Origin: an uncultured virus (IMG/VR IMGVR_UViG_3300033170_000477)
Lineage: Duplodnaviria > Heunggongvirae > Uroviricota > Caudoviricetes
DNA: 64,000 nucleotides
Strand: one strand, 5' to 3'
IMG/VR virus record: IMGVR_UViG_3300033170_000477
Below the pieces are notes generated by a model. That model saw only the letters and a program-made list of their open reading frames with translations, searched no databases and was not told where the DNA came from. Position numbers and translations under genes: made by a program. This document shows, piece by piece, positions 1 through 64,000 of this stretch (the first letter of the stretch is position 1; every line of letters begins with the position of its first letter).

Positions 1-120
1 GTCTATAATTTACTGATTAGACTGGATTATATGTCCGGTCTAATTTTTAAACTTTTTTTTGATGAAGTTAGTTCATCAGATTTCATTTGTCGTTAGTCAT
101 AAAAGCGACATTTATTCTTA

Positions 121-168
121 AAAAAGGAACAGTGTATATGAAAATATGCACTGTTCCTTTTTTTTTTT
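121..168 (+). terminator. Rho-independent terminator
   Basis: AAAAAGGAACAGTG...CACTGTTCC stem followed by a long T tract. Confidence 0.75.
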
Positions 169-340
169 CTCAAAAACACTATTTGCAGGAAAGTGATCTT
201 CGAAATCAGTGGATTTTCTAAGTTAAGAACTAAAGTTTAACGATTATTAAGGCTTTTTGCTGTTGAAGTTTATTCAACGGGCAAAAAAAGTAAAAGTATT
301 ATCATTACCATAACAGGAGGACAAACCTCCTGAAATAAAA

Positions 341-540
341 TCTCAATGTCCGAGATGCGCATACGGACGGCGGGATGCATAAGAGTTCAGAACACAGTGA
401 TAAAGACTGTGTTTGGAATGAAGATGCACCCACCGTAATTTCGTGTGCCCTTTTTTAGGACAAGCGGAGTCTGTGGTCATCTTCATCACAGGCTCTTTTT
501 GTATTCCGCCGCCCAATGTCAGGACGGAAAGGAATACTTT
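341..540 (+). ncRNA. Putative structured cis-regulatory leader RNA upstream of the sigma-like gene (copy 1)
   Basis: Several stems; conserved with 57657-57856 including a compensatory change in the RBS-sequestering stem. Confidence 0.6.
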
Positions 541-1089
541 ATGAAGATTCGAGTTTTATATGAAGACAACATCAAAAACGGTCACAAGAACTACACCACA
601 ATTGAAATTCCAGATGGAGATTACAGCGTTATGCTGGACATCGACTATGAGCAGCGTCTTGCAGAGGCAAAGCCTGAAAAGAAAGCAGAAGTTAAGCGTT
701 GTGAGACTTTGCAGGAAATGTTCGATCTTATGAATGCCAAAGAATACAACCACTGGCGCCGCTATCATAGGCATCTTGGCAATCCGAAGACTCCATATCG
801 TAAAGATGATCAGGCTGAAGATGAAACAGATGTTATGGATACATTTGCAGATAACTCTCAAGAAATAGAGCGTTCTAACCAATACGAGTACGAGGATGTT
901 TGTAAATGGATACGCAAGGTACTTGGTAAAAAAGAAGATTGGGCGGATATGTTTATCGCCGTTCGCATAGACGGTATGTCAATCCGTGAATATGCCAGCT
1001 CCATAGGTGCTGATGAAAACAACATTACTCAGAAGTTAAAACGAGCAACAAAAAAATTGGAACAAGAATATAAAAATCGTCAGATTTGA
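541..1089 (+). CDS. Sigma-70 region 4-like / ECF-type sigma-like regulator
   Basis: C-terminal HTH (GMSIREYASSIGADENNITQKLKRA); start at ATG 541 after GGAAAGGA, matching copy 2. Confidence 0.7.
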   Translation: MKIRVLYEDNIKNGHKNYTTIEIPDGDYSVMLDIDYEQRLAEAKPEKKAEVKRCETLQEMFDLMNAKEYNHWRRYHRHLGNPKTPYRKDDQAEDETDVMDTFADNSQEIERSNQYEYEDVCKWIRKVLGKKEDWADMFIAVRIDGMSIREYASSIGADENNITQKLKRATKKLEQEYKNRQI

Positions 1090-1118
1090 CCTTCTCCCAA
1101 GGCTACCAGGTAGGAGGT
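1078..1118 (+). promoter_or_regulatory. Conserved motif TCAGATTT-N13-GGCTACCAGGTAG (copy 1)
   Basis: Four copies with identical 13-nt spacing. Confidence 0.65.
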
Positions 1119-1153
1119 CAAGACCTCCAAAAAAATTTAAGGAGGTAATTCTG

Positions 1154-1816
1154 ATGAGAGAATTAATACCTAAAGATCAATATGGTGTGTTTGCCGACAC
1201 CAAAGATACGGCAAGAGTGGATAGTTTGTTTGTAGCAGAGTTCTTTGAGAAGGAACATAAAAATGTTCTGCGTGACATTGCTAAAATCACTGACCCCAAA
1301 TCTGGGTTAAGCACAGAATTTGCTCAGCTCAATTTTGAGCCGACCTCATACACGGATGGTTGGAACAGAAAGCAAAAGGCTTATGCCATGACTCGTGATG
1401 GATTCACTATGTTGGTTATGGGATATACAGGGCAGAAAGCAATGAAGTTCAAAGAGTTATACATCAAACGCTTTAATGAAATGGAGCAGTTCATTAAAAC
1501 CCTTGTTTCGGCTCGTAAGGAGTTCCCTTTGCTGACAGACAACATTAAGTTACTTCATGAAAATCCAAAGCCATACCACTTCAGTAATGAATGCGATATG
1601 TTAAATCGCATCGTTATTGGAATGACGGCAAAGCAGTTTAGATTAGCAAATGGAATTGCAAAAGGAAAAAGCATTCGACCTTACTTATCTGATGAGCAGA
1701 TTACAATGCTAGACATATTACAAAAAGTAGATGTTGGTTTGTTAGTAGCTGTTCCAGATTATGGGCAGCGCAAGCGTTACTTGGAATGGTACAAAACCAA
1801 AATAGAGAAGAATTAA
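1154..1816 (+). CDS. Rha family phage regulatory protein
   Basis: DSLFVAEFFEKEHKNVLRDI and MTRDGFTMLVMGYTGQKAMKFK motifs. Confidence 0.9.
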   Translation: MRELIPKDQYGVFADTKDTARVDSLFVAEFFEKEHKNVLRDIAKITDPKSGLSTEFAQLNFEPTSYTDGWNRKQKAYAMTRDGFTMLVMGYTGQKAMKFKELYIKRFNEMEQFIKTLVSARKEFPLLTDNIKLLHENPKPYHFSNECDMLNRIVIGMTAKQFRLANGIAKGKSIRPYLSDEQITMLDILQKVDVGLLVAVPDYGQRKRYLEWYKTKIEKN

Positions 1817-1830
1817 GGAGGGCTCTTACT

Positions 1831-2052
1831 ATGTTTTATGTGAAAGAAAGATTGAATGATTCCATGGAGATATCTATTGAAATAACAGATGAGAATGTTT
1901 TTTGCCATTGCCCGATGTGTGATGTTGAAGTAATGGTGGATATTGCAGAAATCCTAGGTGATGGTGAAAGTGATTTATTTGGTACTTCAGTATATTGTAG
2001 CGAATGTAGTAAAAAAATTAGAGCCGGAGGTAGCTGTGATGAACATAAATAA
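1831..2052 (+). CDS. Small Cys-rich (zinc-binding) phage protein
   Basis: CPMC...CSEC; RBS AAGGAGG; homolog at 59146. Confidence 0.7.
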   Translation: MFYVKERLNDSMEISIEITDENVFCHCPMCDVEVMVDIAEILGDGESDLFGTSVYCSECSKKIRAGGSCDEHK

Positions 2053-2470
2053 ATTCAATGCTGAAGGATACTATGACCCTACTCCGCATGAAGCACTAAC
2101 TAATATAGTAAAAAAGGAAAAGGCAGCGTCAAAACCTGCCTTCCGTCCTTTGGTTTATATATGCGCCCCTTTTCACGGGGCTGTTAAGGAAAATGTATTA
2201 AAAGCCACTCAGTTTGCAGAATTTGCTTTCAATCGTGGATGTATCCCACTGACCCCGCACCTTCTATTCCCTTTCATGGATGACAGTAATGAGAAAGAAC
2301 GTGATCTCGCTATTTTCATGGACATCATCCTTATGGGCAAGTGCCAGGAAGTCTGGGTACTTGGTGATGTTATCTCAAAAGGCATGAGTATTGAAATAGA
2401 AAAGGCAAAGAAACGTAGACAACCGGTCAGATATTTCAATAAGGATTTTGAGGAGGTAGAGGCTTTATGA
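2039..2470 (+). CDS. DUF4406-like / nucleoside deoxyribosyltransferase-fold protein
   Basis: VYICAPF...PHLLF...CQEVWVLG..ISKGM..EI pattern; homolog at 59354. Confidence 0.7.
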   Translation: MNINKFNAEGYYDPTPHEALTNIVKKEKAASKPAFRPLVYICAPFHGAVKENVLKATQFAEFAFNRGCIPLTPHLLFPFMDDSNEKERDLAIFMDIILMGKCQEVWVLGDVISKGMSIEIEKAKKRRQPVRYFNKDFEEVEAL

Positions 2471-2539
2471 AAAAAATAAAAGTAATTAAGGCAAGATTTG
2501 AACATGGACAAAGACCTCGTTTGAAAGGAGGTTATTAAG

Positions 2540-4888
2540 TTGAGAAAATTAGCCATTGCTTATGGGAACAGCCGACAGGCAAAGAAGTGGGTCAACAAAG
2601 AAATCACTTTTGATGCGCTAAAAGATAGATTGAAGACTCCAATTAGGACCACGGAATCAGCTGAAGAATATGCCAAGTTCAGTAAAGGTCAAAAGGATAA
2701 TGCAAAAGACCATGGTGGCTTTGTTGCAGGTGTATTAAAAGGTGGTCGCAGAAAAAACGATACTGTGGAACTTCGATCAATGATCGCTTTAGATGGTGAC
2801 AAAATTAATAAAGAATTTCTTGAAAACTATGAATCGAATGCTGCATATACCTCTGTTCTTTATTCAACCCATAGTAGCACAGAAGAAAATCCACGGGTGC
2901 GTCTTATTTTTCCCCTAACAAGAGATGTAACCTCAGAGGAATTTGTAGCAGTTTCAAGATATTTAGCACAGATGCTTGGCATGGATTATTTCGATGAATG
3001 CTCCTATCTACCAAACCAGCTGATGTACTGGCCAAGCACTCCATCTAACGGAAAATTTGTATATAAGGAAGTAGACAAAACTTGGCTTAATCCAGATGAT
3101 ATTTTAATAGCCCATCCCGAATGGACTGATCCTACAAGACTTCCGACTTCATCTAGGGAGAGCAAGGCAAATACAGTTTCGCATGAGAAGGTACAGGACC
3201 CTCTTGCGAAGGAGGGTGTTGTGGGCCTTTTTAATAGAGTTTATTTCCCTGTTACAAAAGCAATCGATGCATTTTTATCAGACGTCTACGAGCCTACAGA
3301 AAATGAGGGCCGCTACCATTTTATAGAGTCAAGCAGTATGGCTGGAGTTGAAATCAAAGAAGGTGGCAAGTTCGTGTATAGCCATCATGCCAAGGACCCG
3401 GCATACCTAAAATTATGCAATGCCTTTGACATCGTTCGTATCCATAAATTTGGTGATGAGGATGATAAGAAGTCCTTTAAGAATATGTGTGATTTTGCTA
3501 TGAAAATTGATGAGGTAAAAGTCTTTGCTACCAATGAAAAACTAGCAGAGGCTGAAGTGGATTTCACTGACAGTGGAGATGATTGGAAGTCAAGACTTAG
3601 GTATCAGCCTAGATCAAGTTTACTGGAAAACAGCGTATACAACTTAAACCTTATTCTTAATCATGACCCCGATTTCAAGAACTTTGCATATAACGAGCTG
3701 TCGAACCGTATCCAGGTCACGGGATCACTACCATGGGAAAGACCAGAAGGTAACGTATTTTGGAGAGATGCCGACACAGCCCAGCTTAAGTCCATTATGG
3801 ATATTCGCTACCTTCCGTTTACAAGCAGAAACCACGATGTTGCATTTACTAAGGTTGCTGATGATAGAAGATTCCATCCTATAAGGGATTATCTTGATTC
3901 CCTTCCTGCGTGGGATGGAGTAAAACGTGTAGAAGATATTTTTATCAAATATCTCCAGGCAGATGATACCGAGTATATACGCACAGTGACCAGAAAGACC
4001 TTTGTAGCGGCTGTTGCACGTATATATGTTCCTGGAATTAAGTTTGACTGTGTTCCTGTGCTTGATGGTGATCAGGGTATTGGGAAAAGCACCATCATTA
4101 AAGACCTTGTAACAGCAGAATTCTACTCTGAAACATTATCTCTTACTGATATGGATGATAAGTCTGGTGCTGAAAAACTGCAGGGATTCTGGGTGGTTGA
4201 AATCGGTGAACTTGCTGGAATGAAGAAAGCTGATATTGAAAAAGTAAAAGCGTTCCTCTCAACTTCAGATGATAAATACAGACCGTCCTATGGAAGAGTT
4301 GTAGAAAGCCATCCTAGACAGTGCATCGTCATTGCAACGGTAAATGGTGAGCGTGGATATTTACGTGACATCACAGGAAACCGCCGCTTTTGGATTATTA
4401 AGGTACATCAGAAAAGGCAGAAGAAGACCTGGAATTTTACAGAGGAATATAGGCAGCAGTTCTGGGCCGAAGCTAAAGAAATATGGAAATCGGGTGAAAA
4501 ACTATACCTCGAGGGCGATGTTTTAGAGGAGGCTGAAAAAGCACAGAAAGGTGCGATGGAGGCTGATGAGCGTGTTGGCATGGTTGAAGAATACCTAAAT
4601 ACTCTACTTCCAGATGATTGGGATAGTATGGACTTATTTGCCCGTAGGAATTACCTAAGCGGTAGCGAATTTGGTGGAGCCAAGCATACAGGCACTGTTG
4701 CACGAACATCTGTAAGCAATGCAGAAATTTGGTGTGAATGCTTTAATCGTAGTCTCCCAGAATTAAAGACTACCGACAGTTATCAGATCGCAGCACTTAT
4801 GGCCCAGATTGCCGGTTGGGAACGAACCAGTAGTATTAAGCGTTTGCCGATTTATGGTAGGCAGCGACTATATCATTATGGTGGATAG
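2540..4888 (+). CDS. VapE (virulence-associated E) family primase/helicase
   Basis: N-terminal primase-like YSTHS..PRVRL; Walker A GDQGIGKST; DITGNRRF. Confidence 0.88.
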   Translation: MRKLAIAYGNSRQAKKWVNKEITFDALKDRLKTPIRTTESAEEYAKFSKGQKDNAKDHGGFVAGVLKGGRRKNDTVELRSMIALDGDKINKEFLENYESNAAYTSVLYSTHSSTEENPRVRLIFPLTRDVTSEEFVAVSRYLAQMLGMDYFDECSYLPNQLMYWPSTPSNGKFVYKEVDKTWLNPDDILIAHPEWTDPTRLPTSSRESKANTVSHEKVQDPLAKEGVVGLFNRVYFPVTKAIDAFLSDVYEPTENEGRYHFIESSSMAGVEIKEGGKFVYSHHAKDPAYLKLCNAFDIVRIHKFGDEDDKKSFKNMCDFAMKIDEVKVFATNEKLAEAEVDFTDSGDDWKSRLRYQPRSSLLENSVYNLNLILNHDPDFKNFAYNELSNRIQVTGSLPWERPEGNVFWRDADTAQLKSIMDIRYLPFTSRNHDVAFTKVADDRRFHPIRDYLDSLPAWDGVKRVEDIFIKYLQADDTEYIRTVTRKTFVAAVARIYVPGIKFDCVPVLDGDQGIGKSTIIKDLVTAEFYSETLSLTDMDDKSGAEKLQGFWVVEIGELAGMKKADIEKVKAFLSTSDDKYRPSYGRVVESHPRQCIVIATVNGERGYLRDITGNRRFWIIKVHQKRQKKTWNFTEEYRQQFWAEAKEIWKSGEKLYLEGDVLEEAEKAQKGAMEADERVGMVEEYLNTLLPDDWDSMDLFARRNYLSGSEFGGAKHTGTVARTSVSNAEIWCECFNRSLPELKTTDSYQIAALMAQIAGWERTSSIKRLPIYGRQRLYHYGG

Positions 4889-5030
4889 AGAACACAAGAA
4901 TGCGACACAACACAACTTTTTCCCTTATATTCAAAATACTTTTTCTTAAAAGTAGATAGTAGATACCTGTGCATGTACACGCGCGTTAGTAAATATAGGG
5001 AAACGCTTGTGATTTTGTGTTCTTGTGTCA
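4889..5030. repeat. Candidate replication origin with ACACAA iterons and inverted copies
   Basis: AACACAAG/GACACAACACAAC versus TTGTGTTCTTGTGTC around an AT-rich core. Confidence 0.45.
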
Positions 5031-5046
5031 AATGGGAGGTAAAAAA

Positions 5047-5331
5047 GTGACTGAAAAATATATAGAGCAAAAATTGGTAAATACAGTGAAAGAGCTGGGA
5101 GGCATCGCACCAAAGTTTGTTAGTCCGGGGTTAGATGGTGTGCCAGATCGCATTGTACTCTTACCTATGGGAAGAATGGCCTTTGTTGAATTAAAGGCAC
5201 CAGGCAAAAAGATGCGTCCACTGCAAGTAAAGCGAAAAACACAACTGGAAGCGTTAGGATTTTTGGTTTACTGCATTGATAGTGTAGGGCAGATTGGAGG
5301 GATACTGTATGCCATTGAAAATCAACTGTGA
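5047..5331 (+). CDS. VRR-NUC domain nuclease
   Basis: EKYIE...KFVSPG..GVPDRIV...FVELKAPG. Confidence 0.9.
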   Translation: MTEKYIEQKLVNTVKELGGIAPKFVSPGLDGVPDRIVLLPMGRMAFVELKAPGKKMRPLQVKRKTQLEALGFLVYCIDSVGQIGGILYAIENQL

Positions 5332-5902
5332 TTGGTGTGGGAAAACAATCAAAAGAAAGCCTTCAACTGTAAAAGAGCACAACTATTGTTCAAGAATATG
5401 CTTAGGAAAAGCAAATGCAGAACGATTCAGATTAAAAAGGTTAAAAATTTGTGATTATTGTGGTAGTGAATTTGAATACCTGGGGCATCACAAGAAACGA
5501 AATACCCACTTCTTCTGTTCAACAGGATGTGCCAACAAATATAAAACAAAACGCATGACGGTAAGGTGTGACTGGTGTGATAAAAAATTTGAGAAAAAAC
5601 GATCTGATGTTAATCGATCAAACCGTAATTTTTGCAGACCAGAATGTGGACAAAACTTTAAGCGATGGACAGGAGTTTGTGGCTATAGTCCACTTGTTGA
5701 AGGTGTTCCTATTCATAGAAGAATTATGGAAGAGACTTTAGGGCGAGTATTAACTATGGATGAAGAAGTTCATCATATTGATTTTAATCATCATAATAAT
5801 CGCATTGAAAATTTGGTAGTTCTCAGCAAATCAGAGCATTCAAAAATTCATGCGGCAAAAAAGGAGCGTGACAACTATGGAAAGTTTATTAAATCGAAGT
5901 AA
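5309..5902 (+). CDS. Free-standing HNH homing endonuclease with repeated CxxC zinc motifs
   Basis: HRRIME...VHHIDFNHHNNRIENL; absent at the same position in element 2. Confidence 0.85.
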   Translation: MPLKINCDWCGKTIKRKPSTVKEHNYCSRICLGKANAERFRLKRLKICDYCGSEFEYLGHHKKRNTHFFCSTGCANKYKTKRMTVRCDWCDKKFEKKRSDVNRSNRNFCRPECGQNFKRWTGVCGYSPLVEGVPIHRRIMEETLGRVLTMDEEVHHIDFNHHNNRIENLVVLSKSEHSKIHAAKKERDNYGKFIKSK

Positions 5903-7241
5903 GTTACATCATTATCAAACATACTGTATTGATTTTATCAAAAATAAACCAGTATCAGCCGTTTTTTTAGATTGCGGTTTAGGAAAAACAATTATTTCTC
6001 TTACAGCGATATATGATCTTGCTCTTGATAAGTTTGAAGTTGGAAGAATACTTGTTGTTGCTCCTTTAAGAGTAACTATGGTTTGGCCTTCTGAAATTAA
6101 AAAGTGGGAGCATCTGAAAGGTCTATCCTATTCTGTAGCCGTTGGAACAGAAAGAGAAAGAATCGATGCTCTTATGACAAGATCAACAATGTATATCATC
6201 AATCGTGAAAATGTAGATTGGCTTGTTAACAAAAGCGGCATTCCCTTTGATTTTGATATGGTGGTCATTGATGAGTTGTCATCATTTAAATCCTATGGAG
6301 CAAAGCGGTTTAAAAGTCTGCTAAAAGTAAGACCATCTGTTAATAGAATTGTAGGTCTTACAGGAACTCCATCGAGTAATGGCTTAATGGACTTATGGGC
6401 AGAGTTTCGCATTCTAGACTTAGGTCAAAGACTTGGCAGATATATCACTCACTACCGCAATACTTACTTCACTCCGGATAAACGTAATGCACAGGTTATA
6501 TTTTCATATAAACCACTGCCTGGTGCTGAGGACAAAATTTATAAGCAGATATCTGATATTACGATTTCCATGAAATCCATAGACTATCTTAAAATGCCTG
6601 AATGCATCGTAAATGAAGTGTCTGTTTATCTGAATGAAAAAGAATGGAACATATACTCTAAATTTAAAAATGATATGGTCACGAAATTAGGTGATGAGGA
6701 GATTGATGCAGTTAATGCTGCTGTGCTTTCAGGAAAACTTCTACAGATGGCAAACGGTGCTGTCTATGATAGTGAAAACAAGACACATATCATCCATGAC
6801 AAAAAACTTGATGCACTGGAAGATTTAATTGAAGGCGCAAATGGCAAACCTGTCCTTGTTGCATATTGGTTCAAACACGATTTAGAGAGAATTAAGAATA
6901 GATTTTCGGTGAGGCAAATAAAAGCATCGAAGGATATTGAAGATTGGAACGACGGAAATATCCCTATCGCTGTGATCCATCCAGCAAGTGCAGGACATGG
7001 TCTTAATCTTCAAAGCGGTGGTTCGACACTTATTTGGTTCGGACTTACCTGGTCTTTAGAATTATATCAGCAAACCAATGCCAGACTTTACAGGCAAGGT
7101 CAAAATGAGACAGTTATTATCCATCACATAATTACCAAGGGTACTATTGATGAAGATGTAATGACTGCTCTTACAAAAAAAGAAGAAACACAAGCCTCTC
7201 TTATTGATGCTGTAAAGGCAAAGTTGGAGGTGATGCGATGA
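5877..7241 (+). CDS. SNF2/DEAD-like phage helicase
   Basis: GLGKT, DELS, LTGTP, HGLNLQ, ARLYRQGQ motifs. Confidence 0.92.
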   Translation: MESLLNRSKLHHYQTYCIDFIKNKPVSAVFLDCGLGKTIISLTAIYDLALDKFEVGRILVVAPLRVTMVWPSEIKKWEHLKGLSYSVAVGTERERIDALMTRSTMYIINRENVDWLVNKSGIPFDFDMVVIDELSSFKSYGAKRFKSLLKVRPSVNRIVGLTGTPSSNGLMDLWAEFRILDLGQRLGRYITHYRNTYFTPDKRNAQVIFSYKPLPGAEDKIYKQISDITISMKSIDYLKMPECIVNEVSVYLNEKEWNIYSKFKNDMVTKLGDEEIDAVNAAVLSGKLLQMANGAVYDSENKTHIIHDKKLDALEDLIEGANGKPVLVAYWFKHDLERIKNRFSVRQIKASKDIEDWNDGNIPIAVIHPASAGHGLNLQSGGSTLIWFGLTWSLELYQQTNARLYRQGQNETVIIHHIITKGTIDEDVMTALTKKEETQASLIDAVKAKLEVMR

Positions 7242-7462
7242 CCACACCTTATGAAAACTTAGCCAATGCTATCATTTTAATGGCAGTTAAGGATTATAGG
7301 TCTGCGTTAAAGAAACTTAAAAAGCGTCCAAACTATGAGCCGGCTAAAATAATGAAAAACGAGGTGGAGAGGTTCTTCCGCTCTGATTGGTATAGAGAAC
7401 TTACCTCTGTTGATGGGAACATCCTAATCAAAAAATTAAAATCGGAGGTAAGAGAGATATGA
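7238..7462 (+). CDS. Hypothetical phage protein
   Basis: ORF coupled to neighbours by ATGA overlaps; homolog starts at 63978. Confidence 0.7.
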   Translation: MTTPYENLANAIILMAVKDYRSALKKLKKRPNYEPAKIMKNEVERFFRSDWYRELTSVDGNILIKKLKSEVREI

Positions 7463-7884
7463 AAGTAAAGGAATATTTACACCAAGCTTACAGGCTTGAT
7501 AAAAGAATACAATCAGACATCGAAGAAATGGAATCCTTAAGAGAAATGGCAACAAGTGTATCATCACCAAGTTGGGATGAAAAAGTTCAAACCTCACAAA
7601 ATGCCGATGCCAGGTTTGTAAGGTGTTTGGAGCGGATTATGGATTTGGAAAGAAAAATAAACACGGAAGTAGATAATCTTGTAGCACTCAAGGAGCAGAT
7701 AAGGCGTGTTATAAACGAAGTTCCAGACACTGATGAGCGCATGGTATTACGGTATCGGTATGTTCATAACCTAACCTGGGAGCAAATTGGCGATGAACTT
7801 AATGCCGATAGAACAACAGTCTACAGATGGCATAATGCAGCTCTTAACCATGTAACTCTTCCTAAAGATCCTATTAAAATATAG
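7459..7884 (+). CDS. RinA/ArpU-like late transcription activator (DUF1492-like)
   Basis: C-terminal HTH LRYRY..LTWEQIGDELNADRTTVYRWH; position before packaging genes. Confidence 0.75.
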   Translation: MKVKEYLHQAYRLDKRIQSDIEEMESLREMATSVSSPSWDEKVQTSQNADARFVRCLERIMDLERKINTEVDNLVALKEQIRRVINEVPDTDERMVLRYRYVHNLTWEQIGDELNADRTTVYRWHNAALNHVTLPKDPIKI

Positions 7885-7885
7885 C

Positions 7886-7946
7886 TTGCACAACTTGCAA
7901 CACTTTGCAACAAGATACCACTATTGCATTTGTGTTAGTATATAAT
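7886..7946 (+). promoter_or_regulatory. Putative late promoter with TTGCA direct repeats and TATAAT
   Basis: TTGCA at 7886, 7895, 7905, 7924; TATAAT at 7941. Confidence 0.55.
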
Positions 7947-8026
7947 CAGCAAAATATAAATATTTACCAAGCCTTGTGGGAATTCCTCGCAGGGCTTTTT
8001 CTATGCCCGGAAAGCGAGGTGAAATG

Positions 8027-8386
8027 ATGCCCAAAAGACCAAAGCGACCGTGTAGTACCCCATGTTGTCCTAATCTAACCGATGGTAGGTACTGTGAGGA
8101 ACATAGAGTAGTAGAGCGTAGGCGCTATGATAAATTTGAACGTTCACCGGATGTCAATAAAAAGTACGGTAGAGCCTGGAAAAGAATCCGTGACAGATAT
8201 GCCAGGGAACATCCTTTGTGTGAGATGTGCGAGGAAAACGGACGGCTTACCCCTGCTGAAGAAGTACATCACATCCTCCCCATTTCTTTAGGTGGTACGC
8301 ATGACAAAAGTAATTTGATGTCTTTATGTAAGTCCTGCCACAACAAGATACATTTAGAAATTGGTGATAGACAGATTAGAAAGTGA
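8027..8386 (+). CDS. Packaging-associated HNH endonuclease (HK97 gp74-like)
   Basis: PLCEMC...EVHHILP..GGTH..SNLMSLCKSCH, upstream of terminase. Confidence 0.88.
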   Translation: MPKRPKRPCSTPCCPNLTDGRYCEEHRVVERRRYDKFERSPDVNKKYGRAWKRIRDRYAREHPLCEMCEENGRLTPAEEVHHILPISLGGTHDKSNLMSLCKSCHNKIHLEIGDRQIRK

Positions 8387-8503
8387 GCCAGGGGCGGTTC
8401 AAATCTCTACACCTTTTATAGCGGACAACGGGCTGGGGTCTTGCGTGTAAAAATCAGAAATCAAAGGGGGTATTAAAGACTTTTAGAAAAGTGAGGTGGA
8501 AAA

Positions 8504-9043
8504 ATGGCAAAGGACGGTACAGCAAGAGGTGGCCAGCGTGTTGGCGCAGGAAGAAAGTCAAAAGCTCTAACAGATAAAATTACTGACGGCAGATTAAACG
8601 GGGCTCAAGTACTACCGGAGCCAGCAGAAATGGAAGGCACGGATGTTCCTCCAGTAAAAGATTATCTAAAGGCGACTCAGAAAAACGGTAAAGACCTCTG
8701 TGCAGAAGATATTTATATAGAAACCTATAAATGGTTAAAAGATCGTAGCTGCGAAATGTTAGTAAACAACCAGCTGATCGAGCAATATGCCATGAGCGTT
8801 TCTCGTTGGATTCAGTGCGAGGAATGTATTTCAGAATATGGATTTCTTGCAAAGCATCCTACTACATCAGCAGCCATAGCATCACCGTATGTTGCTATGA
8901 GCCGTGAATACATGAAACAAGTAAATCAGTGTTGGTATCAGATATACCAGATTGTAAAAGAAAACTGCTCTGTAGAGTTTGGTGGCAGAAGTCCACAAGA
9001 TGATTTAATGGAGCGGTTACTATCTGCTAGGAAAGGAAAATGA
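8504..9043 (+). CDS. Terminase small subunit (P27 family)
   Basis: RGGQRVGAGRK N-terminus; position after HNH. Confidence 0.75.
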   Translation: MAKDGTARGGQRVGAGRKSKALTDKITDGRLNGAQVLPEPAEMEGTDVPPVKDYLKATQKNGKDLCAEDIYIETYKWLKDRSCEMLVNNQLIEQYAMSVSRWIQCEECISEYGFLAKHPTTSAAIASPYVAMSREYMKQVNQCWYQIYQIVKENCSVEFGGRSPQDDLMERLLSARKGK

Positions 9044-10209
9044 TAATGAAAAAATATAGAACTTGTGAAAGTGTATGTAAAGGTCATCCCGATAAATTGT
9101 GTGACATAATCTCTGACAGCATCTTAGATACGTGTTTGAGAAAAGATAAATCCTCTCGTGTGGCCTGCGAGGTGTTGGCAACCAAAGGACGTATCATTGT
9201 TGCCGGTGAGATTACCTGTTCAAAGAAAATTGATATCAAACGAGTAGTTCGTAATGTACTGACTGACGTAGGCTACAATCCAAGAAAGTTTCTCGTGTTT
9301 GTCCATGTACATCAGCAAAGTAAAGATATCGCAGGTGGTGTTGATAGAGCCTTGGAATCCCGTGAAGGCGATACTTCCTGGTATTCCATGCTAGGTGCAG
9401 GAGATCAAGGCACAGTTTATGGCTATGCCACCAATGAAACAAGTGAGAAGTTGCCGTTACCCCTTGTTCTATCTCATGCTATCTGTGAAAAGCTGGATAA
9501 AGTTATGAAGAATGGTGTTATTAAAAACATCGGTCCAGATGGTAAGGCACAAGTTACAGTAGAGTATAAAGATGATAAGCCAAAGCGGATCAAGACCATT
9601 GTTGTTTCCGTTCAGCACGGTGCTGATAAAGACTTAAATGATTTAAGGAATGAAATCATCTCTCAGGTGCTTTGGCCTGTCTTTGAAAAATATCCATTTG
9701 ATGATGAAACGGAGATACTCATTAATCCAAGCGGGCGCTTTGTGGAAGGTGGACCTGCCGCTGATACAGGATTAACCGGAAGAAAAATAATGGTGGACAC
9801 ATACGGTGGCATTGCATCTCACGGGGGCGGTGCTTTTTCCGGTAAAGACCCGACAAAAGTGGATCGCAGTGGTGCTTATATGGCAAGAGCCATCGCAAAG
9901 AACATTATTTGGTGTGGGTATGCAGAACGATGCCAGGTTGCCATTTCTTATGCAATTGGAAAAGCAGATCCAGTTGCTGTGGAAATTGATACATTTGGAA
10001 CAGGAAAGGTTGCTGAAAGTATCCTTTGTAGTGCGGTTCAAGAAGTATTTAGTCTTAGACCTGCAGCAATTATCGAAAAGTTAAGGTTGACTGATGTCAT
10101 TTATGCGGATACTGCTACCTACGGTCATTTCAGATATGGATTGCATTCTTGGGAGTTTTTAGATTGCTATAAAGAACTAAGGGAGGCGGTAAAAAGGTAT
10201 GTTGATTGA
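9040..10209 (+). CDS. metK: S-adenosylmethionine synthetase
   Basis: GHPDK, GAGDQG, GGGAFSGKDPTKVDRS signatures. Confidence 0.95.
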   Translation: MIMKKYRTCESVCKGHPDKLCDIISDSILDTCLRKDKSSRVACEVLATKGRIIVAGEITCSKKIDIKRVVRNVLTDVGYNPRKFLVFVHVHQQSKDIAGGVDRALESREGDTSWYSMLGAGDQGTVYGYATNETSEKLPLPLVLSHAICEKLDKVMKNGVIKNIGPDGKAQVTVEYKDDKPKRIKTIVVSVQHGADKDLNDLRNEIISQVLWPVFEKYPFDDETEILINPSGRFVEGGPAADTGLTGRKIMVDTYGGIASHGGGAFSGKDPTKVDRSGAYMARAIAKNIIWCGYAERCQVAISYAIGKADPVAVEIDTFGTGKVAESILCSAVQEVFSLRPAAIIEKLRLTDVIYADTATYGHFRYGLHSWEFLDCYKELREAVKRYVD

Positions 10210-11434
10210 AAAAAAGAATACAAAAGACTTGCTTCCTGCTAAATACAATCCTCGTAAAGATTTAAAGCCAGGTGATGCAGAGTATGAAAAGCTGAAACGC
10301 TCGATTGAGCAGTTTGGATATGTGGAGCCGGTTATCTGGAATAAGGTGACAGGCAATGTTGTAGGTGGCCATCAAAGACTTAAAGTACTCATTGATATGG
10401 GTATATCAGAAGTCGAATGCGTCATCATTGAGATGGATGAGGAAAAGGAAAAAGCCCTCAATATTGCTCTAAATAAAATTAGCGGTGATTGGGATAAGGA
10501 TAAGCTTGCCCTTCTGATTGCTGATTTACAAGGTGCAGATTTTGATGTTTCGCTTACTGGATTTGATCCTAAAGAACTGGATGACTTATTTAAAGATACC
10601 ATTAAAGATGGGATTCACGATGATGACTTTGATGTAGATGAAGAATTAAAAAAGCCTGCAATCAGCAAATTTGGTGACGTATGGACGCTAGGTAGGCATC
10701 GGCTGGTATGTGGTGACTCCACAAAAAAAGAAACCTATGATCTGCTGATGAATAAAAACAAGGCGAATTTGTGTGTGACAGACCCTCCCTACAACGTAAA
10801 TTATGAAGGCTCTGCAGGGAAAATCAAAAATGATCATATGACAAATGATGCCTTTTATCAATTCCTCTTAGATGCCTTTATCAATATTGAAGAAGCATTA
10901 GCAGACGATGCATCCATCTATGTATTTCATGCCGACACCGAAGGGTTTAATTTTAGAAAAGCCTTCTCGGATGCCGGCTTTTATTTATCCGGGTGCTGTA
11001 TATGGAAAAAGGACTCCCTTGTACTTGGGCGTTCACCGTATCAATGGCAACATGAACCTGTGCTTTTTGGTTGGAAGAAGAAAGGAAGACATCAGTGGTA
11101 TACGGGAAGAAAAGAAACTACCATATGGGAGTTTGATAAACCAAAGAGAAATGGTGAGCATCCTACGATGAAGCCGATTCCTCTTCTTGCCTATCCTATT
11201 TTGAATTCCTCTATGAGTAACACAATTGTACTCGATCCCTTTGGAGGAAGTGGAAGTACATTAATTGCTTGTGAGCAGTCAGAGCGTATTTGCTACACAG
11301 TGGAACTGGATGAGAAATTCTGTGATGTTATTGTAAAACGCTATATTGAGCAAGTCGGGACTTCAAAAGAAGTAAGTGTTCAAAGGGATGGACTCAGTTA
11401 TAGATATGATGAACTCAAGGAAACTAATGAGTAA
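10199..11434 (+). CDS. ParB-like domain + beta-class N4/N6 DNA methyltransferase
   Basis: YNPR..VGGHQR; DPPY precedes DPFGGSGST; HPTMKP. Confidence 0.9.
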   Translation: MLIEKKNTKDLLPAKYNPRKDLKPGDAEYEKLKRSIEQFGYVEPVIWNKVTGNVVGGHQRLKVLIDMGISEVECVIIEMDEEKEKALNIALNKISGDWDKDKLALLIADLQGADFDVSLTGFDPKELDDLFKDTIKDGIHDDDFDVDEELKKPAISKFGDVWTLGRHRLVCGDSTKKETYDLLMNKNKANLCVTDPPYNVNYEGSAGKIKNDHMTNDAFYQFLLDAFINIEEALADDASIYVFHADTEGFNFRKAFSDAGFYLSGCCIWKKDSLVLGRSPYQWQHEPVLFGWKKKGRHQWYTGRKETTIWEFDKPKRNGEHPTMKPIPLLAYPILNSSMSNTIVLDPFGGSGSTLIACEQSERICYTVELDEKFCDVIVKRYIEQVGTSKEVSVQRDGLSYRYDELKETNE

Positions 11435-11476
11435 GCGAATGTTTATATAATTTCCCACCATATAATCGATAAAAAG

Positions 11477-11510
11477 CTTGATAAATAAGTGTTTTAGAGT
11501 GATATATGTA
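11477..11510 (+). promoter_or_regulatory. Promoter-like motif CTTG..N..TTTTAGAGTGATATATGTA (copy 1)
   Basis: 19-bp exact match with the copy at ~35541-35559. Confidence 0.55.
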
Positions 11511-11537
11511 CATACCAAAACAAAGGAGGTTTTGTAC

Positions 11538-12230
11538 ATGATCATTAATTATAACGTAACAGGGTCAGAGCGTAAGAGGTTAGTGACAGCACTTAGTGAC
11601 ATCACAGGTGTTAAAGCAAAGTACCTTGGAATGCCAAGCATGGCTTATGAGGTTGGTGCCTTTATCATCGACAAGAATGGGAACCTTGAATTTAGTGATA
11701 AGGCAGATGGCGAAAAAATCGAAAACGTGGCCCAGTGTTTGGCAAGGGAGGGTTTTATCGCAGAGGAACAAATTAACACCACTGAGGGCAAAAAAACCGC
11801 AGACAGCGAGGCTTTAAGCCTTTGCATATCAATGCCAAGGAGTAGCTTTACAGAAAAGGCACTTGAAAACCTAAAAGCGATTGTTGAGGCAAAAGGCGAT
11901 CTTATCCGTCATGCACTAGAAGCAGAAGACTTACCTGTTGAAATTTCTGAAGATGAAGTTTCATTCCCATGGTTTAAAGAAATACCAACACCAGAAGAGG
12001 TTAAGGCTTACAACCATTTTATTTCTGGGCTTTGCGAGATGGCAAGAAACCAGAAACGCATTACTGCAAAAGAAAAGGAAATCCCAAATGAAAAATACGC
12101 ATTTAGATGCTTTTTACTCCGCCTTGGCTTTATTGGCAAAGAGTATAAAGAAGAACGAAAAATATTGCTCAGAAATCTAACCGGTTCTGCGGCATTCAAA
12201 GGAGGAGTAAAAAATGAGGATAATCAGTAA
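11538..12230 (+). CDS. Conserved phage protein (often annotated virulence-related)
   Basis: RBS AAGGAGG; C-terminal NEKYAFRCFLLRLGFIG.EYK..RK.LL.NL.G. Confidence 0.65.
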   Translation: MIINYNVTGSERKRLVTALSDITGVKAKYLGMPSMAYEVGAFIIDKNGNLEFSDKADGEKIENVAQCLAREGFIAEEQINTTEGKKTADSEALSLCISMPRSSFTEKALENLKAIVEAKGDLIRHALEAEDLPVEISEDEVSFPWFKEIPTPEEVKAYNHFISGLCEMARNQKRITAKEKEIPNEKYAFRCFLLRLGFIGKEYKEERKILLRNLTGSAAFKGGVKNEDNQ

Positions 12231-12444
12231 AGAACAACTGCTAAACCTTCGTGAGAAGTACCCTGTTGGATGTCGAGTAGAACTATTAAAGATGGATGAT
12301 ATTCAAGCTCCAAAGATTGGTACAAAAGGAACAGTTGTAGGAGTTGACGATATTGGTTCTATTATGGTGCGTTGGGATTCAGGCTCCAGCCTCTCAGTCG
12401 CTTTTGGCGAAGACCTGTGCAGGAGGATTCACGATGACAGATAA
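12214..12444 (+). CDS. DUF4314 family protein
   Basis: YPVGCRVEL..MDD...GTV..VDDIG.I.V.WD.GS.L. Confidence 0.8.
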   Translation: MRIISKEQLLNLREKYPVGCRVELLKMDDIQAPKIGTKGTVVGVDDIGSIMVRWDSGSSLSVAFGEDLCRRIHDDR

Positions 12445-12613
12445 GATAAAACAACAGATTCATGCTATTCGTGAAACAGGTGAAACCAATATGTTTGATG
12501 TACGAAAAGTACAGGAAATCGCTCTAAGGGAAGGATATGACGAGTTGCTTCTTTACCTTGCAGATAACATTGGGGCTTATTCCAGGTTCATTCTGACCGG
12601 TAAGGAGGAATAA
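12434..12613 (+). CDS. DUF5049 family protein
   Basis: IKQQI.AIRETGETNMFD..V. Confidence 0.75.
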   Translation: MTDKIKQQIHAIRETGETNMFDVRKVQEIALREGYDELLLYLADNIGAYSRFILTGKEE

Positions 12614-12617
12614 AGCC

Positions 12618-12842
12618 ATGTGGAAAGAAGGTAGCATCAAAGTTCATGACAGTATCATCCATTATTGGGTAAAGTGCTATGAGAAAGGCTCGGAATTTGG
12701 AATTGACGAAGGACGCATCTCTAAGCTGATGCTTAAACGTAACGGAAAGATTATTGCAAATTATGACCGGGGCTGGGACATTGAACCTGTGGATGAGGAT
12801 GCAGAAATTGCGCTTGCAATCCTATTGCTAGAACACAACTAA
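12618..12842 (+). CDS. Small conserved phage protein
   Basis: MWKEG..GIDEGRISKL...NYDRGWD; RBS AAGGAGG. Confidence 0.7.
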   Translation: MWKEGSIKVHDSIIHYWVKCYEKGSEFGIDEGRISKLMLKRNGKIIANYDRGWDIEPVDEDAEIALAILLLEHN

Positions 12843-12950
12843 ATAGTAAAAGAGGACAGTGCCAAAGTTGGCTCTGTTTCTCGTATGGATAGAATGATAA
12901 GGCTTGCTTGATGCAGGTCTATTTTTATGCTTGTTGGGAGGTGACCGCAT

Positions 12951-14552
12951 ATTAGAAAGTTGAAGAAATATAAACCGACAGCTTTTATGGCAAAGGACTC
13001 TTATTACGATAAAGATGCTGCAGACTATGCGGTCAACTTTATTGAGTGCTTAAGCCATACCAAAGGTAAATGGTCAGGAAAGCCTTTTGAACTCATAGAT
13101 TGGCAAGAGCAAATTATCAGAGATATTTTTGGAACACTTAAACCAAATGGATATAGACAGTTTAATACAGCTTATATTGAGATACCAAAGAAAATGGGTA
13201 AATCAGAACTTGCGGCTGCTGTTGCCCTACTTCTTTGTTGTGGTGATGGTGAAGAAAGAGCGGAGGTTTATGGTTGTGCTGCAGATCGTCAGCAAGCATC
13301 GATAGTATTTGAAGTTGCAGCTGATATGGTGCGTATGAGCCCAGCACTTAGTAAACGAGTTAAGATCCTGTCGGCAACAAAGCGTATTGTTTTTCAGCCG
13401 ACAAATAGTTTTTATCAAGTGCTTTCAGCTGAAGCCTATTCAAAGCATGGTTTTAATATACACGGTGTTGTTTTTGATGAACTTCATACCCAGCCCAATA
13501 GAAAACTCTTTGATGTTATGACCAAGGGTTCTGGTGATGCAAGAACCCAACCGCTGTATTTTCTTATTACCACTGCAGGGTCAGACACCAAATCTATCTG
13601 CTATGAGACACATCAAAAAGCGAAAGACCTCTTGGAAGGGCGAAAGGTTGACCCTACATTTTATCCAGTTATTTATGGAGCAGACGAATCTGATGATTGG
13701 ACTGATCCAAAAGTATGGAAAAAAGCAAATCCAAGCCTAGGGATTACAGTGGGAATCGACAAGGTAAAAGCCGCTTGTGAATCTGCAAAGCAAAATCCTG
13801 CAGAAGAGAATACATTTAGGCAGTTAAGACTTAATCAATGGGTCAAACAAGCAGTTAGATGGATGCCAATGGATAAGTGGGATAAATGTGCTTTTGCCGT
13901 AAATGAAGAAGACTTATTTGGAAGAGTTTGCTATGGCGGTCTAGACCTTTCAAGTTCCATAGATATAACAGCCTTTGTACTCGTGTTTCCACCGGAAGAT
14001 GAAGATGACAAATATGTTGTTCTTCCCTATTTTTGGTTACCGGAAGAAACCCTTAATCTCAGAGTAAATCGTGACCATGTTCCCTATGATGTATGGGAAA
14101 AGCAAGAACATCTTAAAACTACTGAAGGCAATGTTGTGCATTATGGTTTCATTGAGAAGTTTATTGAAAGTCTTGGTGAGAAATATAATATTCGAGAGAT
14201 TGCCTTTGACCGCTGGGGTGCAGTTCAGATGGTACAAAACCTTGAGGGTATGGGATTTACCGTTGTTCCTTTTGGACAGGGATTTAAAGACATGAGTCCG
14301 CCAACCAAGGAACTTATGAAACTAACCTTGGAGGAAAAGGTCGCACATGGTGGACATCCCGTTCTTAGATGGATGATGGATAATATTTTTATTCGTACTG
14401 ATCCGGCGGGTAATATTAAGCCAGATAAAGAGAAATCAACAGAAAAAATAGATGGTGCTGTAGCCACTATTATGGCTCTGGATAGAGCAATTCGTTGTGG
14501 CAATGATACGAGTGCTTCGGTTTATGACGGTCGGGGACTACTCGTGTTTTAG
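12951..14552 (+). CDS. terL: Terminase large subunit
   Basis: EIPKKMGKSE Walker A, FDELH, GGLDLS, EKIDGAVA; start probably ATT 12951 (ORF track gives TTG 12960). Confidence 0.93.
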   Translation: MRKLKKYKPTAFMAKDSYYDKDAADYAVNFIECLSHTKGKWSGKPFELIDWQEQIIRDIFGTLKPNGYRQFNTAYIEIPKKMGKSELAAAVALLLCCGDGEERAEVYGCAADRQQASIVFEVAADMVRMSPALSKRVKILSATKRIVFQPTNSFYQVLSAEAYSKHGFNIHGVVFDELHTQPNRKLFDVMTKGSGDARTQPLYFLITTAGSDTKSICYETHQKAKDLLEGRKVDPTFYPVIYGADESDDWTDPKVWKKANPSLGITVGIDKVKAACESAKQNPAEENTFRQLRLNQWVKQAVRWMPMDKWDKCAFAVNEEDLFGRVCYGGLDLSSSIDITAFVLVFPPEDEDDKYVVLPYFWLPEETLNLRVNRDHVPYDVWEKQEHLKTTEGNVVHYGFIEKFIESLGEKYNIREIAFDRWGAVQMVQNLEGMGFTVVPFGQGFKDMSPPTKELMKLTLEEKVAHGGHPVLRWMMDNIFIRTDPAGNIKPDKEKSTEKIDGAVATIMALDRAIRCGNDTSASVYDGRGLLVF

Positions 14553-14561
14553 GAGAGGAGA

Positions 14562-15827
14562 GTGATGCAGATGGGGCTATTTACAAATATTTTTAAAGCA
14601 CGTGACAAACCACAAAATCGAACTGCAGGGAGCAACTATAGTTTCCTTTTTGGCGGCTCGACAAGCGGCAAGCCTGTTAATGAGCATACAGCCATGCAAA
14701 TGACTGCAGTGTATTCCTGCGTGAGGATATTAGCAGAGGCTGTGGCAGGGCTTCCCCTTCACCTATATAAATACACCGATAGCGGCGGTAAGGAGAAGGC
14801 ACTTTCTCATCCGCTATATTTTTTATTACATGATGAGCCAAATCCAGAGATGAGTTCTTTCGTTTTCCGCGAGACGATGATGACTCATCTTTTATTATGG
14901 GGCAATGCCTATGCTCAGATTATTCGAAACGGCAAAGGTGAAGTCATAGCACTGTATCCACTAATGCCAAATCGAATGTCTGTGGATCGAGATTCCAGTG
15001 GAAATCTCTATTATTCTTACACCAGGTATTCCGATGATGCACCAACGATGAACGGTGTGGCGGTTACATTAAGACCAAGCGATGTACTTCATATTCCAGG
15101 TTTAGGCTTTGATGGTCTTGTGGGTTACTCGCCGATTGCTATGGCTAAGAATGCTATAGGTATGGCAATAGCATGTGAGGAATATGGAGCTAAGTTCTTT
15201 GCTAATGGGGCAGCACCAGGAGGGGTACTTGAACATCCTGGCACCATTAAAGACCCTCAGAAAGTAAGGGAAAGTTGGAATGCAGCCTATCAAGGGAGTA
15301 GCAACTCTCATCGCGTAGCAGTACTTGAAGAAGGCATGAAATACCAGCCAATTGGTATCTCGCCGGAGCAAGCTCAGTTTTTAGAAACAAGGAAATTTCA
15401 AATCAATGAAATCGCTCGAATTTTCCGCGTACCTCCACATATGGTTGGAGACTTGGAAAAGTCGAGCTTTTCTAATATTGAACAACAATCACTGGAGTTT
15501 GTGAAATACACCTTGGACCCTTGGGTAATTCGGTGGGAGCAGGCCATTAGCAGAGCGCTTTTAAGATCAGATGAAAAGAAGCAGTATTTTTCCAAGTTTA
15601 ACGTAGATGGTCTGCTTCGTGGAGATTATGTTTCTCGAATGAGCGGCTATGCAACCGCCAGACAAAACGGATGGATGAGTGCCAATGATATTAGGGAGCT
15701 TGAGAACCTAGACCGAATTCCACCTGAGCTTGGAGGAGATTTATACCTAATTAACGGCAATATGACCAAACTGGCGGATGCGGGCATATTTGCAAATAAA
15801 GAAGGATTGGAGGAAACAGCCAAATGA
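14562..15827 (+). CDS. HK97-family portal protein
   Basis: AVYSCVRILAEAVAGLP, LLLWGNAY, IARIFRVPPHM, SNIEQQ. Confidence 0.95.
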   Translation: MMQMGLFTNIFKARDKPQNRTAGSNYSFLFGGSTSGKPVNEHTAMQMTAVYSCVRILAEAVAGLPLHLYKYTDSGGKEKALSHPLYFLLHDEPNPEMSSFVFRETMMTHLLLWGNAYAQIIRNGKGEVIALYPLMPNRMSVDRDSSGNLYYSYTRYSDDAPTMNGVAVTLRPSDVLHIPGLGFDGLVGYSPIAMAKNAIGMAIACEEYGAKFFANGAAPGGVLEHPGTIKDPQKVRESWNAAYQGSSNSHRVAVLEEGMKYQPIGISPEQAQFLETRKFQINEIARIFRVPPHMVGDLEKSSFSNIEQQSLEFVKYTLDPWVIRWEQAISRALLRSDEKKQYFSKFNVDGLLRGDYVSRMSGYATARQNGWMSANDIRELENLDRIPPELGGDLYLINGNMTKLADAGIFANKEGLEETAK

Positions 15828-16504
15828 AAAAGTTTTGGAACTGGGTGCGTGATTTAGATACACAAACACGAACCCTCTACCTTAACGGTGCAATTGCAGA
15901 GGAGAGTTGGTTTGAAGATGATGTTACTCCTGCAGCTTTTAAAGCAGAGCTTATGAGTGGCGAAGGAGACATTGTTGTTTGGATCAACTCTCCCGGTGGC
16001 GATTGTATCGCAGCATCACAGATTTATAACATGCTGATGGATTACAAGGGCAATGTCACTGTAAAAATTGACGGTATTGCAGCATCAGCCGCATCGGTCA
16101 TTGCAATGGCAGGAACAGAAGTCTTGATGTCACCAACCTCACTCATGATGATCCATAACCCATTCACCATAGCCATTGGTGATAGTGAGGAGATGCAAAA
16201 GGCAATGCAAATGTTAGATGAAGTAAAGGAAAGTATCATCAATGCTTATGAACTGAAAACCGGTTTATCACGAACAAGGCTATCCCATCTGATGGATGCA
16301 GAAACATGGCTTAATGCCAATAAAGCGATTGAGCTTGGTTTTGCTGATGACATCATGTTTAGAACTGGAGAAAGTACTGTGCAAGATAGTTTTGTGTTTA
16401 GCCGAAGAGCAGTGACCAATTCATTAATGGATAAGCTTAAGAAACCAGTTGTCAAACAATCAACCGAGCCGCTTTATGAGCGGCTTAATTTATTAAAATA
16501 TTAG
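15824..16504 (+). CDS. ClpP-like prohead protease
   Basis: INSPGGD, GIAASAASVI, MIHNP, ETWL. Confidence 0.92.
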   Translation: MKKFWNWVRDLDTQTRTLYLNGAIAEESWFEDDVTPAAFKAELMSGEGDIVVWINSPGGDCIAASQIYNMLMDYKGNVTVKIDGIAASAASVIAMAGTEVLMSPTSLMMIHNPFTIAIGDSEEMQKAMQMLDEVKESIINAYELKTGLSRTRLSHLMDAETWLNANKAIELGFADDIMFRTGESTVQDSFVFSRRAVTNSLMDKLKKPVVKQSTEPLYERLNLLKY

Positions 16505-16516
16505 GAGGAAATCAAA

Positions 16517-17716
16517 ATGAGTAAAATTCTTGAACTGCGTGAAAAACGTGCAAAAGCATGGGAAGCGGCAAAGGCATTTCTTGATTCAAAACGTGGCAGT
16601 GACGGGCTTGTTTCTGCGGAGGATGCGGTAACCTACGACAGAATGGAAGAGGACATTGTTAATCTTGGAAAGGAAATCACAAGACTGGAACGCCAAGAGG
16701 CACTTGAAGCAGAACTTAACAAACCTGTGAATATGCCTCTTACTGGAAAACCAAATATTCCAGGGATGGAAACAAAGACTGGAAGAGCAAGTGATGATTA
16801 TAAGAAGGCATTCTGGAATGTCATGCGAAGCAAAAATCCTAGACATGATGTACTCAATTCCCTCTCTGTAGGAACTGATTCTGAGGGTGGATATCTTGTT
16901 CCAGATGAATTTGAACGTACCCTAATTCAAACCCTTGAGGAAGAAAATGTGTTCCGTAAGCTGGCAAAAATTATTCAGACCTCAAGCGGTGACAGAAAAA
17001 TTCCTGTTGTAGTGACCAAAGGAACTGCGGCTTGGCTTGATGAAGGCGAGGAATTTGATGAGAGTGATTCTGTATTTGGTCAGACTTCCATTGGTGCATA
17101 TAAGTTGGGTACGATGATCAAAGTCTCGGATGAACTCTTAAATGATAGTGTATTTAATCTTGAAAGCTATATTTCCACTGAGTTTGCCAGAAGAATTGGA
17201 GCAAAGGAAGAGGAAGCATTTCTTGTTGGAGATGCTGATGGAAAACCTACAGGCATTTTCAATGCTACTGGTGGAGCACAACTTGGGATTACTGCAGGTT
17301 CGGCTACAGCTATTACAGCAGATGAGATTATCGATCTTGTCTACTCATTAAAAGCACCATACAGAAAAAATGCAGTGTTCTTAATGAATGATGCAACGGT
17401 GAAAGCAATCCGTAAACTAAAAGACGGACAGGGCCAATATCTATGGCAGCCTTCGCTGACTGCGGGTACTCCAGATACATTGCTAAACCGTCCAGTATAT
17501 ACTTCAGCCTATGCGCCAATTATTGAGGCTGGGGCAAAGACCATCGCATTTGGTGACTTTGGCTACTACTGGATTGCGGACAGACAAGGACGTTCTTTCA
17601 AGCGTTTAAATGAGCTATTTGCAACCACTGGTCAAGTTGGTTTCCTTGCAAGTCAACGTGTAGACGGTAAACTGATCCTTCCTGAGGCTGTGAAAATCCT
17701 ACAGCAAAAGGCTTAA
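16517..17716 (+). CDS. HK97-family major capsid protein
   Basis: EGGYLVPDEF, LKDGQGQYLW, IAFGDF. Confidence 0.95.
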   Translation: MSKILELREKRAKAWEAAKAFLDSKRGSDGLVSAEDAVTYDRMEEDIVNLGKEITRLERQEALEAELNKPVNMPLTGKPNIPGMETKTGRASDDYKKAFWNVMRSKNPRHDVLNSLSVGTDSEGGYLVPDEFERTLIQTLEEENVFRKLAKIIQTSSGDRKIPVVVTKGTAAWLDEGEEFDESDSVFGQTSIGAYKLGTMIKVSDELLNDSVFNLESYISTEFARRIGAKEEEAFLVGDADGKPTGIFNATGGAQLGITAGSATAITADEIIDLVYSLKAPYRKNAVFLMNDATVKAIRKLKDGQGQYLWQPSLTAGTPDTLLNRPVYTSAYAPIIEAGAKTIAFGDFGYYWIADRQGRSFKRLNELFATTGQVGFLASQRVDGKLILPEAVKILQQKA

Positions 17717-17731
17717 TGGGAGGTGCAAATG

Positions 17732-17950
17732 ATGAGTTATAACACGAAGAATTATACAGAGCAAGGTGGAGAAAAGACCGTAATCGGTGGTGAGCTTGTC
17801 ATAGAAGAGGGGGCCAAAGTAACCGGCCTCCCTGTTCTTGAGAATCAACCAGCAAGCACTGCGGCTACTGTAGAGGACTTGGTAACGGACTTTAATGCCC
17901 TTTTAACCAAGTTAAAAGCCACTGGAATAATGGTAGAGGATACTCCGTAG
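17732..17950 (+). CDS. Head fiber/decoration protein
   Basis: SYNTKNYTEQGG..; L..DFNALL.KLKA.G. Confidence 0.6.
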   Translation: MSYNTKNYTEQGGEKTVIGGELVIEEGAKVTGLPVLENQPASTAATVEDLVTDFNALLTKLKATGIMVEDTP

Positions 17951-17960
17951 AGAAAGGAAG

Positions 17961-18278
17961 GTGACGGTGATGACACTGTTTGAAAAGGTAAAGGCAAATC
18001 TAATTCTTGAGCATGATCGTGATGATGAACTTCTTCAGACATACATCACCACTGCAACCTCCTATGCCGAGAGTTACCAGCATCTGCCGGAAGGTCATTA
18101 TAGCGAAAATGCAATGCCGCCAACTACGGAGCAAGCCATCATCATGCTGTCATCCCACTTCTATGAAAGTCGGGATGGCAGTACGGGTGGCTTTTTTGCT
18201 GACAATGTGCAGGCGGGCCAGCAGGTTTGGAATACGGTAAATTTACTGCTCAGGCTTGATCGGGATTGGAAGGTGTAG
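17961..18278 (+). CDS. Head-tail connector (gp6-like)
   Basis: KVKANLILEH..DDELL; HFYESR. Confidence 0.85.
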   Translation: MTVMTLFEKVKANLILEHDRDDELLQTYITTATSYAESYQHLPEGHYSENAMPPTTEQAIIMLSSHFYESRDGSTGGFFADNVQAGQQVWNTVNLLLRLDRDWKV

Positions 18279-18281
18279 CGT

Positions 18282-18617
18282 ATGAGCTTTGGAAAAATGA
18301 ATACCTTTATAGATATTATTTCTGTTGAAACAATGAAAGACAGTGAGGGTTTTAGTAAACCCACTGATACCATTGTTGCGTCTGTTCGTGCCTATAAGGA
18401 AGATCGTCACGGAAATGAAAAATGGGCCAATAGAGCAACCTTCTCTGAAGCCACCGCACTGTTTTGCTTTCGTAAGATACCGGATATTCCGGTGTCTACT
18501 AAGATGGTCATTGCGTGCAGTGATGGACGATACGAAATCACAAGTGTGGAGGATGTAAAAGGAAAAGGTATGTATATTGAAGTTTTGGCGAAAAAGGTGG
18601 TGGCATCAAGTGGCTAA
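18282..18617 (+). CDS. Head closure/head-tail adaptor
   Basis: Position and size; GKMNTFIDI, YEITSVEDV. Confidence 0.75.
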   Translation: MSFGKMNTFIDIISVETMKDSEGFSKPTDTIVASVRAYKEDRHGNEKWANRATFSEATALFCFRKIPDIPVSTKMVIACSDGRYEITSVEDVKGKGMYIEVLAKKVVASSG

Positions 18618-19041
18618 AGCAGATGTTAAAATGCCGGAAGATTTTCTTCTAAAACTTTCAAAGCTGGGTGATAAGACAGATGAAATTATACCGAAGGTGC
18701 TGGAGTCAGGAGGAGAAGTAGTTCTAGAAAGAGTAAAGTCAAATTTACAAGGGACTATTGGTAGTGGAACAAAAGAAAAAAGCCGGTCTACGGGTGAACT
18801 AGTCGATTCCCTTGGTGTCTCCCCTGCTAAGCTAGATCGAAACGGTAATTTTAATGTAAAAGTGGGTTTTAAAGAACCAAGAAGAAATGGTGAAAGCAAT
18901 GCCAAGATAGCCAATATCATAGAGTATGGGAAATCCGGTCAACCGCCCAAACCATTTTTAAAGCCAGCAAGAAGGACTTCAAGAAAAGCCTGTATAGAAG
19001 CAATGAAACAGCGATTTGATGAAGAGGTGGATAAAATATGA
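18610..19041 (+). CDS. HK97 gp10-like tail component
   Basis: STGELVDS, IEYGKSGQPPKPFLKPA. Confidence 0.8.
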   Translation: MAKADVKMPEDFLLKLSKLGDKTDEIIPKVLESGGEVVLERVKSNLQGTIGSGTKEKSRSTGELVDSLGVSPAKLDRNGNFNVKVGFKEPRRNGESNAKIANIIEYGKSGQPPKPFLKPARRTSRKACIEAMKQRFDEEVDKI

Positions 19042-19391
19042 GCATCTTAAAAGAATTAAATCTCATAGCAGATATGTGTAGCATTCCAGTAGAGACAGGT
19101 GTTTTTTCTGGTGTGCCTCCTGATGTTTATCTTGTAATCACACCTCTTGTCGATTTGTTTGAGGTTCATGCTGATAACAAGCCTGAATATGAAGTGCAGG
19201 AAGTTAGACTTTCCCTATTTGTAAAAGGTAACTATATAGGCATTAAAAATAATTTAATCCGCACTCTATTGGGTGCGGATTTTACAATAACAGACCGTAG
19301 GTATATCGGGCATGAAGATGATACTGGTTACCACCACTATGCCATTGATGTGGCAAAACCCTATGAATTTAAATTAGAAATGGAGGAATAA
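19038..19391 (+). CDS. Putative tail completion/terminator protein
   Basis: Position immediately before the major tail gene. Confidence 0.6.
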   Translation: MSILKELNLIADMCSIPVETGVFSGVPPDVYLVITPLVDLFEVHADNKPEYEVQEVRLSLFVKGNYIGIKNNLIRTLLGADFTITDRRYIGHEDDTGYHHYAIDVAKPYEFKLEMEE

Positions 19392-19394
19392 AAT

Positions 19395-19997
19395 ATGGCT
19401 ACAATTGGTCTTGATAGACTTTATTATGCAAAAATCACCGAGGATGCAAGCGGTGATGAGACTTATGAAACCCCGGTGCCCTTGGCAAAAGCCATCAGTG
19501 CAGAGCTTTCAGTGGAACTTGCTGAAGCAACGCTTTATGCCGATGATGGTGCGGCTGAAATCATTAAAGAGTTTAGAAGCGGCACATTAGCGCTTGGTAT
19601 TGATGATATTGGAGTGACTGCTGCAGGAGATCTTACAGGAGCAACCATTGATGACAATCATGTGCTTATTTCAACCAGTGAAGATGGCGGTGACCCTGTT
19701 GCGGTAGGCTTTAGGGCTAAAAAAGCAAACGGAAAGTATCGTTATTTTTGGCTGTATCGTGTCAAGTTTGGTATCCCAGCCACTAATCTGGCTACTAAAG
19801 GCGATAGTATTACCTTCTCAACTCCAACCATTGAAGGGACAGTGCTACGCAGGAACAAATTGGATGGTCAGGGCAGACATCCTTGGAAAGCAGAAGTTAA
19901 CGAGGGTGATGAAGGAGTCACACAATCAATTATTACCGAATGGTACAACGAAGTATATGAACCTACATTTGCCGCCTCTGGTGGCACTGAAGAATAG
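19395..19997 (+). CDS. Major tail protein (phi13-like)
   Basis: IGLDRLYYAKI, LYADDG, YRYFWLYRVKF. Confidence 0.88.
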   Translation: MATIGLDRLYYAKITEDASGDETYETPVPLAKAISAELSVELAEATLYADDGAAEIIKEFRSGTLALGIDDIGVTAAGDLTGATIDDNHVLISTSEDGGDPVAVGFRAKKANGKYRYFWLYRVKFGIPATNLATKGDSITFSTPTIEGTVLRRNKLDGQGRHPWKAEVNEGDEGVTQSIITEWYNEVYEPTFAASGGTEE

Positions 19998-20008
19998 GAG
20001 GATGTTCC

Positions 20009-20392
20009 ATGGATAACGAACGCAGCGCAAAGATTACTATCAGTGGTCAGGAGTATGAACTTATTTTAACGACTAAGGCTACAAAAGAAATTGCAGGAAG
20101 ATATGGTGGGCTTGAAAACCTGGGTGAAAAGCTTATGAAATCAGAAAACTTCGAGATGGCACTGGATGAGATTGTGTGGCTGATTACATTAATGGCCAAT
20201 CAAAGTTTGCTTATTTATAACCTGCGAAATCCGAATGATAAGAAGAATCTTCTCACGCAAGAGGAGATTGAACTTCTTACTTCACCTTTGGAGCTTGCCA
20301 CATATAAAAACGCACTGATGGAAGCGATGTTTAAAGGGACGAAACGAAATATCACATCGGAAGATGACTCAAAAAACGCACAAACCGGGTAA
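20009..20392 (+). CDS. Tail assembly chaperone (gpG-like)
   Basis: Between major tail and tape measure; slippery A-AAA-AAC near its end. Confidence 0.8.
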   Translation: MDNERSAKITISGQEYELILTTKATKEIAGRYGGLENLGEKLMKSENFEMALDEIVWLITLMANQSLLIYNLRNPNDKKNLLTQEEIELLTSPLELATYKNALMEAMFKGTKRNITSEDDSKNAQTG

Positions 20393-20580
20393 ATGAGGAG
20401 GAGCTCTTTACCCGGCTTTTATATTACGGAACAGTCCATTTAAATCGTACTGAAGAGGAAACATGGCTAACACCTCTTGGGCTTTTAATGGATTTATGGG
20501 AATGTCACAAACAGTTCCTTGGACTAAGCAAGCAAAAAAGGGAGATTTCCATAGATGATGTTATTCCCTATGGTATTTGA
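20378..20580 (+). CDS. Tail assembly chaperone -1 frameshift extension (gpT-like)
   Basis: Open -1 frame RTNRVNEEELFTRLLYYG...IDDVIPYGI* without its own start/RBS. Confidence 0.75.
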
Positions 20581-20599
20581 TTTTTAAAGGAAGGAGGCG

Positions 20600-22891
20600 G
20601 TGATTTTGGCAGATAACTTTGGGCTCAAAATTGGTGTTGAGGGCGAGAAGGAATTTAAAAGTGCACTTCGTGACATCAATCAGACATTTAAGGTTCTGGG
20701 ATCTGAGATGAAACTGGTATCCTCACAGTTTGATAAGCAGGATAAATCTGTCCAGGCCTTAACAGCAAGAAATGAAGTTTTAAATAAGGAAATAGATGCA
20801 CAAAAGAATAAAATCGGTACTTTGGAAGCTGCCCTTAAAAATGCCGCTGAATCCTTTGGTGAAAATGATAAGAGAACGCAGGCTTGGCAAATCCAGCTTA
20901 ATAATGCCAACGCTGATTTAAATAAGATGGAACGGGAGCTTGGTGAAAATAACAAAGCACTAAATGAAGCCAGTGAAGGTTTTGATGAAGCAGGAAATGA
21001 AGCGGACGATTTTGGTGATGAGATAAAAAAGAGTGCCAACGTTGCAGATGATGCGGGAGGAAAATTTGAGAAACTAGGCAGTATTGTCAAAGGCATCGGT
21101 GTGGCAATCGGAGCGGCTATGGCCGCCATTGGAACTGCCGCCGTTGCCGCCGGTAAAAAGCTTTATGACATGGCTAATGATGCTGCCGCAGCTGGAGATG
21201 AGATTGATAAAGCAAGTCAACGCATAGGACTTTCCAGAAAAGGCTATCAAGAGTGGGACTATGTGCTTTCGCAAAATGGTGCAAGCATATCTACTTTAGA
21301 AAATGGCATGAAAAAACTAAATAACACGGTTGATGATGCCATCAATGGAAGTACTTCTGCCACTGATAAATTCAGGCGATTAGGCATCTCGATGGAAGAT
21401 CTCCAAGGGAAATCAAGAGAAGAAGTCTTTGAGATGACTGTGAGAGGGCTGCAGGGTATTGCTGATGAAGGCGAAAAAGCGGCCATTGCCAATGATCTCC
21501 TTGGAAACTCATCCGTGGAACTAGCAGCTCTTTTAAACCAAACGGCAGAGAGTACAGAAGACTTAAAGAACAAAGCCAGTGAGCTAGGGCTGGTGATGAG
21601 TGATAAATCCATCGATGCTGCAGTCGAGTATACCGATGCCATGGATAACCTTACCCGTTCTTTTACCGGTGTGAAAAATAATATCACTTCCCAACTCCTC
21701 CCCGGCTTTACCATGATCCTTGATGGTCTTACAGGGCTAATCACAGGACAAGAAGGTGCAGCGGAACAGTTAAAAGCTGGAGCCAAAGAAACAGTTGACC
21801 AGATAGCAGTAATTCTTCCCCAAATCTTAGATGTGGTCACTGGACTCATAGCTGCCATTGCAGAAGTTGCTCCTGAGCTAGTCATTGCTCTTGTTAACGG
21901 TATTTTGGATAATTTACCAACACTGATTGATGCAGCGACAAATATTATCATGACCATAGTGGGAGGTCTTATTGAGGCATTGCCACAGATAACTCAAGGG
22001 GCGCTTCAGTTGGTACTAACTTTAGTGGATGGAATCATTGCCAATCTCCCTGCCCTTGTTGAGGCGGCACTTGTGATGATTGTTACCCTTGCCACTGGCA
22101 TTGGTGAAGCACTGCCGGAACTAATTCCGTCCATCGTAGAAGCCGTGATTTTGATTGTAGAAACATTGATTAATAATCTTGATTTGGTCCTAGAAGCGGC
22201 TTTCCAAATTATCAGTGGTTTGGCACAAGGTATCTTAAATGCACTGCCTACCTTAATTGAGGCTTTACCGCAAATTATTAGTAGCATTATTACTTTTATC
22301 ACCACAAATCTACCTAAGATTATTGAGATGGGTGTTCAGCTGACTATTCAGCTTGCGGCAGGATTAATTCGGGCTATTCCTCAGTTAGTGGCACAAATTC
22401 CTCAGATTATTACAGCAATAGTGACTGGTTTAGGAAAAGCCATACCGGCCATTATTGATGTGGGTAAAAACATCGCCAGAGGACTCTGGGATGGTATTGC
22501 CTCCATGGTGACTTGGCTTAAAAACAAAGTCAGTGACATGGTTGGTGGAATTGTCAAAGGAGTTAAGGGACTTTTAGGCATCCGATCTCCATCTCAAGTT
22601 TTCGCAGGTATTGGTGAAAACATGGGTGAAGGTATCGGTGTAGGCTTTGAGAAGGCCATGGATGATGTTAGTGAAGATATGCAAAAGGTCATCCCCACAG
22701 ATTTTAATTTAGACTCCGATGTAAATGTAAATGGTGGTGCAGGTGGCGGATATGGAATGCTTGGCGGCTCTTTAATTACCATTCAGCAGATGATTGTACG
22801 CAGTGAAGATGATATTCGAAAGATATCACAAGAACTCTACAATTTAATGCAGACCGGTTCTCGAGCACAGGGACGATTTATTACAACGTAG
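20600..22891 (+). CDS. Tail tape measure protein
   Basis: Long Ala/Gly/Ile-rich helical repeats; GIRSPSQVF near C-terminus. Confidence 0.9.
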   Translation: MILADNFGLKIGVEGEKEFKSALRDINQTFKVLGSEMKLVSSQFDKQDKSVQALTARNEVLNKEIDAQKNKIGTLEAALKNAAESFGENDKRTQAWQIQLNNANADLNKMERELGENNKALNEASEGFDEAGNEADDFGDEIKKSANVADDAGGKFEKLGSIVKGIGVAIGAAMAAIGTAAVAAGKKLYDMANDAAAAGDEIDKASQRIGLSRKGYQEWDYVLSQNGASISTLENGMKKLNNTVDDAINGSTSATDKFRRLGISMEDLQGKSREEVFEMTVRGLQGIADEGEKAAIANDLLGNSSVELAALLNQTAESTEDLKNKASELGLVMSDKSIDAAVEYTDAMDNLTRSFTGVKNNITSQLLPGFTMILDGLTGLITGQEGAAEQLKAGAKETVDQIAVILPQILDVVTGLIAAIAEVAPELVIALVNGILDNLPTLIDAATNIIMTIVGGLIEALPQITQGALQLVLTLVDGIIANLPALVEAALVMIVTLATGIGEALPELIPSIVEAVILIVETLINNLDLVLEAAFQIISGLAQGILNALPTLIEALPQIISSIITFITTNLPKIIEMGVQLTIQLAAGLIRAIPQLVAQIPQIITAIVTGLGKAIPAIIDVGKNIARGLWDGIASMVTWLKNKVSDMVGGIVKGVKGLLGIRSPSQVFAGIGENMGEGIGVGFEKAMDDVSEDMQKVIPTDFNLDSDVNVNGGAGGGYGMLGGSLITIQQMIVRSEDDIRKISQELYNLMQTGSRAQGRFITT

Positions 22892-22904
22892 AGGAGGGCG
22901 ATGT

Positions 22905-23678
22905 ATGGGATTTATTTATAACGGCATTAGTTCAAAGAACATGAAGATAAAAGCAAGACTCACAAGCTGGCAGGCATCGCCCGCTCTTAGAAACTCCTAT
23001 GAAATGGTGCCGGGGAAAGCGGGTGTTGCTGATTTTGGTTGTGATAGCTCAGAGCGAATCATCATCGTTAATTGTAATGTATACCCACAAAAAAGTTTTG
23101 CTGAGCTAGTAGAAGTATTGGATGGGTTAGCTGAATGGTTAAACCCCATGAATGGTTTGAAGCAACTTGTATTGGATGATATTCCGGATCGTTACTTTTA
23201 TGCCCGTCTTACTGAGCAGGTGGATTGTGAGAGGCTACTTAGAACGGCAGGGGCATTTGATCTTAAGTTTATCTGCCCAGATCCTCATGCTTATGCTCTG
23301 ATTGATGAGCAATTTACAATTTCTAGTGAAGGCAACCATGATATTGAAAGATTAACCGGAAATGCTGACTCAGAACCCGTTTATCAACTAAAGGGTACAA
23401 TTAACAGTTCATCCTCCACCTATATCTCGATTACAACAAATGGTGAAGAATTACGAGTTGTTGGAGCTTTAACCGCAGATGAAGTTCTTGTCATTGACAG
23501 TGGACTAGTGACAGCCAAAATAACGGATACAAACGGAAACACATTGAGAAATGGTTTACCAGGCTTGGATGAGCTGAATTTTCCTGTTCTTCATAAGGGA
23601 GATAATGAAATAGCAATCACTGTGGCGGGAGCAACATTTTTTGAATTAAGGATTCTGGCTAAGAGCAGATGGAGGTGA
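22905..23678 (+). CDS. Distal tail protein (Dit)
   Basis: MGFIYNGISS, F.CPDPHAY; follows tape measure. Confidence 0.8.
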   Translation: MGFIYNGISSKNMKIKARLTSWQASPALRNSYEMVPGKAGVADFGCDSSERIIIVNCNVYPQKSFAELVEVLDGLAEWLNPMNGLKQLVLDDIPDRYFYARLTEQVDCERLLRTAGAFDLKFICPDPHAYALIDEQFTISSEGNHDIERLTGNADSEPVYQLKGTINSSSSTYISITTNGEELRVVGALTADEVLVIDSGLVTAKITDTNGNTLRNGLPGLDELNFPVLHKGDNEIAITVAGATFFELRILAKSRWR

Positions 23679-23682
23679 TAAG

Positions 23683-26205
23683 GTGGCCATTAAGTCGATT
23701 TTAACAGTGCAAACAGATTTTACAGGCGAGTTTCCAGTAAGTGCTCAGACCGCTGGACTTTGGCGATTTAATGAATCAGCACCAGATGGAAACACCATGC
23801 TTTTAGATGCGTCAGGCAATAACAGAAACTTCTTTGTATCCGGATGGTCAGGAACTTCAGCTAGTTTGGTCTTAGGTAGACTTGGAAGATTTTTCAGGCA
23901 AAACATTGTCAACCCTACAAGTGAAAGAACCCATTTAGTGGCTACCAATGACGGTAGTTTTTTTAGTGATTTAGGAGAAAAAATCGTAGTGGGTGGATGG
24001 ATTAACCCGACAACTTATTCTATTGGTCAAAATTTTATTCCCATCTTTAATACCAGACATGGACCAGGACAGCCGATTTTCTATGTTTCCTTATACCAAG
24101 GAAGATTAAGACTAATGCTTTACAATGCATCGGGTTCGCTGATTTATGATCAAACGGAAACACCAAGTATTACCCTTAGGAATAATGGTTGGTATTTTAT
24201 AGCGTCCATTATTGAAGTAAATAGCAAAAGAGTACAAAATTTGGTCTGTGACCGAAGTGATGGTGCTATTTGGCAATCGCCCATTAGAACTTTTACCGGA
24301 GATTTGAATCAAAATTGTGTTGCCAATATTGTCATGGGAATGCTGGCTGATACTTATTATTATGCTGGTGGATTTGATGATTGGTTTTATGAAAAGAATT
24401 CTGAGCTTACCATGGAGGAGCTTATTTCCTACTTCAAATCTTCTATCTTGGCAAACGGTGGTGACAGTACCGCTGATGTAGATGCTCTAACGGAGCCGGG
24501 TACTGTTATGCTGAAAGCAACAAGTGGTGTTTATGCTCAAAATGGTCAGCTTTATACAACCGCAGCTGCCTGTGGTCTTGCAGGAACAGGACGAGTATCA
24601 GTAACCAGCGAATACACAGCAGGGGTAACTGCTATCTCCCTTGTTGAAACCTCTACCTCTGATGATTTAGTCAGTTGGACACAGTGGCAGTCAGTGGGAC
24701 CCAGCGGAGAACTTCAGTCACCGAATAGAGCTTATATTCGTTATCGAATTACTTTGACCACTCAAGATATAACGAGAACACCTAAGCTTATAGAAATACA
24801 GCTTCATGATATTCCGAAACCACCTTATGAGAGGCTCGGATTTGCAAGACCCGTTGTTTTGGATACCAACGGTGCGTGGGAAGCGGTGTTAGAAAATGCC
24901 TTTGACATCATTGTAACCAGTGAGGTAAACGGTGCTGATATCTTGGAGTTTAAGTTGCCATTTCATGATTCCAAGCGAGAGTCCCTAGATAATGAGAAAC
25001 AGGTGCAGATTGTAAATGATGTGTACCGAATTCGAACCACGACAGATGAGAAAACTTCTGATGGTCGAGTGATTACACAAGTGTATGCGGAAGCTGCCTT
25101 TTATGATCTTTCATTCAGCGCGGCAAAAGAGCCGATGGATTTTGTCGCTGAAACACCAGAGGCTCCTATACATTATGCCCTGCTTGGTACAGGGTGGGCT
25201 TTAGGGAACGTAACGGTAAGTACAAGGAGAACATGGCAATCTACCGAGAAAAACGCGCTATCAATTCTTCGAGCCACACAGAACATTCATGGTGGAGATT
25301 TAATATTTGATAGTGCCAATAGGTTGGTGCATCTTTTGACATTTGGTGGTACAGACAGTGGAGCCTTGTTTTGCTATAGAAAAAACATGAAAAGCATTCA
25401 AAGGGTAGTAGATACAAGAAGCTTAATTACTCGACTTTATGCGTATGGAAAAGATGGGATGACATTTGCCTCTATCAATGGCAATAAAGAATATGTGGAG
25501 GACTACAGTTACTCATCAGAAGTAAGAGTGGCAACCCTTGATGCCTCATCCTTTAGCAATCCTTATCAGATGCTCGAGTTTGCTAATATGCGATTAGCAC
25601 AGTATTCAAGGCCTAGAATTTCCTATGTTCTTTCAGCTATGGATTTATCTGTGCTGACGGGATATGAACATGAAGCTTGGAATCTTGGAGATATCGTTAC
25701 CGTGGATGATAAAGACTTAAATCTGTCAGTAAAAACTCGTGTGGTGCGCAGGCAGTACAATCTACAAGAACCATGGAAAACAGTACTGGAGCTATCCACC
25801 ACCTTAAGAGAATTAGGGGATGCATCTGCTGGGTGGGATAAAGCTGCCGATATTTTATCCTCAGCCGATGTCCTTGACAGGCAGGAAGTAAAAGATTTAG
25901 TCCCCTTTAACCATCTAAGAAATTCAAGAGCCGATGACGGGATCACCTACTGGCTCAATTCAGGGTTTGATGTTGATCCAAACAATGGTGTCTCAGGAGA
26001 TGCTTCCTTTAAAGCTGATGGGGTTTTAGGCATGACAAAAAGTCTATCTCAAACTATCTATCCAGCAAGTAGGAGGAGTTACACATTCTCAGCTCAGATT
26101 GCATCAGAGAATCTTCAAAAAGGCCCTAATGGGCAAGTCGGCATTGAAGTTATGATTGAATACGAGGATGGTACAACCGAAACAAGGTTTATTGATCTCT
26201 TTTAG
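23683..26205 (+). CDS. Tail spike/Tal-like protein with N-terminal LamG-like domain
   Basis: GLWRFNE..DASGNN; YRKNMKSIQR..ITRLYAYGKDG; LGDIVTV. Confidence 0.75.
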   Translation: MAIKSILTVQTDFTGEFPVSAQTAGLWRFNESAPDGNTMLLDASGNNRNFFVSGWSGTSASLVLGRLGRFFRQNIVNPTSERTHLVATNDGSFFSDLGEKIVVGGWINPTTYSIGQNFIPIFNTRHGPGQPIFYVSLYQGRLRLMLYNASGSLIYDQTETPSITLRNNGWYFIASIIEVNSKRVQNLVCDRSDGAIWQSPIRTFTGDLNQNCVANIVMGMLADTYYYAGGFDDWFYEKNSELTMEELISYFKSSILANGGDSTADVDALTEPGTVMLKATSGVYAQNGQLYTTAAACGLAGTGRVSVTSEYTAGVTAISLVETSTSDDLVSWTQWQSVGPSGELQSPNRAYIRYRITLTTQDITRTPKLIEIQLHDIPKPPYERLGFARPVVLDTNGAWEAVLENAFDIIVTSEVNGADILEFKLPFHDSKRESLDNEKQVQIVNDVYRIRTTTDEKTSDGRVITQVYAEAAFYDLSFSAAKEPMDFVAETPEAPIHYALLGTGWALGNVTVSTRRTWQSTEKNALSILRATQNIHGGDLIFDSANRLVHLLTFGGTDSGALFCYRKNMKSIQRVVDTRSLITRLYAYGKDGMTFASINGNKEYVEDYSYSSEVRVATLDASSFSNPYQMLEFANMRLAQYSRPRISYVLSAMDLSVLTGYEHEAWNLGDIVTVDDKDLNLSVKTRVVRRQYNLQEPWKTVLELSTTLRELGDASAGWDKAADILSSADVLDRQEVKDLVPFNHLRNSRADDGITYWLNSGFDVDPNNGVSGDASFKADGVLGMTKSLSQTIYPASRRSYTFSAQIASENLQKGPNGQVGIEVMIEYEDGTTETRFIDLF

Positions 26206-26219
26206 GAAGGAGTGGTGCT

Positions 26220-26414
26220 ATGGCTTATTTTTTCCATACAGCTCATGTCATCTCACCGCGAGGGTTTAGTAAGATAAAGGCTCTAACCATTCGTATATAT
26301 GTTTCTGATTGCACAGGCGCAGTGTTCTTTACTGATATGCTTTTACAAGGAGGCTCAATTGCTACAGGCTGGACTCCTCATGTATCAGAAATTAAATGGA
26401 CACTAGATGGGTAG
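26220..26414 (+). CDS. Small tail-associated protein
   Basis: RBS AAGGAG; FTDMLLQGG..ATGWTPH motif. Confidence 0.6.
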   Translation: MAYFFHTAHVISPRGFSKIKALTIRIYVSDCTGAVFFTDMLLQGGSIATGWTPHVSEIKWTLDG

Positions 26415-27005
26415 GTGGTGATATTGTCAGTTTCTTTTACTAGATTTGCAGAGACGATTCATTGCAAAGAAGAAAAGCGTGTTGTTAGCATAACGGTGGA
26501 ACTACTTTTAGAAGACTGCACCGGTACGGTTTATTTTACCGACATTCAAGCGCAAGAAGGAGACCGCTTGACGGGTTACACAATCAATACAGAAACCATG
26601 CTTCAGAAATTTAGGCAGAATAATAGCATTGTGCCTGTTCGTTTTTATAACGGAGTGGTTCGTAGTAGTGAAACAATCATTCTCTTTAATCTTGGTAAAA
26701 CCTCAGCTGGTCTTGATTGTCACATTTACCCGATACAGGGTATGCAAGCAGGAGGTATTGAGTTATCTCAAGGAGCTGGAGCACATAAGGTTAAGTTTAA
26801 AGATTCCATAAACCCAGGAGACACACTTTCTCTTTTAGCCTCTACCAAGCAGTGTTTGAAAAATGGGAGCCCTTCTGAAAAAGAGGGCTTTTTTCAATAC
26901 ACCGCAGCTAGTGATAGTAAGCATGTGGTGAAGTTAGAAGATAGAAAATCTGCCAGGGTATTATTCGAGTTTCAAGAAATGCAGGAAGGAAGTGAACGCC
27001 CATGA
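26415..27005 (+). CDS. Tail-associated hypothetical protein
   Basis: Coupled to the GH18 gene; N-terminus resembles the preceding ORF. Confidence 0.6.
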   Translation: MVILSVSFTRFAETIHCKEEKRVVSITVELLLEDCTGTVYFTDIQAQEGDRLTGYTINTETMLQKFRQNNSIVPVRFYNGVVRSSETIILFNLGKTSAGLDCHIYPIQGMQAGGIELSQGAGAHKVKFKDSINPGDTLSLLASTKQCLKNGSPSEKEGFFQYTAASDSKHVVKLEDRKSARVLFEFQEMQEGSERP

Positions 27006-29473
27006 GAGATTATTTAAAAGGAAAGCGGTGCATGGTTTGGAGTTTCATGGGCAATGCTCGTATGTACCAAGCCTTACGTGATTATGGTGATCGCTTGGAT
27101 ACCGTAGGGATTTTTACCTTTGAAGTAGATATTACCGGAACAATAACAGAAACAGGTACAAGCATCTCCAGCATGCTTACTTACATCAACCGATGGCCAC
27201 ATATCAAGTGGCTGCTTACCATCATGAATCATGGTACAGCATCCATTTTTACAGCCCTTAGAAATAATACAAACGGCGCGAAGGATAAATTCCTTACTGA
27301 GATTATTCGTATTATGAATAAATACCCTTGGTGCGCTGGAGTGGATATAGACTTAGAGCGTGGTGGTGGCTATGAAAATAAGGATGCGGCCAATGCTCTC
27401 TTTCAAGATATCTATAATACGGTTAAAGCATACAATCCATCTAAACTCGTGAATATTTGCTTACCCGGCATGACAGGGGTACAAGGCTCCGTAGGTGGAG
27501 AAAACTGGTGTGTTTATGAAGATTTAGATCCCTACTGCGATACAGCAGCAATTATGAGTTATGGCATGGCTTGGGCGGGTTCTGCACCGGGACCTGTATC
27601 CCCTAGGAATTGGCTGGAAGGGACTTATGATTATGCAGCTCGTGTTATGACTCCTGAAAAAGTGTTCTTTGGACTGCCTGCTTATGGTTGGAATTGGAGG
27701 ATACACGATTCTCCTGCGAATCTAGGCATTACCTATCGAGGAATTTCCAACACCTATTATGCAGCCCAAAACTGGATGACTGGAGTCTATAACTTCACAA
27801 ATGATGCTCCTCCCCAACCCCGTATTCCCATCATTGCGTATTGGGATGATTACGATAAGGTTCCTTGGGCTTTACCGCAGGTGTATGACTACATGGAAGG
27901 GTGGGATGCGATTTCAAGAACGTACCCGTTAATTGGAGAAACCTATAACAGGCGCAGATATTTGACAGCCTACAGTAAACAGCAAAGAACTGAGTTTGGC
28001 ACAATCTATGTAGACCGTACTGGAGGAAGTCCAGATAGCCATACTGGGAGCGTGTCCGTTTCTACTCAAATGGTGACCCTTGGAGAAGGAGGCGAAGCAG
28101 AATATGAATTTGAAATAGCTACTGCCGGTGTTTATGATGTTGCATTCCGTATCTCTTTTCCCTTTTGGGATAAGAATGGTATTCATGTTGCTTTGGATGG
28201 TGTAAGTTCTACTTTTAGTGAGAATAGACTATGGTGGCCATATTGGCGCACAACTTGCTGGTTTTCCTTGTCTTTGGGTGTATATCTTTCAGCCGGCACG
28301 CACACAATCAGCGTCAGTGCGCTAGTACCAGGTGTGCAGTTTTATGGATTTCGTGTATGCTCTAATTTCTCTGAGAGTCCTTCTGCAGGAGAGGCAGAAT
28401 TTATGTTATCACCACGAATGTTTAAAGATGTTAACGGAGTGATGTCTGAACCGGATCGAGGATTTAAGCTAACCACAGAGGTGCTACGTCGAAAAGCAGA
28501 CTCTGCACTAGTTTGGTATGAAGACTTTAGGGATGACAACCCCTTACCATCTAGTTATTGGACAGCTTTAAGTGGACAGTGGCAGGTGTGGAGAAATCCT
28601 AATCAAACAACTAGTCGTCCCTACTCACAGCTTGATGGATCAGGAGAGTTGGCATGGAATTACACAGGTTTTTCAGATGTTCATTTACGAGCAAGAATAG
28701 CATTTGCACCGGAAGGAAATGGCCGAGCGGGGGTATTTTGCGGGGATGTATTTTGCTGTCTTAATTTCAATACGCAACGCATCGAGCTTTATAAAGGTTC
28801 TTCCCTACTAGGTAGTACTGCCACTGAGATTATAAAAACAACAGAGGCAAATCTTCGTTCCAATCCAAGAATGTACACTATTGAAATGAGGATTAGAGGT
28901 AACTCGGTAAGGGTCTATTCAGGGGCAAGTAATACTCTTCGATTTACTGCAACCCTTAATGGGTTTTCAGGAGGTTATGCAGGGGTTCGTTCTGATGGTC
29001 GCATTCTTTGTGAACTATTAAGGTTGGGAGATGCTTGGGTCTATGAACCGTATGAAAGGTTTGATGTGATATTTCCAGGAGGAACGACCGTAGAGTATGG
29101 AAGGCTTTCAAGGACTGGTGTGACTTGGGATAATGAGTTTCAGGTATTCGCTGTAAATAGTGATGTGGAGGAGTCTTCAACAAGAAGCCAAGACATCTCC
29201 ATGGATTATGATTTCTTTCACTCAGGAGTCTTGCCACTTGTATGCGGAAATGATTATTCAGTAAAAGTCGTGCCTAAGGATATCAATGTTTGGATCTCTC
29301 GCCTATTTCTTGGAGATGCTGATGGTTTTTCAATTCTTTATTACCAGGACGTAGACAGCCTTGTTTATTGGGCAAATGAAGCAGCATATCGGTGGAAACT
29401 TAGAGGAATTGCCATTTGGTCTTTAGGACAGGAGGACATGAGATTATGGGAGGCACTGCCTAAACAAATATAA
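27002..29473 (+). CDS. GH18 glycosyl hydrolase with large inserted beta-rich domains
   Basis: GVDIDLE catalytic DxDxE; IMSYG; GLPAYGWNW; C-terminal GIAIWSLGQED. Confidence 0.82.
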   Translation: MRDYLKGKRCMVWSFMGNARMYQALRDYGDRLDTVGIFTFEVDITGTITETGTSISSMLTYINRWPHIKWLLTIMNHGTASIFTALRNNTNGAKDKFLTEIIRIMNKYPWCAGVDIDLERGGGYENKDAANALFQDIYNTVKAYNPSKLVNICLPGMTGVQGSVGGENWCVYEDLDPYCDTAAIMSYGMAWAGSAPGPVSPRNWLEGTYDYAARVMTPEKVFFGLPAYGWNWRIHDSPANLGITYRGISNTYYAAQNWMTGVYNFTNDAPPQPRIPIIAYWDDYDKVPWALPQVYDYMEGWDAISRTYPLIGETYNRRRYLTAYSKQQRTEFGTIYVDRTGGSPDSHTGSVSVSTQMVTLGEGGEAEYEFEIATAGVYDVAFRISFPFWDKNGIHVALDGVSSTFSENRLWWPYWRTTCWFSLSLGVYLSAGTHTISVSALVPGVQFYGFRVCSNFSESPSAGEAEFMLSPRMFKDVNGVMSEPDRGFKLTTEVLRRKADSALVWYEDFRDDNPLPSSYWTALSGQWQVWRNPNQTTSRPYSQLDGSGELAWNYTGFSDVHLRARIAFAPEGNGRAGVFCGDVFCCLNFNTQRIELYKGSSLLGSTATEIIKTTEANLRSNPRMYTIEMRIRGNSVRVYSGASNTLRFTATLNGFSGGYAGVRSDGRILCELLRLGDAWVYEPYERFDVIFPGGTTVEYGRLSRTGVTWDNEFQVFAVNSDVEESSTRSQDISMDYDFFHSGVLPLVCGNDYSVKVVPKDINVWISRLFLGDADGFSILYYQDVDSLVYWANEAAYRWKLRGIAIWSLGQEDMRLWEALPKQI

Positions 29474-29561
29474 ACGAATCAATTATAACGATCCAAGAGT
29501 GTTTGCGAAGATGCAGGCACTCTTTTTATATATGCAAAAAATCATGAAGGAGGTAAAAGTC

Positions 29562-29969
29562 ATGAAGGAAATTTGGAACTGGGTACAAGTGGCACTAACT
29601 GCATTAGGCGGATTCTTGGGATGGTTTTTAGGAGGGTTTGATGGGTTTTTATATGCATTAGTTACATTGATGGTGGCTGATTATATCACTGGTGTCATGT
29701 GCGCCATTGTTGATAAAAAACTATCCAGCGAAGTCGGTTTTCGAGGCATTTTTAAGAAGGTGCTTATTTTTGTAATGGTTGGAATCGGCCATATTATCGA
29801 CACGAACCTTATAGGAGACGGTAGCATGCTCCGAACCGCCATCATCTTTTTCTATTGCTCCAATGAAGGGGTTTCCATGTTGGAAAATGCAGGGCGCTTA
29901 GGATTACCGATACCAGAGAAATTAAAGGATATTCTTGCTCAGCTGCATAACAAAGGAGGAGAGCAATAA
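29562..29969 (+). CDS. Holin (phage_holin_4_1-like)
   Basis: DYITG, LSSEVGFRGIFKK, NEGVSMLEN..LGLPIP. Confidence 0.92.
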   Translation: MKEIWNWVQVALTALGGFLGWFLGGFDGFLYALVTLMVADYITGVMCAIVDKKLSSEVGFRGIFKKVLIFVMVGIGHIIDTNLIGDGSMLRTAIIFFYCSNEGVSMLENAGRLGLPIPEKLKDILAQLHNKGGEQ

Positions 29970-30913
29970 TGAATCTCAGAAAGCTTATTTTTACAGAGAA
30001 TGCTTGCTACAAGGCAGGCAGAAAGATTACACCAAAAGGCATCATGGTTCATAGCACCGGAGCGAACAATCCAAATTTACGCAGATATGTTGGACCGGAT
30101 GATGGTCTGTTAGGAGTAAATCAATATAATAATCATTGGAATCAAGACAGACCAGATGGAAGACAGGTTTGTGTCCATGCCTTTATAGGGAAACTTAAAG
30201 ATGGCTCCATTGCAACTTATCAAACCCTACCATGGAATCATAGAGGTTGGCATGCTGGAGGCGATGCAAATAACACACATATTGGCTTTGAAATCTGCGA
30301 GGACGGTTTGACCGATGCCTCGTATTTTAATGCTATCTATAAAGAAGCGGTGGAACTATGTGCATACCTTTGTAAGGAGTATAAACTCGACCCGATGGCT
30401 GACGGTACGATTATTGGCCACTATGAGGGGTATCAACGAGGGATTGCATCCAATCATGCTGATCCAAGGCATTGGTTTTCAAGACATGGTAAGAGCATGG
30501 ACACTTTTAGAACAGAGGTTAAAAAGTTACTTTCAGCAGATGAATCACCTGCTGGGGGCTCTAAAAATACAACCTATCCTGAAAAGCTGACTACAGGGTA
30601 TTACCGTGTTAGAAAGACTTGGGCAGATGCGAAATCACAGCTTGGTGCATATCGTATCCTTTCCAATGCAAAGGCACAGGTTGATATGAACCCAGGTTAT
30701 TATGTTTTCAACAACGATGGTATGATTGTATATCCCACAGGTAGCACCTCTTCACCAACTTACAAAGAGTATACGGTAGTTAAAGGTGATTCTCTCTGGG
30801 CAATTGCAGCCAAGCTACTCGGTAGCGGCACAAGATACACAGAGATTGTTAAACTGAACAATTTAAAATCAACGATTATTTATACCGGTCAAAAGCTGAA
30901 AATCCCTAACTAA
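29969..30913 (+). CDS. Endolysin: N-acetylmuramoyl-L-alanine amidase + LysM
   Basis: IMVHSTG, WHAG, IGFEICE, IGHYE; LysM YTVVKGDSLWAIA...IYTGQKLKIP. Confidence 0.92.
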   Translation: MNLRKLIFTENACYKAGRKITPKGIMVHSTGANNPNLRRYVGPDDGLLGVNQYNNHWNQDRPDGRQVCVHAFIGKLKDGSIATYQTLPWNHRGWHAGGDANNTHIGFEICEDGLTDASYFNAIYKEAVELCAYLCKEYKLDPMADGTIIGHYEGYQRGIASNHADPRHWFSRHGKSMDTFRTEVKKLLSADESPAGGSKNTTYPEKLTTGYYRVRKTWADAKSQLGAYRILSNAKAQVDMNPGYYVFNNDGMIVYPTGSTSSPTYKEYTVVKGDSLWAIAAKLLGSGTRYTEIVKLNNLKSTIIYTGQKLKIPN

Positions 30914-30918
30914 GCATG

Positions 30919-30958
30919 ATGCCCTTGGAGGTTTAAAACTTCCTTGGGCATTTTTTTT
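30919..30958 (+). terminator. Rho-independent terminator after endolysin
   Basis: TGCCC..GGAGGTTT/AAACTTCC..GGGCA stem plus T8. Confidence 0.75.
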
Positions 30959-30964
30959 ATTAAA

Positions 30965-31005
30965 CCGTCAGATTTATGTATCTCCTGAGGCTACCAGGTA
31001 GAGGG
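30965..31005 (+). promoter_or_regulatory. Conserved motif TCAGATTT-N13-GGCTACCAGGTAG (copy 2)
   Basis: Same consensus and spacing as at 1080. Confidence 0.65.
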
Positions 31006-31034
31006 CAACAAATAAAAGCGCCCTTCAGAAAGAG

Positions 31035-31262
31035 GTGATGGATATGAAGCACAATCTAAAAATTAGTGTTTCAAAGAAACCACAGACAGGCGGGATTGTT
31101 ACTTACCGTAACTTTTCCGTGAGGGAGCGTATCCTTCGATTCCTACTTGGGGGAAAACAGCGTGTAACGATTGTAATCCCTGGAGACAGCATCGAGGAAC
31201 TCTCTATCTGTGAGATGACGAAAGGAGGAAATGACCTTGAGCAAAATAAAGTTACTGCTTGA
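31035..31262 (+). CDS. Small conserved phage protein
   Basis: MKHNLKISVSK..RERILRFLLG..IPGDSIEEL. Confidence 0.65.
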   Translation: MMDMKHNLKISVSKKPQTGGIVTYRNFSVRERILRFLLGGKQRVTIVIPGDSIEELSICEMTKGGNDLEQNKVTA

Positions 31263-31554
31263 TGTGGTAAATGATATGCGAAGTCTTGCTGATAGCATAC
31301 AAGCGGTTTGTGATGCAATGACAGATTGCGATTCTGCTCCAAAAGAAACACCTACCACAAAGACAGAAAAAGCAAATGAGCCGGATATTTCGCTGGAAAA
31401 AGTGAGAATGGTACTTGCCGAAAAAAGTCAGCTTGGCTTTACCGCTGAAGTGCGGGGCATCATTATGAAGTATGGTGCTGACAAGTTAAGTGCTGTTGAT
31501 AAGGCTTATTATGCTGACATCTTGAAAGATGCGGAGGTTCTTGGGAATGGGTAA
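31231..31554 (+). CDS. Hypothetical phage replication-module protein
   Basis: LEKVRMVLAEKS..G...KYGADKLS; precedes DUF2800. Confidence 0.65.
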   Translation: MTLSKIKLLLDVVNDMRSLADSIQAVCDAMTDCDSAPKETPTTKTEKANEPDISLEKVRMVLAEKSQLGFTAEVRGIIMKYGADKLSAVDKAYYADILKDAEVLGNG

Positions 31555-32683
31555 TCATGCAATATTATCTGCATCTTCATCACACAGATGGCTTCATTGT
31601 TTACCGTCTGCAAGGCTTGAACTTGAGTTTGAAAACACAAATGGAGAAGCAGCAAAAGAAGGTACAGCAGCTCATGCCCTCTCTGAACACAAGCTAAAAA
31701 AGGCACTTCGAATCAGAAGTAAGAGGCCTACATCAGAGTATGACTCAGATGAAATGGAAGAATGCACCAATGCCTACGTTGACTTCATCATGGAGCAGGT
31801 AGAACTTGCAAGAAAGTCTTGCACAGATCCTATCGTTCTTATTGAACAACGTCTTGATTTCTCTTGTTATGTTCCAGATGGTTTTGGGACAGGAGATTGT
31901 GTGATCATCTCAGATGATAGACTTCACATCGTAGATTTCAAATATGGTATGGGCGTGCTAGTGGATGCAGAGGACAATCCACAGATGAAACTGTATGCAT
32001 TAGGCGCTTTAGAGATTTATGACAGCCTATACGACATCAAAGAAATATCAATGACAATTTTTCAACCACGAAGAGAAAATGTCAGCACATGGACTGTTCC
32101 GGTAGAAGAACTTAAAGCTTGGGCAGAAGAGGAACTAAAACCAAAAGCCGCAAAAGCCTATCAAGGTGAAGGTGAATATATGCCTGGCTCGTGGTGTACT
32201 TTCTGCAGAGCATCCAGCAGATGTCGTGCTAGAGCTGATGAAAATTTGAAACTGGCACAGATGGAGTTTAAGATGCCACCGTTACTTACAGATAGTGAGA
32301 TAGAAGAAGTGCTATCCATTCTTCCCGACCTTACCAAATGGGCGAATGAGATAACTACTTATGCGACAGACGCTGCAGTCAATCACGGTAAAGAGTGGCA
32401 AGGTTTTAAGGTTGTGGAAGGTCGATCTGTTCGAAAGTATAAAGATGAAAATGCAGTAGCAGAAAAAGCTGTCATCAGCGGATACAAGGACATTTATCGT
32501 AAGAGCCTCATCCCTATGACAGAGATGCAAAAATTGATGGGTAAAACCAAATTTGAGGAAATTCTAGGAAACCTCATTTATAAACCACCGGGCAAGCCGA
32601 CTCTTGTCCCCAATTCGGATAAAAGACCGGCGATGAACGTAGCTGATGCAAAAAACGAATTTAACGAAATTATGGAGGGTTAA
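31547..32683 (+). CDS. DUF2800 family (Cas4/PD-(D/E)xK-like exonuclease)
   Basis: HAILSASSSHRWLHC, GFGTGDC, IVDFKYG, QMKLYALG, WCTFCRA. Confidence 0.88.
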   Translation: MGNHAILSASSSHRWLHCLPSARLELEFENTNGEAAKEGTAAHALSEHKLKKALRIRSKRPTSEYDSDEMEECTNAYVDFIMEQVELARKSCTDPIVLIEQRLDFSCYVPDGFGTGDCVIISDDRLHIVDFKYGMGVLVDAEDNPQMKLYALGALEIYDSLYDIKEISMTIFQPRRENVSTWTVPVEELKAWAEEELKPKAAKAYQGEGEYMPGSWCTFCRASSRCRARADENLKLAQMEFKMPPLLTDSEIEEVLSILPDLTKWANEITTYATDAAVNHGKEWQGFKVVEGRSVRKYKDENAVAEKAVISGYKDIYRKSLIPMTEMQKLMGKTKFEEILGNLIYKPPGKPTLVPNSDKRPAMNVADAKNEFNEIMEG

Positions 32684-32687
32684 TATT

Positions 32688-33239
32688 ATGAGTAAAATCG
32701 AAAACAGAACTAAAGTTATTACAGGTGTAAACACAAGGCTTTCTTACTTTCACGGATGGGAGCCAGTATCCATCAACGGTGGCGCAGAAAAATACAGCGT
32801 ATCTGTGCTTATTCCCAAAGACGATACAGAAACCATTAATGCTATAAATGCTGCTGTGGATGCAGCCATTGAGGAAGGCATCGCAAAATTTGGTGGAAAG
32901 AAACCGAATAAAGCGGCAATTAAGCTGCCACTGCGTGACGGAGATGTAGAGCGTGATGATGAGGCTTATAAGGGGCATTATTTTATCAATGCCAATAGCA
33001 AAACTGCTCCACAGATTGTAGATAAAAGTGTTAAACCTATTATGGATCGCAGCGAAGTGTACAGCGGTTGCTATGGTAGAGTTTCACTCAATTTCTATGC
33101 TTTTAACTCAAACGGTAATAAAGGTGTTGCTTGTGGTTTGGGTAATATTCAAAAAATTAAGGATGGTGAGCCACTTGGTGGAAAGACCTCTGCAGCAGAT
33201 GATTTTTCAACGCTTGTAGATGATGACTTCCTTGCCTAA
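32688..33239 (+). CDS. DUF2815 family ssDNA-binding protein (T7 gp2.5-like)
   Basis: KYSVSVLIPK, PLRDGD, YSGCY, acidic tail DDDFLA. Confidence 0.88.
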   Translation: MSKIENRTKVITGVNTRLSYFHGWEPVSINGGAEKYSVSVLIPKDDTETINAINAAVDAAIEEGIAKFGGKKPNKAAIKLPLRDGDVERDDEAYKGHYFINANSKTAPQIVDKSVKPIMDRSEVYSGCYGRVSLNFYAFNSNGNKGVACGLGNIQKIKDGEPLGGKTSAADDFSTLVDDDFLA

Positions 33240-33256
33240 AAGAAAGGATCGATTGA

Positions 33257-33292
33257 TGGTGGTGGAGGTACTTCCTCTGCCACCTATTTTTT
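33257..33292 (+). terminator. Terminator-like hairpin before polA
   Basis: GGTGGTGGAGG/CCTCTGCCACC followed by TATTTTTT. Confidence 0.6.
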
Positions 33293-33309
33293 AGGAATGG
33301 AGGTAGGAA

Positions 33310-35250
33310 ATGAAGAATCTTGAAATCGATATCGAAACCTACTCATCTATAAACTTACAAAAGAGCGGAGTTTATCGCTATGTAGAGGCAGATGATTTTG
33401 AAATAATGTTGTTTGGCTATTCTGTTGATGGTGGCGAAGTGAAGGTGATTGATTTAATGGCCGGTGAAAAGATACCTAGCGATATACTGGATGCCTTAAC
33501 TGATGAAGATGTCACTAAGTGGGCATTTAACGCGCAGTTTGAACGTGTATGCCTTTCTCGTTATCTTGGATATCCCTTTGGAAGTTATCTAAACCCTTCA
33601 TCGTGGAAATGTTCAATGGTGTGGTCAGCCTATATGGGACTTCCTCTTTCCTTGGAGGGTGTGGGAGCCGTTCTTGGGCTTGAAAAGCAAAAACTTACGG
33701 AAGGGAAAGACCTAATCAGATATTTTTGTGTTCCGTGTAATCCTACCAAAACGAATGGCGGTAGAACTCGTAATCTGCCAAGTGATGAAATGGAAAAGTG
33801 GAGGAAGTTTATAGCTTATAACAAGCGTGATGTTGAAACAGAAATGTTAATTCAGCAAAGACTTATAAAGTTTCCTGTGCCAGATGAAATATGGGATGAA
33901 TATCTTCTCGACCAAGAAATCAATGACCGTGGCATCAAGATAGATATGGCCTTTGTAAAACAAGCTATTGCTATGGATGAGATTTCTCATACTAAGTTGA
34001 TGAGTCAGATGCAGGAAATAACAGAACTTGATAACCCAAACTCGGTACAGCAGATGAAAGGTTGGCTCGCTGAAAATGGTCTTGAGACAGACACTCTTGG
34101 CAAAAAGGCTGTGGCAGAACTATTAAAGGATGCACCGGATGACTTGTCTGAAGTTCTTAAACTCCGTCAGCAACTGTCAAAATCATCCGTTAAGAAATAT
34201 ACGGCAATGGAAAATGCTGTTTGTGCCGATTCACGTGCCAGAGGAATGTTCCAATTTTACGGTGCAAATAGAACCGGTCGCTTTGCAGGAAGGCTTGTGC
34301 AGTTACAAAATCTACCACAGAACCATATGCCGGATTTAAAAGAGGCACGAGGCATAGTAAAGAGCGGTGATCATGAAACCCTTGAAATGCTCTACGAAGA
34401 TATACCTGACACGCTCTCACAACTTATCCGCACAGCCTTTGTACCAAAAGAAGGCAATAAGTTTATAGTTGCTGACTTTTCTGCTATTGAAGCTCGTGTG
34501 CTGTCTTGGCTTGCGGGTGAACAGTGGCGAAATGAAGTTTTCGCAAATGGTGGTGATATATATTGTGCCTCGGCATCACAGATGTTTAGAGTCCCTGTTG
34601 AAAAGCATGGTATAAATGCTCATTTAAGGCAGAAAGGTAAAATTGCAGAATTGGCACTTGGTTATGGTGGATCAGTGGGTGCTTTAAAGGCTATGGGAGC
34701 CTTAGAGATGGGAATTTTAGAAGAAGAACTAAAACCCCTTGTTAATGCCTGGAGGCAGGCCAATCCATACATCGTAAAATTCTGGTGGGATGTGGATAGA
34801 GAAGTTAAGAAATGCATTAAGGAAAAAAAGTCTCAAGAAGTTCAAAATATCAAGTTTCATTACATGAGTGGAATGCTGTTTATTGTTCTTCCTTCTGGCA
34901 GAAAGCTTGCCTATGTAAAGCCTAATATTGGAGAAAATATCTTCGGTGGTGAATCAGTTACTTATGAGGGAGTTGGTGCTACAAAGAAATGGGAGCGGAT
35001 TGAAAGTTATGGACCCAAGTTTGTAGAAAACATTGTTCAAGCAATCTCCCGTGATATTTTAATGTATGCAATGAAGACACTTAGCACTTGTAACATCGTG
35101 GCTCATGTACACGATGAAGTAATTATTGAGGCTGATCAAAGCCTGTCACTTGATATGGTATGCAAGCAGATGGGCAGAGTACCTCCCTGGGCAAAGGGAC
35201 TGCTCCTTGATGCCGATGGCTACGAATGCGATTTTTATAAGAAAGATTAA
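33310..35250 (+). CDS. Phage DNA polymerase, family A
   Basis: DIET exonuclease motif, TGRFAG, DFSAIEAR, RQKGKIAELALGYG, HVHDE. Confidence 0.93.
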   Translation: MKNLEIDIETYSSINLQKSGVYRYVEADDFEIMLFGYSVDGGEVKVIDLMAGEKIPSDILDALTDEDVTKWAFNAQFERVCLSRYLGYPFGSYLNPSSWKCSMVWSAYMGLPLSLEGVGAVLGLEKQKLTEGKDLIRYFCVPCNPTKTNGGRTRNLPSDEMEKWRKFIAYNKRDVETEMLIQQRLIKFPVPDEIWDEYLLDQEINDRGIKIDMAFVKQAIAMDEISHTKLMSQMQEITELDNPNSVQQMKGWLAENGLETDTLGKKAVAELLKDAPDDLSEVLKLRQQLSKSSVKKYTAMENAVCADSRARGMFQFYGANRTGRFAGRLVQLQNLPQNHMPDLKEARGIVKSGDHETLEMLYEDIPDTLSQLIRTAFVPKEGNKFIVADFSAIEARVLSWLAGEQWRNEVFANGGDIYCASASQMFRVPVEKHGINAHLRQKGKIAELALGYGGSVGALKAMGALEMGILEEELKPLVNAWRQANPYIVKFWWDVDREVKKCIKEKKSQEVQNIKFHYMSGMLFIVLPSGRKLAYVKPNIGENIFGGESVTYEGVGATKKWERIESYGPKFVENIVQAISRDILMYAMKTLSTCNIVAHVHDEVIIEADQSLSLDMVCKQMGRVPPWAKGLLLDADGYECDFYKKD

Positions 35251-35255
35251 AGAAA

Positions 35256-35298
35256 CCATCAGATTTCACCTCCCGCCGTGGCTACCAGGTAGGAGGTG
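35256..35298 (+). promoter_or_regulatory. Conserved motif TCAGATTT-N13-GGCTACCAGGTAG (copy 3)
   Basis: Same consensus and spacing; directly precedes the SHOCT gene RBS. Confidence 0.65.
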
Positions 35299-35305
35299 TT
35301 TTTCT

Positions 35306-35521
35306 ATGAACATTATTGAAGTGAAAGATGGTTCTCCTATCAAGGGTGAGACAGAACCGATATCAGAAGAACAGTTACAGAAAGAATATGACTTTTATAT
35401 AGCTGAGAGTATTGTTGGCATGCTCTATAAAGAGGGCAAGATTACGCAAGATGAACTACACAAAATATCAGCATTAAACCGCCAGAAATTCTCTCCGAAG
35501 TTAGCCGAGATAATGCCCTGA
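35306..35521 (+). CDS. SHOCT-like small protein (candidate recombination directionality factor)
   Basis: L.KEGKITQDEL.KI..LNRQKFSP; sits before the recombinase cassette. Confidence 0.65.
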   Translation: MNIIEVKDGSPIKGETEPISEEQLQKEYDFYIAESIVGMLYKEGKITQDELHKISALNRQKFSPKLAEIMP

Positions 35522-35525
35522 AACA

Positions 35526-35559
35526 CTTGCTATTATTGCCTTTTAGAGTGATATATGTA
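35526..35559 (+). promoter_or_regulatory. Promoter-like motif CTTG..N..TTTTAGAGTGATATATGTA (copy 2)
   Basis: Matches 11477-11510; directly upstream of recombinase. Confidence 0.55.
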
Positions 35560-35579
35560 ATAGCAGAAAGTGAGGTGAG

Positions 35580-37148
35580 ATGATGAAAAAGATAACGAAA
35601 ATAGATGGACTGCCCAAATCACAGTCATCAAAAAGCAAACTTCGAGTTGCCGCTTATGCAAGGGTTTCAACGGATAGTGATGACCAGCTGGTAAGCCTTA
35701 AAGCTCAGCGGGAACACTATGAAAACTATATTAAATCCAATCTAGAATGGGAATTTGCCGGGCTTTATTATGACGAAGGCATATCAGGCACCAAAAAGGA
35801 AAAACGACCTGAACTTCTCCGGATGATTCGTGATTGTGAAAGTAATAGGATTGATTTTATTATCACCAAATCCATCAGTCGTTTTGCACGAAATACCACG
35901 GATTGCTTAGAGCTGGTAAGACAGCTCTTAAATATCGGTGTTTTCATTTATTTCGAGAAAGAAAATCTCAATACAGGCGATATGGAAAGCGAGTTAATGC
36001 TTTCTATTTTATCTGGTTTTGCTGCTGAAGAGTCCGCGTCTATTTCACAGAACACAACATGGTCAATCAGTAAAAAGTTTCAAAATGGCAGTTACATTAT
36101 TGGCACTCCGCCATATGGCTATGCAAACGTAAATGGTGAGATGGTTATTGTTCCTAAAGAAGCTGAAATAATCAAACGTGTTTTTGCAGAGTGCCTTTCA
36201 GGGAAAGGTGGAAGTGTTATCGCAAAAGGCCTAAATAGAGACAAAATCCCTGCAAGAAGGGGCAATCATTGGAGTTCGGGTACGGTGATTGATATGCTCC
36301 GCAACGAAAAATACAAAGGTGATGTGCTTTTCCAAAAGACCTACACGGATAGCAACTTCAATCGACACATTAACAATGGAGAGAAAGATCAGTTTTACTG
36401 CAAGGATCATCATGAACCGATCATCAGCAGAGAAGTATTTTCCAAGGCTCAAAAGCTGATAACTCAAAGAGCAAAATCTATGAGCAAAACTGCTAACAAG
36501 AAAGCTTATCAAAACAGGTATGTGCTAAGTGGCAGAATCCTATGTGGAGAGTGCGGCAGTAAATTCAAGAGAAGAACAAACTACTCTGTTGGCAGAAGTT
36601 ATATTGCTTGGAGCTGCAAAGGACACATTGAAGACAAGGACAGCTGCTCCATGTTATTTTTGCGTGATGGAGAGATAAAAGCAACATTCTCAACCATGAT
36701 GAATAAGCTCGCATTCAGCAAAAAGCTAATACTGGAGCCACTTTATGATTCTATAAACAAGATTGATGAAGAATGCGATCTTGCAAGAATTGATGCCATA
36801 GATAAACGCATGGAGCAATTAACCGAAGAACGCAATACACTGATTGGTCTTATGACAAAAGGGTTTCTTGAACCAGCTCTTTTTAACAAGGAACGAAATG
36901 TTCTGGATAAAGAAATAAAAAATATTACTGCTGAGAAGACGAACCTAGTCATGTCATTTACAAGTGGCTCTTCTCAGGCAGATGAGGTAAAGGCACTTCT
37001 TGATTATGTGTCAGCAGATAAGTTTGATGGCAATTATACAGATGAAGCTTTTGAGAAGTTTGTAGAAAACATCATTGTAAATTCAAGGGATGAACTCACC
37101 TTTAAAATGAAATGTGGACTTTCCCTTATAGAAAAGGTGGTGAGATAA
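35580..37148 (+). CDS. Large serine recombinase
   Basis: YARVST catalytic Ser, [14 protein letters not shown], recombinase domain, CGECG zinc ribbon. Confidence 0.95.
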   Translation: MMKKITKIDGLPKSQSSKSKLRVAAYARVSTDSDDQLVSLKAQREHYENYIKSNLEWEFAGLYYDEGISGTKKEKRPELLRMIRDCESNRIDFIITKSISRFARNTTDCLELVRQLLNIGVFIYFEKENLNTGDMESELMLSILSGFAAEESASISQNTTWSISKKFQNGSYIIGTPPYGYANVNGEMVIVPKEAEIIKRVFAECLSGKGGSVIAKGLNRDKIPARRGNHWSSGTVIDMLRNEKYKGDVLFQKTYTDSNFNRHINNGEKDQFYCKDHHEPIISREVFSKAQKLITQRAKSMSKTANKKAYQNRYVLSGRILCGECGSKFKRRTNYSVGRSYIAWSCKGHIEDKDSCSMLFLRDGEIKATFSTMMNKLAFSKKLILEPLYDSINKIDEECDLARIDAIDKRMEQLTEERNTLIGLMTKGFLEPALFNKERNVLDKEIKNITAEKTNLVMSFTSGSSQADEVKALLDYVSADKFDGNYTDEAFEKFVENIIVNSRDELTFKMKCGLSLIEKVVR

Positions 37149-37565
37149 ATGGCATATGTACCATACGGATATACAGTTAAAGACGGAGTCATAACTGTCG
37201 ATGAGAAGGCAGCAGGTCAAGTAAAGGAGTTCTTTGAAAAATATATATCAGGACTTTCCCTTACAGTGGCTGGTGAACAGGCAGGTATTGAGAAGACGCA
37301 TTCAGTAATGGGGCGTATTTTGAAAAATATCCTTTATCTCGGAAATGACGTATATCCAGCAATCATAGATAAAGAAACATTTGATAAGGCTGAAGAGATT
37401 AGAAATAAACGTGCGAAGGACTTAGGGCGGATTGTAGAGCTTGCAGCTTTTACTGCTCCCTCACCTATAGAACGATTCAAGATGAGAAAATCAGAAGGTA
37501 AACTTCCAGATGATCCCGTTACAAGAGCGGAGTACCTATATAGTTTGATAGAAAGCGAGGTGTAA
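37149..37565 (+). CDS. Recombinase-domain-only accessory protein
   Basis: VPYGY, IL.N..YLG..YPAIID; no catalytic domain. Confidence 0.8.
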
Positions 37566-37566
37566 T

Positions 37567-39129
37567 ATGGCAGGAAAAAATATAACTGTAATTCCGGCAC
37601 GAAAAAGAGTTGGAAGTACAGCCGCAAAAGAAAAAATAAAGAAACTGCGTGTCGCTGCCTATTGCCGTGTTTCTACAGAAACTGAAGAGCAGAATTTAAG
37701 CTATGAGGTACAGGTTGCACATTATACGGAATTTATAAAGAAAAATACTGAATGGGAGTTTGCAGGCATCTTTGCAGATGACGGCATTTCCGGTACTAAC
37801 ACTAAAAAACGAGAAGAGTTCAACCGTATGATTGAGGAGTGTATGGAGGGCAACATCGATTTAGTTATTACAAAGTCCATCAGTCGATTTGCCCGCAACA
37901 CGCTGGATTGCTTAAAGTATATTAGACAGCTCAAGGAAAAGAACATAGCAGTGTATTTTGAAAAAGAGAACATCAACACAATGGATGCCAAGGGCGAGGT
38001 GCTACTTACCATTATGGCCTCTCTTGCACAACAAGAAAGCCAGAGCCTTTCGCAGAACGTTAAACTTGGACTTCAATATCGCTACCAGCAAGGAAAGGTG
38101 CAGGTCAATCACAATCGATTTATGGGATACACAAAAGATGAAGAAGGCAACTTGATTATTGTTCCAGAAGAGGCTGAAATCATTAAACGTATTTACAGAG
38201 AGTACCTTGAGGGCAAGAGTCTAGTGGGCATCGGCAGGGATCTAGAGAAAGACAGCATTTTAACAGCTGCAGGTAAACCAAGATGGAGACCAGAAACCAT
38301 AAAGAAGATTCTTCTAAACGAGAAATACATCGGCGATGCCCTGTTGCAGAAGACTTTCACAGTGGATTTTCTTACAAAGAAACGAGTCAAGAATGAAGGT
38401 CATGTCCCGCAGTATTATGTTGAAAATAGCCATGAGGCGATCATACCAAAGGAACTTTTTTTACAGGCTCAGGAAGAGCTTCATCGCAGAAGTAATATTT
38501 ACACAGGTGCAGACAAGAATAAAAGAATTTATAGCAGTAAATACGCTTTGAGTACCATAACCTTCTGTGGAGATTGTGGTGACATATACAGACGGGTCTA
38601 TTGGAATATTCACGGTAGAAAAGAATTTGTTTGGCGATGCGTTACAAGAATTGAGCAAGGCCCTGAGGTGTGTAAGAACCGAACGGTAAAAGAAGCTGAA
38701 TTATATGATGCAGTAATGACTGCCATTAACAGATTGCTAGCCGGTGGTGACAACATGATAAGAATACTGGAAGAGAATATACATGCGATAATTGGTGATA
38801 CCACGGAATATAAGATTTCAGAGATTAACACCTTGCTTGAAGAAAAGCAGAAGGAACTAATCAGCCTTGCTAATAAGGGAAAAGATTTTGAATCCCTTGC
38901 AGATGAGATTGAAGAGTTACGTGAAAAACGTCAGACCCTTCTTGTGGAAGATGCATCCTTAAGTGGTGAGAATGAGCGAATCAACGAACTGATAGAATTT
39001 ATTTGCACCAACAAATATCGGACTTTACTATATGATGATACCCTTGTAAGGAAGATCATCCAAAATGTTACGGTGTATGATGACCACTTTGTAATATGCT
39101 TTAAATCAGGCATTGAAATTAAAGTATGA
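37567..39129 (+). CDS. Large serine recombinase
   Basis: [33 protein letters not shown]. Confidence 0.95.
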
Positions 39130-39145
39130 AAAGCGGACCGCAATA

Positions 39146-39182
39146 GCCCATGACTCTAGAATAGAGTTGTGGGTTTTCTTTG
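39146..39182 (+). terminator. Rho-independent terminator after recombinases
   Basis: GCCCATGACTCT/AGAGTTGTGGGT followed by TTTCTTT. Confidence 0.7.
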
Positions 39183-39269
39183 CGCGTCCGGTATTGGACA
39201 ACTGGGCTGCAGTTGGAAAAAATCATTACAGTGCTCCAGTAGACTTTGTAGACCGGCAAGTACCTTTAT

Positions 39270-39458
39270 TTAAAATGCAGAGCATGAAGTTAAAGTCAAC
39301 GCATTATAAAAATGGATGAGTTCTTGAATGAGCAGTCATGCGAGCTAGAGGAATATGATGAACAGCTGGTAAGGTGACTTATTGATAAGATTACGGTGTT
39401 TGAATAAAAAATTACTGTTGAGTTTAATTCAGGTGTCGAGGCTGAGGTGGATTGTAAA
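39270..39458 (+). pseudogene. Decayed C-terminal fragment of another large serine recombinase
   Basis: MDEFLNEQSCELEEYDEQLVR*LIDKITVFE*KITVEFNSGVEAEV aligns by eye with the C-terminus of 37567-39129. Confidence 0.75.
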
Positions 39459-39532
39459 TACAAAGAAGGCATCATAATAAGTGTATTGAATTAGTTCGGT
39501 AATCACAATCTAGAAGTAACTCCATGATCGCA

Positions 39533-39563
39533 CAAAAACCTACCATTAGCAAAATGGTAGGTT
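39533..39563 (-). terminator. Terminator of the trk operon
   Basis: AACCTACCATT/AATGGTAGGTT inverted repeat with T tract on the minus strand. Confidence 0.6.
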
Positions 39564-39693
39564 AATAATACATTAATATTGTTAATAGAATTGATGAGCT
39601 GTCGTATTGACGGTGGGTAATAGTTATACTCTACTAGCTTTTGCTATTTAACATTGAACTCATAGTATTTAATATACGGTTGATTTTATATAC

Positions 39694-41178
39694 TTATTTG
39701 ATAAGCATTTTTCGAAATCGTTGATTTAGTAATGAAATACCTGAATAGATACCAATTAAAACAATGAAAATTTCTAATCTACCAAGTATCATACCAACCA
39801 TCTGAATGATTAATGTTGCTGTTCCTGTTGTTGGTCCGGTTAGCCCGATAGATAACCCAACTGTACCGAAAGTTGATGCAAATTCAAACATTGCTTCTGG
39901 GAGGGTGCTATTAGTTGTTAATGTAAGAAGAAGGGTACCAATAATAAATATACCAAGGTAACATGAAATAAAACCCAAGGTATCTACAGCAAGTTCTCCG
40001 TCAATAGGGGTTTTGCTTTGTGCTTTGAAATAATAGGGAGCTGTTACTCTACGTGAAGGGCTAATACGCTTGCGTATATTTTCCATAGTCACGCGTAATA
40101 ACAAATAAACTCTCGTAAGTTTAATACCTCCAGCCGTTGAACCAAAACCTCCACCGATCAACATAAGCAATATGAGAATACCTACTGAAAAAGGTGGCCA
40201 GTTAGTATAAGATACAGTGGAGTAGCCAGTCGTTGAAAGCGCTGAGACAATATTAAACAGTGATACCCGTATACTTTCTGTTGCACTCAAATACATCCCG
40301 TAAAACAGCGAGAAAGCTACTATTGGGACAAATACTGCAAGAAGCACCAACATAAAGCGTAGCTCACTAACCCGTTGTGCTTGTTTAAACTTCCTCTTTG
40401 TTATCATCAGTAGAACAGCAAAATTAGTTGTACCTATCAGCATTAGTACGATAGTGATTGCTTCGATAGCTAGACTATTGTATTCACCAATACTGTCAGC
40501 TTTAGTAGAAAAACCACCTGTAGACAGTGCAGACATTGTATGAAGTAAGCTATCAAATGGGTTCATTCCAAAAACAATATATAAAAAAGTACCGGTAGCA
40601 AGAAAAGACAGATACATTAGTAAAATAATTCGGGCAGTCCTTTTAAGATTTGGCATTAGCTTATCAGGATGCCCTTCGGCATTAAATAGATTCATTGACT
40701 GTTTTCCTTGGATAAACATAACCATTACCATGACAAATCCTAAGCCGCCGCAAAACTGCATAAAGCTACGATGGAATAAAAATATATTTGGAGTAACTGT
40801 CACATCAACTACAGATAGACCAGTAGTTGTCCATCCACTTACAGACTCAAATAAAGCTTGTACAAAGGTTAGTTGGCCTGATAACATAAATGGAATTGAA
40901 CCCGCTACAAATCCATAGAACCAAGCAAACAATACTGTCAAATGACTATATTGAATAGTTTGCAACCATTGTAATCTACTATCATCATGTTTTAATGTTA
41001 GACACAAAAACACTCCTAGGATAATTGATACAACAGATGGAATAAGAAATGCGATTGCAAACTTTATTTCATTTGGATAAAATGGCAATACTGAAAGGGG
41101 TACGGCAAGCAACAAACCAATTAGGAGTATTAGCTTCCCGATATTGTTACACTTATAAAAATAATCTTTTATTATCAT
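39694..41178 (-). CDS. trkH: TrkH family potassium uptake membrane protein
   Basis: FESVSGWTTTGLS, STGGFS, STTGYS, GSTAGGIK, GTVGLS, GRLEI. Confidence 0.93.
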   Translation of the reverse strand: MIIKDYFYKCNNIGKLILLIGLLLAVPLSVLPFYPNEIKFAIAFLIPSVVSIILGVFLCLTLKHDDSRLQWLQTIQYSHLTVLFAWFYGFVAGSIPFMLSGQLTFVQALFESVSGWTTTGLSVVDVTVTPNIFLFHRSFMQFCGGLGFVMVMVMFIQGKQSMNLFNAEGHPDKLMPNLKRTARIILLMYLSFLATGTFLYIVFGMNPFDSLLHTMSALSTGGFSTKADSIGEYNSLAIEAITIVLMLIGTTNFAVLLMITKRKFKQAQRVSELRFMLVLLAVFVPIVAFSLFYGMYLSATESIRVSLFNIVSALSTTGYSTVSYTNWPPFSVGILILLMLIGGGFGSTAGGIKLTRVYLLLRVTMENIRKRISPSRRVTAPYYFKAQSKTPIDGELAVDTLGFISCYLGIFIIGTLLLTLTTNSTLPEAMFEFASTFGTVGLSIGLTGPTTGTATLIIQMVGMILGRLEIFIVLIGIYSGISLLNQRFRKMLIK

Positions 41179-41843
41179 ATTTGTCCAGTCAACTCCTTAA
41201 TTGCAGCTATTTCCTGTTTGTCTGATGATATTAAAACAAGCATATCTCCAGCTAATACCCTGGTATCTCCACGTGGGATCATACTTTTTTCTCCGCGAAG
41301 AATACACCCAATAATAACCTCTTTGGGCAAATTAATCTCCCATAATTTTTTGCCTACAACAGGTGCAGTAGCTGATATAGGCACTTCTGCAATGCTGATA
41401 CGTGCTTCACCCGTTGGCAACAATGTTGCTATTCCTTCCAAAAATGTTTGCTGCTCTATTATATTAGTAATTGCATTTACTGCACAAATAACAGAGTCAA
41501 CTCCCATTTTGTAAAAGAAATCAGTTTTCTTTGGGTCATTAACAAGTGCTACGGTCTTTTTAATATTAAATTTCTTTTTACATAATTCACATATTACTAA
41601 ATTGTCATCGTCATTTGGAGTAAGTGCTATTGCAATATCTGCATCTTGTGCATTAGCGTCTTCCAAAACAAAAGGTTTGGTTCCATCACCATTGATAACA
41701 GTTAAAGAATCGATTTCAGCTAATATAAGACAATTTTGATAGTCGTTATTAATTGCTGTTACTTGATACTTCTTCTTTATTAATGACTGAGCTAATGATC
41801 GTGCTTTATTAAAACTTCCAATTAAAAGAACATGTTTTCTCAT
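41175..41843 (-). CDS. trkA: TrkA/KtrA-like regulatory subunit (RCK_N + RCK_C)
   Basis: GDGTKPFVLEDA, DDDNLVIC, IPRGDTRVLAGD. Confidence 0.88.
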   Translation of the reverse strand: MRKHVLLIGSFNKARSLAQSLIKKKYQVTAINNDYQNCLILAEIDSLTVINGDGTKPFVLEDANAQDADIAIALTPNDDDNLVICELCKKKFNIKKTVALVNDPKKTDFFYKMGVDSVICAVNAITNIIEQQTFLEGIATLLPTGEARISIAEVPISATAPVVGKKLWEINLPKEVIIGCILRGEKSMIPRGDTRVLAGDMLVLISSDKQEIAAIKELTGQI

Positions 41844-41845
41844 AG

Positions 41846-42292
41846 TTATTCCTCCCTGACATTTTTGGTTTTAATCAGTTTTCTAATTTCTTTTATGGAT
41901 AGGACAACAGGACAAATAGTATCAATACCTGAGTTATAATAAACACATTCTTTATCAGGGTCATTTAGCCTTGCTATTACACGCTCTTTTTTGAATAGTT
42001 CTTTAGCCATCTGTGCGATCATAATGTTAGTGTTGTCGTTATCTGTAACTGCAATTACCACAGTTGCTTTTTCTATTTGTGCTTCATGGAGCACATCAAT
42101 ATCAGTGGCATCTCCTGCAAGTGTGAGACCTCCAAAGGAGGGCGATAGTTTACGAAAAGAATCTTTATTGCGGTCTATTACCAAAACATTTTCTTCTTGA
42201 TCGGATAGTGTGTTAGCAAAACTAGCACCTAAGCGTCCGCAACCGGCGATGATTGTAAGGCTATTTGATTTTTTATTTGTTAATTCTTTCAT
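41846..42292 (-). CDS. TrkA-like RCK_N-only subunit
   Basis: GCGRLG NAD-binding motif, GDAT, TDNDNTN. Confidence 0.85.
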   Translation of the reverse strand: MKELTNKKSNSLTIIAGCGRLGASFANTLSDQEENVLVIDRNKDSFRKLSPSFGGLTLAGDATDIDVLHEAQIEKATVVIAVTDNDNTNIMIAQMAKELFKKERVIARLNDPDKECVYYNSGIDTICPVVLSIKEIRKLIKTKNVREE

Positions 42293-42698
42293 TTTTATTC
42301 CTCCTAACAACATGTCCAATACCATGTTCATCATATTCAACTTTATATAAGTCTTCTTTTTTTTCTTTTACACAATCAGTTTCATCATATGCGCACTTTC
42401 CTTTAGAAAAAAAAGTGCCGTAGTGCTCCAAATTGTGCTGAGCTGGAAGATAAGTGGGGTCAAGAGCCCATGCTGCTCGAAAGTGCTTCATGGCTGTTAG
42501 ATGATCCCCTTTTTTTTCAAGCAGAATACCAATTAAATTATGTGGCACAGGCGAATGGGGGTGGCTTCCTATAGCACCTTGTATAAGCAATTTACTTTCT
42601 TCATATTTGTGTTGTTCAATAAGTTGTCTTATACTAAAGCACAATTTATCCAATTCATGTTGGTTTTCTGATCTATCTATTTGATTCATAGTTTCCAC
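42273..42698 (-). CDS. Small TPR-containing protein
   Basis: PHNLIGILLE..GDH..AMKHFRAA..LDPTY.PA..NL. Confidence 0.7.
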   Translation of the reverse strand: METMNQIDRSENQHELDKLCFSIRQLIEQHKYEESKLLIQGAIGSHPHSPVPHNLIGILLEKKGDHLTAMKHFRAAWALDPTYLPAQHNLEHYGTFFSKGKCAYDETDCVKEKKEDLYKVEYDEHGIGHVVRRNKNERINK

Positions 42699-42735
42699 AC
42701 CTCCAATATATTAATCACAATTACTTCCTGAATAA

Positions 42736-42801
42736 ATAATACCAAAGATAATGTGAGGATGGTGTGAGGAGTGGACCTACCCTGTGAGAATTCTGTGAGA
42801 A
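42736..42801 (-). promoter_or_regulatory. Response-regulator direct repeats and extended -10 of the trk operon promoter
   Basis: TGTGAG at 42752, 42763, 42783, 42794; TGnTATTAT on the minus strand at 42736-42744. Confidence 0.65.
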
Positions 42802-42807
42802 ATAAGA

Positions 42808-42838
42808 AGACCGTTTTGGTAATTTACCAAAACGGTCT
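42808..42838 (-). terminator. Perfect inverted repeat/terminator after the response regulator
   Basis: AGACCGTTTTGGTAA/TTACCAAAACGGTCT. Confidence 0.7.
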
Positions 42839-42849
42839 ACAAATAAAGC

Positions 42850-43548
42850 TTATTCATCTTTAAGTCTATATCCGATGCCTATTTCTGTTATTATATATTG
42901 AGGTTTAGCAGGATTATTTTCAATTTTCCTTCGCAATCCAGACATTAGTGCTCTTAGAGCCTGTGTATCCGTCCCATACCCTACACCCCATATTTCTTTA
43001 ATAATATATCCAGTGGTCAATACTTTTCCAATGTTCTTAAAAAAGAGTGCCAACAGTTTATATTCTAGAGGAGTTGTATGTATTTCTGATTCATTTAGGA
43101 AAACTAAATGTTTATCCAAATCTATGCTCAGGCCAGAAACAGAAATAACAGTCTGGGTCTTACTTCCACCTTGTCTCTTTAAATGTCGTATTGCTACACG
43201 AATACGTGCCATTAGTTCTGTAGTAGAGAATGGTTTTGTTAGGTAATCATCAGCACCAGAATCAAGGGCCGCGGCTTTCTCCTTATCCTGGTCTCGTGCA
43301 GAGATTACAATAATAGGTATTTCAGACCATTCTCGCACTTTTTTAATAACATCCATTCCATCAAAATCAGGCAATCCAAGATCCAATAACATTAAGTCTA
43401 TTTGTTCCGATACAAGTATTCCAAGCGCTCCTTGTGCAGTGCCAGCGGTTAAGTAATTTAACCCTTCTTGTTTAAGAGAATAGCAAATAAAGTTTCTGAT
43501 CTGCGTATCATCTTCTACAACGAGTATACATTCTTTAAACTTATTCAT
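42850..43548 (-). CDS. kdpE: KdpE-like OmpR-family response regulator
   Basis: VEDD, LDLGLPD, GADDYLTKPF, LRRKIE.NPAKPQYI.TE.GIGYRL. Confidence 0.85.
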   Translation of the reverse strand: MNKFKECILVVEDDTQIRNFICYSLKQEGLNYLTAGTAQGALGILVSEQIDLMLLDLGLPDFDGMDVIKKVREWSEIPIIVISARDQDKEKAAALDSGADDYLTKPFSTTELMARIRVAIRHLKRQGGSKTQTVISVSGLSIDLDKHLVFLNESEIHTTPLEYKLLALFFKNIGKVLTTGYIIKEIWGVGYGTDTQALRALMSGLRRKIENNPAKPQYIITEIGIGYRLKDE

Positions 43549-45070
43549 TATTATCCACCTCCAAAGGGAGCTTAAAAATAATCTCGGTTCCTGGGCGTTC
43601 CGATCTATTCTTTGCTTTTATGGACCCACCATGTGCTTTTATAATTGTATCGCAGATGGCTAAACCAAGACCTATACCGCTTTTAACATCAGGAATTTTC
43701 ATCTGAGAAGTATAGAACATATCAAAAATATAAGGTAATTCTTCTGTTGATATTCCTGTACCTTCATCTTTTACTACAAATACTGCGGAGTTTGTATTCT
43801 CTTCTTTGATTACTAAGACACTTATTTCAGCTTTTGCTTTAGTATGTTTAATAGAATTATCTAAAAGGTTAACTAAGACCTGTTCGATGAGTTTGGCATC
43901 CATGGGTACAAAGAGCAATTCATCTGGTACACTCACAGTGACTTCGTATTCTGGTGCTCTCTGAGAAATCCGATTAACTGCACTACCTATCACTTCTTCT
44001 ACAGTTTCCATTTGCCTATTTAAGGTTAGCTTACCCTCCTGCAATCGAGTGAGATTTAAAATATTCTCTACTAGAGAGTGTAACCAGTTTGCATCATTAT
44101 GAATATTTTCTAGCAAAGGATATCGTGTATCACTGGATTCAGTCATATCCATAAGCATTTCCGCTGTACCCATAATTCCAGAAAGTGGAGTACGTAAATC
44201 GTGAGAAATTGACCGCAATAAATTTCCGCGATAACGTTCCTGTGTAGCTTCCTCACGCTCTTTGATACGTTGCTCAGAAGACATAAATCTGTCCATTGCT
44301 AAGCCTGTACTCTCTATCATAGAGTGTAATAGCTTTATCTGAGATACTGTCATTGCCTGAGCTCTTTCTTTGGGTATTCTGATAATACCTAGAATATTTT
44401 CCCTTCCATAGATTGGCCAGTCATAGAATTCAACTCCTATGTCATAGCCTGTTCGTAATCCATCTATCCTGTGTTTGAGCTCCACTATGTCATCTACTTT
44501 TCTACGCACTTGTTTTTCTGTTGTGCTCTGCTGGATAAAGGACAACTCTGGTAAACCATTACTATCGAAACAAAGGATAGCAGCATTACAATTGAAACAA
44601 TCACTTAATGCTTTTACACTTATACCCGCTATTTCATGTATATCTTTAGCATCTGTAAGATAGTTGGTAAGGTTATAAACAGCTTTTGTTTCTGCCTCTC
44701 TTTCTTTCGCAGAAAGTGCACTCTGTTTAACATGAGAAGTAAGAGTACTCGTGACAAGTGCGGTAATAGTCATAATAATAAAAGTTATAAAATAACTTGG
44801 ATCATAAACTGTAAATGTATAATAGGGTTCAGTGAAAAAAAAGTTAAAAGCAAAAGTGGCTATAAGTGAGGATAGGATGCCAAATATATATCCGTCAATA
44901 AGCCAGGAAGTCATAAGCACAGCTAACAGATAGATAATTACAATATTTGTTTCGGGAAAACCAATAAATCGAAAGGCATATCCTACAACTGAAGAGGCTG
45001 TAATTAGCAAAGCCATCAAGAAAAACTGAAACACATAATTATGTGAGTTGCCTATTCTTTGTTCAGACAA
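43541..45070 (-). CDS. KdpD-like sensor histidine kinase lacking the N-terminal KdpD/Usp domains
   Basis: 4-TM segment (AFNFFFTEPYYTF), SISHDLRTPL, NLLDN, DEGTGI, GIGLGLAI. Confidence 0.85.
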   Translation of the reverse strand: MSEQRIGNSHNYVFQFFLMALLITASSVVGYAFRFIGFPETNIVIIYLLAVLMTSWLIDGYIFGILSSLIATFAFNFFFTEPYYTFTVYDPSYFITFIIMTITALVTSTLTSHVKQSALSAKEREAETKAVYNLTNYLTDAKDIHEIAGISVKALSDCFNCNAAILCFDSNGLPELSFIQQSTTEKQVRRKVDDIVELKHRIDGLRTGYDIGVEFYDWPIYGRENILGIIRIPKERAQAMTVSQIKLLHSMIESTGLAMDRFMSSEQRIKEREEATQERYRGNLLRSISHDLRTPLSGIMGTAEMLMDMTESSDTRYPLLENIHNDANWLHSLVENILNLTRLQEGKLTLNRQMETVEEVIGSAVNRISQRAPEYEVTVSVPDELLFVPMDAKLIEQVLVNLLDNSIKHTKAKAEISVLVIKEENTNSAVFVVKDEGTGISTEELPYIFDMFYTSQMKIPDVKSGIGLGLAICDTIIKAHGGSIKAKNRSERPGTEIIFKLPLEVDNNE

Positions 45071-45258
45071 GAAATATCACCCCCGTATTTACCTGATTTT
45101 GTTCTCCCATCAATTGGCTTTTTAGCATCTTTAGGAACAAGCCATAAATTTCCTTTTTTAATTGCTCCTGATATACGACCTGTAGAGCAATAATAGTTTA
45201 TCATTCTAGCGGTAACTCCCCATCTTTCGCCAATTTCTTTGACCGTTAAATATTCCAT
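45052..45258 (-). CDS. Small HTH DNA-binding protein (excisionase-like fold)
   Basis: YLTVKEIGERWGVTARMINYYC..GRISGA.KKG..WLVP.DA.KP.DGR. Confidence 0.75.
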   Translation of the reverse strand: MEYLTVKEIGERWGVTARMINYYCSTGRISGAIKKGNLWLVPKDAKKPIDGRTKSGKYGGDISCLNKE

Positions 45259-45347
45259 TTGCTCACCACCTATTAAATGTTTTAGCAATTACTTATATTA
45301 GTATATCTCGAGATAAAGAAAAAAGCAAGATTAATATAACCAATAAC

Positions 45348-45501
45348 ATAGATATGTTCCCACAAACGATAGTCAATCTTAGATATGTTTCCAAGTACGA
45401 GCCTTGAAAAAAAAGGGGGTTGAAAAAATTTGGTTGATAGCTATCCTATCCTCTTAACGCACGTTGAGGCGGTAGTATTGATGTCAAGGGTAGATAAGTA
45501 A
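45348..45501 (+). other. Attachment-site junction with rlmD/rumA 3'-end fragments
   Basis: IDMFPQT (45348-45368), LDMFPST (45379-45399), HVEAVVLMSRVDK* (45460-45501). Confidence 0.7.
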
Positions 45502-45869
45502 GAGTGTAATAAGATAAGTAAATAAAGGCTTTCCGTGATTTGAGGTCTGGTTTTAAGCCGGAAGGATAATCACGGTTTTTTGCTTTTAGGGAAGTTATCA
45601 AAGATTGGTGAATTTGAAAAATCATCAACAAATATCGTCGATGACTAAGTGAGTTGATAAGATGGTTGGCAAAATAATAGTGAGTTGACAATGTGACTAT
45701 CAGATTGAAAGTTGAAATTGAAATATATATGCACGTGGAAGGCAATTAAAATAGCTATCCAGAAAATCCGGTGCCAATCATTAAATAAACGCATCCGTAT
45801 TTTTACGCCAATATCCACGGTGCAATTTATATCAATTTGGTATTCAAGTACCAAAAGTTAAATTAGCGA

Positions 45870-45898
45870 TTGACAAATTTGTTAAACCGTGATATTCT
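45870..45898 (+). promoter_or_regulatory. SigA-type promoter of the R-M locus
   Basis: TTGACA-17-TATTCT with TG extension. Confidence 0.65.
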
Positions 45899-45940
45899 TG
45901 ATTTATCAAATCAGCTATTGGTAAGGAGGAAAAATGAATT

Positions 45941-47560
45941 ATGACTAACGAGATTGAAAAAAACACCTTTGAATACTTAGATTTATTTAGAGGGTTTACT
46001 GAGAGTGACTCCTATCTTCCTGCTGCGCTTCTTGTGGCTGAAACAAAGGAAGAGTACTTTGACAAAAATATTTATGATGATTCAGAAGAGCGAATCTACG
46101 AGACTATGCTGACAGTTGCAGATAGGCTCGATATTATTAACCCGTTTAGAGATAAGACACAATTTACCAGAGTGTATAATGCCTATGATGTTTTTAAGGG
46201 AGAGGTCAACTGGGAATTGATTATTGCCCAGAGTGATAGAAGATATGGTGGGTACTCAGTAATTTCTAATGCTCTATCTGAAGAGTACGGCAGTCGCTTT
46301 AAACTTGACGCAGATGAGGTTCTTATTGCCGAAGGGGAAAAATTCGCTCCAAATCTAAAGAAACTAATCGATGAACATCCTGGTTGCAACTATACCATTA
46401 CAACTGAAGAAAAAATCAGTTTTCACATAATTAACAGAATTTTTGCTGGTTATAAAAATGTAAAAATATTGAATGCAAGTATATATCAATACGGTTTCAC
46501 AAACAGTCGTTACGATCTTATATTCTCTGTACCTAATTTCGGAACAAGAAATCTTGCTGAAGATGAAAATTTTATGAGTAGAGATCAAGATGCGGTAGCG
46601 CTTGAAAACCTGCTTCTTCATACAAATAATGGTGGTGAGCTTATAATCACAATGCCGGCTAGAATCACATTTGCTCATGGAAAGATTGGAGTGCTTAGGC
46701 AGTTTGTTCAACAGACTTATCGCTTAAAAGAAATTACAGAACTTCCAGAAGGTGCGTTTGAAGGAACAGGGATTAAAACTTACCTTATCGATGTAGTAAA
46801 TACCAAGCCAGGTGATGATGATGTGATAGTCCGTCGATATAAATCTGGTCCTCGTAAGAACAAACGTGATATGGCTAATAAATTTATTATCGATGAAGAA
46901 ACATTCGTTATGTTAGAGGAACTTGAGGAACTTGGTGATTGGAGTATAAATAAAATATTCTCTCAGCAAGATGAAGAGTGGATAAAATTCCAAGAATCAT
47001 CTATTCGTAAAATTGCTTTGGGAGATGTTGCTGAAGTTTTCCGAGGAAAATCAGTATCAAAAAAAGACCCAACCGGAAGTGTTGGTGTCGTTAACATCTC
47101 GAATATAGGTGATTACGATATTGATTATGATAGTCTAGATCACTTTGATGAAGAAGAACGTAAGATTTCAAACTACATTCTTAAAGAAGGTGACGTACTA
47201 ATACCTGCAAGAGGAACTGCAATTAGAACCTCTATCTTTCGCGAGCAGAGCTATCCATGCATCGCTTCATCTAACATCATTGTAATCCGACCTGAAGTAA
47301 AAATGCTTAGCAGCGTGTATTTAAAATTGTTCTTAGACAGCCCTCTTGGGCAAAAGATGATAAGTGGTGTACAACAAGGAAGTACAGTAATTAATATCAG
47401 CTATAAAGACTTGAATGCCTTGGAAATACCTGTTCCTTCAATTGAAGAACAACATATGAAGGCTGATGAATATGAAAAAGAGTTAGAAATCTACAAAGAA
47501 ACTGTTGAGGTTGCTGAAAAGCGCTGGAATAAAGTTTTAGATAAGCTACGAGAACTTTAA
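45941..47560 (+). CDS. Degenerate N6-MTase-like domain fused to a single HsdS-type TRD
   Basis: YDLIFSVPNFG in place of NPPF, ITELPEGAF..TGIKT; C-terminal LGDVAEVFRG...LEIPVPSIEEQ. Confidence 0.65.
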   Translation: MTNEIEKNTFEYLDLFRGFTESDSYLPAALLVAETKEEYFDKNIYDDSEERIYETMLTVADRLDIINPFRDKTQFTRVYNAYDVFKGEVNWELIIAQSDRRYGGYSVISNALSEEYGSRFKLDADEVLIAEGEKFAPNLKKLIDEHPGCNYTITTEEKISFHIINRIFAGYKNVKILNASIYQYGFTNSRYDLIFSVPNFGTRNLAEDENFMSRDQDAVALENLLLHTNNGGELIITMPARITFAHGKIGVLRQFVQQTYRLKEITELPEGAFEGTGIKTYLIDVVNTKPGDDDVIVRRYKSGPRKNKRDMANKFIIDEETFVMLEELEELGDWSINKIFSQQDEEWIKFQESSIRKIALGDVAEVFRGKSVSKKDPTGSVGVVNISNIGDYDIDYDSLDHFDEEERKISNYILKEGDVLIPARGTAIRTSIFREQSYPCIASSNIIVIRPEVKMLSSVYLKLFLDSPLGQKMISGVQQGSTVINISYKDLNALEIPVPSIEEQHMKADEYEKELEIYKETVEVAEKRWNKVLDKLREL

Positions 47561-47574
47561 TAGGAGGTATCATT

Positions 47575-49992
47575 ATGTTAGGAGCTATTATCGGGGATAT
47601 CGTGGGTTCCCGTTTTGAATGGAATAATAACAAGAGTAAGCAATTTGATTTATTAACTTATAAATGTAGTGTTACCGATGATTCCATAATGACTTTAGCT
47701 ATAGCTAAAGCGCTGTTAGAAAGCAAGTCGGATTATAGTGACTTATCCGAAAATGCTGTAAAATACATGCAGAATATCGGACAACACTACCCAAACTGTG
47801 GGTATGGTGGGCATTTCAGAGAATGGATATATTCTGACAATCCAAAACCATATAACAGCTATGGTAATGGGGCAGCGATGCGTGTCAGTGCATGTGGATT
47901 CGTAGCAAATACCCTGGAAGAAGTGAAACAACTATCAAAAGCTGTGACAGAAGTAACACACAATCATCCTGAGGGGATAAAGGGTGCAGAGGCAACAGCT
48001 GTTGCTATCTTCCTGGCGCGTTCTGGAAAGAATTTGCTAGAGATTCGCGACTATATAACAAAGAATTATTACCCGTTGAATTTTTCCCTTGATGAAATAC
48101 GTGATAATTATGAGTTTAATGAGAGCTGTCAGGGAACTGTTCCTCAAGCCTTGGAAGCTTTCTTCGAGTCGAAAAATTTTGAAGATGCAATTCGTAACGC
48201 CATATCAATTGGTGGCGATAGCGATACCCTTGCAGCTATTACAGGTGGTATCGCAGGAGTTTACTATGGAATACCTACAGATATTAGAAAACATGCTCTG
48301 ACCTTCCTTGACGAGCGCCTACTTAAGATTTTGGTAGAGTTTGAAAATAATTATCCATCAAAGATGGAAAAAATCAATTCAGTCGGTAGTATTGGCATCG
48401 AAAGAAATGCAGAGACCAAAGTGAAGACAGGGAATAGAAAAACTATGATGCAGTCCTCTGTAGAAATAGCAGAGAAAGAACTAATTGATTCGATTCCTAC
48501 AAATGAAGAGACGACAAGCCAGCAACTATTTAATCATCTATTCGAGGCTTGTAATATTCTGCGAGGACCAATAAACCAAGATGAGTATAAAAGTTATGTG
48601 ACTCCAATCCTCTTTTTTAAGAGAATTAGTGATGTTTATGACGAAGAAACTCAAGATGCACTTGAGCGCTCTGGTGGAGATGAGGAGTATGCTAGATTTC
48701 CCGAGAACCACAGTTTTGATATTCCTGTGGGATGCCACTGGCAAAATGTCAGGGAAGCAAGTGAAAATGTTGGTGTTGCAATCGTCAAAGCAATGAATGG
48801 TATTGAGCGTGCTAACCCAGATACTTTAAGTGGTGTGTTCAGTAGCTTTGATGATGCTAATTGGACTGACAAAACTAAACTCTCAGACGAGAGACTAAAA
48901 AATTTAATAGAACATATGTCAAAAATTAAAGTTGGTAATGCGAATTACTCAGCTGATGTTATGGGAGATAGTTATGAATTTCTGATTAAGAAATTTGCTG
49001 ATTTATCAAAAAAGAATGCTGGTGAATTTTATACCCCACGCTCCATTGTCAAACTTCTCATCATGCTTCTGGATCCAAAGATTGGTGAAACAGTCTATGA
49101 TCCAGCTTGTGGAACTGGAGGAATGCTAATAGAAGCCATACGGTACATGAAAAACGATAAAATGACGTATGGCCGAATATATGGTCAGGAGAATAATCTA
49201 TCTACATCTGCAATTGCTAGAATGAATTTGTTTTTGCATGGTGCAAAGGATTTTAAGATTACACAAGGTGATACACTGCGTTCTCCTAATTTTCTTGAGA
49301 AAGGTAAATTAAAAACTTTCAATTGCGTTGTAGCGAATCCTCCCTTTTCGTTGAAAAAATGGGGTTCACAACAATTTAGCACAGATATATATGGTCGAAA
49401 CATGTGGGGAACCCCAACTGACTCCAATGCTGATTTTGCATGGCTGCAACACATGGTGAAGTCGATGGACGAAAAAACCGGCCGTTGTGCTGTTGTTTTA
49501 CCACAAGGTGTACTATTCCGTGGGGGTAGAGAAGCAGAAATTCGCAAACAACTGATTGAATCAGACAAGCTGGAATGCATTATTACACTGGTAAGCGGCG
49601 TGTTCTATTCAACTGGAGTATCAGCTTGTATTCTTTTTCTAAACAATAACAAGAAAAATGATCATAAAGGTCGTATATGCATGATCGATGGTTCTGATAT
49701 ATTCACAGCACAACGAGCACAAAATATAATGACCGACAATGACATAGAGAAGGTCTACAATTTGTATGACGATTATAAAGATGTTATTGAAAAAGTAAAA
49801 GTGGTCACGATTCCCGAAGTGAAAGACAAGGGCTATAGTCTAGCGATCAATAATTATATTGAAAGAAAAGAACAAGAAATTACTCCTCCAGCTGAAATAA
49901 GAAAACAGTATTTTGATGCACTTGAAAAAATGATTGAGGCTGAAAAAATAATGATGGAATTATTGCTTGAAGGAGGATATGTCAATGAGTAA
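47575..49992 (+). CDS. hsdM: ADP-ribosylglycohydrolase (DraG/ARH) fused to Type I MTase subunit M1
   Basis: ARH motifs GAIIGDIVG, TDDS, GNGAAMR, GGDSDT; HsdM motifs GEFYTP, DPACGTGG, NPPF. Confidence 0.9.
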   Translation: MLGAIIGDIVGSRFEWNNNKSKQFDLLTYKCSVTDDSIMTLAIAKALLESKSDYSDLSENAVKYMQNIGQHYPNCGYGGHFREWIYSDNPKPYNSYGNGAAMRVSACGFVANTLEEVKQLSKAVTEVTHNHPEGIKGAEATAVAIFLARSGKNLLEIRDYITKNYYPLNFSLDEIRDNYEFNESCQGTVPQALEAFFESKNFEDAIRNAISIGGDSDTLAAITGGIAGVYYGIPTDIRKHALTFLDERLLKILVEFENNYPSKMEKINSVGSIGIERNAETKVKTGNRKTMMQSSVEIAEKELIDSIPTNEETTSQQLFNHLFEACNILRGPINQDEYKSYVTPILFFKRISDVYDEETQDALERSGGDEEYARFPENHSFDIPVGCHWQNVREASENVGVAIVKAMNGIERANPDTLSGVFSSFDDANWTDKTKLSDERLKNLIEHMSKIKVGNANYSADVMGDSYEFLIKKFADLSKKNAGEFYTPRSIVKLLIMLLDPKIGETVYDPACGTGGMLIEAIRYMKNDKMTYGRIYGQENNLSTSAIARMNLFLHGAKDFKITQGDTLRSPNFLEKGKLKTFNCVVANPPFSLKKWGSQQFSTDIYGRNMWGTPTDSNADFAWLQHMVKSMDEKTGRCAVVLPQGVLFRGGREAEIRKQLIESDKLECIITLVSGVFYSTGVSACILFLNNNKKNDHKGRICMIDGSDIFTAQRAQNIMTDNDIEKVYNLYDDYKDVIEKVKVVTIPEVKDKGYSLAINNYIERKEQEITPPAEIRKQYFDALEKMIEAEKIMMELLLEGGYVNE

Positions 49993-51481
49993 TCGCATTA
50001 CAATAGATGAATTGCAAACATATTTATGGGATTCAGCTGTTCTTCTTCGTTCTAGTATAGATGCAGGAGCTTATAAACAATACATTTTCCCGCTGCTTTT
50101 CTTTAAAAGAATCAGCGATGTTTATGACGAAGAGTGTCAAAAAATTCTAGAGCAATTTGGCGATGAAGAAGCCTTAGAGTTTGAAGAAAATCACCGGTTT
50201 CAGGTACCCAAAGGTGCTCATTGGAATGATGTTCGTGAAGTTTCTGAGAATGTAGGTGTTGCTATAGTAAGTGCATTTCGTAAGATCGAAAAAGCAAACG
50301 CTGATAAACTACAAGGAATTTTTGGAGATGCTGCTTGGACAAATAAGAATCGTTTGTCAGACAGACTTCTAAAAGAATTAATAGAACATTTCAGCAGTAG
50401 AACATTGTCTATTGAAAATTGTCCAGAGGACGAACTAGGACAGGGATACGAGTACCTAATCAAGAAGTTTGCCGACGATAGTGGGCATACCGCTCAAGAA
50501 TTCTATACAAATCGTACCGTAGTTCATCTTATGACTGAAATCTTGAGACCTCAGTCAGGTGAATCAATTTATGATCCAACGTGCGGTAGTGCAGGTATGC
50601 TAATCTCCGCGATAGCCTATTTGCAAAAACAAAAAAAAGAATGGCGTAATGTTGCTATTTATGGGCAGGAAATAAATGCTTTAACTTCATCGATTGGCAA
50701 AATGAACTTATTTTTGCATGGTGTGAAGGACTTTGAAATTGTAAATGGAGATACGTTAAAATCACCGGCTTTTATTGAGAAAGGAAAGTTGAAAGAATTT
50801 GACATGGTTCTTGCCAATCCTCCCTACTCTATTAGTCAGTGGGACAGAGAAGCCTTTGCTAGCGATAAATATGGACGTAATTTCCTAGGTGTTCCTCCTC
50901 AAGGTCGAGCAGATTATGCTTTTTTACAACATATTCTGAAGAGTTTGAAAGAAGACACTGGACGTTGTGCGATATTATTCCCACATGGCATATTGTTTCG
51001 TAATGAGGAAAGTAGTATGCGAGAAAAATTAGTTAGAAGCGATATGCTTGAATGTGTGATAGGTTTAGGTCCCAACCTGTTTTATAATTCACCAATGGAG
51101 GCTTGCATAATTATATGTCGTAAAAATAAGCCTGCAAACCGTCGTGGCCAGGTTTTATTTATAAATGCAGTAGATGAGGTTGAGAGAAAAAATGCACAGA
51201 GTTATCTGGAAGATAAACATATTGAGAAGATAGCATCAGCATACAACAAATATGAAACAGATAATGATTTTGCACGCGTTGTCTCAATTCGTGATATCGA
51301 AGATAACAATTTCTCGCTCAGTATTCCACTTTATGTTAAAAAGACCATGCCTGGGGCAGAAACTGACGAACGTTCTCTTCAAGAGCGTTATGAAAGTTGG
51401 AGAACACACTCGGAAATTATGAAACTTCGCTATATGAAATTAAGTGACATGATCGGAAAGGAGGATGAAAATAATGAGTGA
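49985..51481 (+). CDS. hsdM: Type I MTase subunit M2
   Basis: QEFYTN, DPTCGSAG, NPPY, PHGILFR. Confidence 0.92.
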   Translation: MSNRITIDELQTYLWDSAVLLRSSIDAGAYKQYIFPLLFFKRISDVYDEECQKILEQFGDEEALEFEENHRFQVPKGAHWNDVREVSENVGVAIVSAFRKIEKANADKLQGIFGDAAWTNKNRLSDRLLKELIEHFSSRTLSIENCPEDELGQGYEYLIKKFADDSGHTAQEFYTNRTVVHLMTEILRPQSGESIYDPTCGSAGMLISAIAYLQKQKKEWRNVAIYGQEINALTSSIGKMNLFLHGVKDFEIVNGDTLKSPAFIEKGKLKEFDMVLANPPYSISQWDREAFASDKYGRNFLGVPPQGRADYAFLQHILKSLKEDTGRCAILFPHGILFRNEESSMREKLVRSDMLECVIGLGPNLFYNSPMEACIIICRKNKPANRRGQVLFINAVDEVERKNAQSYLEDKHIEKIASAYNKYETDNDFARVVSIRDIEDNNFSLSIPLYVKKTMPGAETDERSLQERYESWRTHSEIMKLRYMKLSDMIGKEDENNE

Positions 51482-52601
51482 AGTATTCTTAGGAGAAGTT
51501 GCTAAAGAGCGAAAGGAAACTAGTAAAGAAAATAAAGGCAGGTATCCAATTGTGGGCTTAGAGCACTTGATTTCAGAAGAAATTACTCTAACAGACTGGG
51601 AAGAAAATAAGGAAAATTCTTTTACTAAGATCTTCCGAAAAGGAGATGTGCTTTTTGGACGTAGACGAGCTTATTTAAAGAAGGCTGTAGTTGCTCCTTT
51701 TGATGGCATTTGTTCCGGTGACATAACGGTAATTCAAGCTCTGCCAGATAAAATTCTACCTGAACTTTTACCTTTTATCATTCAAAATGATGCATTATTT
51801 GATTTTGCTATAGGTAAGTCAGCTGGTTCTTTATCACCCCGTGTTAAATGGGCGAATCTAAAGAACTTTAGGCTTGAGTTACCTGATTTAAAAGAACAAA
51901 GCAAGTTAGCTAGCCTATTATGGTCGATAGATAGCACTAAAAAGACCTATCAGAAGCTGATTCAAAAGACCGATGAGCTGGTCAAATCTCAATTTATCGA
52001 GATGTTTGATCAAGGAAATTGGCAAACAATCAAATTCTCTGATGCTTACACATTACAAATGGGAAAAACTCCATCACGTGCGCAGATGAAATATTGGTCT
52101 GCAAATGATTATCGATGGATATCTATTGCGGATCTGAGTTCATATGGGAAATATACAGGTGATACAAAAGAATATATTTCACAGACTGCAGTTGATGAAA
52201 CGGGTATCAAGGTTACCCCGAAAGGCACCGTAATAATGAGTTTCAAACTCACAATTGGGATAGCAGCTATTACTTCAGAGGATATATATACCAATGAAGC
52301 AATTATGGCATTCATCCCACGCCAGTCGGACATTAGTACAGATTTTCTACGTTACTATTTAAGTGTCAAAGATTGGTCTGATGAGGGAAAACAAGCTGTA
52401 AAAGGAACCACCTTAAACAAAAATTCAATAGGTAATGCTACCATCATCGTACCACCAGCAGAGCTTCAAGAGCAATTTGTGATCTTTGCTAATCAGAGCG
52501 ATAAATCAAAATTTGTAAGTGATACAGAGGTACGAGATTTTAGACTCTTGAGCAACTTGATTCGCAATTATAACAATATGAATGTCAAAGATGGAAATTA
52601 A
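51474..52601 (+). CDS. hsdS: Type I specificity subunit
   Basis: Two TRDs separated by ELVKSQFIEMF; GKTPSR; QSDKSKF. Confidence 0.9.
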   Translation: MSEVFLGEVAKERKETSKENKGRYPIVGLEHLISEEITLTDWEENKENSFTKIFRKGDVLFGRRRAYLKKAVVAPFDGICSGDITVIQALPDKILPELLPFIIQNDALFDFAIGKSAGSLSPRVKWANLKNFRLELPDLKEQSKLASLLWSIDSTKKTYQKLIQKTDELVKSQFIEMFDQGNWQTIKFSDAYTLQMGKTPSRAQMKYWSANDYRWISIADLSSYGKYTGDTKEYISQTAVDETGIKVTPKGTVIMSFKLTIGIAAITSEDIYTNEAIMAFIPRQSDISTDFLRYYLSVKDWSDEGKQAVKGTTLNKNSIGNATIIVPPAELQEQFVIFANQSDKSKFVSDTEVRDFRLLSNLIRNYNNMNVKDGN

Positions 52602-52625
52602 ACTTAATGATAGGAGGGAATATTT

Positions 52626-55535
52626 ATGTTTAACGAAGACAATACAATTGAAAAAATGGTGATCTCAACACTAACCAAAAACGGGTGGAATTTTATCTCA
52701 GCTGATGATTTACCACGGGACTTTTCGGATGTGATGGTGGAACCGATGGTTAAAGAAGCGCTAATTCGTTTGAATCCTGAAATAGCGGAAGAACCATCTC
52801 GTGCTGATGAAGTCATTTATAAATTACGTGCAATTATACTTTCAGTGCAGCATCATAACCTAATAACTCAAAATGAACTTTTTCAAAGAATGATTTTTGA
52901 AGAAAATTCATATCCTTTTGGCAAAAATGGCCGAATGATACCGATCCGTTTTTTTGGCACAATGAAAAAAGAAGATTTAGTACTTAATGAATATGTCGTT
53001 ACTAATCAATGGATTTATCCTCAGGCCGAAGGTGGAAAGAGACTTGATATTGTTTTGCTGGTTAATGGTTTCCCAATTTCAATCGGAGAATTAAAGACCC
53101 CGGTGCGCAATGCTATAACCTGGTTAGACGCTGCAAGTGATATTTCATCGTATGAAAAGAGTATTCCTCAGATGTTTGTAACTAATGTATTTAATTTTGC
53201 TACTGAGGGTAGATGCTATCGCTATGGTTCGGTTGGCATGCCAGTTAATATGTGGGGCCCATGGCATACTCCTGACCATAAGTCAGAGGGTAGCCTCGCT
53301 GATGTTAAAGTTAGCATAGCTGATATGATTACTCCTGAGAAGGTTATGGATATTTTTCAGTTTTTCACTCTCTTTGCTACAGATAAGAAACATGTTAAAT
53401 ACAAAATAATTTGCCGTTACCAGCAGTATGAAGGTGCTAACCTTATTGTACAACGTGTTATTGCGGGCTATCCAAAGCAAGGTCTTATCTGGCACTTTCA
53501 GGGTTCTGGTAAATCGTTGCTAATGGTATTTGCAGCACAAAAAATTCGCATGATCCCCGAACTTAAGAATCCTACTGTGGTAATAGTTGATGATCGACTT
53601 GATCTTGAAACTCAGATAACTGCAACATTTAATGCTTCGGATATTCCAAACCTAGTATCACTTGCGACTAAGGAAGAAGTTGAAAACTTTTTTAAGCAAG
53701 ATATTCGTAAAATTGCAATAACGACTATTTTCCGATTTGGTGATGTCGAAGATGTTCTTAATCTTAGAGATAACATAATCATTATGGTTGATGAAGCACA
53801 TAGAACTCAAGAAGGTGACCTCGGTGAAAGGATGCGTGCAGCACTTCCAAATGCTTTCTTCTTTGGACTTACCGGTACTCCAATTAATCGTATTGATAAG
53901 AATACTTTCCGTACATTTGGTGCAACGGAAGATAAGAGCGGATATTTGAGTCGATATACTTTCTCGGATTCCATCAGAGACAATGCAACTCTACCCTTGA
54001 ACTTTGAGCCAGTTCCAGTCGAGCTTCATGTTGATAAGGATAAAATAGATACAGAATTTGATGCCTTAACTGAGACGCTCTCAGATGCAGATCGTGCTGA
54101 GCTTTCAAAACGTGTAAATATGAAAGCCATCATGTATGATCCAAAACGTATACACAAGGTTTGCGAACACATTGTAAAACATTATAAAGAAAAAATAGAG
54201 CCTAACGGGTATAAAGGACAGATCGTTGTATACGACCGTGAGTGCTGTCTTAAGTATAAGGAAGAGCTAGATAAGCTGCTCCCTCATGAAGCAACAACGA
54301 TAGTAATGGATACCAATAACGATAAGGAAGATCGATATAGAAAATTTCGTCGCAGCCGTGATGAAGAAGCAAGAGTCCTTGATCATTTCCGTGATAAGAA
54401 TAACCCTCTTAAGTTAGTTATTGTTACATCAAAGCTATTAACGGGTTTTGACGCGCCAATTCTTCAAGCAATGTATTTAGATAAGCCAATGAAGGACCAT
54501 AACCTTCTGCAAGCCATCTGCCGTACAAACCGTACTTTTGATGAAGGTAAAACCCATGGATTAATTGTAGACTACATTGGTATTTTTGATAATGTTGCTA
54601 AGGCGTTGGACTTTGATGAAGCTAGCATGAAAAAAGTTATCACAAATATTGAAGAAGTCAAGAAGCAGGTTCCTGCACTTCTCAGAAAATGCCTAAGTTA
54701 CTTTATGGGCGTTGACCGTACCGTAGTAGGTTGGGAAGGTTTACTTGCAGCTCAGGAGTGTATTCCAACAAATAAAGATAAAGATGCATTTGCTGCAGAT
54801 TATCATGTTCTAAATAGAGCATGGGATGCTCTGTCCCCTGATCCATTTCTTGATAAGTACAAGTTTGACTATGTATGGCTAACAAAAGTCTACGAGTCAG
54901 TGAAACCCACGGATAATCGCGGTGCTCTCGTTTGGGCTGCTCTTGGCGCCAAAACAATGGAATTAGTTCACTCTAATATCGAAGTTGGCAGGGTTCATGA
55001 TGATATGGATATTTTAACGCTTGATGCGGATCTAATTGACGAATTTATTCGTAAGCAGAAAGATGTTAAAAAGACAACTATGAAGGTAGAAATAGACTTA
55101 GTTGCCAAAATTCGCGAACATTCTAACGATCCAAAGTTTATTAAGCTGGGAGAGAAGCTCGAAGAGCTTCGTGAACGCCACGAACAAGGGTTAATTAATA
55201 GTATTGAGTTCTTGAAGCTCCTACTTGAACTTGCAAAAGAAGCTGCTCAAGCAGAAAAGGAAGTTGTCCCGGAAGAAGAAATTGATCGTGGGAAAGCAGC
55301 ACTCACAGAACTCTTTAAAGGTGCTAAGAACGACAAAACACCCATCATTGTTGAACGCATTGTTGCTGATATTGATGACATTGTAAAGATTGTACGATTC
55401 GATGGATGGCAAAGAACAACTACCGGAAAAAATGAAGTGAAAAAGGCACTTCGTAGTGTTATCTGGATTAAATACAAGATTAAAGACAAAGAAGTTTTCG
55501 ATAAAGCTTATAGCTACATCGAGCAATATTATTAG
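52626..55535 (+). CDS. hsdR: Type I restriction subunit
   Basis: D.VLLVNG.P...ELK nuclease, WHFQGSGKS, DEAHR, GLTGTP, QAICRTNR. Confidence 0.95.
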   Translation: MFNEDNTIEKMVISTLTKNGWNFISADDLPRDFSDVMVEPMVKEALIRLNPEIAEEPSRADEVIYKLRAIILSVQHHNLITQNELFQRMIFEENSYPFGKNGRMIPIRFFGTMKKEDLVLNEYVVTNQWIYPQAEGGKRLDIVLLVNGFPISIGELKTPVRNAITWLDAASDISSYEKSIPQMFVTNVFNFATEGRCYRYGSVGMPVNMWGPWHTPDHKSEGSLADVKVSIADMITPEKVMDIFQFFTLFATDKKHVKYKIICRYQQYEGANLIVQRVIAGYPKQGLIWHFQGSGKSLLMVFAAQKIRMIPELKNPTVVIVDDRLDLETQITATFNASDIPNLVSLATKEEVENFFKQDIRKIAITTIFRFGDVEDVLNLRDNIIIMVDEAHRTQEGDLGERMRAALPNAFFFGLTGTPINRIDKNTFRTFGATEDKSGYLSRYTFSDSIRDNATLPLNFEPVPVELHVDKDKIDTEFDALTETLSDADRAELSKRVNMKAIMYDPKRIHKVCEHIVKHYKEKIEPNGYKGQIVVYDRECCLKYKEELDKLLPHEATTIVMDTNNDKEDRYRKFRRSRDEEARVLDHFRDKNNPLKLVIVTSKLLTGFDAPILQAMYLDKPMKDHNLLQAICRTNRTFDEGKTHGLIVDYIGIFDNVAKALDFDEASMKKVITNIEEVKKQVPALLRKCLSYFMGVDRTVVGWEGLLAAQECIPTNKDKDAFAADYHVLNRAWDALSPDPFLDKYKFDYVWLTKVYESVKPTDNRGALVWAALGAKTMELVHSNIEVGRVHDDMDILTLDADLIDEFIRKQKDVKKTTMKVEIDLVAKIREHSNDPKFIKLGEKLEELRERHEQGLINSIEFLKLLLELAKEAAQAEKEVVPEEEIDRGKAALTELFKGAKNDKTPIIVERIVADIDDIVKIVRFDGWQRTTTGKNEVKKALRSVIWIKYKIKDKEVFDKAYSYIEQYY

Positions 55536-55549
55536 TAGGAGGTCTGCCT

Positions 55550-57463
55550 ATGAAACAATATGCATCGTTTGAAAAGTATCTTGAAGACAAATATTATAAT
55601 GATATTCACCGTGCTATCACCGGCCTCATATTTAAAAGAGGCCGGAATAACGGGTTTTATTCTTATACAGTTTTAGATCCTTCTTACTTTCAGGTAGAGG
55701 ATATACATATAAAAACTGTATCTTTCCACTCTACAGATGGAAGCAGGATTATTTTCAATGCAGCAGTTGAGGCAGATGTTATCCTAAAAGGAATGGGAAA
55801 GAGAGATTATGATGCTGATATAAAAAACCCTTGGTACACGGTCTCTTTTACTGGTTATTTAAGTGATGGTCTTAATATGGTTACCATTACGGATGTTGAT
55901 GACTATTTCGCCGATAAGTTTGATAAGAATACAACATTATCAAAATATTTGATTCCTTACCTTTATTCAGAGGACTTAGAAAAGGAAGCGGAAAAATTCC
56001 TTTACAAATACTGTAGACAAGCGCTAAATGAACCTATGCCTATTCCCCTCGATGAACTCATGTTTAATATGGGACTAGTGCTTTATGAGGCCCCGCTCCC
56101 AGATAATATATTTGGCAAAACTTATTTTGCAGAATCAACAGTTGATATATTCAACGAGGAATATGAAGTAGTAAAACAGACCGTTGAGCCAGGAACAATC
56201 CTTTTAAATCCGAACATTTTCTTCATGCGGAATATAGGATCTCGTAATAATACAGTTGTACATGAATGTGTGCATTGGGACCGTCATGATAAGTTTTTTG
56301 AAATGCAGAAGTTGTTAAATAGTAATCTGACTTCTTTAACATGTGAGATTACTGAGCAAAGAGGGCTTAAGAATAATGGGATTGAAGGTGCGCTTCAGTG
56401 GATGGAATGGCAAGCTAATGCTTTGACTCCTCGCATTCTACTACCTGCAAACACCACAAGAAAAAAACTAAAAGAAATATTGCTACGTCTACATATTGAA
56501 AATTCAGAGAGATCTGATTCAGATATTATGGAAGAGGCAATCGAAGAGTTGGCAGATTTTTTTGCAGTTTCAAAGTTTGCAGCAAAACTCCGCGCCATCG
56601 AACTTGGCTTTTCGCAGGCACAAGGGGTTTGGAATTATCTAAACGGCACCTATTTACCTAGTTTTTCATTTAAGGCAACTGCTCTCAATAAGGATGAAAG
56701 TTATATCATCGATATAAGAAATGCCTGTTATGAGGCAAGTTTTGATGTCAGCTTTAAAGCTAACCTTGAGAAAGGCGACTTTATTTATGTTGACTATATG
56801 TACTGTATCAATGATGAAAAATACGTAGAAAAATCTGCAGATGGGAAATGCGCCCTAACATCTTATGCTAGACAGCATGTCGATGAATGTTGTATTAAAT
56901 TTAAGCAAAAATTTAAAATAACAAAAACACAAGGCGATGCCTATTATACTCAATGTTCCCTTTGCAGAGATATAGATGCATCTTCTTATTGTGAATGTAC
57001 TTACATTGAAGATGAAGATAATCAAGACGTAGTACAGCGTGCAATAGAATTGAAAAAACTAAAAGAAGAAGGAGAACGCATTACAGGAATATTACGATCA
57101 CTACCGATGTCTTTTTCAGGGACTCTGGATGCCCATATGAAGCGTCTTAAAAAAGAAGATGGTACAAAGATGACTAATCTTGAGTTAGCGCTTAGAACAG
57201 GATTAAGTGATCGATATATTCAAGACCTTCGCAAAGAAGAAAAAAATGTAAGTTATGAAACTGTCTGTGCCATTTGTATTGGGCTTCACCTACATCCCAA
57301 ATTCAGTAACGATCTCATTAAGAAATCACGCAATGATTATCCATTAACAGAAGAAGGTTACTTTGGTCAATTTCTCATCGAACATCACTATATGGAAACA
57401 CTAGTTTTATGTAATGAAAAGTTAAGAGAAATGGGCTATAAAACGTGGGGCAAGGATTTATAA
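55550..57463 (+). CDS. ImmA/IrrE-family metallopeptidase with C-terminal HTH
   Basis: VVHECVH (HExxH), EWQANAL..RILLP; HTH MTNLELALRTGLSDRYIQDLR. Confidence 0.82.
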   Translation: MKQYASFEKYLEDKYYNDIHRAITGLIFKRGRNNGFYSYTVLDPSYFQVEDIHIKTVSFHSTDGSRIIFNAAVEADVILKGMGKRDYDADIKNPWYTVSFTGYLSDGLNMVTITDVDDYFADKFDKNTTLSKYLIPYLYSEDLEKEAEKFLYKYCRQALNEPMPIPLDELMFNMGLVLYEAPLPDNIFGKTYFAESTVDIFNEEYEVVKQTVEPGTILLNPNIFFMRNIGSRNNTVVHECVHWDRHDKFFEMQKLLNSNLTSLTCEITEQRGLKNNGIEGALQWMEWQANALTPRILLPANTTRKKLKEILLRLHIENSERSDSDIMEEAIEELADFFAVSKFAAKLRAIELGFSQAQGVWNYLNGTYLPSFSFKATALNKDESYIIDIRNACYEASFDVSFKANLEKGDFIYVDYMYCINDEKYVEKSADGKCALTSYARQHVDECCIKFKQKFKITKTQGDAYYTQCSLCRDIDASSYCECTYIEDEDNQDVVQRAIELKKLKEEGERITGILRSLPMSFSGTLDAHMKRLKKEDGTKMTNLELALRTGLSDRYIQDLRKEEKNVSYETVCAICIGLHLHPKFSNDLIKKSRNDYPLTEEGYFGQFLIEHHYMETLVLCNEKLREMGYKTWGKDL

Positions 57464-57484
57464 AAAAGTAAAAAATAATTAGAC

Positions 57485-57596
57485 CAAAACCGGAACTCTT
57501 ACTTCTGGTTTTGATTACGTAATTGCAAGGCTTTATGACCAGTAATGGTTGTAAAGCCTTTTTTTTACGCTCAAAAACCGGAACTCGCAGTTCTGC
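57485..57596 (+). promoter_or_regulatory. Two operator-like sites flanking a terminator
   Basis: AAAACCGGAACTC at 57486 and 57574, each in a GAAC-N5-(G/C)TTC dyad; terminator AAGGCTTTATGACC/GGTTGTAAAGCCTT plus T tract at 57527-57566. Confidence 0.55.
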
Positions 57597-57656
57597 GAAG
57601 GAAATCTTGTTTCAAATTATGATGTTAATAGAAGCTGAAAACTTCTAATAAACCAG

Positions 57657-57856
57657 TCTCAAAGTCCGAGATGCGCATTAGGACGGCGGGATGCATAGAG
57701 AGTTCAGAACACAGTGATAGAGACTGTGTTTGGAATGAAGATGCACCCACCGTAATTTCGTGCGCTCTTTTTTAGGACAAGCGAAGTTTGTGGTCATCTT
57801 ATCCGCAGGCTCTTTTGCATTCCGCCACCCATTACTGGGACGGAAAGGAATGCAAA
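57657..57856 (+). ncRNA. Putative structured leader RNA (copy 2)
   Basis: Homolog of 341-540; 11-bp stem TTTTGCATTCC/GGAATGCAAAA covers the RBS region and start A. Confidence 0.6.
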
Positions 57857-58399
57857 ATGAAAATACGAGTTTTATATGAAGACAACATCAAAAACGGTCA
57901 CAAGAATTACACCACAATTGAAATTCCAGATGGAGATTACAGCGTCATGCTGGATATCGACTATGCGCAACGTCTTGAAGAAGCAAAGCCTGAAAAGAAG
58001 GCGGAGGTGAAACGCTGCGAGACTGTCCAGGAAATGTTCGACCTCATGAACAACAAGGAATACAACCAATGGCGCCGCTACCATAGGCATCTTGGTAATC
58101 TCAAGACACCTTATCGAAAAGATGATGAGGTTGAAATAGATGTCATGGATACTTTCGCTGATAACTCTCAGGAGATAGAACGCAATCACCAAGATGAGTA
58201 TGAATCTGTCTGCCAATGGATACGTACTGCTCTTGTTAAAAAACAGGATTGGGCAGATATGTTTATCGCAGTACGTATTGACGGCATGTCGATTCGAGAA
58301 TATGCCAGTTCCATCGGTGTAAGTGAAAACAACATTACTCAGAAGTTAAAGCGAGCTACACAAAAATTAAGAAAAGAAATTGAAAACCGTCAGATTTGA
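57857..58399 (+). CDS. Sigma-like regulator (copy 2)
   Basis: Highly similar to 541-1089. Confidence 0.7.
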   Translation: MKIRVLYEDNIKNGHKNYTTIEIPDGDYSVMLDIDYAQRLEEAKPEKKAEVKRCETVQEMFDLMNNKEYNQWRRYHRHLGNLKTPYRKDDEVEIDVMDTFADNSQEIERNHQDEYESVCQWIRTALVKKQDWADMFIAVRIDGMSIREYASSIGVSENNITQKLKRATQKLRKEIENRQI

Positions 58400-58428
58400 C
58401 CTTCTCCCAAGGCTACTAGGTAGGAGGT
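58387..58428 (+). promoter_or_regulatory. Conserved motif TCAGATTT-N13-GGCTACTAGGTAG (copy 4)
   Basis: Same position relative to sigma-like gene as copy 1. Confidence 0.65.
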
Positions 58429-58463
58429 CAAGACCTCCAAAAAAACACAAGGAGGTAATTCTA

Positions 58464-59132
58464 ATGAGAGAATTAATACCAAAAGATCAATATGGTGTGT
58501 TTGCCGACACCAAGGATACGGCAAGAGTGGATAGTTTGTTTGTGGCAGAGTTTTTTGAAAAACGTCATGACCATGTTATTCGAGATATTCGAAAAATCAC
58601 TGACCCCAAATCTGGGTTGAGTGAAGTTTTCATTCATTCCAACTTTAAAGCTGATTCTTATAAGGACAGCACAGGCAGAAGACTACCCTGTTATGCCATG
58701 ACTCGTGACGGCTTCACTATGTTAGTCATGGGATATACGGGACAAAAAGCTATGAAGTTCAAAGAGTTATACATCAAACGTTTTAATGAAATGGAGCAAT
58801 TTATTAAGACGCTTGTTTCAGCCCGTAAAGAGTTCCCTTTGCTGACAGACAACATTAAGCTGCTCCATGAAAATCCCAAACCATATCACTTCAGTAATGA
58901 ATGCGACATGATTAACCGCATTGTTACCGGGATGTCTGCAAAGCAATTTAGGATAGCCAACGGTATCGAAAAAGGTAAGAGCATCCGTCCCTACCTATCC
59001 GATGAGCAGATTACGATGCTTGAAACTTTGCAGAAAGTGGATGTGGGTTTGTTAGTAGCTGTTCCGGACTATCAGCAGCGAAAGCGTCATCTGGAATGGT
59101 ACAAGTTGAAGATGGAAGAAAACGCAAATTAG
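58464..59132 (+). CDS. Rha family protein (copy 2)
   Basis: Homolog of 1154-1816. Confidence 0.9.
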   Translation: MRELIPKDQYGVFADTKDTARVDSLFVAEFFEKRHDHVIRDIRKITDPKSGLSEVFIHSNFKADSYKDSTGRRLPCYAMTRDGFTMLVMGYTGQKAMKFKELYIKRFNEMEQFIKTLVSARKEFPLLTDNIKLLHENPKPYHFSNECDMINRIVTGMSAKQFRIANGIEKGKSIRPYLSDEQITMLETLQKVDVGLLVAVPDYQQRKRHLEWYKLKMEENAN

Positions 59133-59145
59133 GAGGGTAATTATT

Positions 59146-59367
59146 ATGTTTTATGTGAAAGAAAAATTGAACGATACCACGGCGGTATCCATTGAAATAA
59201 CAGATGAGAATGTGTTTTGTCATTGTCCTATGTGTGGTACTGAGGTGTCGGTAGACATTGCAGAGATTTTAAGTGACAGAGAGAGTGACCTATTTAGCAC
59301 TGCAGTATTTTGTGATGCATGTGGTAAGAAGGTTAGATCTGGAGGCAGACATTATGAACATAAATAA
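59146..59367 (+). CDS. Small Cys-rich phage protein (copy 2)
   Basis: Homolog of 1831-2052. Confidence 0.7.
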   Translation: MFYVKEKLNDTTAVSIEITDENVFCHCPMCGTEVSVDIAEILSDRESDLFSTAVFCDACGKKVRSGGRHYEHK

Positions 59368-59788
59368 ATTCAATGCAGAAGGGTATCATGACCCAACTCC
59401 CCATAAAGCACTTAGCAATATAGCCCGTGAGGAAAAGGCAGCAGCAAAAGCTGCCTTTAAACCCCTTGTCTATATTTGCTCTCCTTTTAGTGGCGATATC
59501 GAAAACAACAATAAGCACACACGAGCATTTTGCCGTTTTGCTTTAGATAAGGGCAATATCCCGCTTGCTCCTCACCTTCTATTTCCACAGTTTATGGATG
59601 ACAGCAAAGAGAAAGAGCGTGACCTCGCTATTTTCATGGATATTATCCTGATGGGAAAATGCCAAGAGGTCTGGGTTCTAGGTGATGTGATTTCAAGAGG
59701 CATGAGTATTGAAATTGAAAAAGCAAAGAAACGCAGACAGCCGGTTAGATACTTTAATAAAGATTTTGAGGAGGTAGAGTCTCTATGA
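59354..59788 (+). CDS. DUF4406-like protein (copy 2)
   Basis: Homolog of 2039-2470. Confidence 0.7.
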   Translation: MNINKFNAEGYHDPTPHKALSNIAREEKAAAKAAFKPLVYICSPFSGDIENNNKHTRAFCRFALDKGNIPLAPHLLFPQFMDDSKEKERDLAIFMDIILMGKCQEVWVLGDVISRGMSIEIEKAKKRRQPVRYFNKDFEEVESL

Positions 59789-62142
59789 AGATAGCATACG
59801 GCAACAGCCGAATGGATAAAAAGTGGAAAAACACAGACATCAGCTGGGAGGATTTTTGCTCTCGTGTTAAGACCACGCAGCGTACTACTGAAACCGTAGA
59901 AGAATATCGAAAAATGAGAAAAGGTGGTCAGGATTCCATTAAAGATGTCGGCGGTTTTGTCGGAGGTCATTTAAAAGATGGCAGACGTAAAAAAGGGAAT
60001 GTTCTATCACGCTCCATGCTCACCCTTGATATGGATTATGGCACGAGTACTATCTGGGAAGAAATCTCTACCTTCTTCCCTTATCAGTGTTGTATCTATT
60101 CTACTCATAAGCATACTCCAGAACATCCAAGATTAAGGCTGATCATTCCACTCTTTCGTGATGTGGGAGAAGAGGAGTATGCAGCCGTTAGTCGCATGGT
60201 CGCAAAAGAAATCGGCATCGACCTTTTTGATGACACAACCTATGAACCAGAACGATTAATGTATTGGCCGTCTACTTCTAGAAATGGCATTTTTGTGTAT
60301 GAGGAAAAAGATGGTTCTCTCCTTGATCCTGATGAATTTCTAAATAAATACGATGATTGGCGAGACACCAGTACTTGGCCCGTATCCTCTAGGCAGTCAG
60401 AAGTACTTGATCGCTCATTAAAAGAACAAGCCGATCCACTTTCAAAAGAGGGAGTTATCGGTACTTTTTGTCGTAGCTACTCAGTAAGCACTGCAATCGA
60501 TACGTTCTTAAAGGATATATACGAGCCTTCAGCAATGACTGGTCGCTATGATTATATCCCGGCTGACTCCAGTGCCGGTGTCATACTCTATGATGATAAG
60601 TTTGCCTATTCCCATCACGCAACAGATCCTGCAAGCGGGAGACTGCTTAATGCTTTTGACCTTGTTCGCATCCATCGATTTAGTCATTTAGATGATCGAG
60701 CGACAGAAAGCACACCTCCAAGCAAACTCCCATCCTTTATCAACATGTGCGAATTTGCCATCCAAGACGATGAAGTAAAAGCACAGTTTACGAAAGAGCG
60801 GATGGAACAGGCATCAATCGATTTTACGGAGGACAACTGGCAGACAGCGCTTGAACTGGATAAGCAAGGAAAGATTAAGGACACCTTGGATAATATCGTT
60901 CTCATCATCCGTAACGATTCAGAACTAGAATCCATTGCTTTTAATAAGCACCGTGATGGAATCGATGCAAGAGACGGACTGCCTTGGGAACAGATGAAGG
61001 GCGGCTGGAATGATTCAGATAATGCAGCCCTTAAAGTTTATCTGTCTAATAAATATGGCATATACTCCCCAACCAAAACAAAGGACGCCATACTAGCAGT
61101 CGCAGCAGAGCGATCCTATCATCCTATAAAAGAATACCTGGATCATCTACCAGAGTGGGACGGAACCGATCGCGTTGAGACCTTACTGATTGATTATTTT
61201 AATGCAACAGATAATTCCTATACCAGAGCCGTTACTAGAAAAATGATGGTGGCAGCAGTCGCTAGAATTGTTCATCCTGGTACGAAATTCGACAGCGTTT
61301 TAATTCTGAATGGACCACAAGGCATCGGTAAGTCTACCTTCTTTGCAAAGCTTGCAGGCGATTGGTTTTCTGATAGTTTAACCCTCACCGATATGAAAGA
61401 CAAAGCAGGCCCTGAAAAACTTCAAGGGTACTGGATCTTAGAACTGGGCGAACTAGCTGGCATGCGAAAAACCGATGTGGAGGTTGTGAAATCCTTTATT
61501 TCAAGATCCGATGATAAATACCGTGCCAGTTATGGGGTGAATGTTGAAAGCCACCCACGTCAATGTATCATTGTCGGCTCTACCAATGCAGAAAGTGGAT
61601 TTTTGCGAGACATCACGGGTAACCGAAGATTCTGGCCAGTGCGTATTAGTGGTGACGGTAAAAGAAAAGCATGGCAGATGTCCGTATACGATGTAGAGCA
61701 GATTTGGGCAGAAACTTTGGTACTTTATGGGAAGGGTGAAAAGCTCTATTTAGAGGGCAGTGATGTAGAGTTGGCAACGAATGAGCAGGCAGATGCCATG
61801 GAAAGTGATGAGCGAGAAGGGCTTGTTCGCACTTACCTCGATACGCTTTTACCCGATGACTGGAATGACCTGTCCTTATACGAGCGAAGAAACTACCTAA
61901 ACGGTAGTGAATTTGGTGGGGAATCCCGTGTTGGCACGGTTGAACGTACGCTTGTTTGTAATATGGAAATTTGGTGTGAATGCTTTGGAAGGGATGCCTC
62001 CGCCATGAAACCTGCGGACTCCTATGCCATTGCAGGCATTATGAAAAAGATTAATGGGTGGAACAAGTACCAAGGGAACAAGAATGGAACAAGTAATTTT
62101 CCCATTTACGGTAGACAACGTTGTTACGAGAAGAATGAGTAA
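59785..62142 (+). CDS. VapE family primase/helicase (divergent copy 2)
   Basis: YSTHKH..PRLRL; GPQGIGKST; DITGNRRFWP. Confidence 0.88.
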   Translation: MKIAYGNSRMDKKWKNTDISWEDFCSRVKTTQRTTETVEEYRKMRKGGQDSIKDVGGFVGGHLKDGRRKKGNVLSRSMLTLDMDYGTSTIWEEISTFFPYQCCIYSTHKHTPEHPRLRLIIPLFRDVGEEEYAAVSRMVAKEIGIDLFDDTTYEPERLMYWPSTSRNGIFVYEEKDGSLLDPDEFLNKYDDWRDTSTWPVSSRQSEVLDRSLKEQADPLSKEGVIGTFCRSYSVSTAIDTFLKDIYEPSAMTGRYDYIPADSSAGVILYDDKFAYSHHATDPASGRLLNAFDLVRIHRFSHLDDRATESTPPSKLPSFINMCEFAIQDDEVKAQFTKERMEQASIDFTEDNWQTALELDKQGKIKDTLDNIVLIIRNDSELESIAFNKHRDGIDARDGLPWEQMKGGWNDSDNAALKVYLSNKYGIYSPTKTKDAILAVAAERSYHPIKEYLDHLPEWDGTDRVETLLIDYFNATDNSYTRAVTRKMMVAAVARIVHPGTKFDSVLILNGPQGIGKSTFFAKLAGDWFSDSLTLTDMKDKAGPEKLQGYWILELGELAGMRKTDVEVVKSFISRSDDKYRASYGVNVESHPRQCIIVGSTNAESGFLRDITGNRRFWPVRISGDGKRKAWQMSVYDVEQIWAETLVLYGKGEKLYLEGSDVELATNEQADAMESDEREGLVRTYLDTLLPDDWNDLSLYERRNYLNGSEFGGESRVGTVERTLVCNMEIWCECFGRDASAMKPADSYAIAGIMKKINGWNKYQGNKNGTSNFPIYGRQRCYEKNE

Positions 62143-62366
62143 GGTCGTTCCTTGTTCCTTAGTTGTTCCTTATGCTTGTTCTCTTAAAAACCCAGTCATT
62201 ACCGACATTTTGGCTTTACTGGAATGAGTGGAACAAGAGTTTTACTACTTAGTAATAAATTAATAAATAGTAGTAGTAAGGCATCGTGAGCGTGTGTATG
62301 CGCGCGTATAGGAAAAAACGTTAAAAGTTGTGCTTGTTGTTCCTGATGAATTGTTGGAGGTCATTT

Positions 62367-62648
62367 ATGCAAGAAAAACATATAGAACAAAAACTGGTAG
62401 CGACAGTAAAAAGCATGGGAGGTATTGCCCCGAAATTTGTGAGTCCTGGAATAGATGGAATGCCCGACCGCATCGTGTTACTTCCCATGGGAAGAATCGC
62501 CTTTGTCGAATGTAAGGCGACAGGAAAAAAGATGCGACCTTTACAAAATAAAAGAAAGAAGCAATTAGAGGCATTAGGCTTTCTAGTCTATTGCCTTGAT
62601 GATATAGAACAGATTGGAGGGATACTTAGTGAAATACAAGCCACATGA
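62367..62648 (+). CDS. VRR-NUC nuclease (copy 2)
   Basis: Homolog of 5047-5331. Confidence 0.9.
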   Translation: MQEKHIEQKLVATVKSMGGIAPKFVSPGIDGMPDRIVLLPMGRIAFVECKATGKKMRPLQNKRKKQLEALGFLVYCLDDIEQIGGILSEIQAT

Positions 62649-63981
62649 ATACCAAAGCTATGCCACTGAATTCATTTTATCCCATCCCATATCGGCTGTA
62701 TTTCTTGAAATGGGTTTAGGTAAAAGTGTAATTACCTTATCCGCCATATTTGATTTGTGTTTAGATAGCTTTCTCGTTTGCAAGGTGTTAGTGATTGCAC
62801 CTTTAAGAGTAGCAAGGGATACATGGCCTGCCGAAATCAATAAGTGGGATCACTTAAAAGGACTCTCTTACTCGGTGGCAGTGGGAACAGAAAAAGAAAG
62901 AATCGATGCCCTCAAGAAACAATCAACACTATACATCATTAACCGTGAGAACGTAGATTGGCTGGTTCATAAAAGTGGTACTCCTTTTCATTTTGATATG
63001 GTGGTCATTGATGAGCTGTCATCCTTTAAGTCTTATGGTGCAAAGCGGTTTAAGAGTCTACTTAAAGTAAGACCCTCTGTAAAAAGAATAGTCGGCCTTA
63101 CCGGAACTCCCTCCAGTAATGGATTGATGGATTTATGGGCAGAATTTCGAATTCTTGATTTGGGTCAAAGGCTTGGACGCTACATTAGTCATTATCGAAA
63201 TACCTATTTTAAGCCAGATAAGCGAAATGCCCAGATTATATTTTCTTATAAACCACTGCCAGGTGCAGAAGAGGAAATCTACAAACAAATATCAGACATC
63301 ACCATTTCTATGAAATCTACCGATTATCTCAAAATGCCTGAATATGTCAGCAATGAAGTATTTGTCACTTTAAGTGATAAGGAATGGAAGGTTTACTCAG
63401 ATTTCAAGGAAGACATGGTGGCTAACTTAGGTGATGAAGATATTGATGCGGTTAATGCGGCAGTCCTTTCTGGAAAACTGCTACAGATGGCAAATGGTGC
63501 AGTATACGATAGCGAGAATAAGGCTCATGTGATTCATGACAAAAAGCTAGATGCCTTGGAAGATTTAATCGAAGGAGCTAATGGGAAACCGGTCCTTGTT
63601 GCTTATTGGTATAAGCATGATTTAGAACGAATTAAAGATCGATTTCCGGTCAGACAAATTCAGTCATCGAAGGATATTGAGGATTGGAATAATAGCAAGA
63701 TACCCATTGCTGTTATTCATCCAGCCAGTGCAGGTCATGGTCTTAATCTTCAAAGCGGCGGCTCGACTCTGATCTGGTTTGGTCTGACCTGGTCACTAGA
63801 GCTGTATCAGCAAACTAATGCAAGACTTTATAGGCAGGGTCAAAGGGATACAGTTATTGTCCACCACATCATCACCAAAAACACCATCGATGAAGACGTA
63901 CTGCTTGCACTCACAAAAAAAGAGAAAACTCAAGATGCCTTGATTGATGCGGTAAAGGCAAATTTAGAGGTGATGCGATGA
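62629..63981 (+). CDS. SNF2-like helicase (copy 2)
   Basis: Homolog of 5877-7241. Confidence 0.92.
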   Translation: MKYKPHEYQSYATEFILSHPISAVFLEMGLGKSVITLSAIFDLCLDSFLVCKVLVIAPLRVARDTWPAEINKWDHLKGLSYSVAVGTEKERIDALKKQSTLYIINRENVDWLVHKSGTPFHFDMVVIDELSSFKSYGAKRFKSLLKVRPSVKRIVGLTGTPSSNGLMDLWAEFRILDLGQRLGRYISHYRNTYFKPDKRNAQIIFSYKPLPGAEEEIYKQISDITISMKSTDYLKMPEYVSNEVFVTLSDKEWKVYSDFKEDMVANLGDEDIDAVNAAVLSGKLLQMANGAVYDSENKAHVIHDKKLDALEDLIEGANGKPVLVAYWYKHDLERIKDRFPVRQIQSSKDIEDWNNSKIPIAVIHPASAGHGLNLQSGGSTLIWFGLTWSLELYQQTNARLYRQGQRDTVIVHHIITKNTIDEDVLLALTKKEKTQDALIDAVKANLEVMR

Positions 63982-64000
63982 CAGAACCTTATCAAGATTT

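Follow-up and report, generated by a model that had tools for sequence, protein, structure and literature searches.

What is the role of a conserved non-coding leader of about 200 nt that precedes the first gene in each of two prophages on one stretch of DNA? In the 64-kb window analysed here (the whole stretch of 64,000 nucleotides, IMG/VR record IMGVR_UViG_3300033170_000477), this leader is present twice, as copy A (341-540) and as copy B (57657-57856). An earlier note had proposed that it adopts two mutually exclusive folds which switch the translation of a sigma-like gene, and every coordinate and string quoted there was located in the window sequence. The analysis points to a cis-regulatory RNA switch family that appears to be undescribed, as suggested by compensatory changes in its helices together with zero matching Rfam families. 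The features are listed in Table 1.

Table 1. Features of the leader region, by position in the window
Feature	Position	Strand	Position in copy B	Remark
Inverted repeat CAGGAGG-ACAAA-CCTCCTG, then A-rich stretch	313-332	+		sequence varies between phages
Copy B dyad AGAAG-CTGAAAA-CTTCT	57630-57646	+		counterpart of 313-332
Leader 5′ edge, UCUCAAU	341-347	+	57657 (start) to 57663 (end)	family-wide sequence conservation begins here
P0 hairpin, GUCC 348-351/GGAC 365-368	348-368	+	57664-57684	
Self-complementary P0 loop AUGCGCAU	355-362	+		
S1 GGACGGCGGGAUGCAU	365-380	+	57681-57696	pairs with S2 or S3
P2 apical hairpin, 385-388/416-419 and 391-398/406-413	385-419	+	57702-57736	
S2 AUGCACCCACCG	424-435	+	57741-57752	OFF-fold partner of S1; almost invariant
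U-tract 451-456, then AGGAC	451-461	+	57768-57773 (U-tract)	conserved
T2 hairpin, 466-476/486-496, loop 477-485 UCAUCUUCA, U run to 500	466-500	+	~57783-57815	
S3 UGUAUUCCGCCGCCC	500-514	+	57816-57830	shared strand: S1 (ON) or S4 (OFF)
S4 GGACGGAAAGGAAUAC	522-537	+	57838-57853	Shine-Dalgarno AAAGGAA 528-534; predicted hidden by S3 in the OFF fold
Downstream gene, 182-aa protein	541-1089	+		C-terminal sigma-region-4-like HTH; putative regulated gene
Leader copy B	57657-57856	+		precedes second prophage; 212.4 bits with covariance model R1
Copy B downstream gene	57857-58399	+		

Setting and distribution of the leader

Copies A and B can be aligned almost without gaps from about 340 and 57656, respectively, to beyond the start codon, and the 100 bases 5′ of the leader do not align between them. 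The DNA upstream had been described as unrelated, which holds for its sequence but not for its form, given that a tendency to inverted repeats is shared. Each copy is found 5′ of the first gene of its own siphovirus-type prophage; in these two related prophages, the genes for a sigma-region-4-like HTH protein, a Rha-type regulator, a primase, a helicase and the late functions follow rightward, and the leader heads an array of co-oriented genes of ~39 kb (at the right end of prophage A, conservation reaches only to 39181). A type I restriction-modification cluster lies upstream of copy B. In one related phage (L079) the protein is 100% identical, yet the sequence upstream of window position 339 differs, and a variable cargo slot is a better reading of the DNA 5′ of the leader than an attachment site. 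The leader itself was also considered as an attachment site adjoining a recombinase, a candidate that was rejected in this simple form: of 80 loci inspected over the 1.5 kb downstream of recombinase homologues, none had the leader there. Moreover, a promoter scan found no sigma-70-like promoter on the + strand in the 340 bases upstream of copy A or the ~350 bases upstream of copy B (0 sites in each), and the candidates picked by eye disagreed between the families of upstream sequences.

Records of phages, genomes and metagenomes from across Bacillota yielded a total of 133 distinct leader copies, the hosts being, by record titles, Clostridia, Bacilli, Erysipelotrichia, Negativicutes and Tissierellia. 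The leader was present in 127 of the 149 loci retrieved via the protein, in 77 of the 83 viral contigs retrieved with an anchor pattern placing no constraint on the leader interior, and in seven of the 151 Bacillota genomes sampled and searched with model R1 (~5%). A looser pattern scan of metagenomes returned 120 loci, only four of them with true leaders. The conservation of the leader exceeds that of the protein it precedes, with identities to the window of 68% (protein) and 93% (leader) in L041, 66% and 92% in L045, and 53% and 87% in L058. Furthermore, hardly any variation was seen in the hairpin loop UCAUCUU or in unpaired segments such as GAAGAUGCACCCACCG. Recombinational exchange among mosaic phages could account for part of this very high identity, which would then not stem from RNA function alone.

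The comparison with Rfam proposed in the earlier note yielded no family matching the leader: with Rfam 15, cmscan gave no match at gathering score in the entire 64-kb window, and with E values up to 10 only five chance-level matches appeared between 200 and 700, involving snoRNA, lncRNA and sRNA models (9.8-19.6 bits against cut-offs of 50-80). A narrow full-text search over listings and the starts of abstracts returned no description of the leader, and PMC11283538, searched by term, gave no occurrence of sigma, riboswitch, non-coding, recombinase, lysogen or Rha.

The downstream protein matches phrog_11138 (PHROGs; function unknown) and, weakly, phrog_79, a Q-like antiterminator family (E 8.5e-4), and it scores 20.5 bits (A) and 24.6 bits (B) with Pfam Sigma70_r4_2, below the cut-off of 25.7. 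Sigma region 2 had no match in Pfam, NCBIfam or PHROGs, and neither the domain searches nor the structure search found an RNA-binding domain. In the predicted structure (pLDDT 68.9), a beta hairpin and helices form the N-terminal half, residues 71-111 are disordered, and any resemblance to sigma region 4 (SigR, SigE) or a KorA-type HTH is confined to the last ~60 residues; the likeness to region 4 of SigR and SigE reached TM 0.64-0.82 (target-normalised), with no Foldseek match in PDB at E ≤ 0.001. A leader peptide or upstream ORF, including a PPP-coding reading of S3, was considered and rejected, no frame being conserved: the ORF from GUG 473 is open to the Shine-Dalgarno (SD) sequence in 64 of 78 representatives and the other two frames in 61 and 69, and the GUG 473 peptide shifts frame with indels between relatives.

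Helices competing for a shared strand

Two folds were predicted for the leader. In the OFF fold, S1 (365-380) and S2 (424-435) would close a 70-nt hairpin domain, the hairpin 466-496 would form, its U run then resembling an intrinsic terminator in the window copies, and S3 (500-514) would bury the SD by pairing with S4 (522-537). In the ON fold, S1 and S3 would form a long-range helix of 15 positions, and with S1 occupied by S3, S4 and the start codon would be free. The minimum free energies (MFE) were −83.9 (copy A) and −82.7 kcal/mol (copy B), compared with −56.4 and −54.6 kcal/mol for dinucleotide shuffles (z = −6.2 and −6.9, respectively), none of 200 shuffles being as stable. Over 119 distinct sequences, the OFF structure was 94.4% paired (34-46% with slid partners) and contained 175 compensated cells, compared with 41.8 in shuffles, of which 0 out of 500 reached 175, a significance that is overstated because the leader sequences are related and the shuffle controls ignore kinship. 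The MFE structures of these homologues contained S1:S2 in 112 cases, T2 in 103, S3:S4 in 89 and S1:S3 in five, the last helix thus being rarely the predicted optimum.

The stem covering the ribosome-binding site had been noted for a compensatory change between the copies, GTATTCC (501-507)/GGAATAC (531-537) in copy A corresponding to TTTTGCATTCC (57813-57823)/GGAATGCAAAA (57847-57857) in copy B. This was borne out across homologues, as U502C occurred together with A536G in 30 of the 119 sequences and A503G together with U535C in 12, while six of the seven S3:S4 pairs were altered on both sides in the model-fitted alignment with distant members. The S3:S4 hairpin alone had −14.2 kcal/mol, and the SD-complementary strand was retained in all sequence classes.

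The strand CGGCGGGATGCA (368-379) had been assigned two alternative partners, ATGCACCCACCG (424-435) and TGTATTCCGCCG (500-511), and all three strands were confirmed. Its pairing with 424-435 was found in the MFE structure and in divergent sequences, but close relatives offered no compensatory pair (0 of 11, with an uncompensated change in 19 of the 119 sequences). With distant members, seven of the 11 S1:S2 pairs covaried, in an alignment fitted to an S1:S2-containing structure; the compensations include G377A with C427U (L478 and L482) and G373A with C430U (L478). The pairing with 500-511 exists and is longer than the 12 bp claimed, spanning 15 positions (365-379/500-514) with one A.C mismatch and two G.U pairs, and the RNAalifold consensus of 98 homologues picked this helix, not 368-380/424-435. 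Pairs of S1:S3 altered on both sides numbered 4 of 15 in the 119 sequences, 5 of 15 in 72 representatives (leaders under 95% identical) and 9 of 15 when distant members were included; about three to four independent compensatory events were judged, from the sequences, to have occurred among close relatives. Moreover, the distant leaders retrieved by covariance-model search retain all three helices with rewritten sequence. This is the case of L033, where GGCAAAGGAUACA stands opposite UGUAUCCUUUGCC, and one distant leader has S1:S3 wholly rewritten into a perfectly complementary 13-bp helix, while in L478 the change G373A is matched also by C506U in S3.

Each substitution in S3 was Watson-Crick-compensated in one helix and tolerated as a wobble in the other. 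In this regard, U502C, which accompanies A536G in P3 (S3:S4), changes G.U to G-C in S1:S3, and A503G, which accompanies U535C in P3, yields U.G in S1:S3 (C-G in three sequences). Since S3, common to both covarying helices, cannot pair with S1 and S4 together, two exclusive folds are under selection, in agreement with the mutual exclusivity put forward earlier. The collected homologues thus displayed compensatory changes in S3:S4 and S1:S3, and in S1:S2 only with divergent sequences. In alignment A6, the pairs altered on both sides were 38 of 50 for the OFF fold and 32 of 45 for the ON fold, compared with ~20 in shuffles. The duplex energies of cognate strands were lower than those of swapped ones for S1:S3 (−19.7 vs. 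−12.8 kcal/mol), S1:S2 (−14.9 vs. −9.7) and S3:S4 (−14.4 vs. −12.0). The ON fold lay above the OFF fold by a median of 6.3 kcal/mol in the 119 homologues (−78.7 vs. −83.9 kcal/mol in the window), and its predicted pairings 419-426/478-485, 381-387/491-497 and 430-435/471-476 were 95-100% pairable and nearly invariant.

Within the domain, P2 (arms AACACAGT, 391-398, and ACTGTGTT, 406-413) had nine of 12 pairs altered on both sides in the 119 sequences and all of the 11 counted pairs in the 72 representatives. T2 was terminator-like in the window copies according to a terminator scan, with a GC-rich hairpin followed by TTTTTGTATT (−16.2 kcal/mol, z −5.0); 3 of its 10 pairs were altered on both sides in the 119 sequences, 6 in the 72 representatives and 8 with distant members. 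A U run of at least four followed T2 in 57 of 78 representatives and was absent in the most distant class (L062, L130, L135); as it is not kept across the family, termination cannot be the family-wide mechanism. As for what generally characterizes riboswitches, a structured sensor domain with covariation was found in P2, T2 and the closing helix S1:S3, and exclusive pairings involving the SD were found in S3 with either S1 or S4. A swap of the P2 arms with those of T2 (CACAG/CUGUG) was considered and rejected by eye, P2 varying freely and T2 not.

A probable bistable leader weighed against its alternatives

With a probability of about 0.6, the leader acts in cis as a bistable 5′ RNA on the first gene in the long rightward operon of the prophage, and it is probably an on/off switch in which the ribosome-binding site is either hidden or exposed. 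We infer that a single transcript starting 5′ of 348 covers the leader, that the folds of the leader control translation of the downstream gene, and that the switch runs from OFF to ON. As local hairpins would form first and prediction gives the OFF fold as the ground state, expression would be off by default, which would suit a gene needing silence in the lysogen. The ON fold would require a factor that stabilizes the S1:S3-closed domain or captures S2, and the same factor might perhaps permit read-through of the hairpin 466-496; as candidates for the trigger we consider a small ligand, a protein and another copy of the RNA, which would kiss via the palindromic loop. The leader is located where the phage decides on expressing replication and late genes, and at this end of the prophages bearing it no repressor-operator module is obvious. 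Were the switch model correct, this little-understood prophage group would gain a small RNA element amenable to testing, and the identity of the trigger would reveal what these phages sense. With three mutually constrained helices, the putative undescribed RNA family could also become a new entry in RNA family databases.

A true riboswitch would be a special case of this explanation, with a named trigger class: the S1:S3-closed domain 365-514 would be the aptamer, a universal small molecule or ion would be recognized by the nearly invariant junction nucleotides and by the pairing AAGAUG 421-426/CAUCUU 478-483, and its binding would switch translation on. It is a possible but doubtful version. 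Nearly invariant unpaired segments over broad host classes are expected for such a universal contact, and the ~6 kcal/mol needed for the ON fold is of a size that a ligand could supply. S2 plus 420-423 is complementary to the T2 loop, and the six core positions of this loop-junction pairing are 97-100% pairable, with compensating changes in three leaders (L064, L033, L060); however, its single changes comprise nine incompatible besides seven wobble-compatible ones, and U480C or U480G breaks the pairing in L522, L478 and L221. Moreover, the invariance of S2 is equally explained by its need to pair with S1, the gene context gives no clue to a ligand, as the neighbours are only phage regulators, and the leader resembles no Rfam riboswitch. 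On a broader scale, and rather tentatively, the leader might be an orphan riboswitch-like sensor used by a widespread family of temperate Bacillota phages, some of them gut phages listed under Ca. Heliusvirales, to detect a universal signal of the host directly by RNA and to gate their first early regulator. What is sensed could be a metabolite, ion or alarmone, or else how much leader is present, through palindromic-loop kissing, and it would constitute an input to the lysis-lysogeny decision bypassing repressor cleavage.

Alternatively, the fold could be set by a phage or host RNA-binding protein, in a circuit of autoregulation or of antitermination-type feed-forward likened to that of lambda N at nutL, the candidates being the sigma-region-4-like product, Rha or an early protein of the other arm. 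This is consistent with the position before the first regulatory gene of the ~39-kb array, with the terminator-like hairpin plus a conserved GCUCUUU-containing strand, and with the weak phrog_79 match; besides, the symmetric internal loop AAGAG/UGAAG could, from its sequence, give tandem G.A pairs, which are a common protein-binding motif. Nevertheless, we regard it as unlikely, since a leader 87-95% identical before a protein 53-68% identical is the opposite of what a co-evolving phage partner predicts, the downstream protein yielded no RNA-binding domain, and the host range is too broad for CsrA-like factors (CsrA is not known from some of the hosts concerned). It is very unlikely that the element is mainly static or works mainly at the DNA level, as the junction between cargo slot and phage core, a recombination linker or an operator, with the palindrome and the upstream dyad as protein sites, fixed terminators as an insulator and RNA folds that are incidental. 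The abrupt start of conservation at ~340 beside a region variable among near-identical phages (L079), the restriction-modification cluster preceding copy B and the palindromes and dyads, typical of DNA operators, would fit such an element, but it leaves unexplained the compensation across 120-140 bases (S1:S3) and 30 bases (S3:S4), the 9-11 covarying P2 pairs and the SD-complementary strand kept in all classes, and the leader was never found shortly downstream of a recombinase gene in the 80 loci. Finally, a stable sRNA of ~155 nt that ends at hairpin 466-496 and acts in trans (e.g. in immunity), the gene being reached by read-through only, is hardly credible. The hairpin followed by U5 in the window agrees with it, as does one RNA run in which the contig depth was 31.7 over 356-537, compared with 8.45 over 559-934 and 15.8 over 559-644, these depths being a poor measure, as the RNA evidence consists of assembled contigs, which cannot show transcript ends and whose depth differences are unreliable. 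The contig starts near AATCTCA in two RNA runs are likewise explicable by assembly-graph branching at the boundary between conserved and variable sequence. Against an sRNA, the U run is kept in only 57 of 78 representatives, covariation runs beyond the hairpin into S3 and S4, and the search of the 64-kb window for trans partners of S1 and S2 gave, apart from the leader's own strands, only a site with three mismatches within a tail gene (25321-25336).

Known leaders and smaller elements

The putative bistable leader shares traits with several known systems. The add adenine riboswitch of Vibrio vulnificus, a translational ON riboswitch, adopts the more stable OFF fold when in its apo state. In both, a domain-closing helix and an SD-hiding helix compete for one strand, the OFF fold is the more stable and a stabilized closed domain exposes, or would expose, the ribosome site. 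In contrast to add, the leader has a putative sensor domain of ~150 nt with no Rfam match and no ligand assigned, its 5′ strand has a third partner (S2), and its context is that of a prophage regulator and not of metabolism. In the ermC and trp attenuator leaders there are also four strands, where 1:2 plus 3:4 is the inactive state and an alternative frees strand 4, whereas the alternative here would be 1:3 instead of 2:3 and would leave strand 2 looped out, and the phage leader has no conserved leader peptide. Similarly, structured RNA precedes the first regulatory gene in the lambda N leader (nutL plus an RNase III-sensitive structure) and in HK022 put, where terminator-like elements are combined with control of the translation of that gene, as would be the case here. 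The defining activity of lambda N and HK022 put is terminator read-through by a modified polymerase, and unlike in lambda, no N-like protein was identified in the present prophages.

Some elements went beyond those of the earlier note, namely the hairpin 466-496, the self-complementary loop 355-362, the possible loop-loop pairing and the variable dyad upstream. P0 was 99.8% paired in the 119 sequences, with two of its four pairs altered on both sides (GUCC/GGAC to GUCU/AGAC) in the alignment including distant members. Its palindrome was complementary in all of the 119 sequences, with CG at the centre (358/359) in 100 and GC in 19, and other self-complementary loops were AUGGCCAU, AUAGCGCUAU, GGCGCC, AUGUGGCCACAU, GGUGGCCACC, GCUGGCCAGC, UUGCAA and UGCGCA. 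In this loop only, the leader is comparable to the HIV-1 DIS kissing loop, a self-complementary hairpin loop of 6-12 nt whose variants remain self-complementary; in contrast, P0 belongs to a bacterial mRNA, and its pattern, as a sequence, would equally suit an operator in the DNA that a dimeric protein binds. A U run of at least four was kept at 451-456 in 70 of 78 representatives, and a stem 357-367/436-450 that would turn this U-tract into a terminator was rejected, being only 79% paired and leaving the palindrome changes uncompensated.

Regarding the upstream dyad, a perfect inverted repeat with arms of at least five bases was found in 62 of 96 distinct upstream sequences, compared with frequencies of 25% (control window) and 21% (shuffles), and these repeats end ~10-15 bases 5′ of the conserved block. 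The dyad could be an operator-like site or a hairpin at the 5′ end of the transcript; as a hairpin, that of copy A had −11.8 kcal/mol (z −4.75), and that of copy B was weak (z −0.9).

Structure and covariation of the leader

The two copies of the leader, a non-coding block of about 200 nt lying before a sigma-region-4-like gene, aligned almost without gaps from about position 340 (copy A) or 57656 (copy B) into the coding region, while the 100 bases located 5′ of each copy did not align with each other. This confirmed the conserved leader with unrelated upstream DNA described in an earlier note made from the sequence alone, whose strings and coordinates were all correct when checked against the window. 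The minimum free energies were −83.9 and −82.7 kcal/mol for copies A and B (z = −6.2 and −6.9, respectively), with none of 200 shuffles being equally stable. The elements of copy A are listed in the table, where S1 to S4 are the competing strands and P0, P2 and T2 are local hairpins. The OFF fold consists of S1:S2, T2 and S3:S4, while the ON fold consists of S1:S3. The latter was predicted at −78.7 kcal/mol in the window, with nearly every strand re-paired; its additional pairings beyond S1:S3 were 95–100% pairable and almost invariant, so they are proposed only as hypotheses. Besides, the first hairpin domain contains a symmetric internal loop, AAGAG/UGAAG (381–385 with 419–423), that could form tandem G·A pairs, and each of its strands is complementary to a part of T2 (CUCUU, 493–497, and CUUCA, 481–485).

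Positions of the leader elements and neighbouring features in the window
Feature	Position	Details
Leader, copy A	341–540	
Leader, copy B	57657–57856	
P0 hairpin, copy A	348–351 / 365–368	loop with palindrome AUGCGCAU (355–362)
S1 strand, copy A	365–380	partner S2 or S3
P2 apical hairpin, copy A	385–388 / 416–419 and 391–398 / 406–413	
S2 strand, copy A	424–435	S1 partner in OFF fold
U-tract and AGGAC, copy A	451–461	
T2 hairpin (terminator-like), copy A	466–476 / 486–496	loop 477–485; followed by U496–U500
S3 strand, copy A	500–514	partner S1 or S4
S4 strand, copy A	522–537	Shine-Dalgarno sequence at 528–534
Start codon, copy A	541	
Predicted ON-fold pairings	381–387 with 491–497; 418–426 with T2 loop; 430–433 with 473–476	together with S1:S3
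Tandem large serine recombinases	35580–39129	522 and 520 aa; 138-aa ORF with partial recombinase domain between
Hairpin with U-rich tail	39148–39174	−21.3 kcal/mol; 3′ of second recombinase gene
Type I restriction-modification cluster	45941–57463	directly 5′ of copy B leader; two specificity genes, two methylase genes, restriction subunit
Methylase fused to N-terminal ADP-ribosylglycohydrolase domain	47575–49992	within the type I cluster

Covariation was evaluated on alignment A3, comprising 119 distinct sequences after five very divergent ones (loci L033, L062, L063, L130 and L132) had been dropped. The OFF structure was 94.4% paired on A3, compared with 34–46% when the partners were slid, and it showed 175 compensated cells against 41.8 in shuffles, none of 500 reaching that number, although these counts are not probabilities because the sequences are related. 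Changes on both sides of a pair were found in 9 of 12 pairs of P2, 3 of 10 of T2, 2 of 7 of S3:S4 (with a further 2 of 5 in the inner portion of this helix) and 4 of 15 of the long-range helix S1:S3, the one chosen by the RNAalifold consensus. Among 72 representatives less than 95% identical, the corresponding figures were 5/15 for S1:S3, 11/11 for P2 and 6/10 for T2, and only a handful of independent compensatory events were judged to underlie S1:S3 among close relatives. When distant members were included, the alignment was model-fitted to the OFF structure, and is thus biased towards it and not fitted to the ON helix; on this alignment, 38 of 50 pairs changed on both sides (20.9 in shuffles), including 6/7 for S3:S4 and 8/10 for T2, while S1:S3 reached 9/15. 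The closing pairing S1:S2 put forward in the earlier note was therefore sustained in part, with 7 of 11 pairs changing on both sides on the OFF-fitted alignment but 0 of 11 among the close relatives of A3. On the other hand, the mutually exclusive pairings of the anti-Shine-Dalgarno strand S3, either with the ribosome-binding site or with S1, were borne out by covariation in both S3:S4 and S1:S3.

Moreover, hand checks of divergent leaders showed that in L033 the S1 core GGCAAAGGAUACA stands opposite UGUAUCCUUUGCC in S3, giving 13 perfect pairs with most positions altered, and that in the L130 class AGACGGCGGA stands opposite UCCGCCGUCU. In locus L478, G373A was matched by both C430U in S2 and C506U in S3, and G377A was matched by C427U in L478 and L482. 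In eight divergent leaders, cognate partners paired more stably than swapped ones in S1:S3 (−19.7 vs. −12.8 kcal/mol), S1:S2 (−14.9 vs. −9.7) and S3:S4 (−14.4 vs. −12.0). Furthermore, substitutions in S3 were compensated by Watson-Crick pairs in one helix and tolerated as G·U wobbles in the other, as expected of a strand with two partners.

Spread of the leader among phages

The leader was present in 127 of 149 loci fetched through the protein (blastn), and a profile search recovered it from 207 of the 270 sequences then collected, in 124 distinct versions. Of the 83 viral contigs matching an anchor pattern with a free interior, 77 contained the leader, and a total of 133 distinct leaders was gathered. 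The covariance model built here (R1) identified full-length, very divergent leaders before distant homologues of the gene, from L033 (54.5 bits) through L062, L135, L130 and L063 to L060 (34 bits), and, among 151 genomes sampled from the phylum, it matched 7 (7 of 129 genera). According to the record titles, the hosts were Clostridia, Bacilli, Erysipelotrichia, Negativicutes and Tissierellia, and the related records included Streptococcus phage Javan630, Erysipelothrix phage phi1605 and a Ruminococcus phage filed under Ca. Heliusvirales. Near-identical copies of gene and leader also appeared in bins titled Methanolobus, Dissulfurispiraceae, Thermotogaceae and Micrarchaeota, which are likely binning contamination and not true hosts. 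A narrow full-text literature search found no description of the leader. In contig C6 of genome G093, two leaders (11361–11561 and 77764–77958) lie about 66 kb apart, resembling the tandem arrangement of the window.

Conservation is higher in the leader than in the protein downstream, with identities to the window of 93% vs. 68% (L041), 92% vs. 66% (L045) and 87% vs. 53% (L058) for leader and protein, respectively, to which recombinational exchange of the block between mosaic phages could contribute in part. It was also found before proteins with unalignable N-termini in 14 loci, where the similarity to the leader profile ends near the Shine-Dalgarno region, so the leader seems to move as a unit of its own, independently of the gene body. 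Upstream of the leader, the sequences (loci L001–L268) belong to a few discrete families common to otherwise different phages.

A probable default-OFF switch and its alternatives

In general terms, the leader is most likely a default-OFF switch, a model to which we give a probability of about 0.6; what we infer in it is how far the transcript extends, that translation is affected and in which direction the switch works. The local hairpins would be the first to form, sequestering the ribosome site, and in the window they may in addition halt the polymerase at position 500, while a factor stabilizing the domain closed by S1:S3, or capturing S2, would expose the Shine-Dalgarno sequence. Among the predicted optima of the 119 sequences, S1:S2 appeared in 112, T2 in 103, S3:S4 in 89 and S1:S3 in 5, and forcing S1:S3 rather than S3:S4 had a median cost of 6.3 kcal/mol (interquartile range 3.7–10.8). 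Folded in isolation, T2 was stable (−16.2 kcal/mol, z = −5.0), and a run of at least four U followed it in 57 of 78 representatives but was missing in the most distant class; attenuation is thus not the family-wide mechanism, and it may occur at T2 in the window copies. The leader would work in a manner analogous to translational ON riboswitches and four-segment leaders such as that of ermC, but it is a member of neither, since a scan against Rfam, a check named in the earlier note, gave no family match, no conserved leader peptide was found in the family, and the alternative pairing is 1:3 instead of the 2:3 of four-segment leaders. It recalls the lambda N leader in that it precedes the first regulator of a long phage operon.

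A small-ligand riboswitch would be a special case of the switch model with the trigger named, and is considered unlikely; operation of the leader by a protein is still more doubtful. Least probable, even when taken jointly, are a mainly DNA-level element and a trans-acting small RNA. The loop of P0 is self-complementary in every class, with variable sequence and length (6–12 nt); its palindrome centre reads CG in 100 of 119 sequences and GC in the other 19, and is complementary in all. This is compatible with a kissing loop at the RNA level as well as with a DNA site bound by a dimer. Of 96 distinct upstream sequences, 62 carry a dyad of variable sequence that lies 10–15 bases 5′ of the conserved block; this dyad may serve as a phage-specific operator, or else form the 5′ hairpin of the transcript. 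A consensus scan of the plus strand gave no promoter-like site upstream of either copy. In the window, this dyad, conserved in form and variable in sequence, corresponds to the inverted repeats at 313–332 (copy A) and 57630–57646 (copy B), followed by an A-rich stretch.

The downstream protein and the prophage context

The 182-aa protein downstream of the leader, described in the earlier note as sigma-like and as the likely master regulator, is at most a candidate for these roles: its likeness to sigma region 4 is limited to the last ~60 residues, with Pfam scores below the cut-off, and no region 2 was found. Its structure model was of modest confidence (pLDDT 68.9).

Copy A heads a co-oriented gene run of about 39 kb typical of a temperate siphovirus, which begins with this protein, a Rha-type regulator, DUF7768, a VapE-type primase and an SNF2 helicase, continues with a DUF1492/RinA-like late regulator, terminase, portal, ClpP, capsid, tail genes and amidase, and ends with a DUF2800 nuclease, a family A polymerase and the two serine recombinases. 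The conserved right end of this prophage extends to 39181, just past the strong hairpin and its U-rich tail; farther on, at 39266–39451, is the 3′ end of another gene for a serine recombinase, as if the prophage were beside or within the remnant of an older element. Position 340 as an attachment-site boundary was disfavoured, as none of 80 recombinase homologues had the leader within 1.5 kb downstream. An S-adenosylmethionine synthetase gene and, after it, one for a DNA methylase bearing a ParB-like domain at its N-terminus occupy 9040–11434, just before the packaging genes. Copy B heads a second, related prophage extending beyond the end of the window, with Trk transporter and two-component genes between both prophages. 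Finally, directly 5′ of copy B, a 637-aa protein of phage family phrog_4031, of unknown function, accompanies the restriction-modification cluster.

Follow-up and report, generated by a model that had tools for sequence, protein, structure and literature searches.

The M1 subunit of a two-methylase Type I restriction-modification (R-M) system, encoded in the 64,000-nucleotide stretch of DNA analysed here (the window), carries an ADP-ribosylhydrolase (ARH) domain at its N-terminus. This fusion is real and not an assembly or frameshift artefact, and the ARH add-on on a restriction methylase is widespread and undescribed in the literature searched. The explanation we favour, tentatively, is that a PacII-type system uses an M1-tethered ARH to erase ADP-ribose placed by the transferases of invaders.

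The fusion gene and its operon

ARH-M1 (P0001) is one uninterrupted frame in the ORF list of the window, with an ATG start and a ribosome-binding site, AGGAGG, 7 nt 5′ of it (Table 1). Pfam places ADP_ribosyl_GH (PF03747) on residues 1–233 (E 1.5e-39, 136.8 bits against a curated cut-off of 26.2), followed by HsdM_N (E 3.5e-24) and N6_Mtase (E 2.1e-97). ORF call, Pfam and translation thus bear out the initial annotation, made from the sequence alone, which had described a single ORF running from ARH through a linker into HsdM; the four ARH motifs it had named are all present in the translation, GAIIGD at residues 3–8, TDDS at 34–37, GNGAAMR at 97–103 and GGDSDT at 213–218. In the M1 core, motif I reads DPACGTGG and motif IV NPPF. 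An independent metagenome DNA contig (X13 record 1) crosses the ARH/HsdM junction without an indel. Contigs from RNA libraries of three studies, which can also hold DNA, match parts of ARH-M1, and one of them (X15 record 10) covers 48284–48685 and bridges the ARH-to-HsdM junction.

The linker has a mean column conservation of 0.57, compared with 0.81–0.91 in the flanking domains, and holds an in-frame ATG-ATG at 48445–48450 (M291 and M292). An in-frame ATG is kept here in 115 of the 125 distinct fusion proteins that were collected, GGAGG lies upstream of it in 68 of the 125, and its place coincides with the start position of ARH-less M1 proteins. These conserved ribosome-binding and start signals hint that a large share of M1 could be translated from within the linker, without ARH.

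Table 1. Features of the ARH-M1 operon and their positions in the window
Feature	Position	Strand	Basis
Promoter-like site TTGACA-17-TATTCT with TG	45870..45898	+	Pattern match only
S1 (P0121, 539 aa), degenerate methyltransferase-like N-domain, one TRD and dimerisation helix	45941..47560	+	Pfam, PDB match
ARH-M1 fusion (P0001, 805 aa)	47575..49992	+	ORF call, translation, Pfam
ARH/DraG-fold ADP-ribosylhydrolase domain, residues 1–260	47575..48354	+	Pfam PF03747, PDB relatives, residue conservation, dN/dS
Linker, residues 261–315	48355..48519	+	Low column conservation; in-frame ATG-ATG
M1 core: HsdM_N residues 320–448, N6_Mtase residues 459–768	48520..49992	+	Pfam; motifs
M2, second HsdM (P0123), motif IV NPPY	49985..51481 (ORF list: TTG 49967)	+	Pfam, motif
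HsdS, 378 aa, two TRDs	51465..52601	+	Profile matches
HsdR, 969 aa	52626..55535	+	TIGR00348, Pfam
P0122, 637 aa, ImmA/IrrE-type M78 peptidase (HExxH = HECVH) with C-terminal XRE-type HTH	55550..57463	+	Motif, phrog_4031
Terminator-like hairpin (15 pairs) and T-run, closing the six-gene operon	57527..57560	+	Pattern match only

The intact hsdM-hsdM-hsdS-hsdR neighbourhood noted at the outset was confirmed and gained one gene upstream and one downstream. Residues 316–805 of P0001 and M2 each carry HsdM_N and N6_Mtase and are 48% identical over 450 aa; the likely start of M2 is the ATG behind AGGAGG that overlaps the M1 stop. Both proteins lie below the cut-off of the Type I HsdM equivalog TIGR00497 (220.4 bits for P0001 and 208.2 for M2, against 242.75) and match PADLOC MTase_I at E values from 1e-137 to 1e-216. 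Since they pass Pfam HsdM_N/N6_Mtase and PADLOC MTase_I and fall below TIGR00497, we take them as HsdM-type subunits of a divergent subgroup.

Such a subgroup, the PacII type, has been published: it is recognised by two similar hsdM genes, the upstream one with NPPF and the downstream one, adjoining hsdS, with NPPY, and it places m6A on one strand of a bipartite site and m4C on the other (PMC5100572). In the window the two motifs read ANPPFS in M1 and ANPPYS in M2, M2 adjoins hsdS, and hsdS and hsdR share the locus with both hsdM genes. NPPF was found in M1 of all 79 related genome loci and NPPY in M2 of all 77 loci that reach M2; the remaining two end before M2, and their best M2 match is M1 itself. 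Among the related loci the N-terminal half of HsdS, with its TRD, is conserved and the C-terminal half variable, again as described for PacII-type systems (PMC5100572). The gene content and motifs support 47575–55535 as an ordinary member of this two-methylase subgroup, in which M1 (NPPF) would methylate adenine to m6A and M2 (NPPY) cytosine to m4C within a heteromeric M1-M2-S methylase, and HsdR would contribute ATP-driven cleavage of unmodified DNA. It differs from the published systems in the 315-aa N-terminal ARH and linker of M1, in the dead-methylase/half-S gene in front and in the M78-peptidase/HTH gene behind; neither 'ADP-ribos' nor 'glycohydrolase' occurs in the paper that describes them (Morgan et al. 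2016, PMC5100572).

The first gene, S1, has a Methylase_S match at residues 357–508 (Pfam) and a weak N6_Mtase match in its N-domain (E 0.0016), and residues 353–536 match Esub1 of PDB 8VSQ (E 1.2e-36). HsdR scores 482.7 bits against the TIGR00348 cut-off of 284.55 and carries Pfam HSDR_N, SWI2_SNF2 and T1R_D3-like domains. P0122 matches phrog_4031 at full length (E 1.3e-164), with further weak matches to capP and HTH_3; in its atlas clusters Peptidase_M78 and HTH_3/HTH_26 stand on 11–98% of members where listed, the 98% being HTH_26 alone in one cluster and the figure otherwise under half. The −35 element of the promoter-like site overlaps a palindrome at 45870–45885, and the site sits in a conserved upstream stretch of about 480 bp that other taxa share along with the operon. 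DNA identity of 97–99% to four related loci (L001, L002, L004 and L005) begins at 45456–45460, and the conserved mobile unit runs from 45456 to beyond 57652 with the six operon genes as its only gene content. An Rfam scan of 45000–58000 gave no match at E ≤ 0.1. A small ORF at 45446–45745 (−) has a low-complexity translation and looks spurious.

Recurrence, selection and loss of the ARH domain

The initial annotation had named a frameshift artefact as the alternative to a true fusion, and recurrence disposes of it: 119 of the best 120 long matches to the ARH part combine ARH with N6_Mtase, and the fused ORF is found in 58 of 79 genome loci and in 74 of 85 further loci. We collected 142 uninterrupted fused genes from genomes, viral contigs and metagenomes, encoding 125 distinct proteins and nearly constant in length (800–826 aa). 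Among the 79 loci the fusion is hosted by Bacillota, Verrucomicrobiota, Synergistota, Bacteroidota, Mycoplasmatota and two archaeal lineages, and the cassette has passed between phyla and domains, its copies sharing 70–99% identity. The HsdM part matches 970 plasmid records of PLSDB, none of them over ≥80% of the query, and at this threshold no plasmid showed the fusion. The literature search, from which subscription-only papers and REBASE lay outside the scope, returned no paper describing an ARH-HsdM fusion.

Enzymes of the ARH fold are marked by a set of binuclear-metal and catalytic motifs, and P0001 has the corresponding residues at E15, T34-D35-D36, T128-H129 and D215-S216-D217-T218. Across the fusions, D8, D35, D36, T128, H129, D215, D217 and T218 are kept in 57–59 of 59 sequences, and a single sequence (L018) has D215N/D217N. 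Median dN/dS is 0.083 for ARH compared with 0.042 for the M1 core, and the divergence of the two parts is correlated (r = 0.70). As all metal-binding and catalytic residues are kept under purifying selection, the domain is most likely an active hydrolase. Its benefit appears to be conditional, given the two substitutions in L018 and its repeated loss, which occurred at least five times in a quick tree with SH-aLRT support, one of the losses being a clean deletion (L033). These deletions left the rest of the system intact, which makes ARH an optional add-on.

Standalone ARH genes with 74–88% identity exist as well, and standalone copies of ARH are present in phages. In one locus (L109) the S1 gene has a standalone ARH as its neighbour and M1 is missing; the membrane protein that adjoins this ARH was not found in viral contigs. 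The dead-methylase/half-S gene travels with ARH even where ARH is a separate gene.

The PDB relatives of the domain are Lmo0067 (8ZA7), ARH3, MJ1187 and DraG, with a best match at E 2.6e-15, and its GD...E, [ST]DD, TH and GGDxDT motifs (definitions in PMC9503650 and PMC8120803) align with those of ARH3 and Lmo0067. Although it shares a Pfam family with DraG, Tri1, ARH1, ARH3 and Lmo0067, it is short (~260 aa), stands far from all members characterised so far, is attached to a DNA methyltransferase and has no partner ADP-ribosyltransferase (ART). Its scores fall well below the DraG equivalog (NCBIfam TIGR02662, 63.9 bits against 337.05) and the Tri1 equivalog (NF041672, 37.9 bits against 490), and a literature search for 'Lmo0067' returned no papers. 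A wider search gave 10891 relatives at E ≤ 0.001. Members of the same clade (55–62% identity) are fused to other defence proteins: 6 of 47 fusions match PADLOC, as BnzB, PDC-M09A (twice), DEDDh and two PD-T4-6/mad6-like kinases. Others are fused to domains such as GNAT, flavodoxin, SseB, HD_4, DUF1810 and DUF6508, and since these domains have no clear defence role, the clade may also serve general ADP-ribose/NAD metabolism.

Possible targets of the tethered ARH

No ART family was detected among the 61 ORFs of the window (Pfam at E ≤ 1e-3 or 1e-5, and PHROGs), in keeping with the earlier remark that no partner was recognisable there. Fourteen related operons have an insert between hsdS and hsdR; in the four operons scanned, most of the 15 insert ORFs encode additional HsdS proteins or tyrosine recombinases, a content that resembles hsdS shufflons, and no ART family is among them. 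An ART beside its eraser, the arrangement of the DarTG, DraTG and Tre1/Tri1 pairs, was thus found neither in the window nor in the 15 scanned insert ORFs. P0121 and P0122 were each considered as a hidden ART and rejected, the former for its methylase-like domain and Esub1-like TRD, the latter for its M78 peptidase and HTH. ART-PolyVal (PF18760) was found in none of five fusion-carrying genomes and likewise in none of 14 control genomes, and the literature search returned no ART named as targeting a Type I R-M system.

Known transferases of invaders include T4 Alt, the ART domains of polyvalent proteins and AcrIF11, which acts on CRISPR. In polyvalent proteins the ARTs are injected (PMC5512222), and ARG-centred host systems that lack an ART have been predicted to counter viral ARTs (PMC9503650, section 3.8). 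On the reading we favour, the complete ~260-aa ARH at the N-terminus of M1, held on a variable linker of ~55 aa, would remove ADP-ribose from a macromolecule where the complex acts. The most probable substrates would be the Hsd subunits, or neighbouring proteins, ADP-ribosylated by transferases that phages and conjugative elements may inject or express early. Restriction would then repair itself and stay active, a form of anti-anti-restriction that works through erasure in place of abortive infection. The built-in eraser put forward in the initial annotation is partly supported in this form, which fits the conserved and selected active site, the clade's fusion to defence proteins and the absence of ART matches in the window and the scanned inserts; its second variant, the reversal of DNA masking, is the weaker one (PMC11833690).

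That variant belongs to a wider explanation, unlikely in our view, in which ARH acts on nucleic acid and not on protein: by stripping ADP-ribose off the ends or bases of incoming or host DNA (or of RNA), it would open the sites of the complex to reading, methylation or cleavage. The tethering of ARH to a DNA-bound, base-flipping enzyme is what such a role would call for; some Type I R-M operons contain DarTG, a DNA ADP-ribosylation module (PMC8883491, PMC12255303), and ARH-like enzymes can clear ADP-ribose from the phosphate ends of DNA and RNA (PMC11833690). In the portion of the latter source used here, however, the ARH-like enzyme acted only on phosphate-end adducts and not on guanosine-linked ones, and ADP-ribose linked to the guanosine base was reversed only by NADAR enzymes; reviews, within the passages covered, give the reversal of thymidine-linked adducts to macrodomains such as DarG and name no ARH acting on base adducts. 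Moreover, members of this ARH clade are joined to a BnzB-like membrane protein and to kinases, which do not handle DNA, and the literature search turned up no report of a phage that masks its DNA by ADP-ribosylation.

We also consider it unlikely that ARH cleaves a soluble ADP-ribose derivative, such as a signal nucleotide, O-acyl-ADP-ribose or a product of NAD-based defence, and thereby couples restriction to signalling or cleans up. A promiscuous clade of 10891 relatives, with HD_4, GNAT, flavodoxin, DUF1810 and second-ARH fusions that suit small-molecule metabolism, and with standalone copies in phages, would be at home in such chemistry. Yet phyletic patterns have been taken to mean that ARG domains prefer macromolecular adducts (Iyer et al., PMC9503650), the operon is without a TIR, SIR2, SLOG or Nudix generator or sensor, and a NUDIX gene was met in one related locus only (L036) among the scanned inserts. 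Nor is it obvious what an enzyme with a diffusible substrate would gain from being tethered to a DNA-bound complex.

The linker signals lend themselves to a further explanation, which we hold to be distinctly unlikely: an upstream ARH gene lost its stop codon, M1 is still made mainly from its old start, and ARH is a tolerated passenger irrelevant to restriction. The ATG (115 of 125) and GGAGG (68 of 125) at the start position of ARH-less M1 speak for it, and the repeated loss of ARH, the standalone genes at 74–88% identity and the L109 arrangement beside S1 without M1 agree with it. Against it stand a frame that is intact in 142 genes of 800–826 aa, an ARH dN/dS of 0.083, conserved catalytic residues and the correlation with M1 divergence (r = 0.70), because a neutral read-through would decay. 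This explanation bears on the link of ARH to restriction and not on whether ARH has a function.

A switch of the DraT/DraG kind, by which a host ART would silence R-M, for example to alleviate restriction following DNA damage or upon entry into a new host, and the tethered ARH would reactivate it, seems quite improbable. In its favour, Type I systems need restriction alleviation on entering an unmethylated genome. DraG, the founding member of the fold, works in this manner (PMC8120803). On the other side, no ART was seen in the operon, the window or the 15 insert ORFs of four operons, the domain reaches just 63.9 of the 337 bits that the NCBIfam DraG equivalog requires, and a cassette that moves between phyla and domains at 70–99% identity cannot rely on a host-specific partner. 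Very improbable is an antidote to an ART toxin elsewhere on the mobile element (Tre1/Tri1- or DarT/DarG-like), fused to M1 by chance neighbourhood: ART toxins with an ARH or macro protein as antitoxin are familiar (PMC8120803, PMC9503650) and R-M operons are described as frequent hosts of toxin-antitoxin pairs, but no ART family was found in the window or the insert ORFs examined, the domain scores 37.9 bits where the Tri1 equivalog demands 490, and the mobile unit from 45456 to beyond 57652 holds only the six genes described.

Comparison with known systems

The tethered eraser that we favour has a parallel in the ARG-centred systems of Iyer et al. 2022 (PMC9503650), where an ARH/ARG domain likewise stands in a conflict-type locus without a transferase of its own; the lack of one in both kinds of locus leads us to presume that they act on adducts made by an enzyme of the invader. 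Those systems, as described there, are built around Nudix/WYL regulators, phosphatases, chaperones and ARPP, whereas no Nudix/WYL regulator, coupled phosphatase, chaperone or ARPP was met among the six operon proteins. None of the whole words 'restriction-modification', 'R-M', 'methylase' and 'HsdM' appears in PMC9503650. DarTG in the RRDM island of EPEC (PMC12255303) also joins an ADP-ribose module physically to a Type I R-M operon, which is likewise preceded by a regulator gene and has a metallopeptidase gene following hsdR. In RRDM, however, the module is a complete pair of the ART DarT and the macrodomain protein DarG, encoded by separate genes between hsdS and hsdR; here only an eraser is present, of another fold and fused to HsdM. 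PrrC, PARIS, retrons, Ronin 'decoy immunity' and EcoR22I, too, are accessories that guard restriction against anti-restriction (bioRxiv 10.1101/2023.04.06.535777). All of these, in the account given there, kill or arrest the cell, while the ARH-M1 operon has no toxin-like effector and the outcome proposed for it would be repair of the complex.

Covalent attack on immunity proteins is on record: a T7 kinase phosphorylates many defences (PMC13645617), and AcrIF11 ADP-ribosylates the CRISPR surveillance complex (bioRxiv 10.1101/2024.08.26.609590). Host erasers have so far been an open possibility, raised in the AcrIF11 preprint, or a prediction made only for other ARG-centred loci (PMC9503650). 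A restriction subunit with a conserved, fused eraser in many taxa would offer a directly testable case of host erasure. If the eraser guess is wrong, the fusion still marks a link of ADP-ribose chemistry to a well-studied class of restriction enzymes. It also changes the reading of database entries, in their thousands, that bear no label other than 'N-6 DNA methylase'.

A more far-reaching reading, possible though doubtful, makes the six-gene cassette an 'armoured' Type I system, each add-on of which would sense or overcome anti-restriction: ARH would erase the ADP-ribose left on the Hsd complex by injected transferases, S1 would serve as decoy or platform for ARH, P0122 would switch the operon on, and the ARH clade would be a swappable 'eraser head' for unrelated defence proteins (Type I M subunits, Bunzi-like BnzB, PDC-M09A and defence kinases). 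If true, it would amount to a general strategy by which immunity proteins bring along an enzyme to undo covalent attacks on themselves. Among Bunzi-like defence proteins, the BnzB match (P0130) bears a member of the same ARH clade (59% identity) as its N-terminal head; its partner is a membrane protein, in contrast to the methyltransferase of ARH-M1.

The ARH-M1 gene and its operon

The initial annotation had placed an ADP-ribosylglycohydrolase in one reading frame with a Type I methyltransferase, and this was confirmed. ARH-M1 (P0001) is a single ORF in which Pfam analysis revealed three domains, ADP_ribosyl_GH at residues 1-233 (E 1.5e-39), HsdM_N at residues 320-448 and N6_Mtase at residues 459-768 (E 2.1e-97), and the four ARH motifs named at the outset were all found in its translation. 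The start codon is preceded by AGGAGG at 7 nt and lies 14 nt past the end of the gene before it. Across 47400-49155, an independent metagenome DNA contig differs by two substitutions and no indel, and insertions or deletions were detected in none of the runs.

ARH-M1 is the second of six same-strand genes that overlap or are separated by gaps of 0-24 nt, and a palindrome overlaps the -35 of the promoter-like site of the operon. A subgroup of Type I systems, the PacII type, has been defined by two similar methylase genes, of which the upstream M1 carries NPPF and makes m6A, and the downstream M2 carries NPPY, adjoins hsdS and makes m4C (Morgan et al. 2016, PMC5100572). The window's M1 and M2 display ANPPFS and ANPPYS, respectively, and 48% identity to each other over 450 aa; among 79 related genome loci, NPPF is present in M1 of all 79 and NPPY in M2 of all 77 that reach M2. 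These motifs support assignment of the R-M core to the PacII type, by which the paired hsdM genes are explained as ordinary and the ARH on M1 is what is left over. The strings 'ADP-ribos' and 'glycohydrolase' have zero occurrences in PMC5100572, and no description of an ARH-HsdM fusion was found in the literature searched, outside which lay subscription journals and REBASE. Databases label the fusion 'N-6 DNA methylase' or 'type I restriction enzyme M protein'.

Features of the operon and of its surroundings in the window
Feature	Coordinates	Strand	Length	Remarks
SAM synthetase	9040-10209			first flanking prophage
N6/N4 DNA methylase	10199-11434			first flanking prophage
Amidoligase-like gene	11478-12230			first flanking prophage
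HTH_17 excisionase-like gene	45052-45288	-		just outside the edge of shared DNA
Promoter-like site	45870-45898			opens the operon; by pattern
S1 (P0121)	45941-47560		539 aa	operon gene 1
ARH-M1 (P0001)	47575-49992	+	805 aa	operon gene 2; ATG start
Linker ATG-ATG	48445-48450			weak upstream word, AGGGAA; side region 48430-48450
M2 (P0123), second HsdM	likely start ATG 49985			operon gene 3; AGGAGG before start; overlaps M1 stop
HsdS			378 aa	operon gene 4
HsdR			969 aa	operon gene 5; TIGR00348, 482.7 bits (cut-off 284.55)
P0122	55550-57463		637 aa	operon gene 6
Terminator-like hairpin, strong	57527-57560			closes the operon; by pattern

Conservation, spread and loss of the ARH domain

Comparison of the fusion sequences revealed that T128, H129, N98, R103 and T218 are kept in all 59, that 58 retain D8, D35 and D36 (the remaining sequence is truncated), that D215 and D217 are kept in 58, with N at both positions in locus L018, and that E15 is conserved in at least 90%. 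In alignments with ARH3 and Lmo0067 the conserved residues fall on the motifs for metal binding and catalysis, and they agree with the ARH motif descriptions in PMC9503650 and PMC8120803. Pairs drawn from 55 complete genes and falling within 0.05<dS<1.5 gave a median dN/dS of 0.083 in the ARH (49 pairs), 0.042 in the M1 core (also 49 pairs) and 0.129 in the linker (45 pairs), and the non-synonymous distances of ARH and M1 gave r = 0.70 over 1485 pairs. By these substitution patterns the ARH domain is under purifying selection and mostly co-inherited with M1, and this conserved domain is probably an active ADP-ribosylhydrolase. ARH-M1 scores far under the cut-offs of both the DraG and the Tri1 equivalogs, and the best solved-structure relative of its ARH reaches E 2.6e-15 only. 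Signs of decay were seen in two single copies, one whose ARH metal site carries D215N and D217N (L018:10001-12436, an Akkermansiaceae MAG) and one with a stop at M1 codon 767 (L007:10001-12415).

When the ARH part was searched against proteins of 442-1409 aa, at least 5000 matches at E<=0.001 were obtained among at least 7999 scored candidates, and 119 of the best 120 of these possess both ARH and N6_Mtase, most being 805-806 aa long. Source names among the matches include Listeria innocua, Anaerosphaera, Lachnospiraceae, Lysinibacillus, Dehalococcoides and the Bacillus cereus group. With one genome taken per species, a relative is encoded by 179 stretches, from which 79 loci were kept; the fused ORF, 800-826 aa long, is present in 58 (including one cut by a contig end and one with a late stop) and an ARH-less M1 of 475-540 aa in 21. 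Carriers belong to Bacillota, Verrucomicrobiota, Synergistota, Bacteroidota and Mycoplasmatota and include Methanomicrobium and a Methanomethylophilaceae archaeon, and IMG/VR contributed 19 loci, 17 of them with the ARH. Queries with standalone ARH proteins yielded 85 further loci; of these, 74 are fused, 4 are standalone and 7 extend beyond the contig end. In all, the fusion was recovered as 142 uninterrupted genes, 125 of them distinct. Within the top 150 ARH relatives of a representative library at 50% identity, 85 long proteins were scanned and 2 of them are the fusion; since only these two (P0124 and the partial P0150) represent it, the pattern fits one family of single origin. Searching for longer M1-core relatives gave M-S fusions, with Methylase_S in 119 of the best 120, among which no ADP-ribose eraser and one Peptidase_M78 were detected.

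From 45456-45460 through the operon, the window's DNA is 97-99% identical to loci of other taxa, by which sequence evidence the cassette moves horizontally; only the HsdM part was found on PLSDB plasmids. The left edge of the shared DNA is sharp in four loci from other taxa and coincides exactly, in L002 (6140-7894), with the end of a large serine recombinase gene. Serine-recombinase elements may carry the cassette, or it may occupy their attachment site.

In a quick maximum-likelihood tree of the M1 core (81 rows, including one M2 outgroup row), ARH-bearing and ARH-less M1 proteins were interspersed, with at least five changes of ARH presence forced by well-supported branches and nine by parsimony. 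The ARH is optional and not essential to the R-M system. Locus L033 (9914-11629), nested among ARH-bearing loci, displays a clean deletion of the ARH and the proximal linker: its DNA follows that of L012 (9901-12499) until shortly ahead of the ARH start, the match resumes within the linker, and its M1 starts at the linker's own Met-Met, an arrangement that directly documents secondary loss of the ARH.

Of the 125 distinct fusions, 115 possess an in-frame ATG 10-40 codons ahead of the M1 core, which coincides in position with the start of ARH-less M1 proteins; a Shine-Dalgarno-like word precedes it in 81, and the complete GGAGG in 68. The conservation of this ATG at that position suggests that the fusion probably arose by an upstream ARH gene reading through into M1, and that an ARH-less M1 isoform may also be translated from the same mRNA; either the ATG still serves as an internal start or it is a relic. 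Standalone ARH proteins of 261-289 aa, with 74-88% identity, occur on contigs of up to 205 kb. In L109 (269-2700) a standalone ARH lies behind an S1 gene (99% identical in the N-domain to that of the window) and is followed by a small membrane-protein gene where M1 would be. In L179 (1515-3193) another standalone ARH adjoins a PAD_porph (arginine/agmatine deiminase-type) gene.

Candidate targets of the ARH domain

A search of the representative library revealed 10891 relatives of the ARH domain at E<=0.001, and the longer proteins among the top 150 (85, with short ones and P0236-P0273 left out) were scanned with Pfam. The same ARH, at 47-75% identity, was found joined to DUF6508, SseB, GNAT, HD_4, DUF1810, DUF4298, flavodoxin, patatin and protein kinases, to RNase_T, a TnsA-like nuclease, a RecA C-terminal domain, a second ARH and HTH, and to many partners without any Pfam family. 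PADLOC assigned defence families to 6 of 47 ARH fusions, namely BnzB-like (P0130), PDC-M09A (P0137 and P0138), a DEDDh exonuclease (P0136) and PD-T4-6/mad6-like kinases (P0181 and P0224), which suggests that the ARH may be a swappable head on several defence families. Standalone copies with 43-64% identity are present in Porphyromonas and Bacteroides phages and in very large uncultured phages, and in a Porphyromonas phage the gene lies beside an integrase and a regulator.

The initial annotation had recognised no partner ADP-ribosyltransferase (ART) in the window, in agreement with our scan, which detected no ART family among its 61 ORFs; nor did Pfam detect one among 15 ORFs inserted between hsdS and hsdR in 4 of 14 loci. 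The sequences support a PacII-type Type I operon whose adenine methylase bears a conserved, probably active, optional ADP-ribosylhydrolase. Beyond this, our leading but tentative proposal, for which we would claim somewhat less than an even chance, is that the ARH acts at the complex on a macromolecular ADP-ribose adduct, most likely one made on Hsd proteins by an invader's transferase: the transferase would put ADP-ribose on Hsd proteins, and the tethered ARH would take it off the macromolecule at the R-M complex. An invader-made adduct is proposed because no cognate ART is present, and since the cassette crosses phyla it cannot depend on a host partner. The occurrence of the same ARH head on unrelated defence proteins also points to generic protection and away from a role tied to DNA methylation. 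Such an eraser is plausible because injected ARTs occur in polyvalent proteins (PMC5512222), ARG-centred anti-ART systems have been predicted (PMC9503650), and the AcrIF11 authors consider host erasers conceivable, though unidentified (bioRxiv 10.1101/2024.08.26.609590); ARH-M1 makes this 'host eraser' idea testable. Against it stand the repeated loss of the ARH, the many fusion partners in the clade that are not defence-like, the probable ARH-less M1 isoform, and the lack of any reported ART targeting Type I enzymes in the literature searched.

A nucleic acid as the substrate is unlikely, and a soluble substrate equally so. We consider it rather improbable that the ARH is a passenger as regards restriction, and quite improbable that it is part of an endogenous switch. 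That it is the antidote of a distant toxin is very improbable.

Genes associated with the operon

S1, the dead-methylase/half-HsdS gene ahead of ARH-M1, is homologous in its C-terminal TRD and helix to Esub1 (PDB 8VSQ, E 1.2e-36), and its N-domain displays a faint methyltransferase likeness only (N6_Mtase E 0.0016). Among loci with at least 2 kb of upstream sequence (L080 and L089 removed as duplicates), an upstream S1 was found in 37 of 64 ARH-bearing versus 1 of 20 ARH-less ones; for distinct fusions the count is 59 of 97. These are raw counts that include shared ancestry. S1 travels with the ARH and may serve as a decoy or platform.

P0122, behind hsdR, combines an HExxH motif with an XRE-type HTH at its C-terminus and matches phrog_4031 end to end (E 1.3e-164), and its nearest Atlas clusters contain Peptidase_M78 and HTH families, mostly in less than half of their members. 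P0122 is therefore, by sequence, an ImmA/IrrE-type peptidase-regulator, and its candidacy as a transferase was rejected. Where downstream sequence suffices, homologues lie behind the operon in 25 of 46 ARH-bearing and 1 of 7 ARH-less loci. A distant relative, P0365, is a 1207-aa protein in which HsdM, HsdS and Peptidase_M78 are joined; this and the recurrence of P0122 behind hsdR hint at a functional tie between M78 peptidases and Type I methylases. The position of P0122 recalls the EPEC RRDM island, in which an M48 peptidase gene lies behind hsdR.

Inserts of 1.8-4.0 kb separate hsdS from hsdR in 14 loci (including L001:7333-10190, L036 and L079) and are absent from the window's copy. Most of the 15 insert ORFs scanned are additional hsdS genes plus a tyrosine recombinase, an arrangement that in 3 of the 4 scanned loci resembles phase-variable hsdS specificity shufflons. 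The L036 insert also carries a NUDIX gene (L036:18096-18554) directly ahead of hsdR, and that of L073 (L073:15180-17221) contains Mrr_cat and Fic genes, with recombinase and extra hsdS absent.

The operon region is flanked by two prophages of the same type (445-39129 and 57788-64000), which have Rha, DUF7768, VapE-like and SNF2 genes in common; the first also carries TerL, portal, capsid, PolA and two large serine recombinases. Its consecutive SAM synthetase, methylase and amidoligase-like genes look like an anti-restriction or DNA-modification set.
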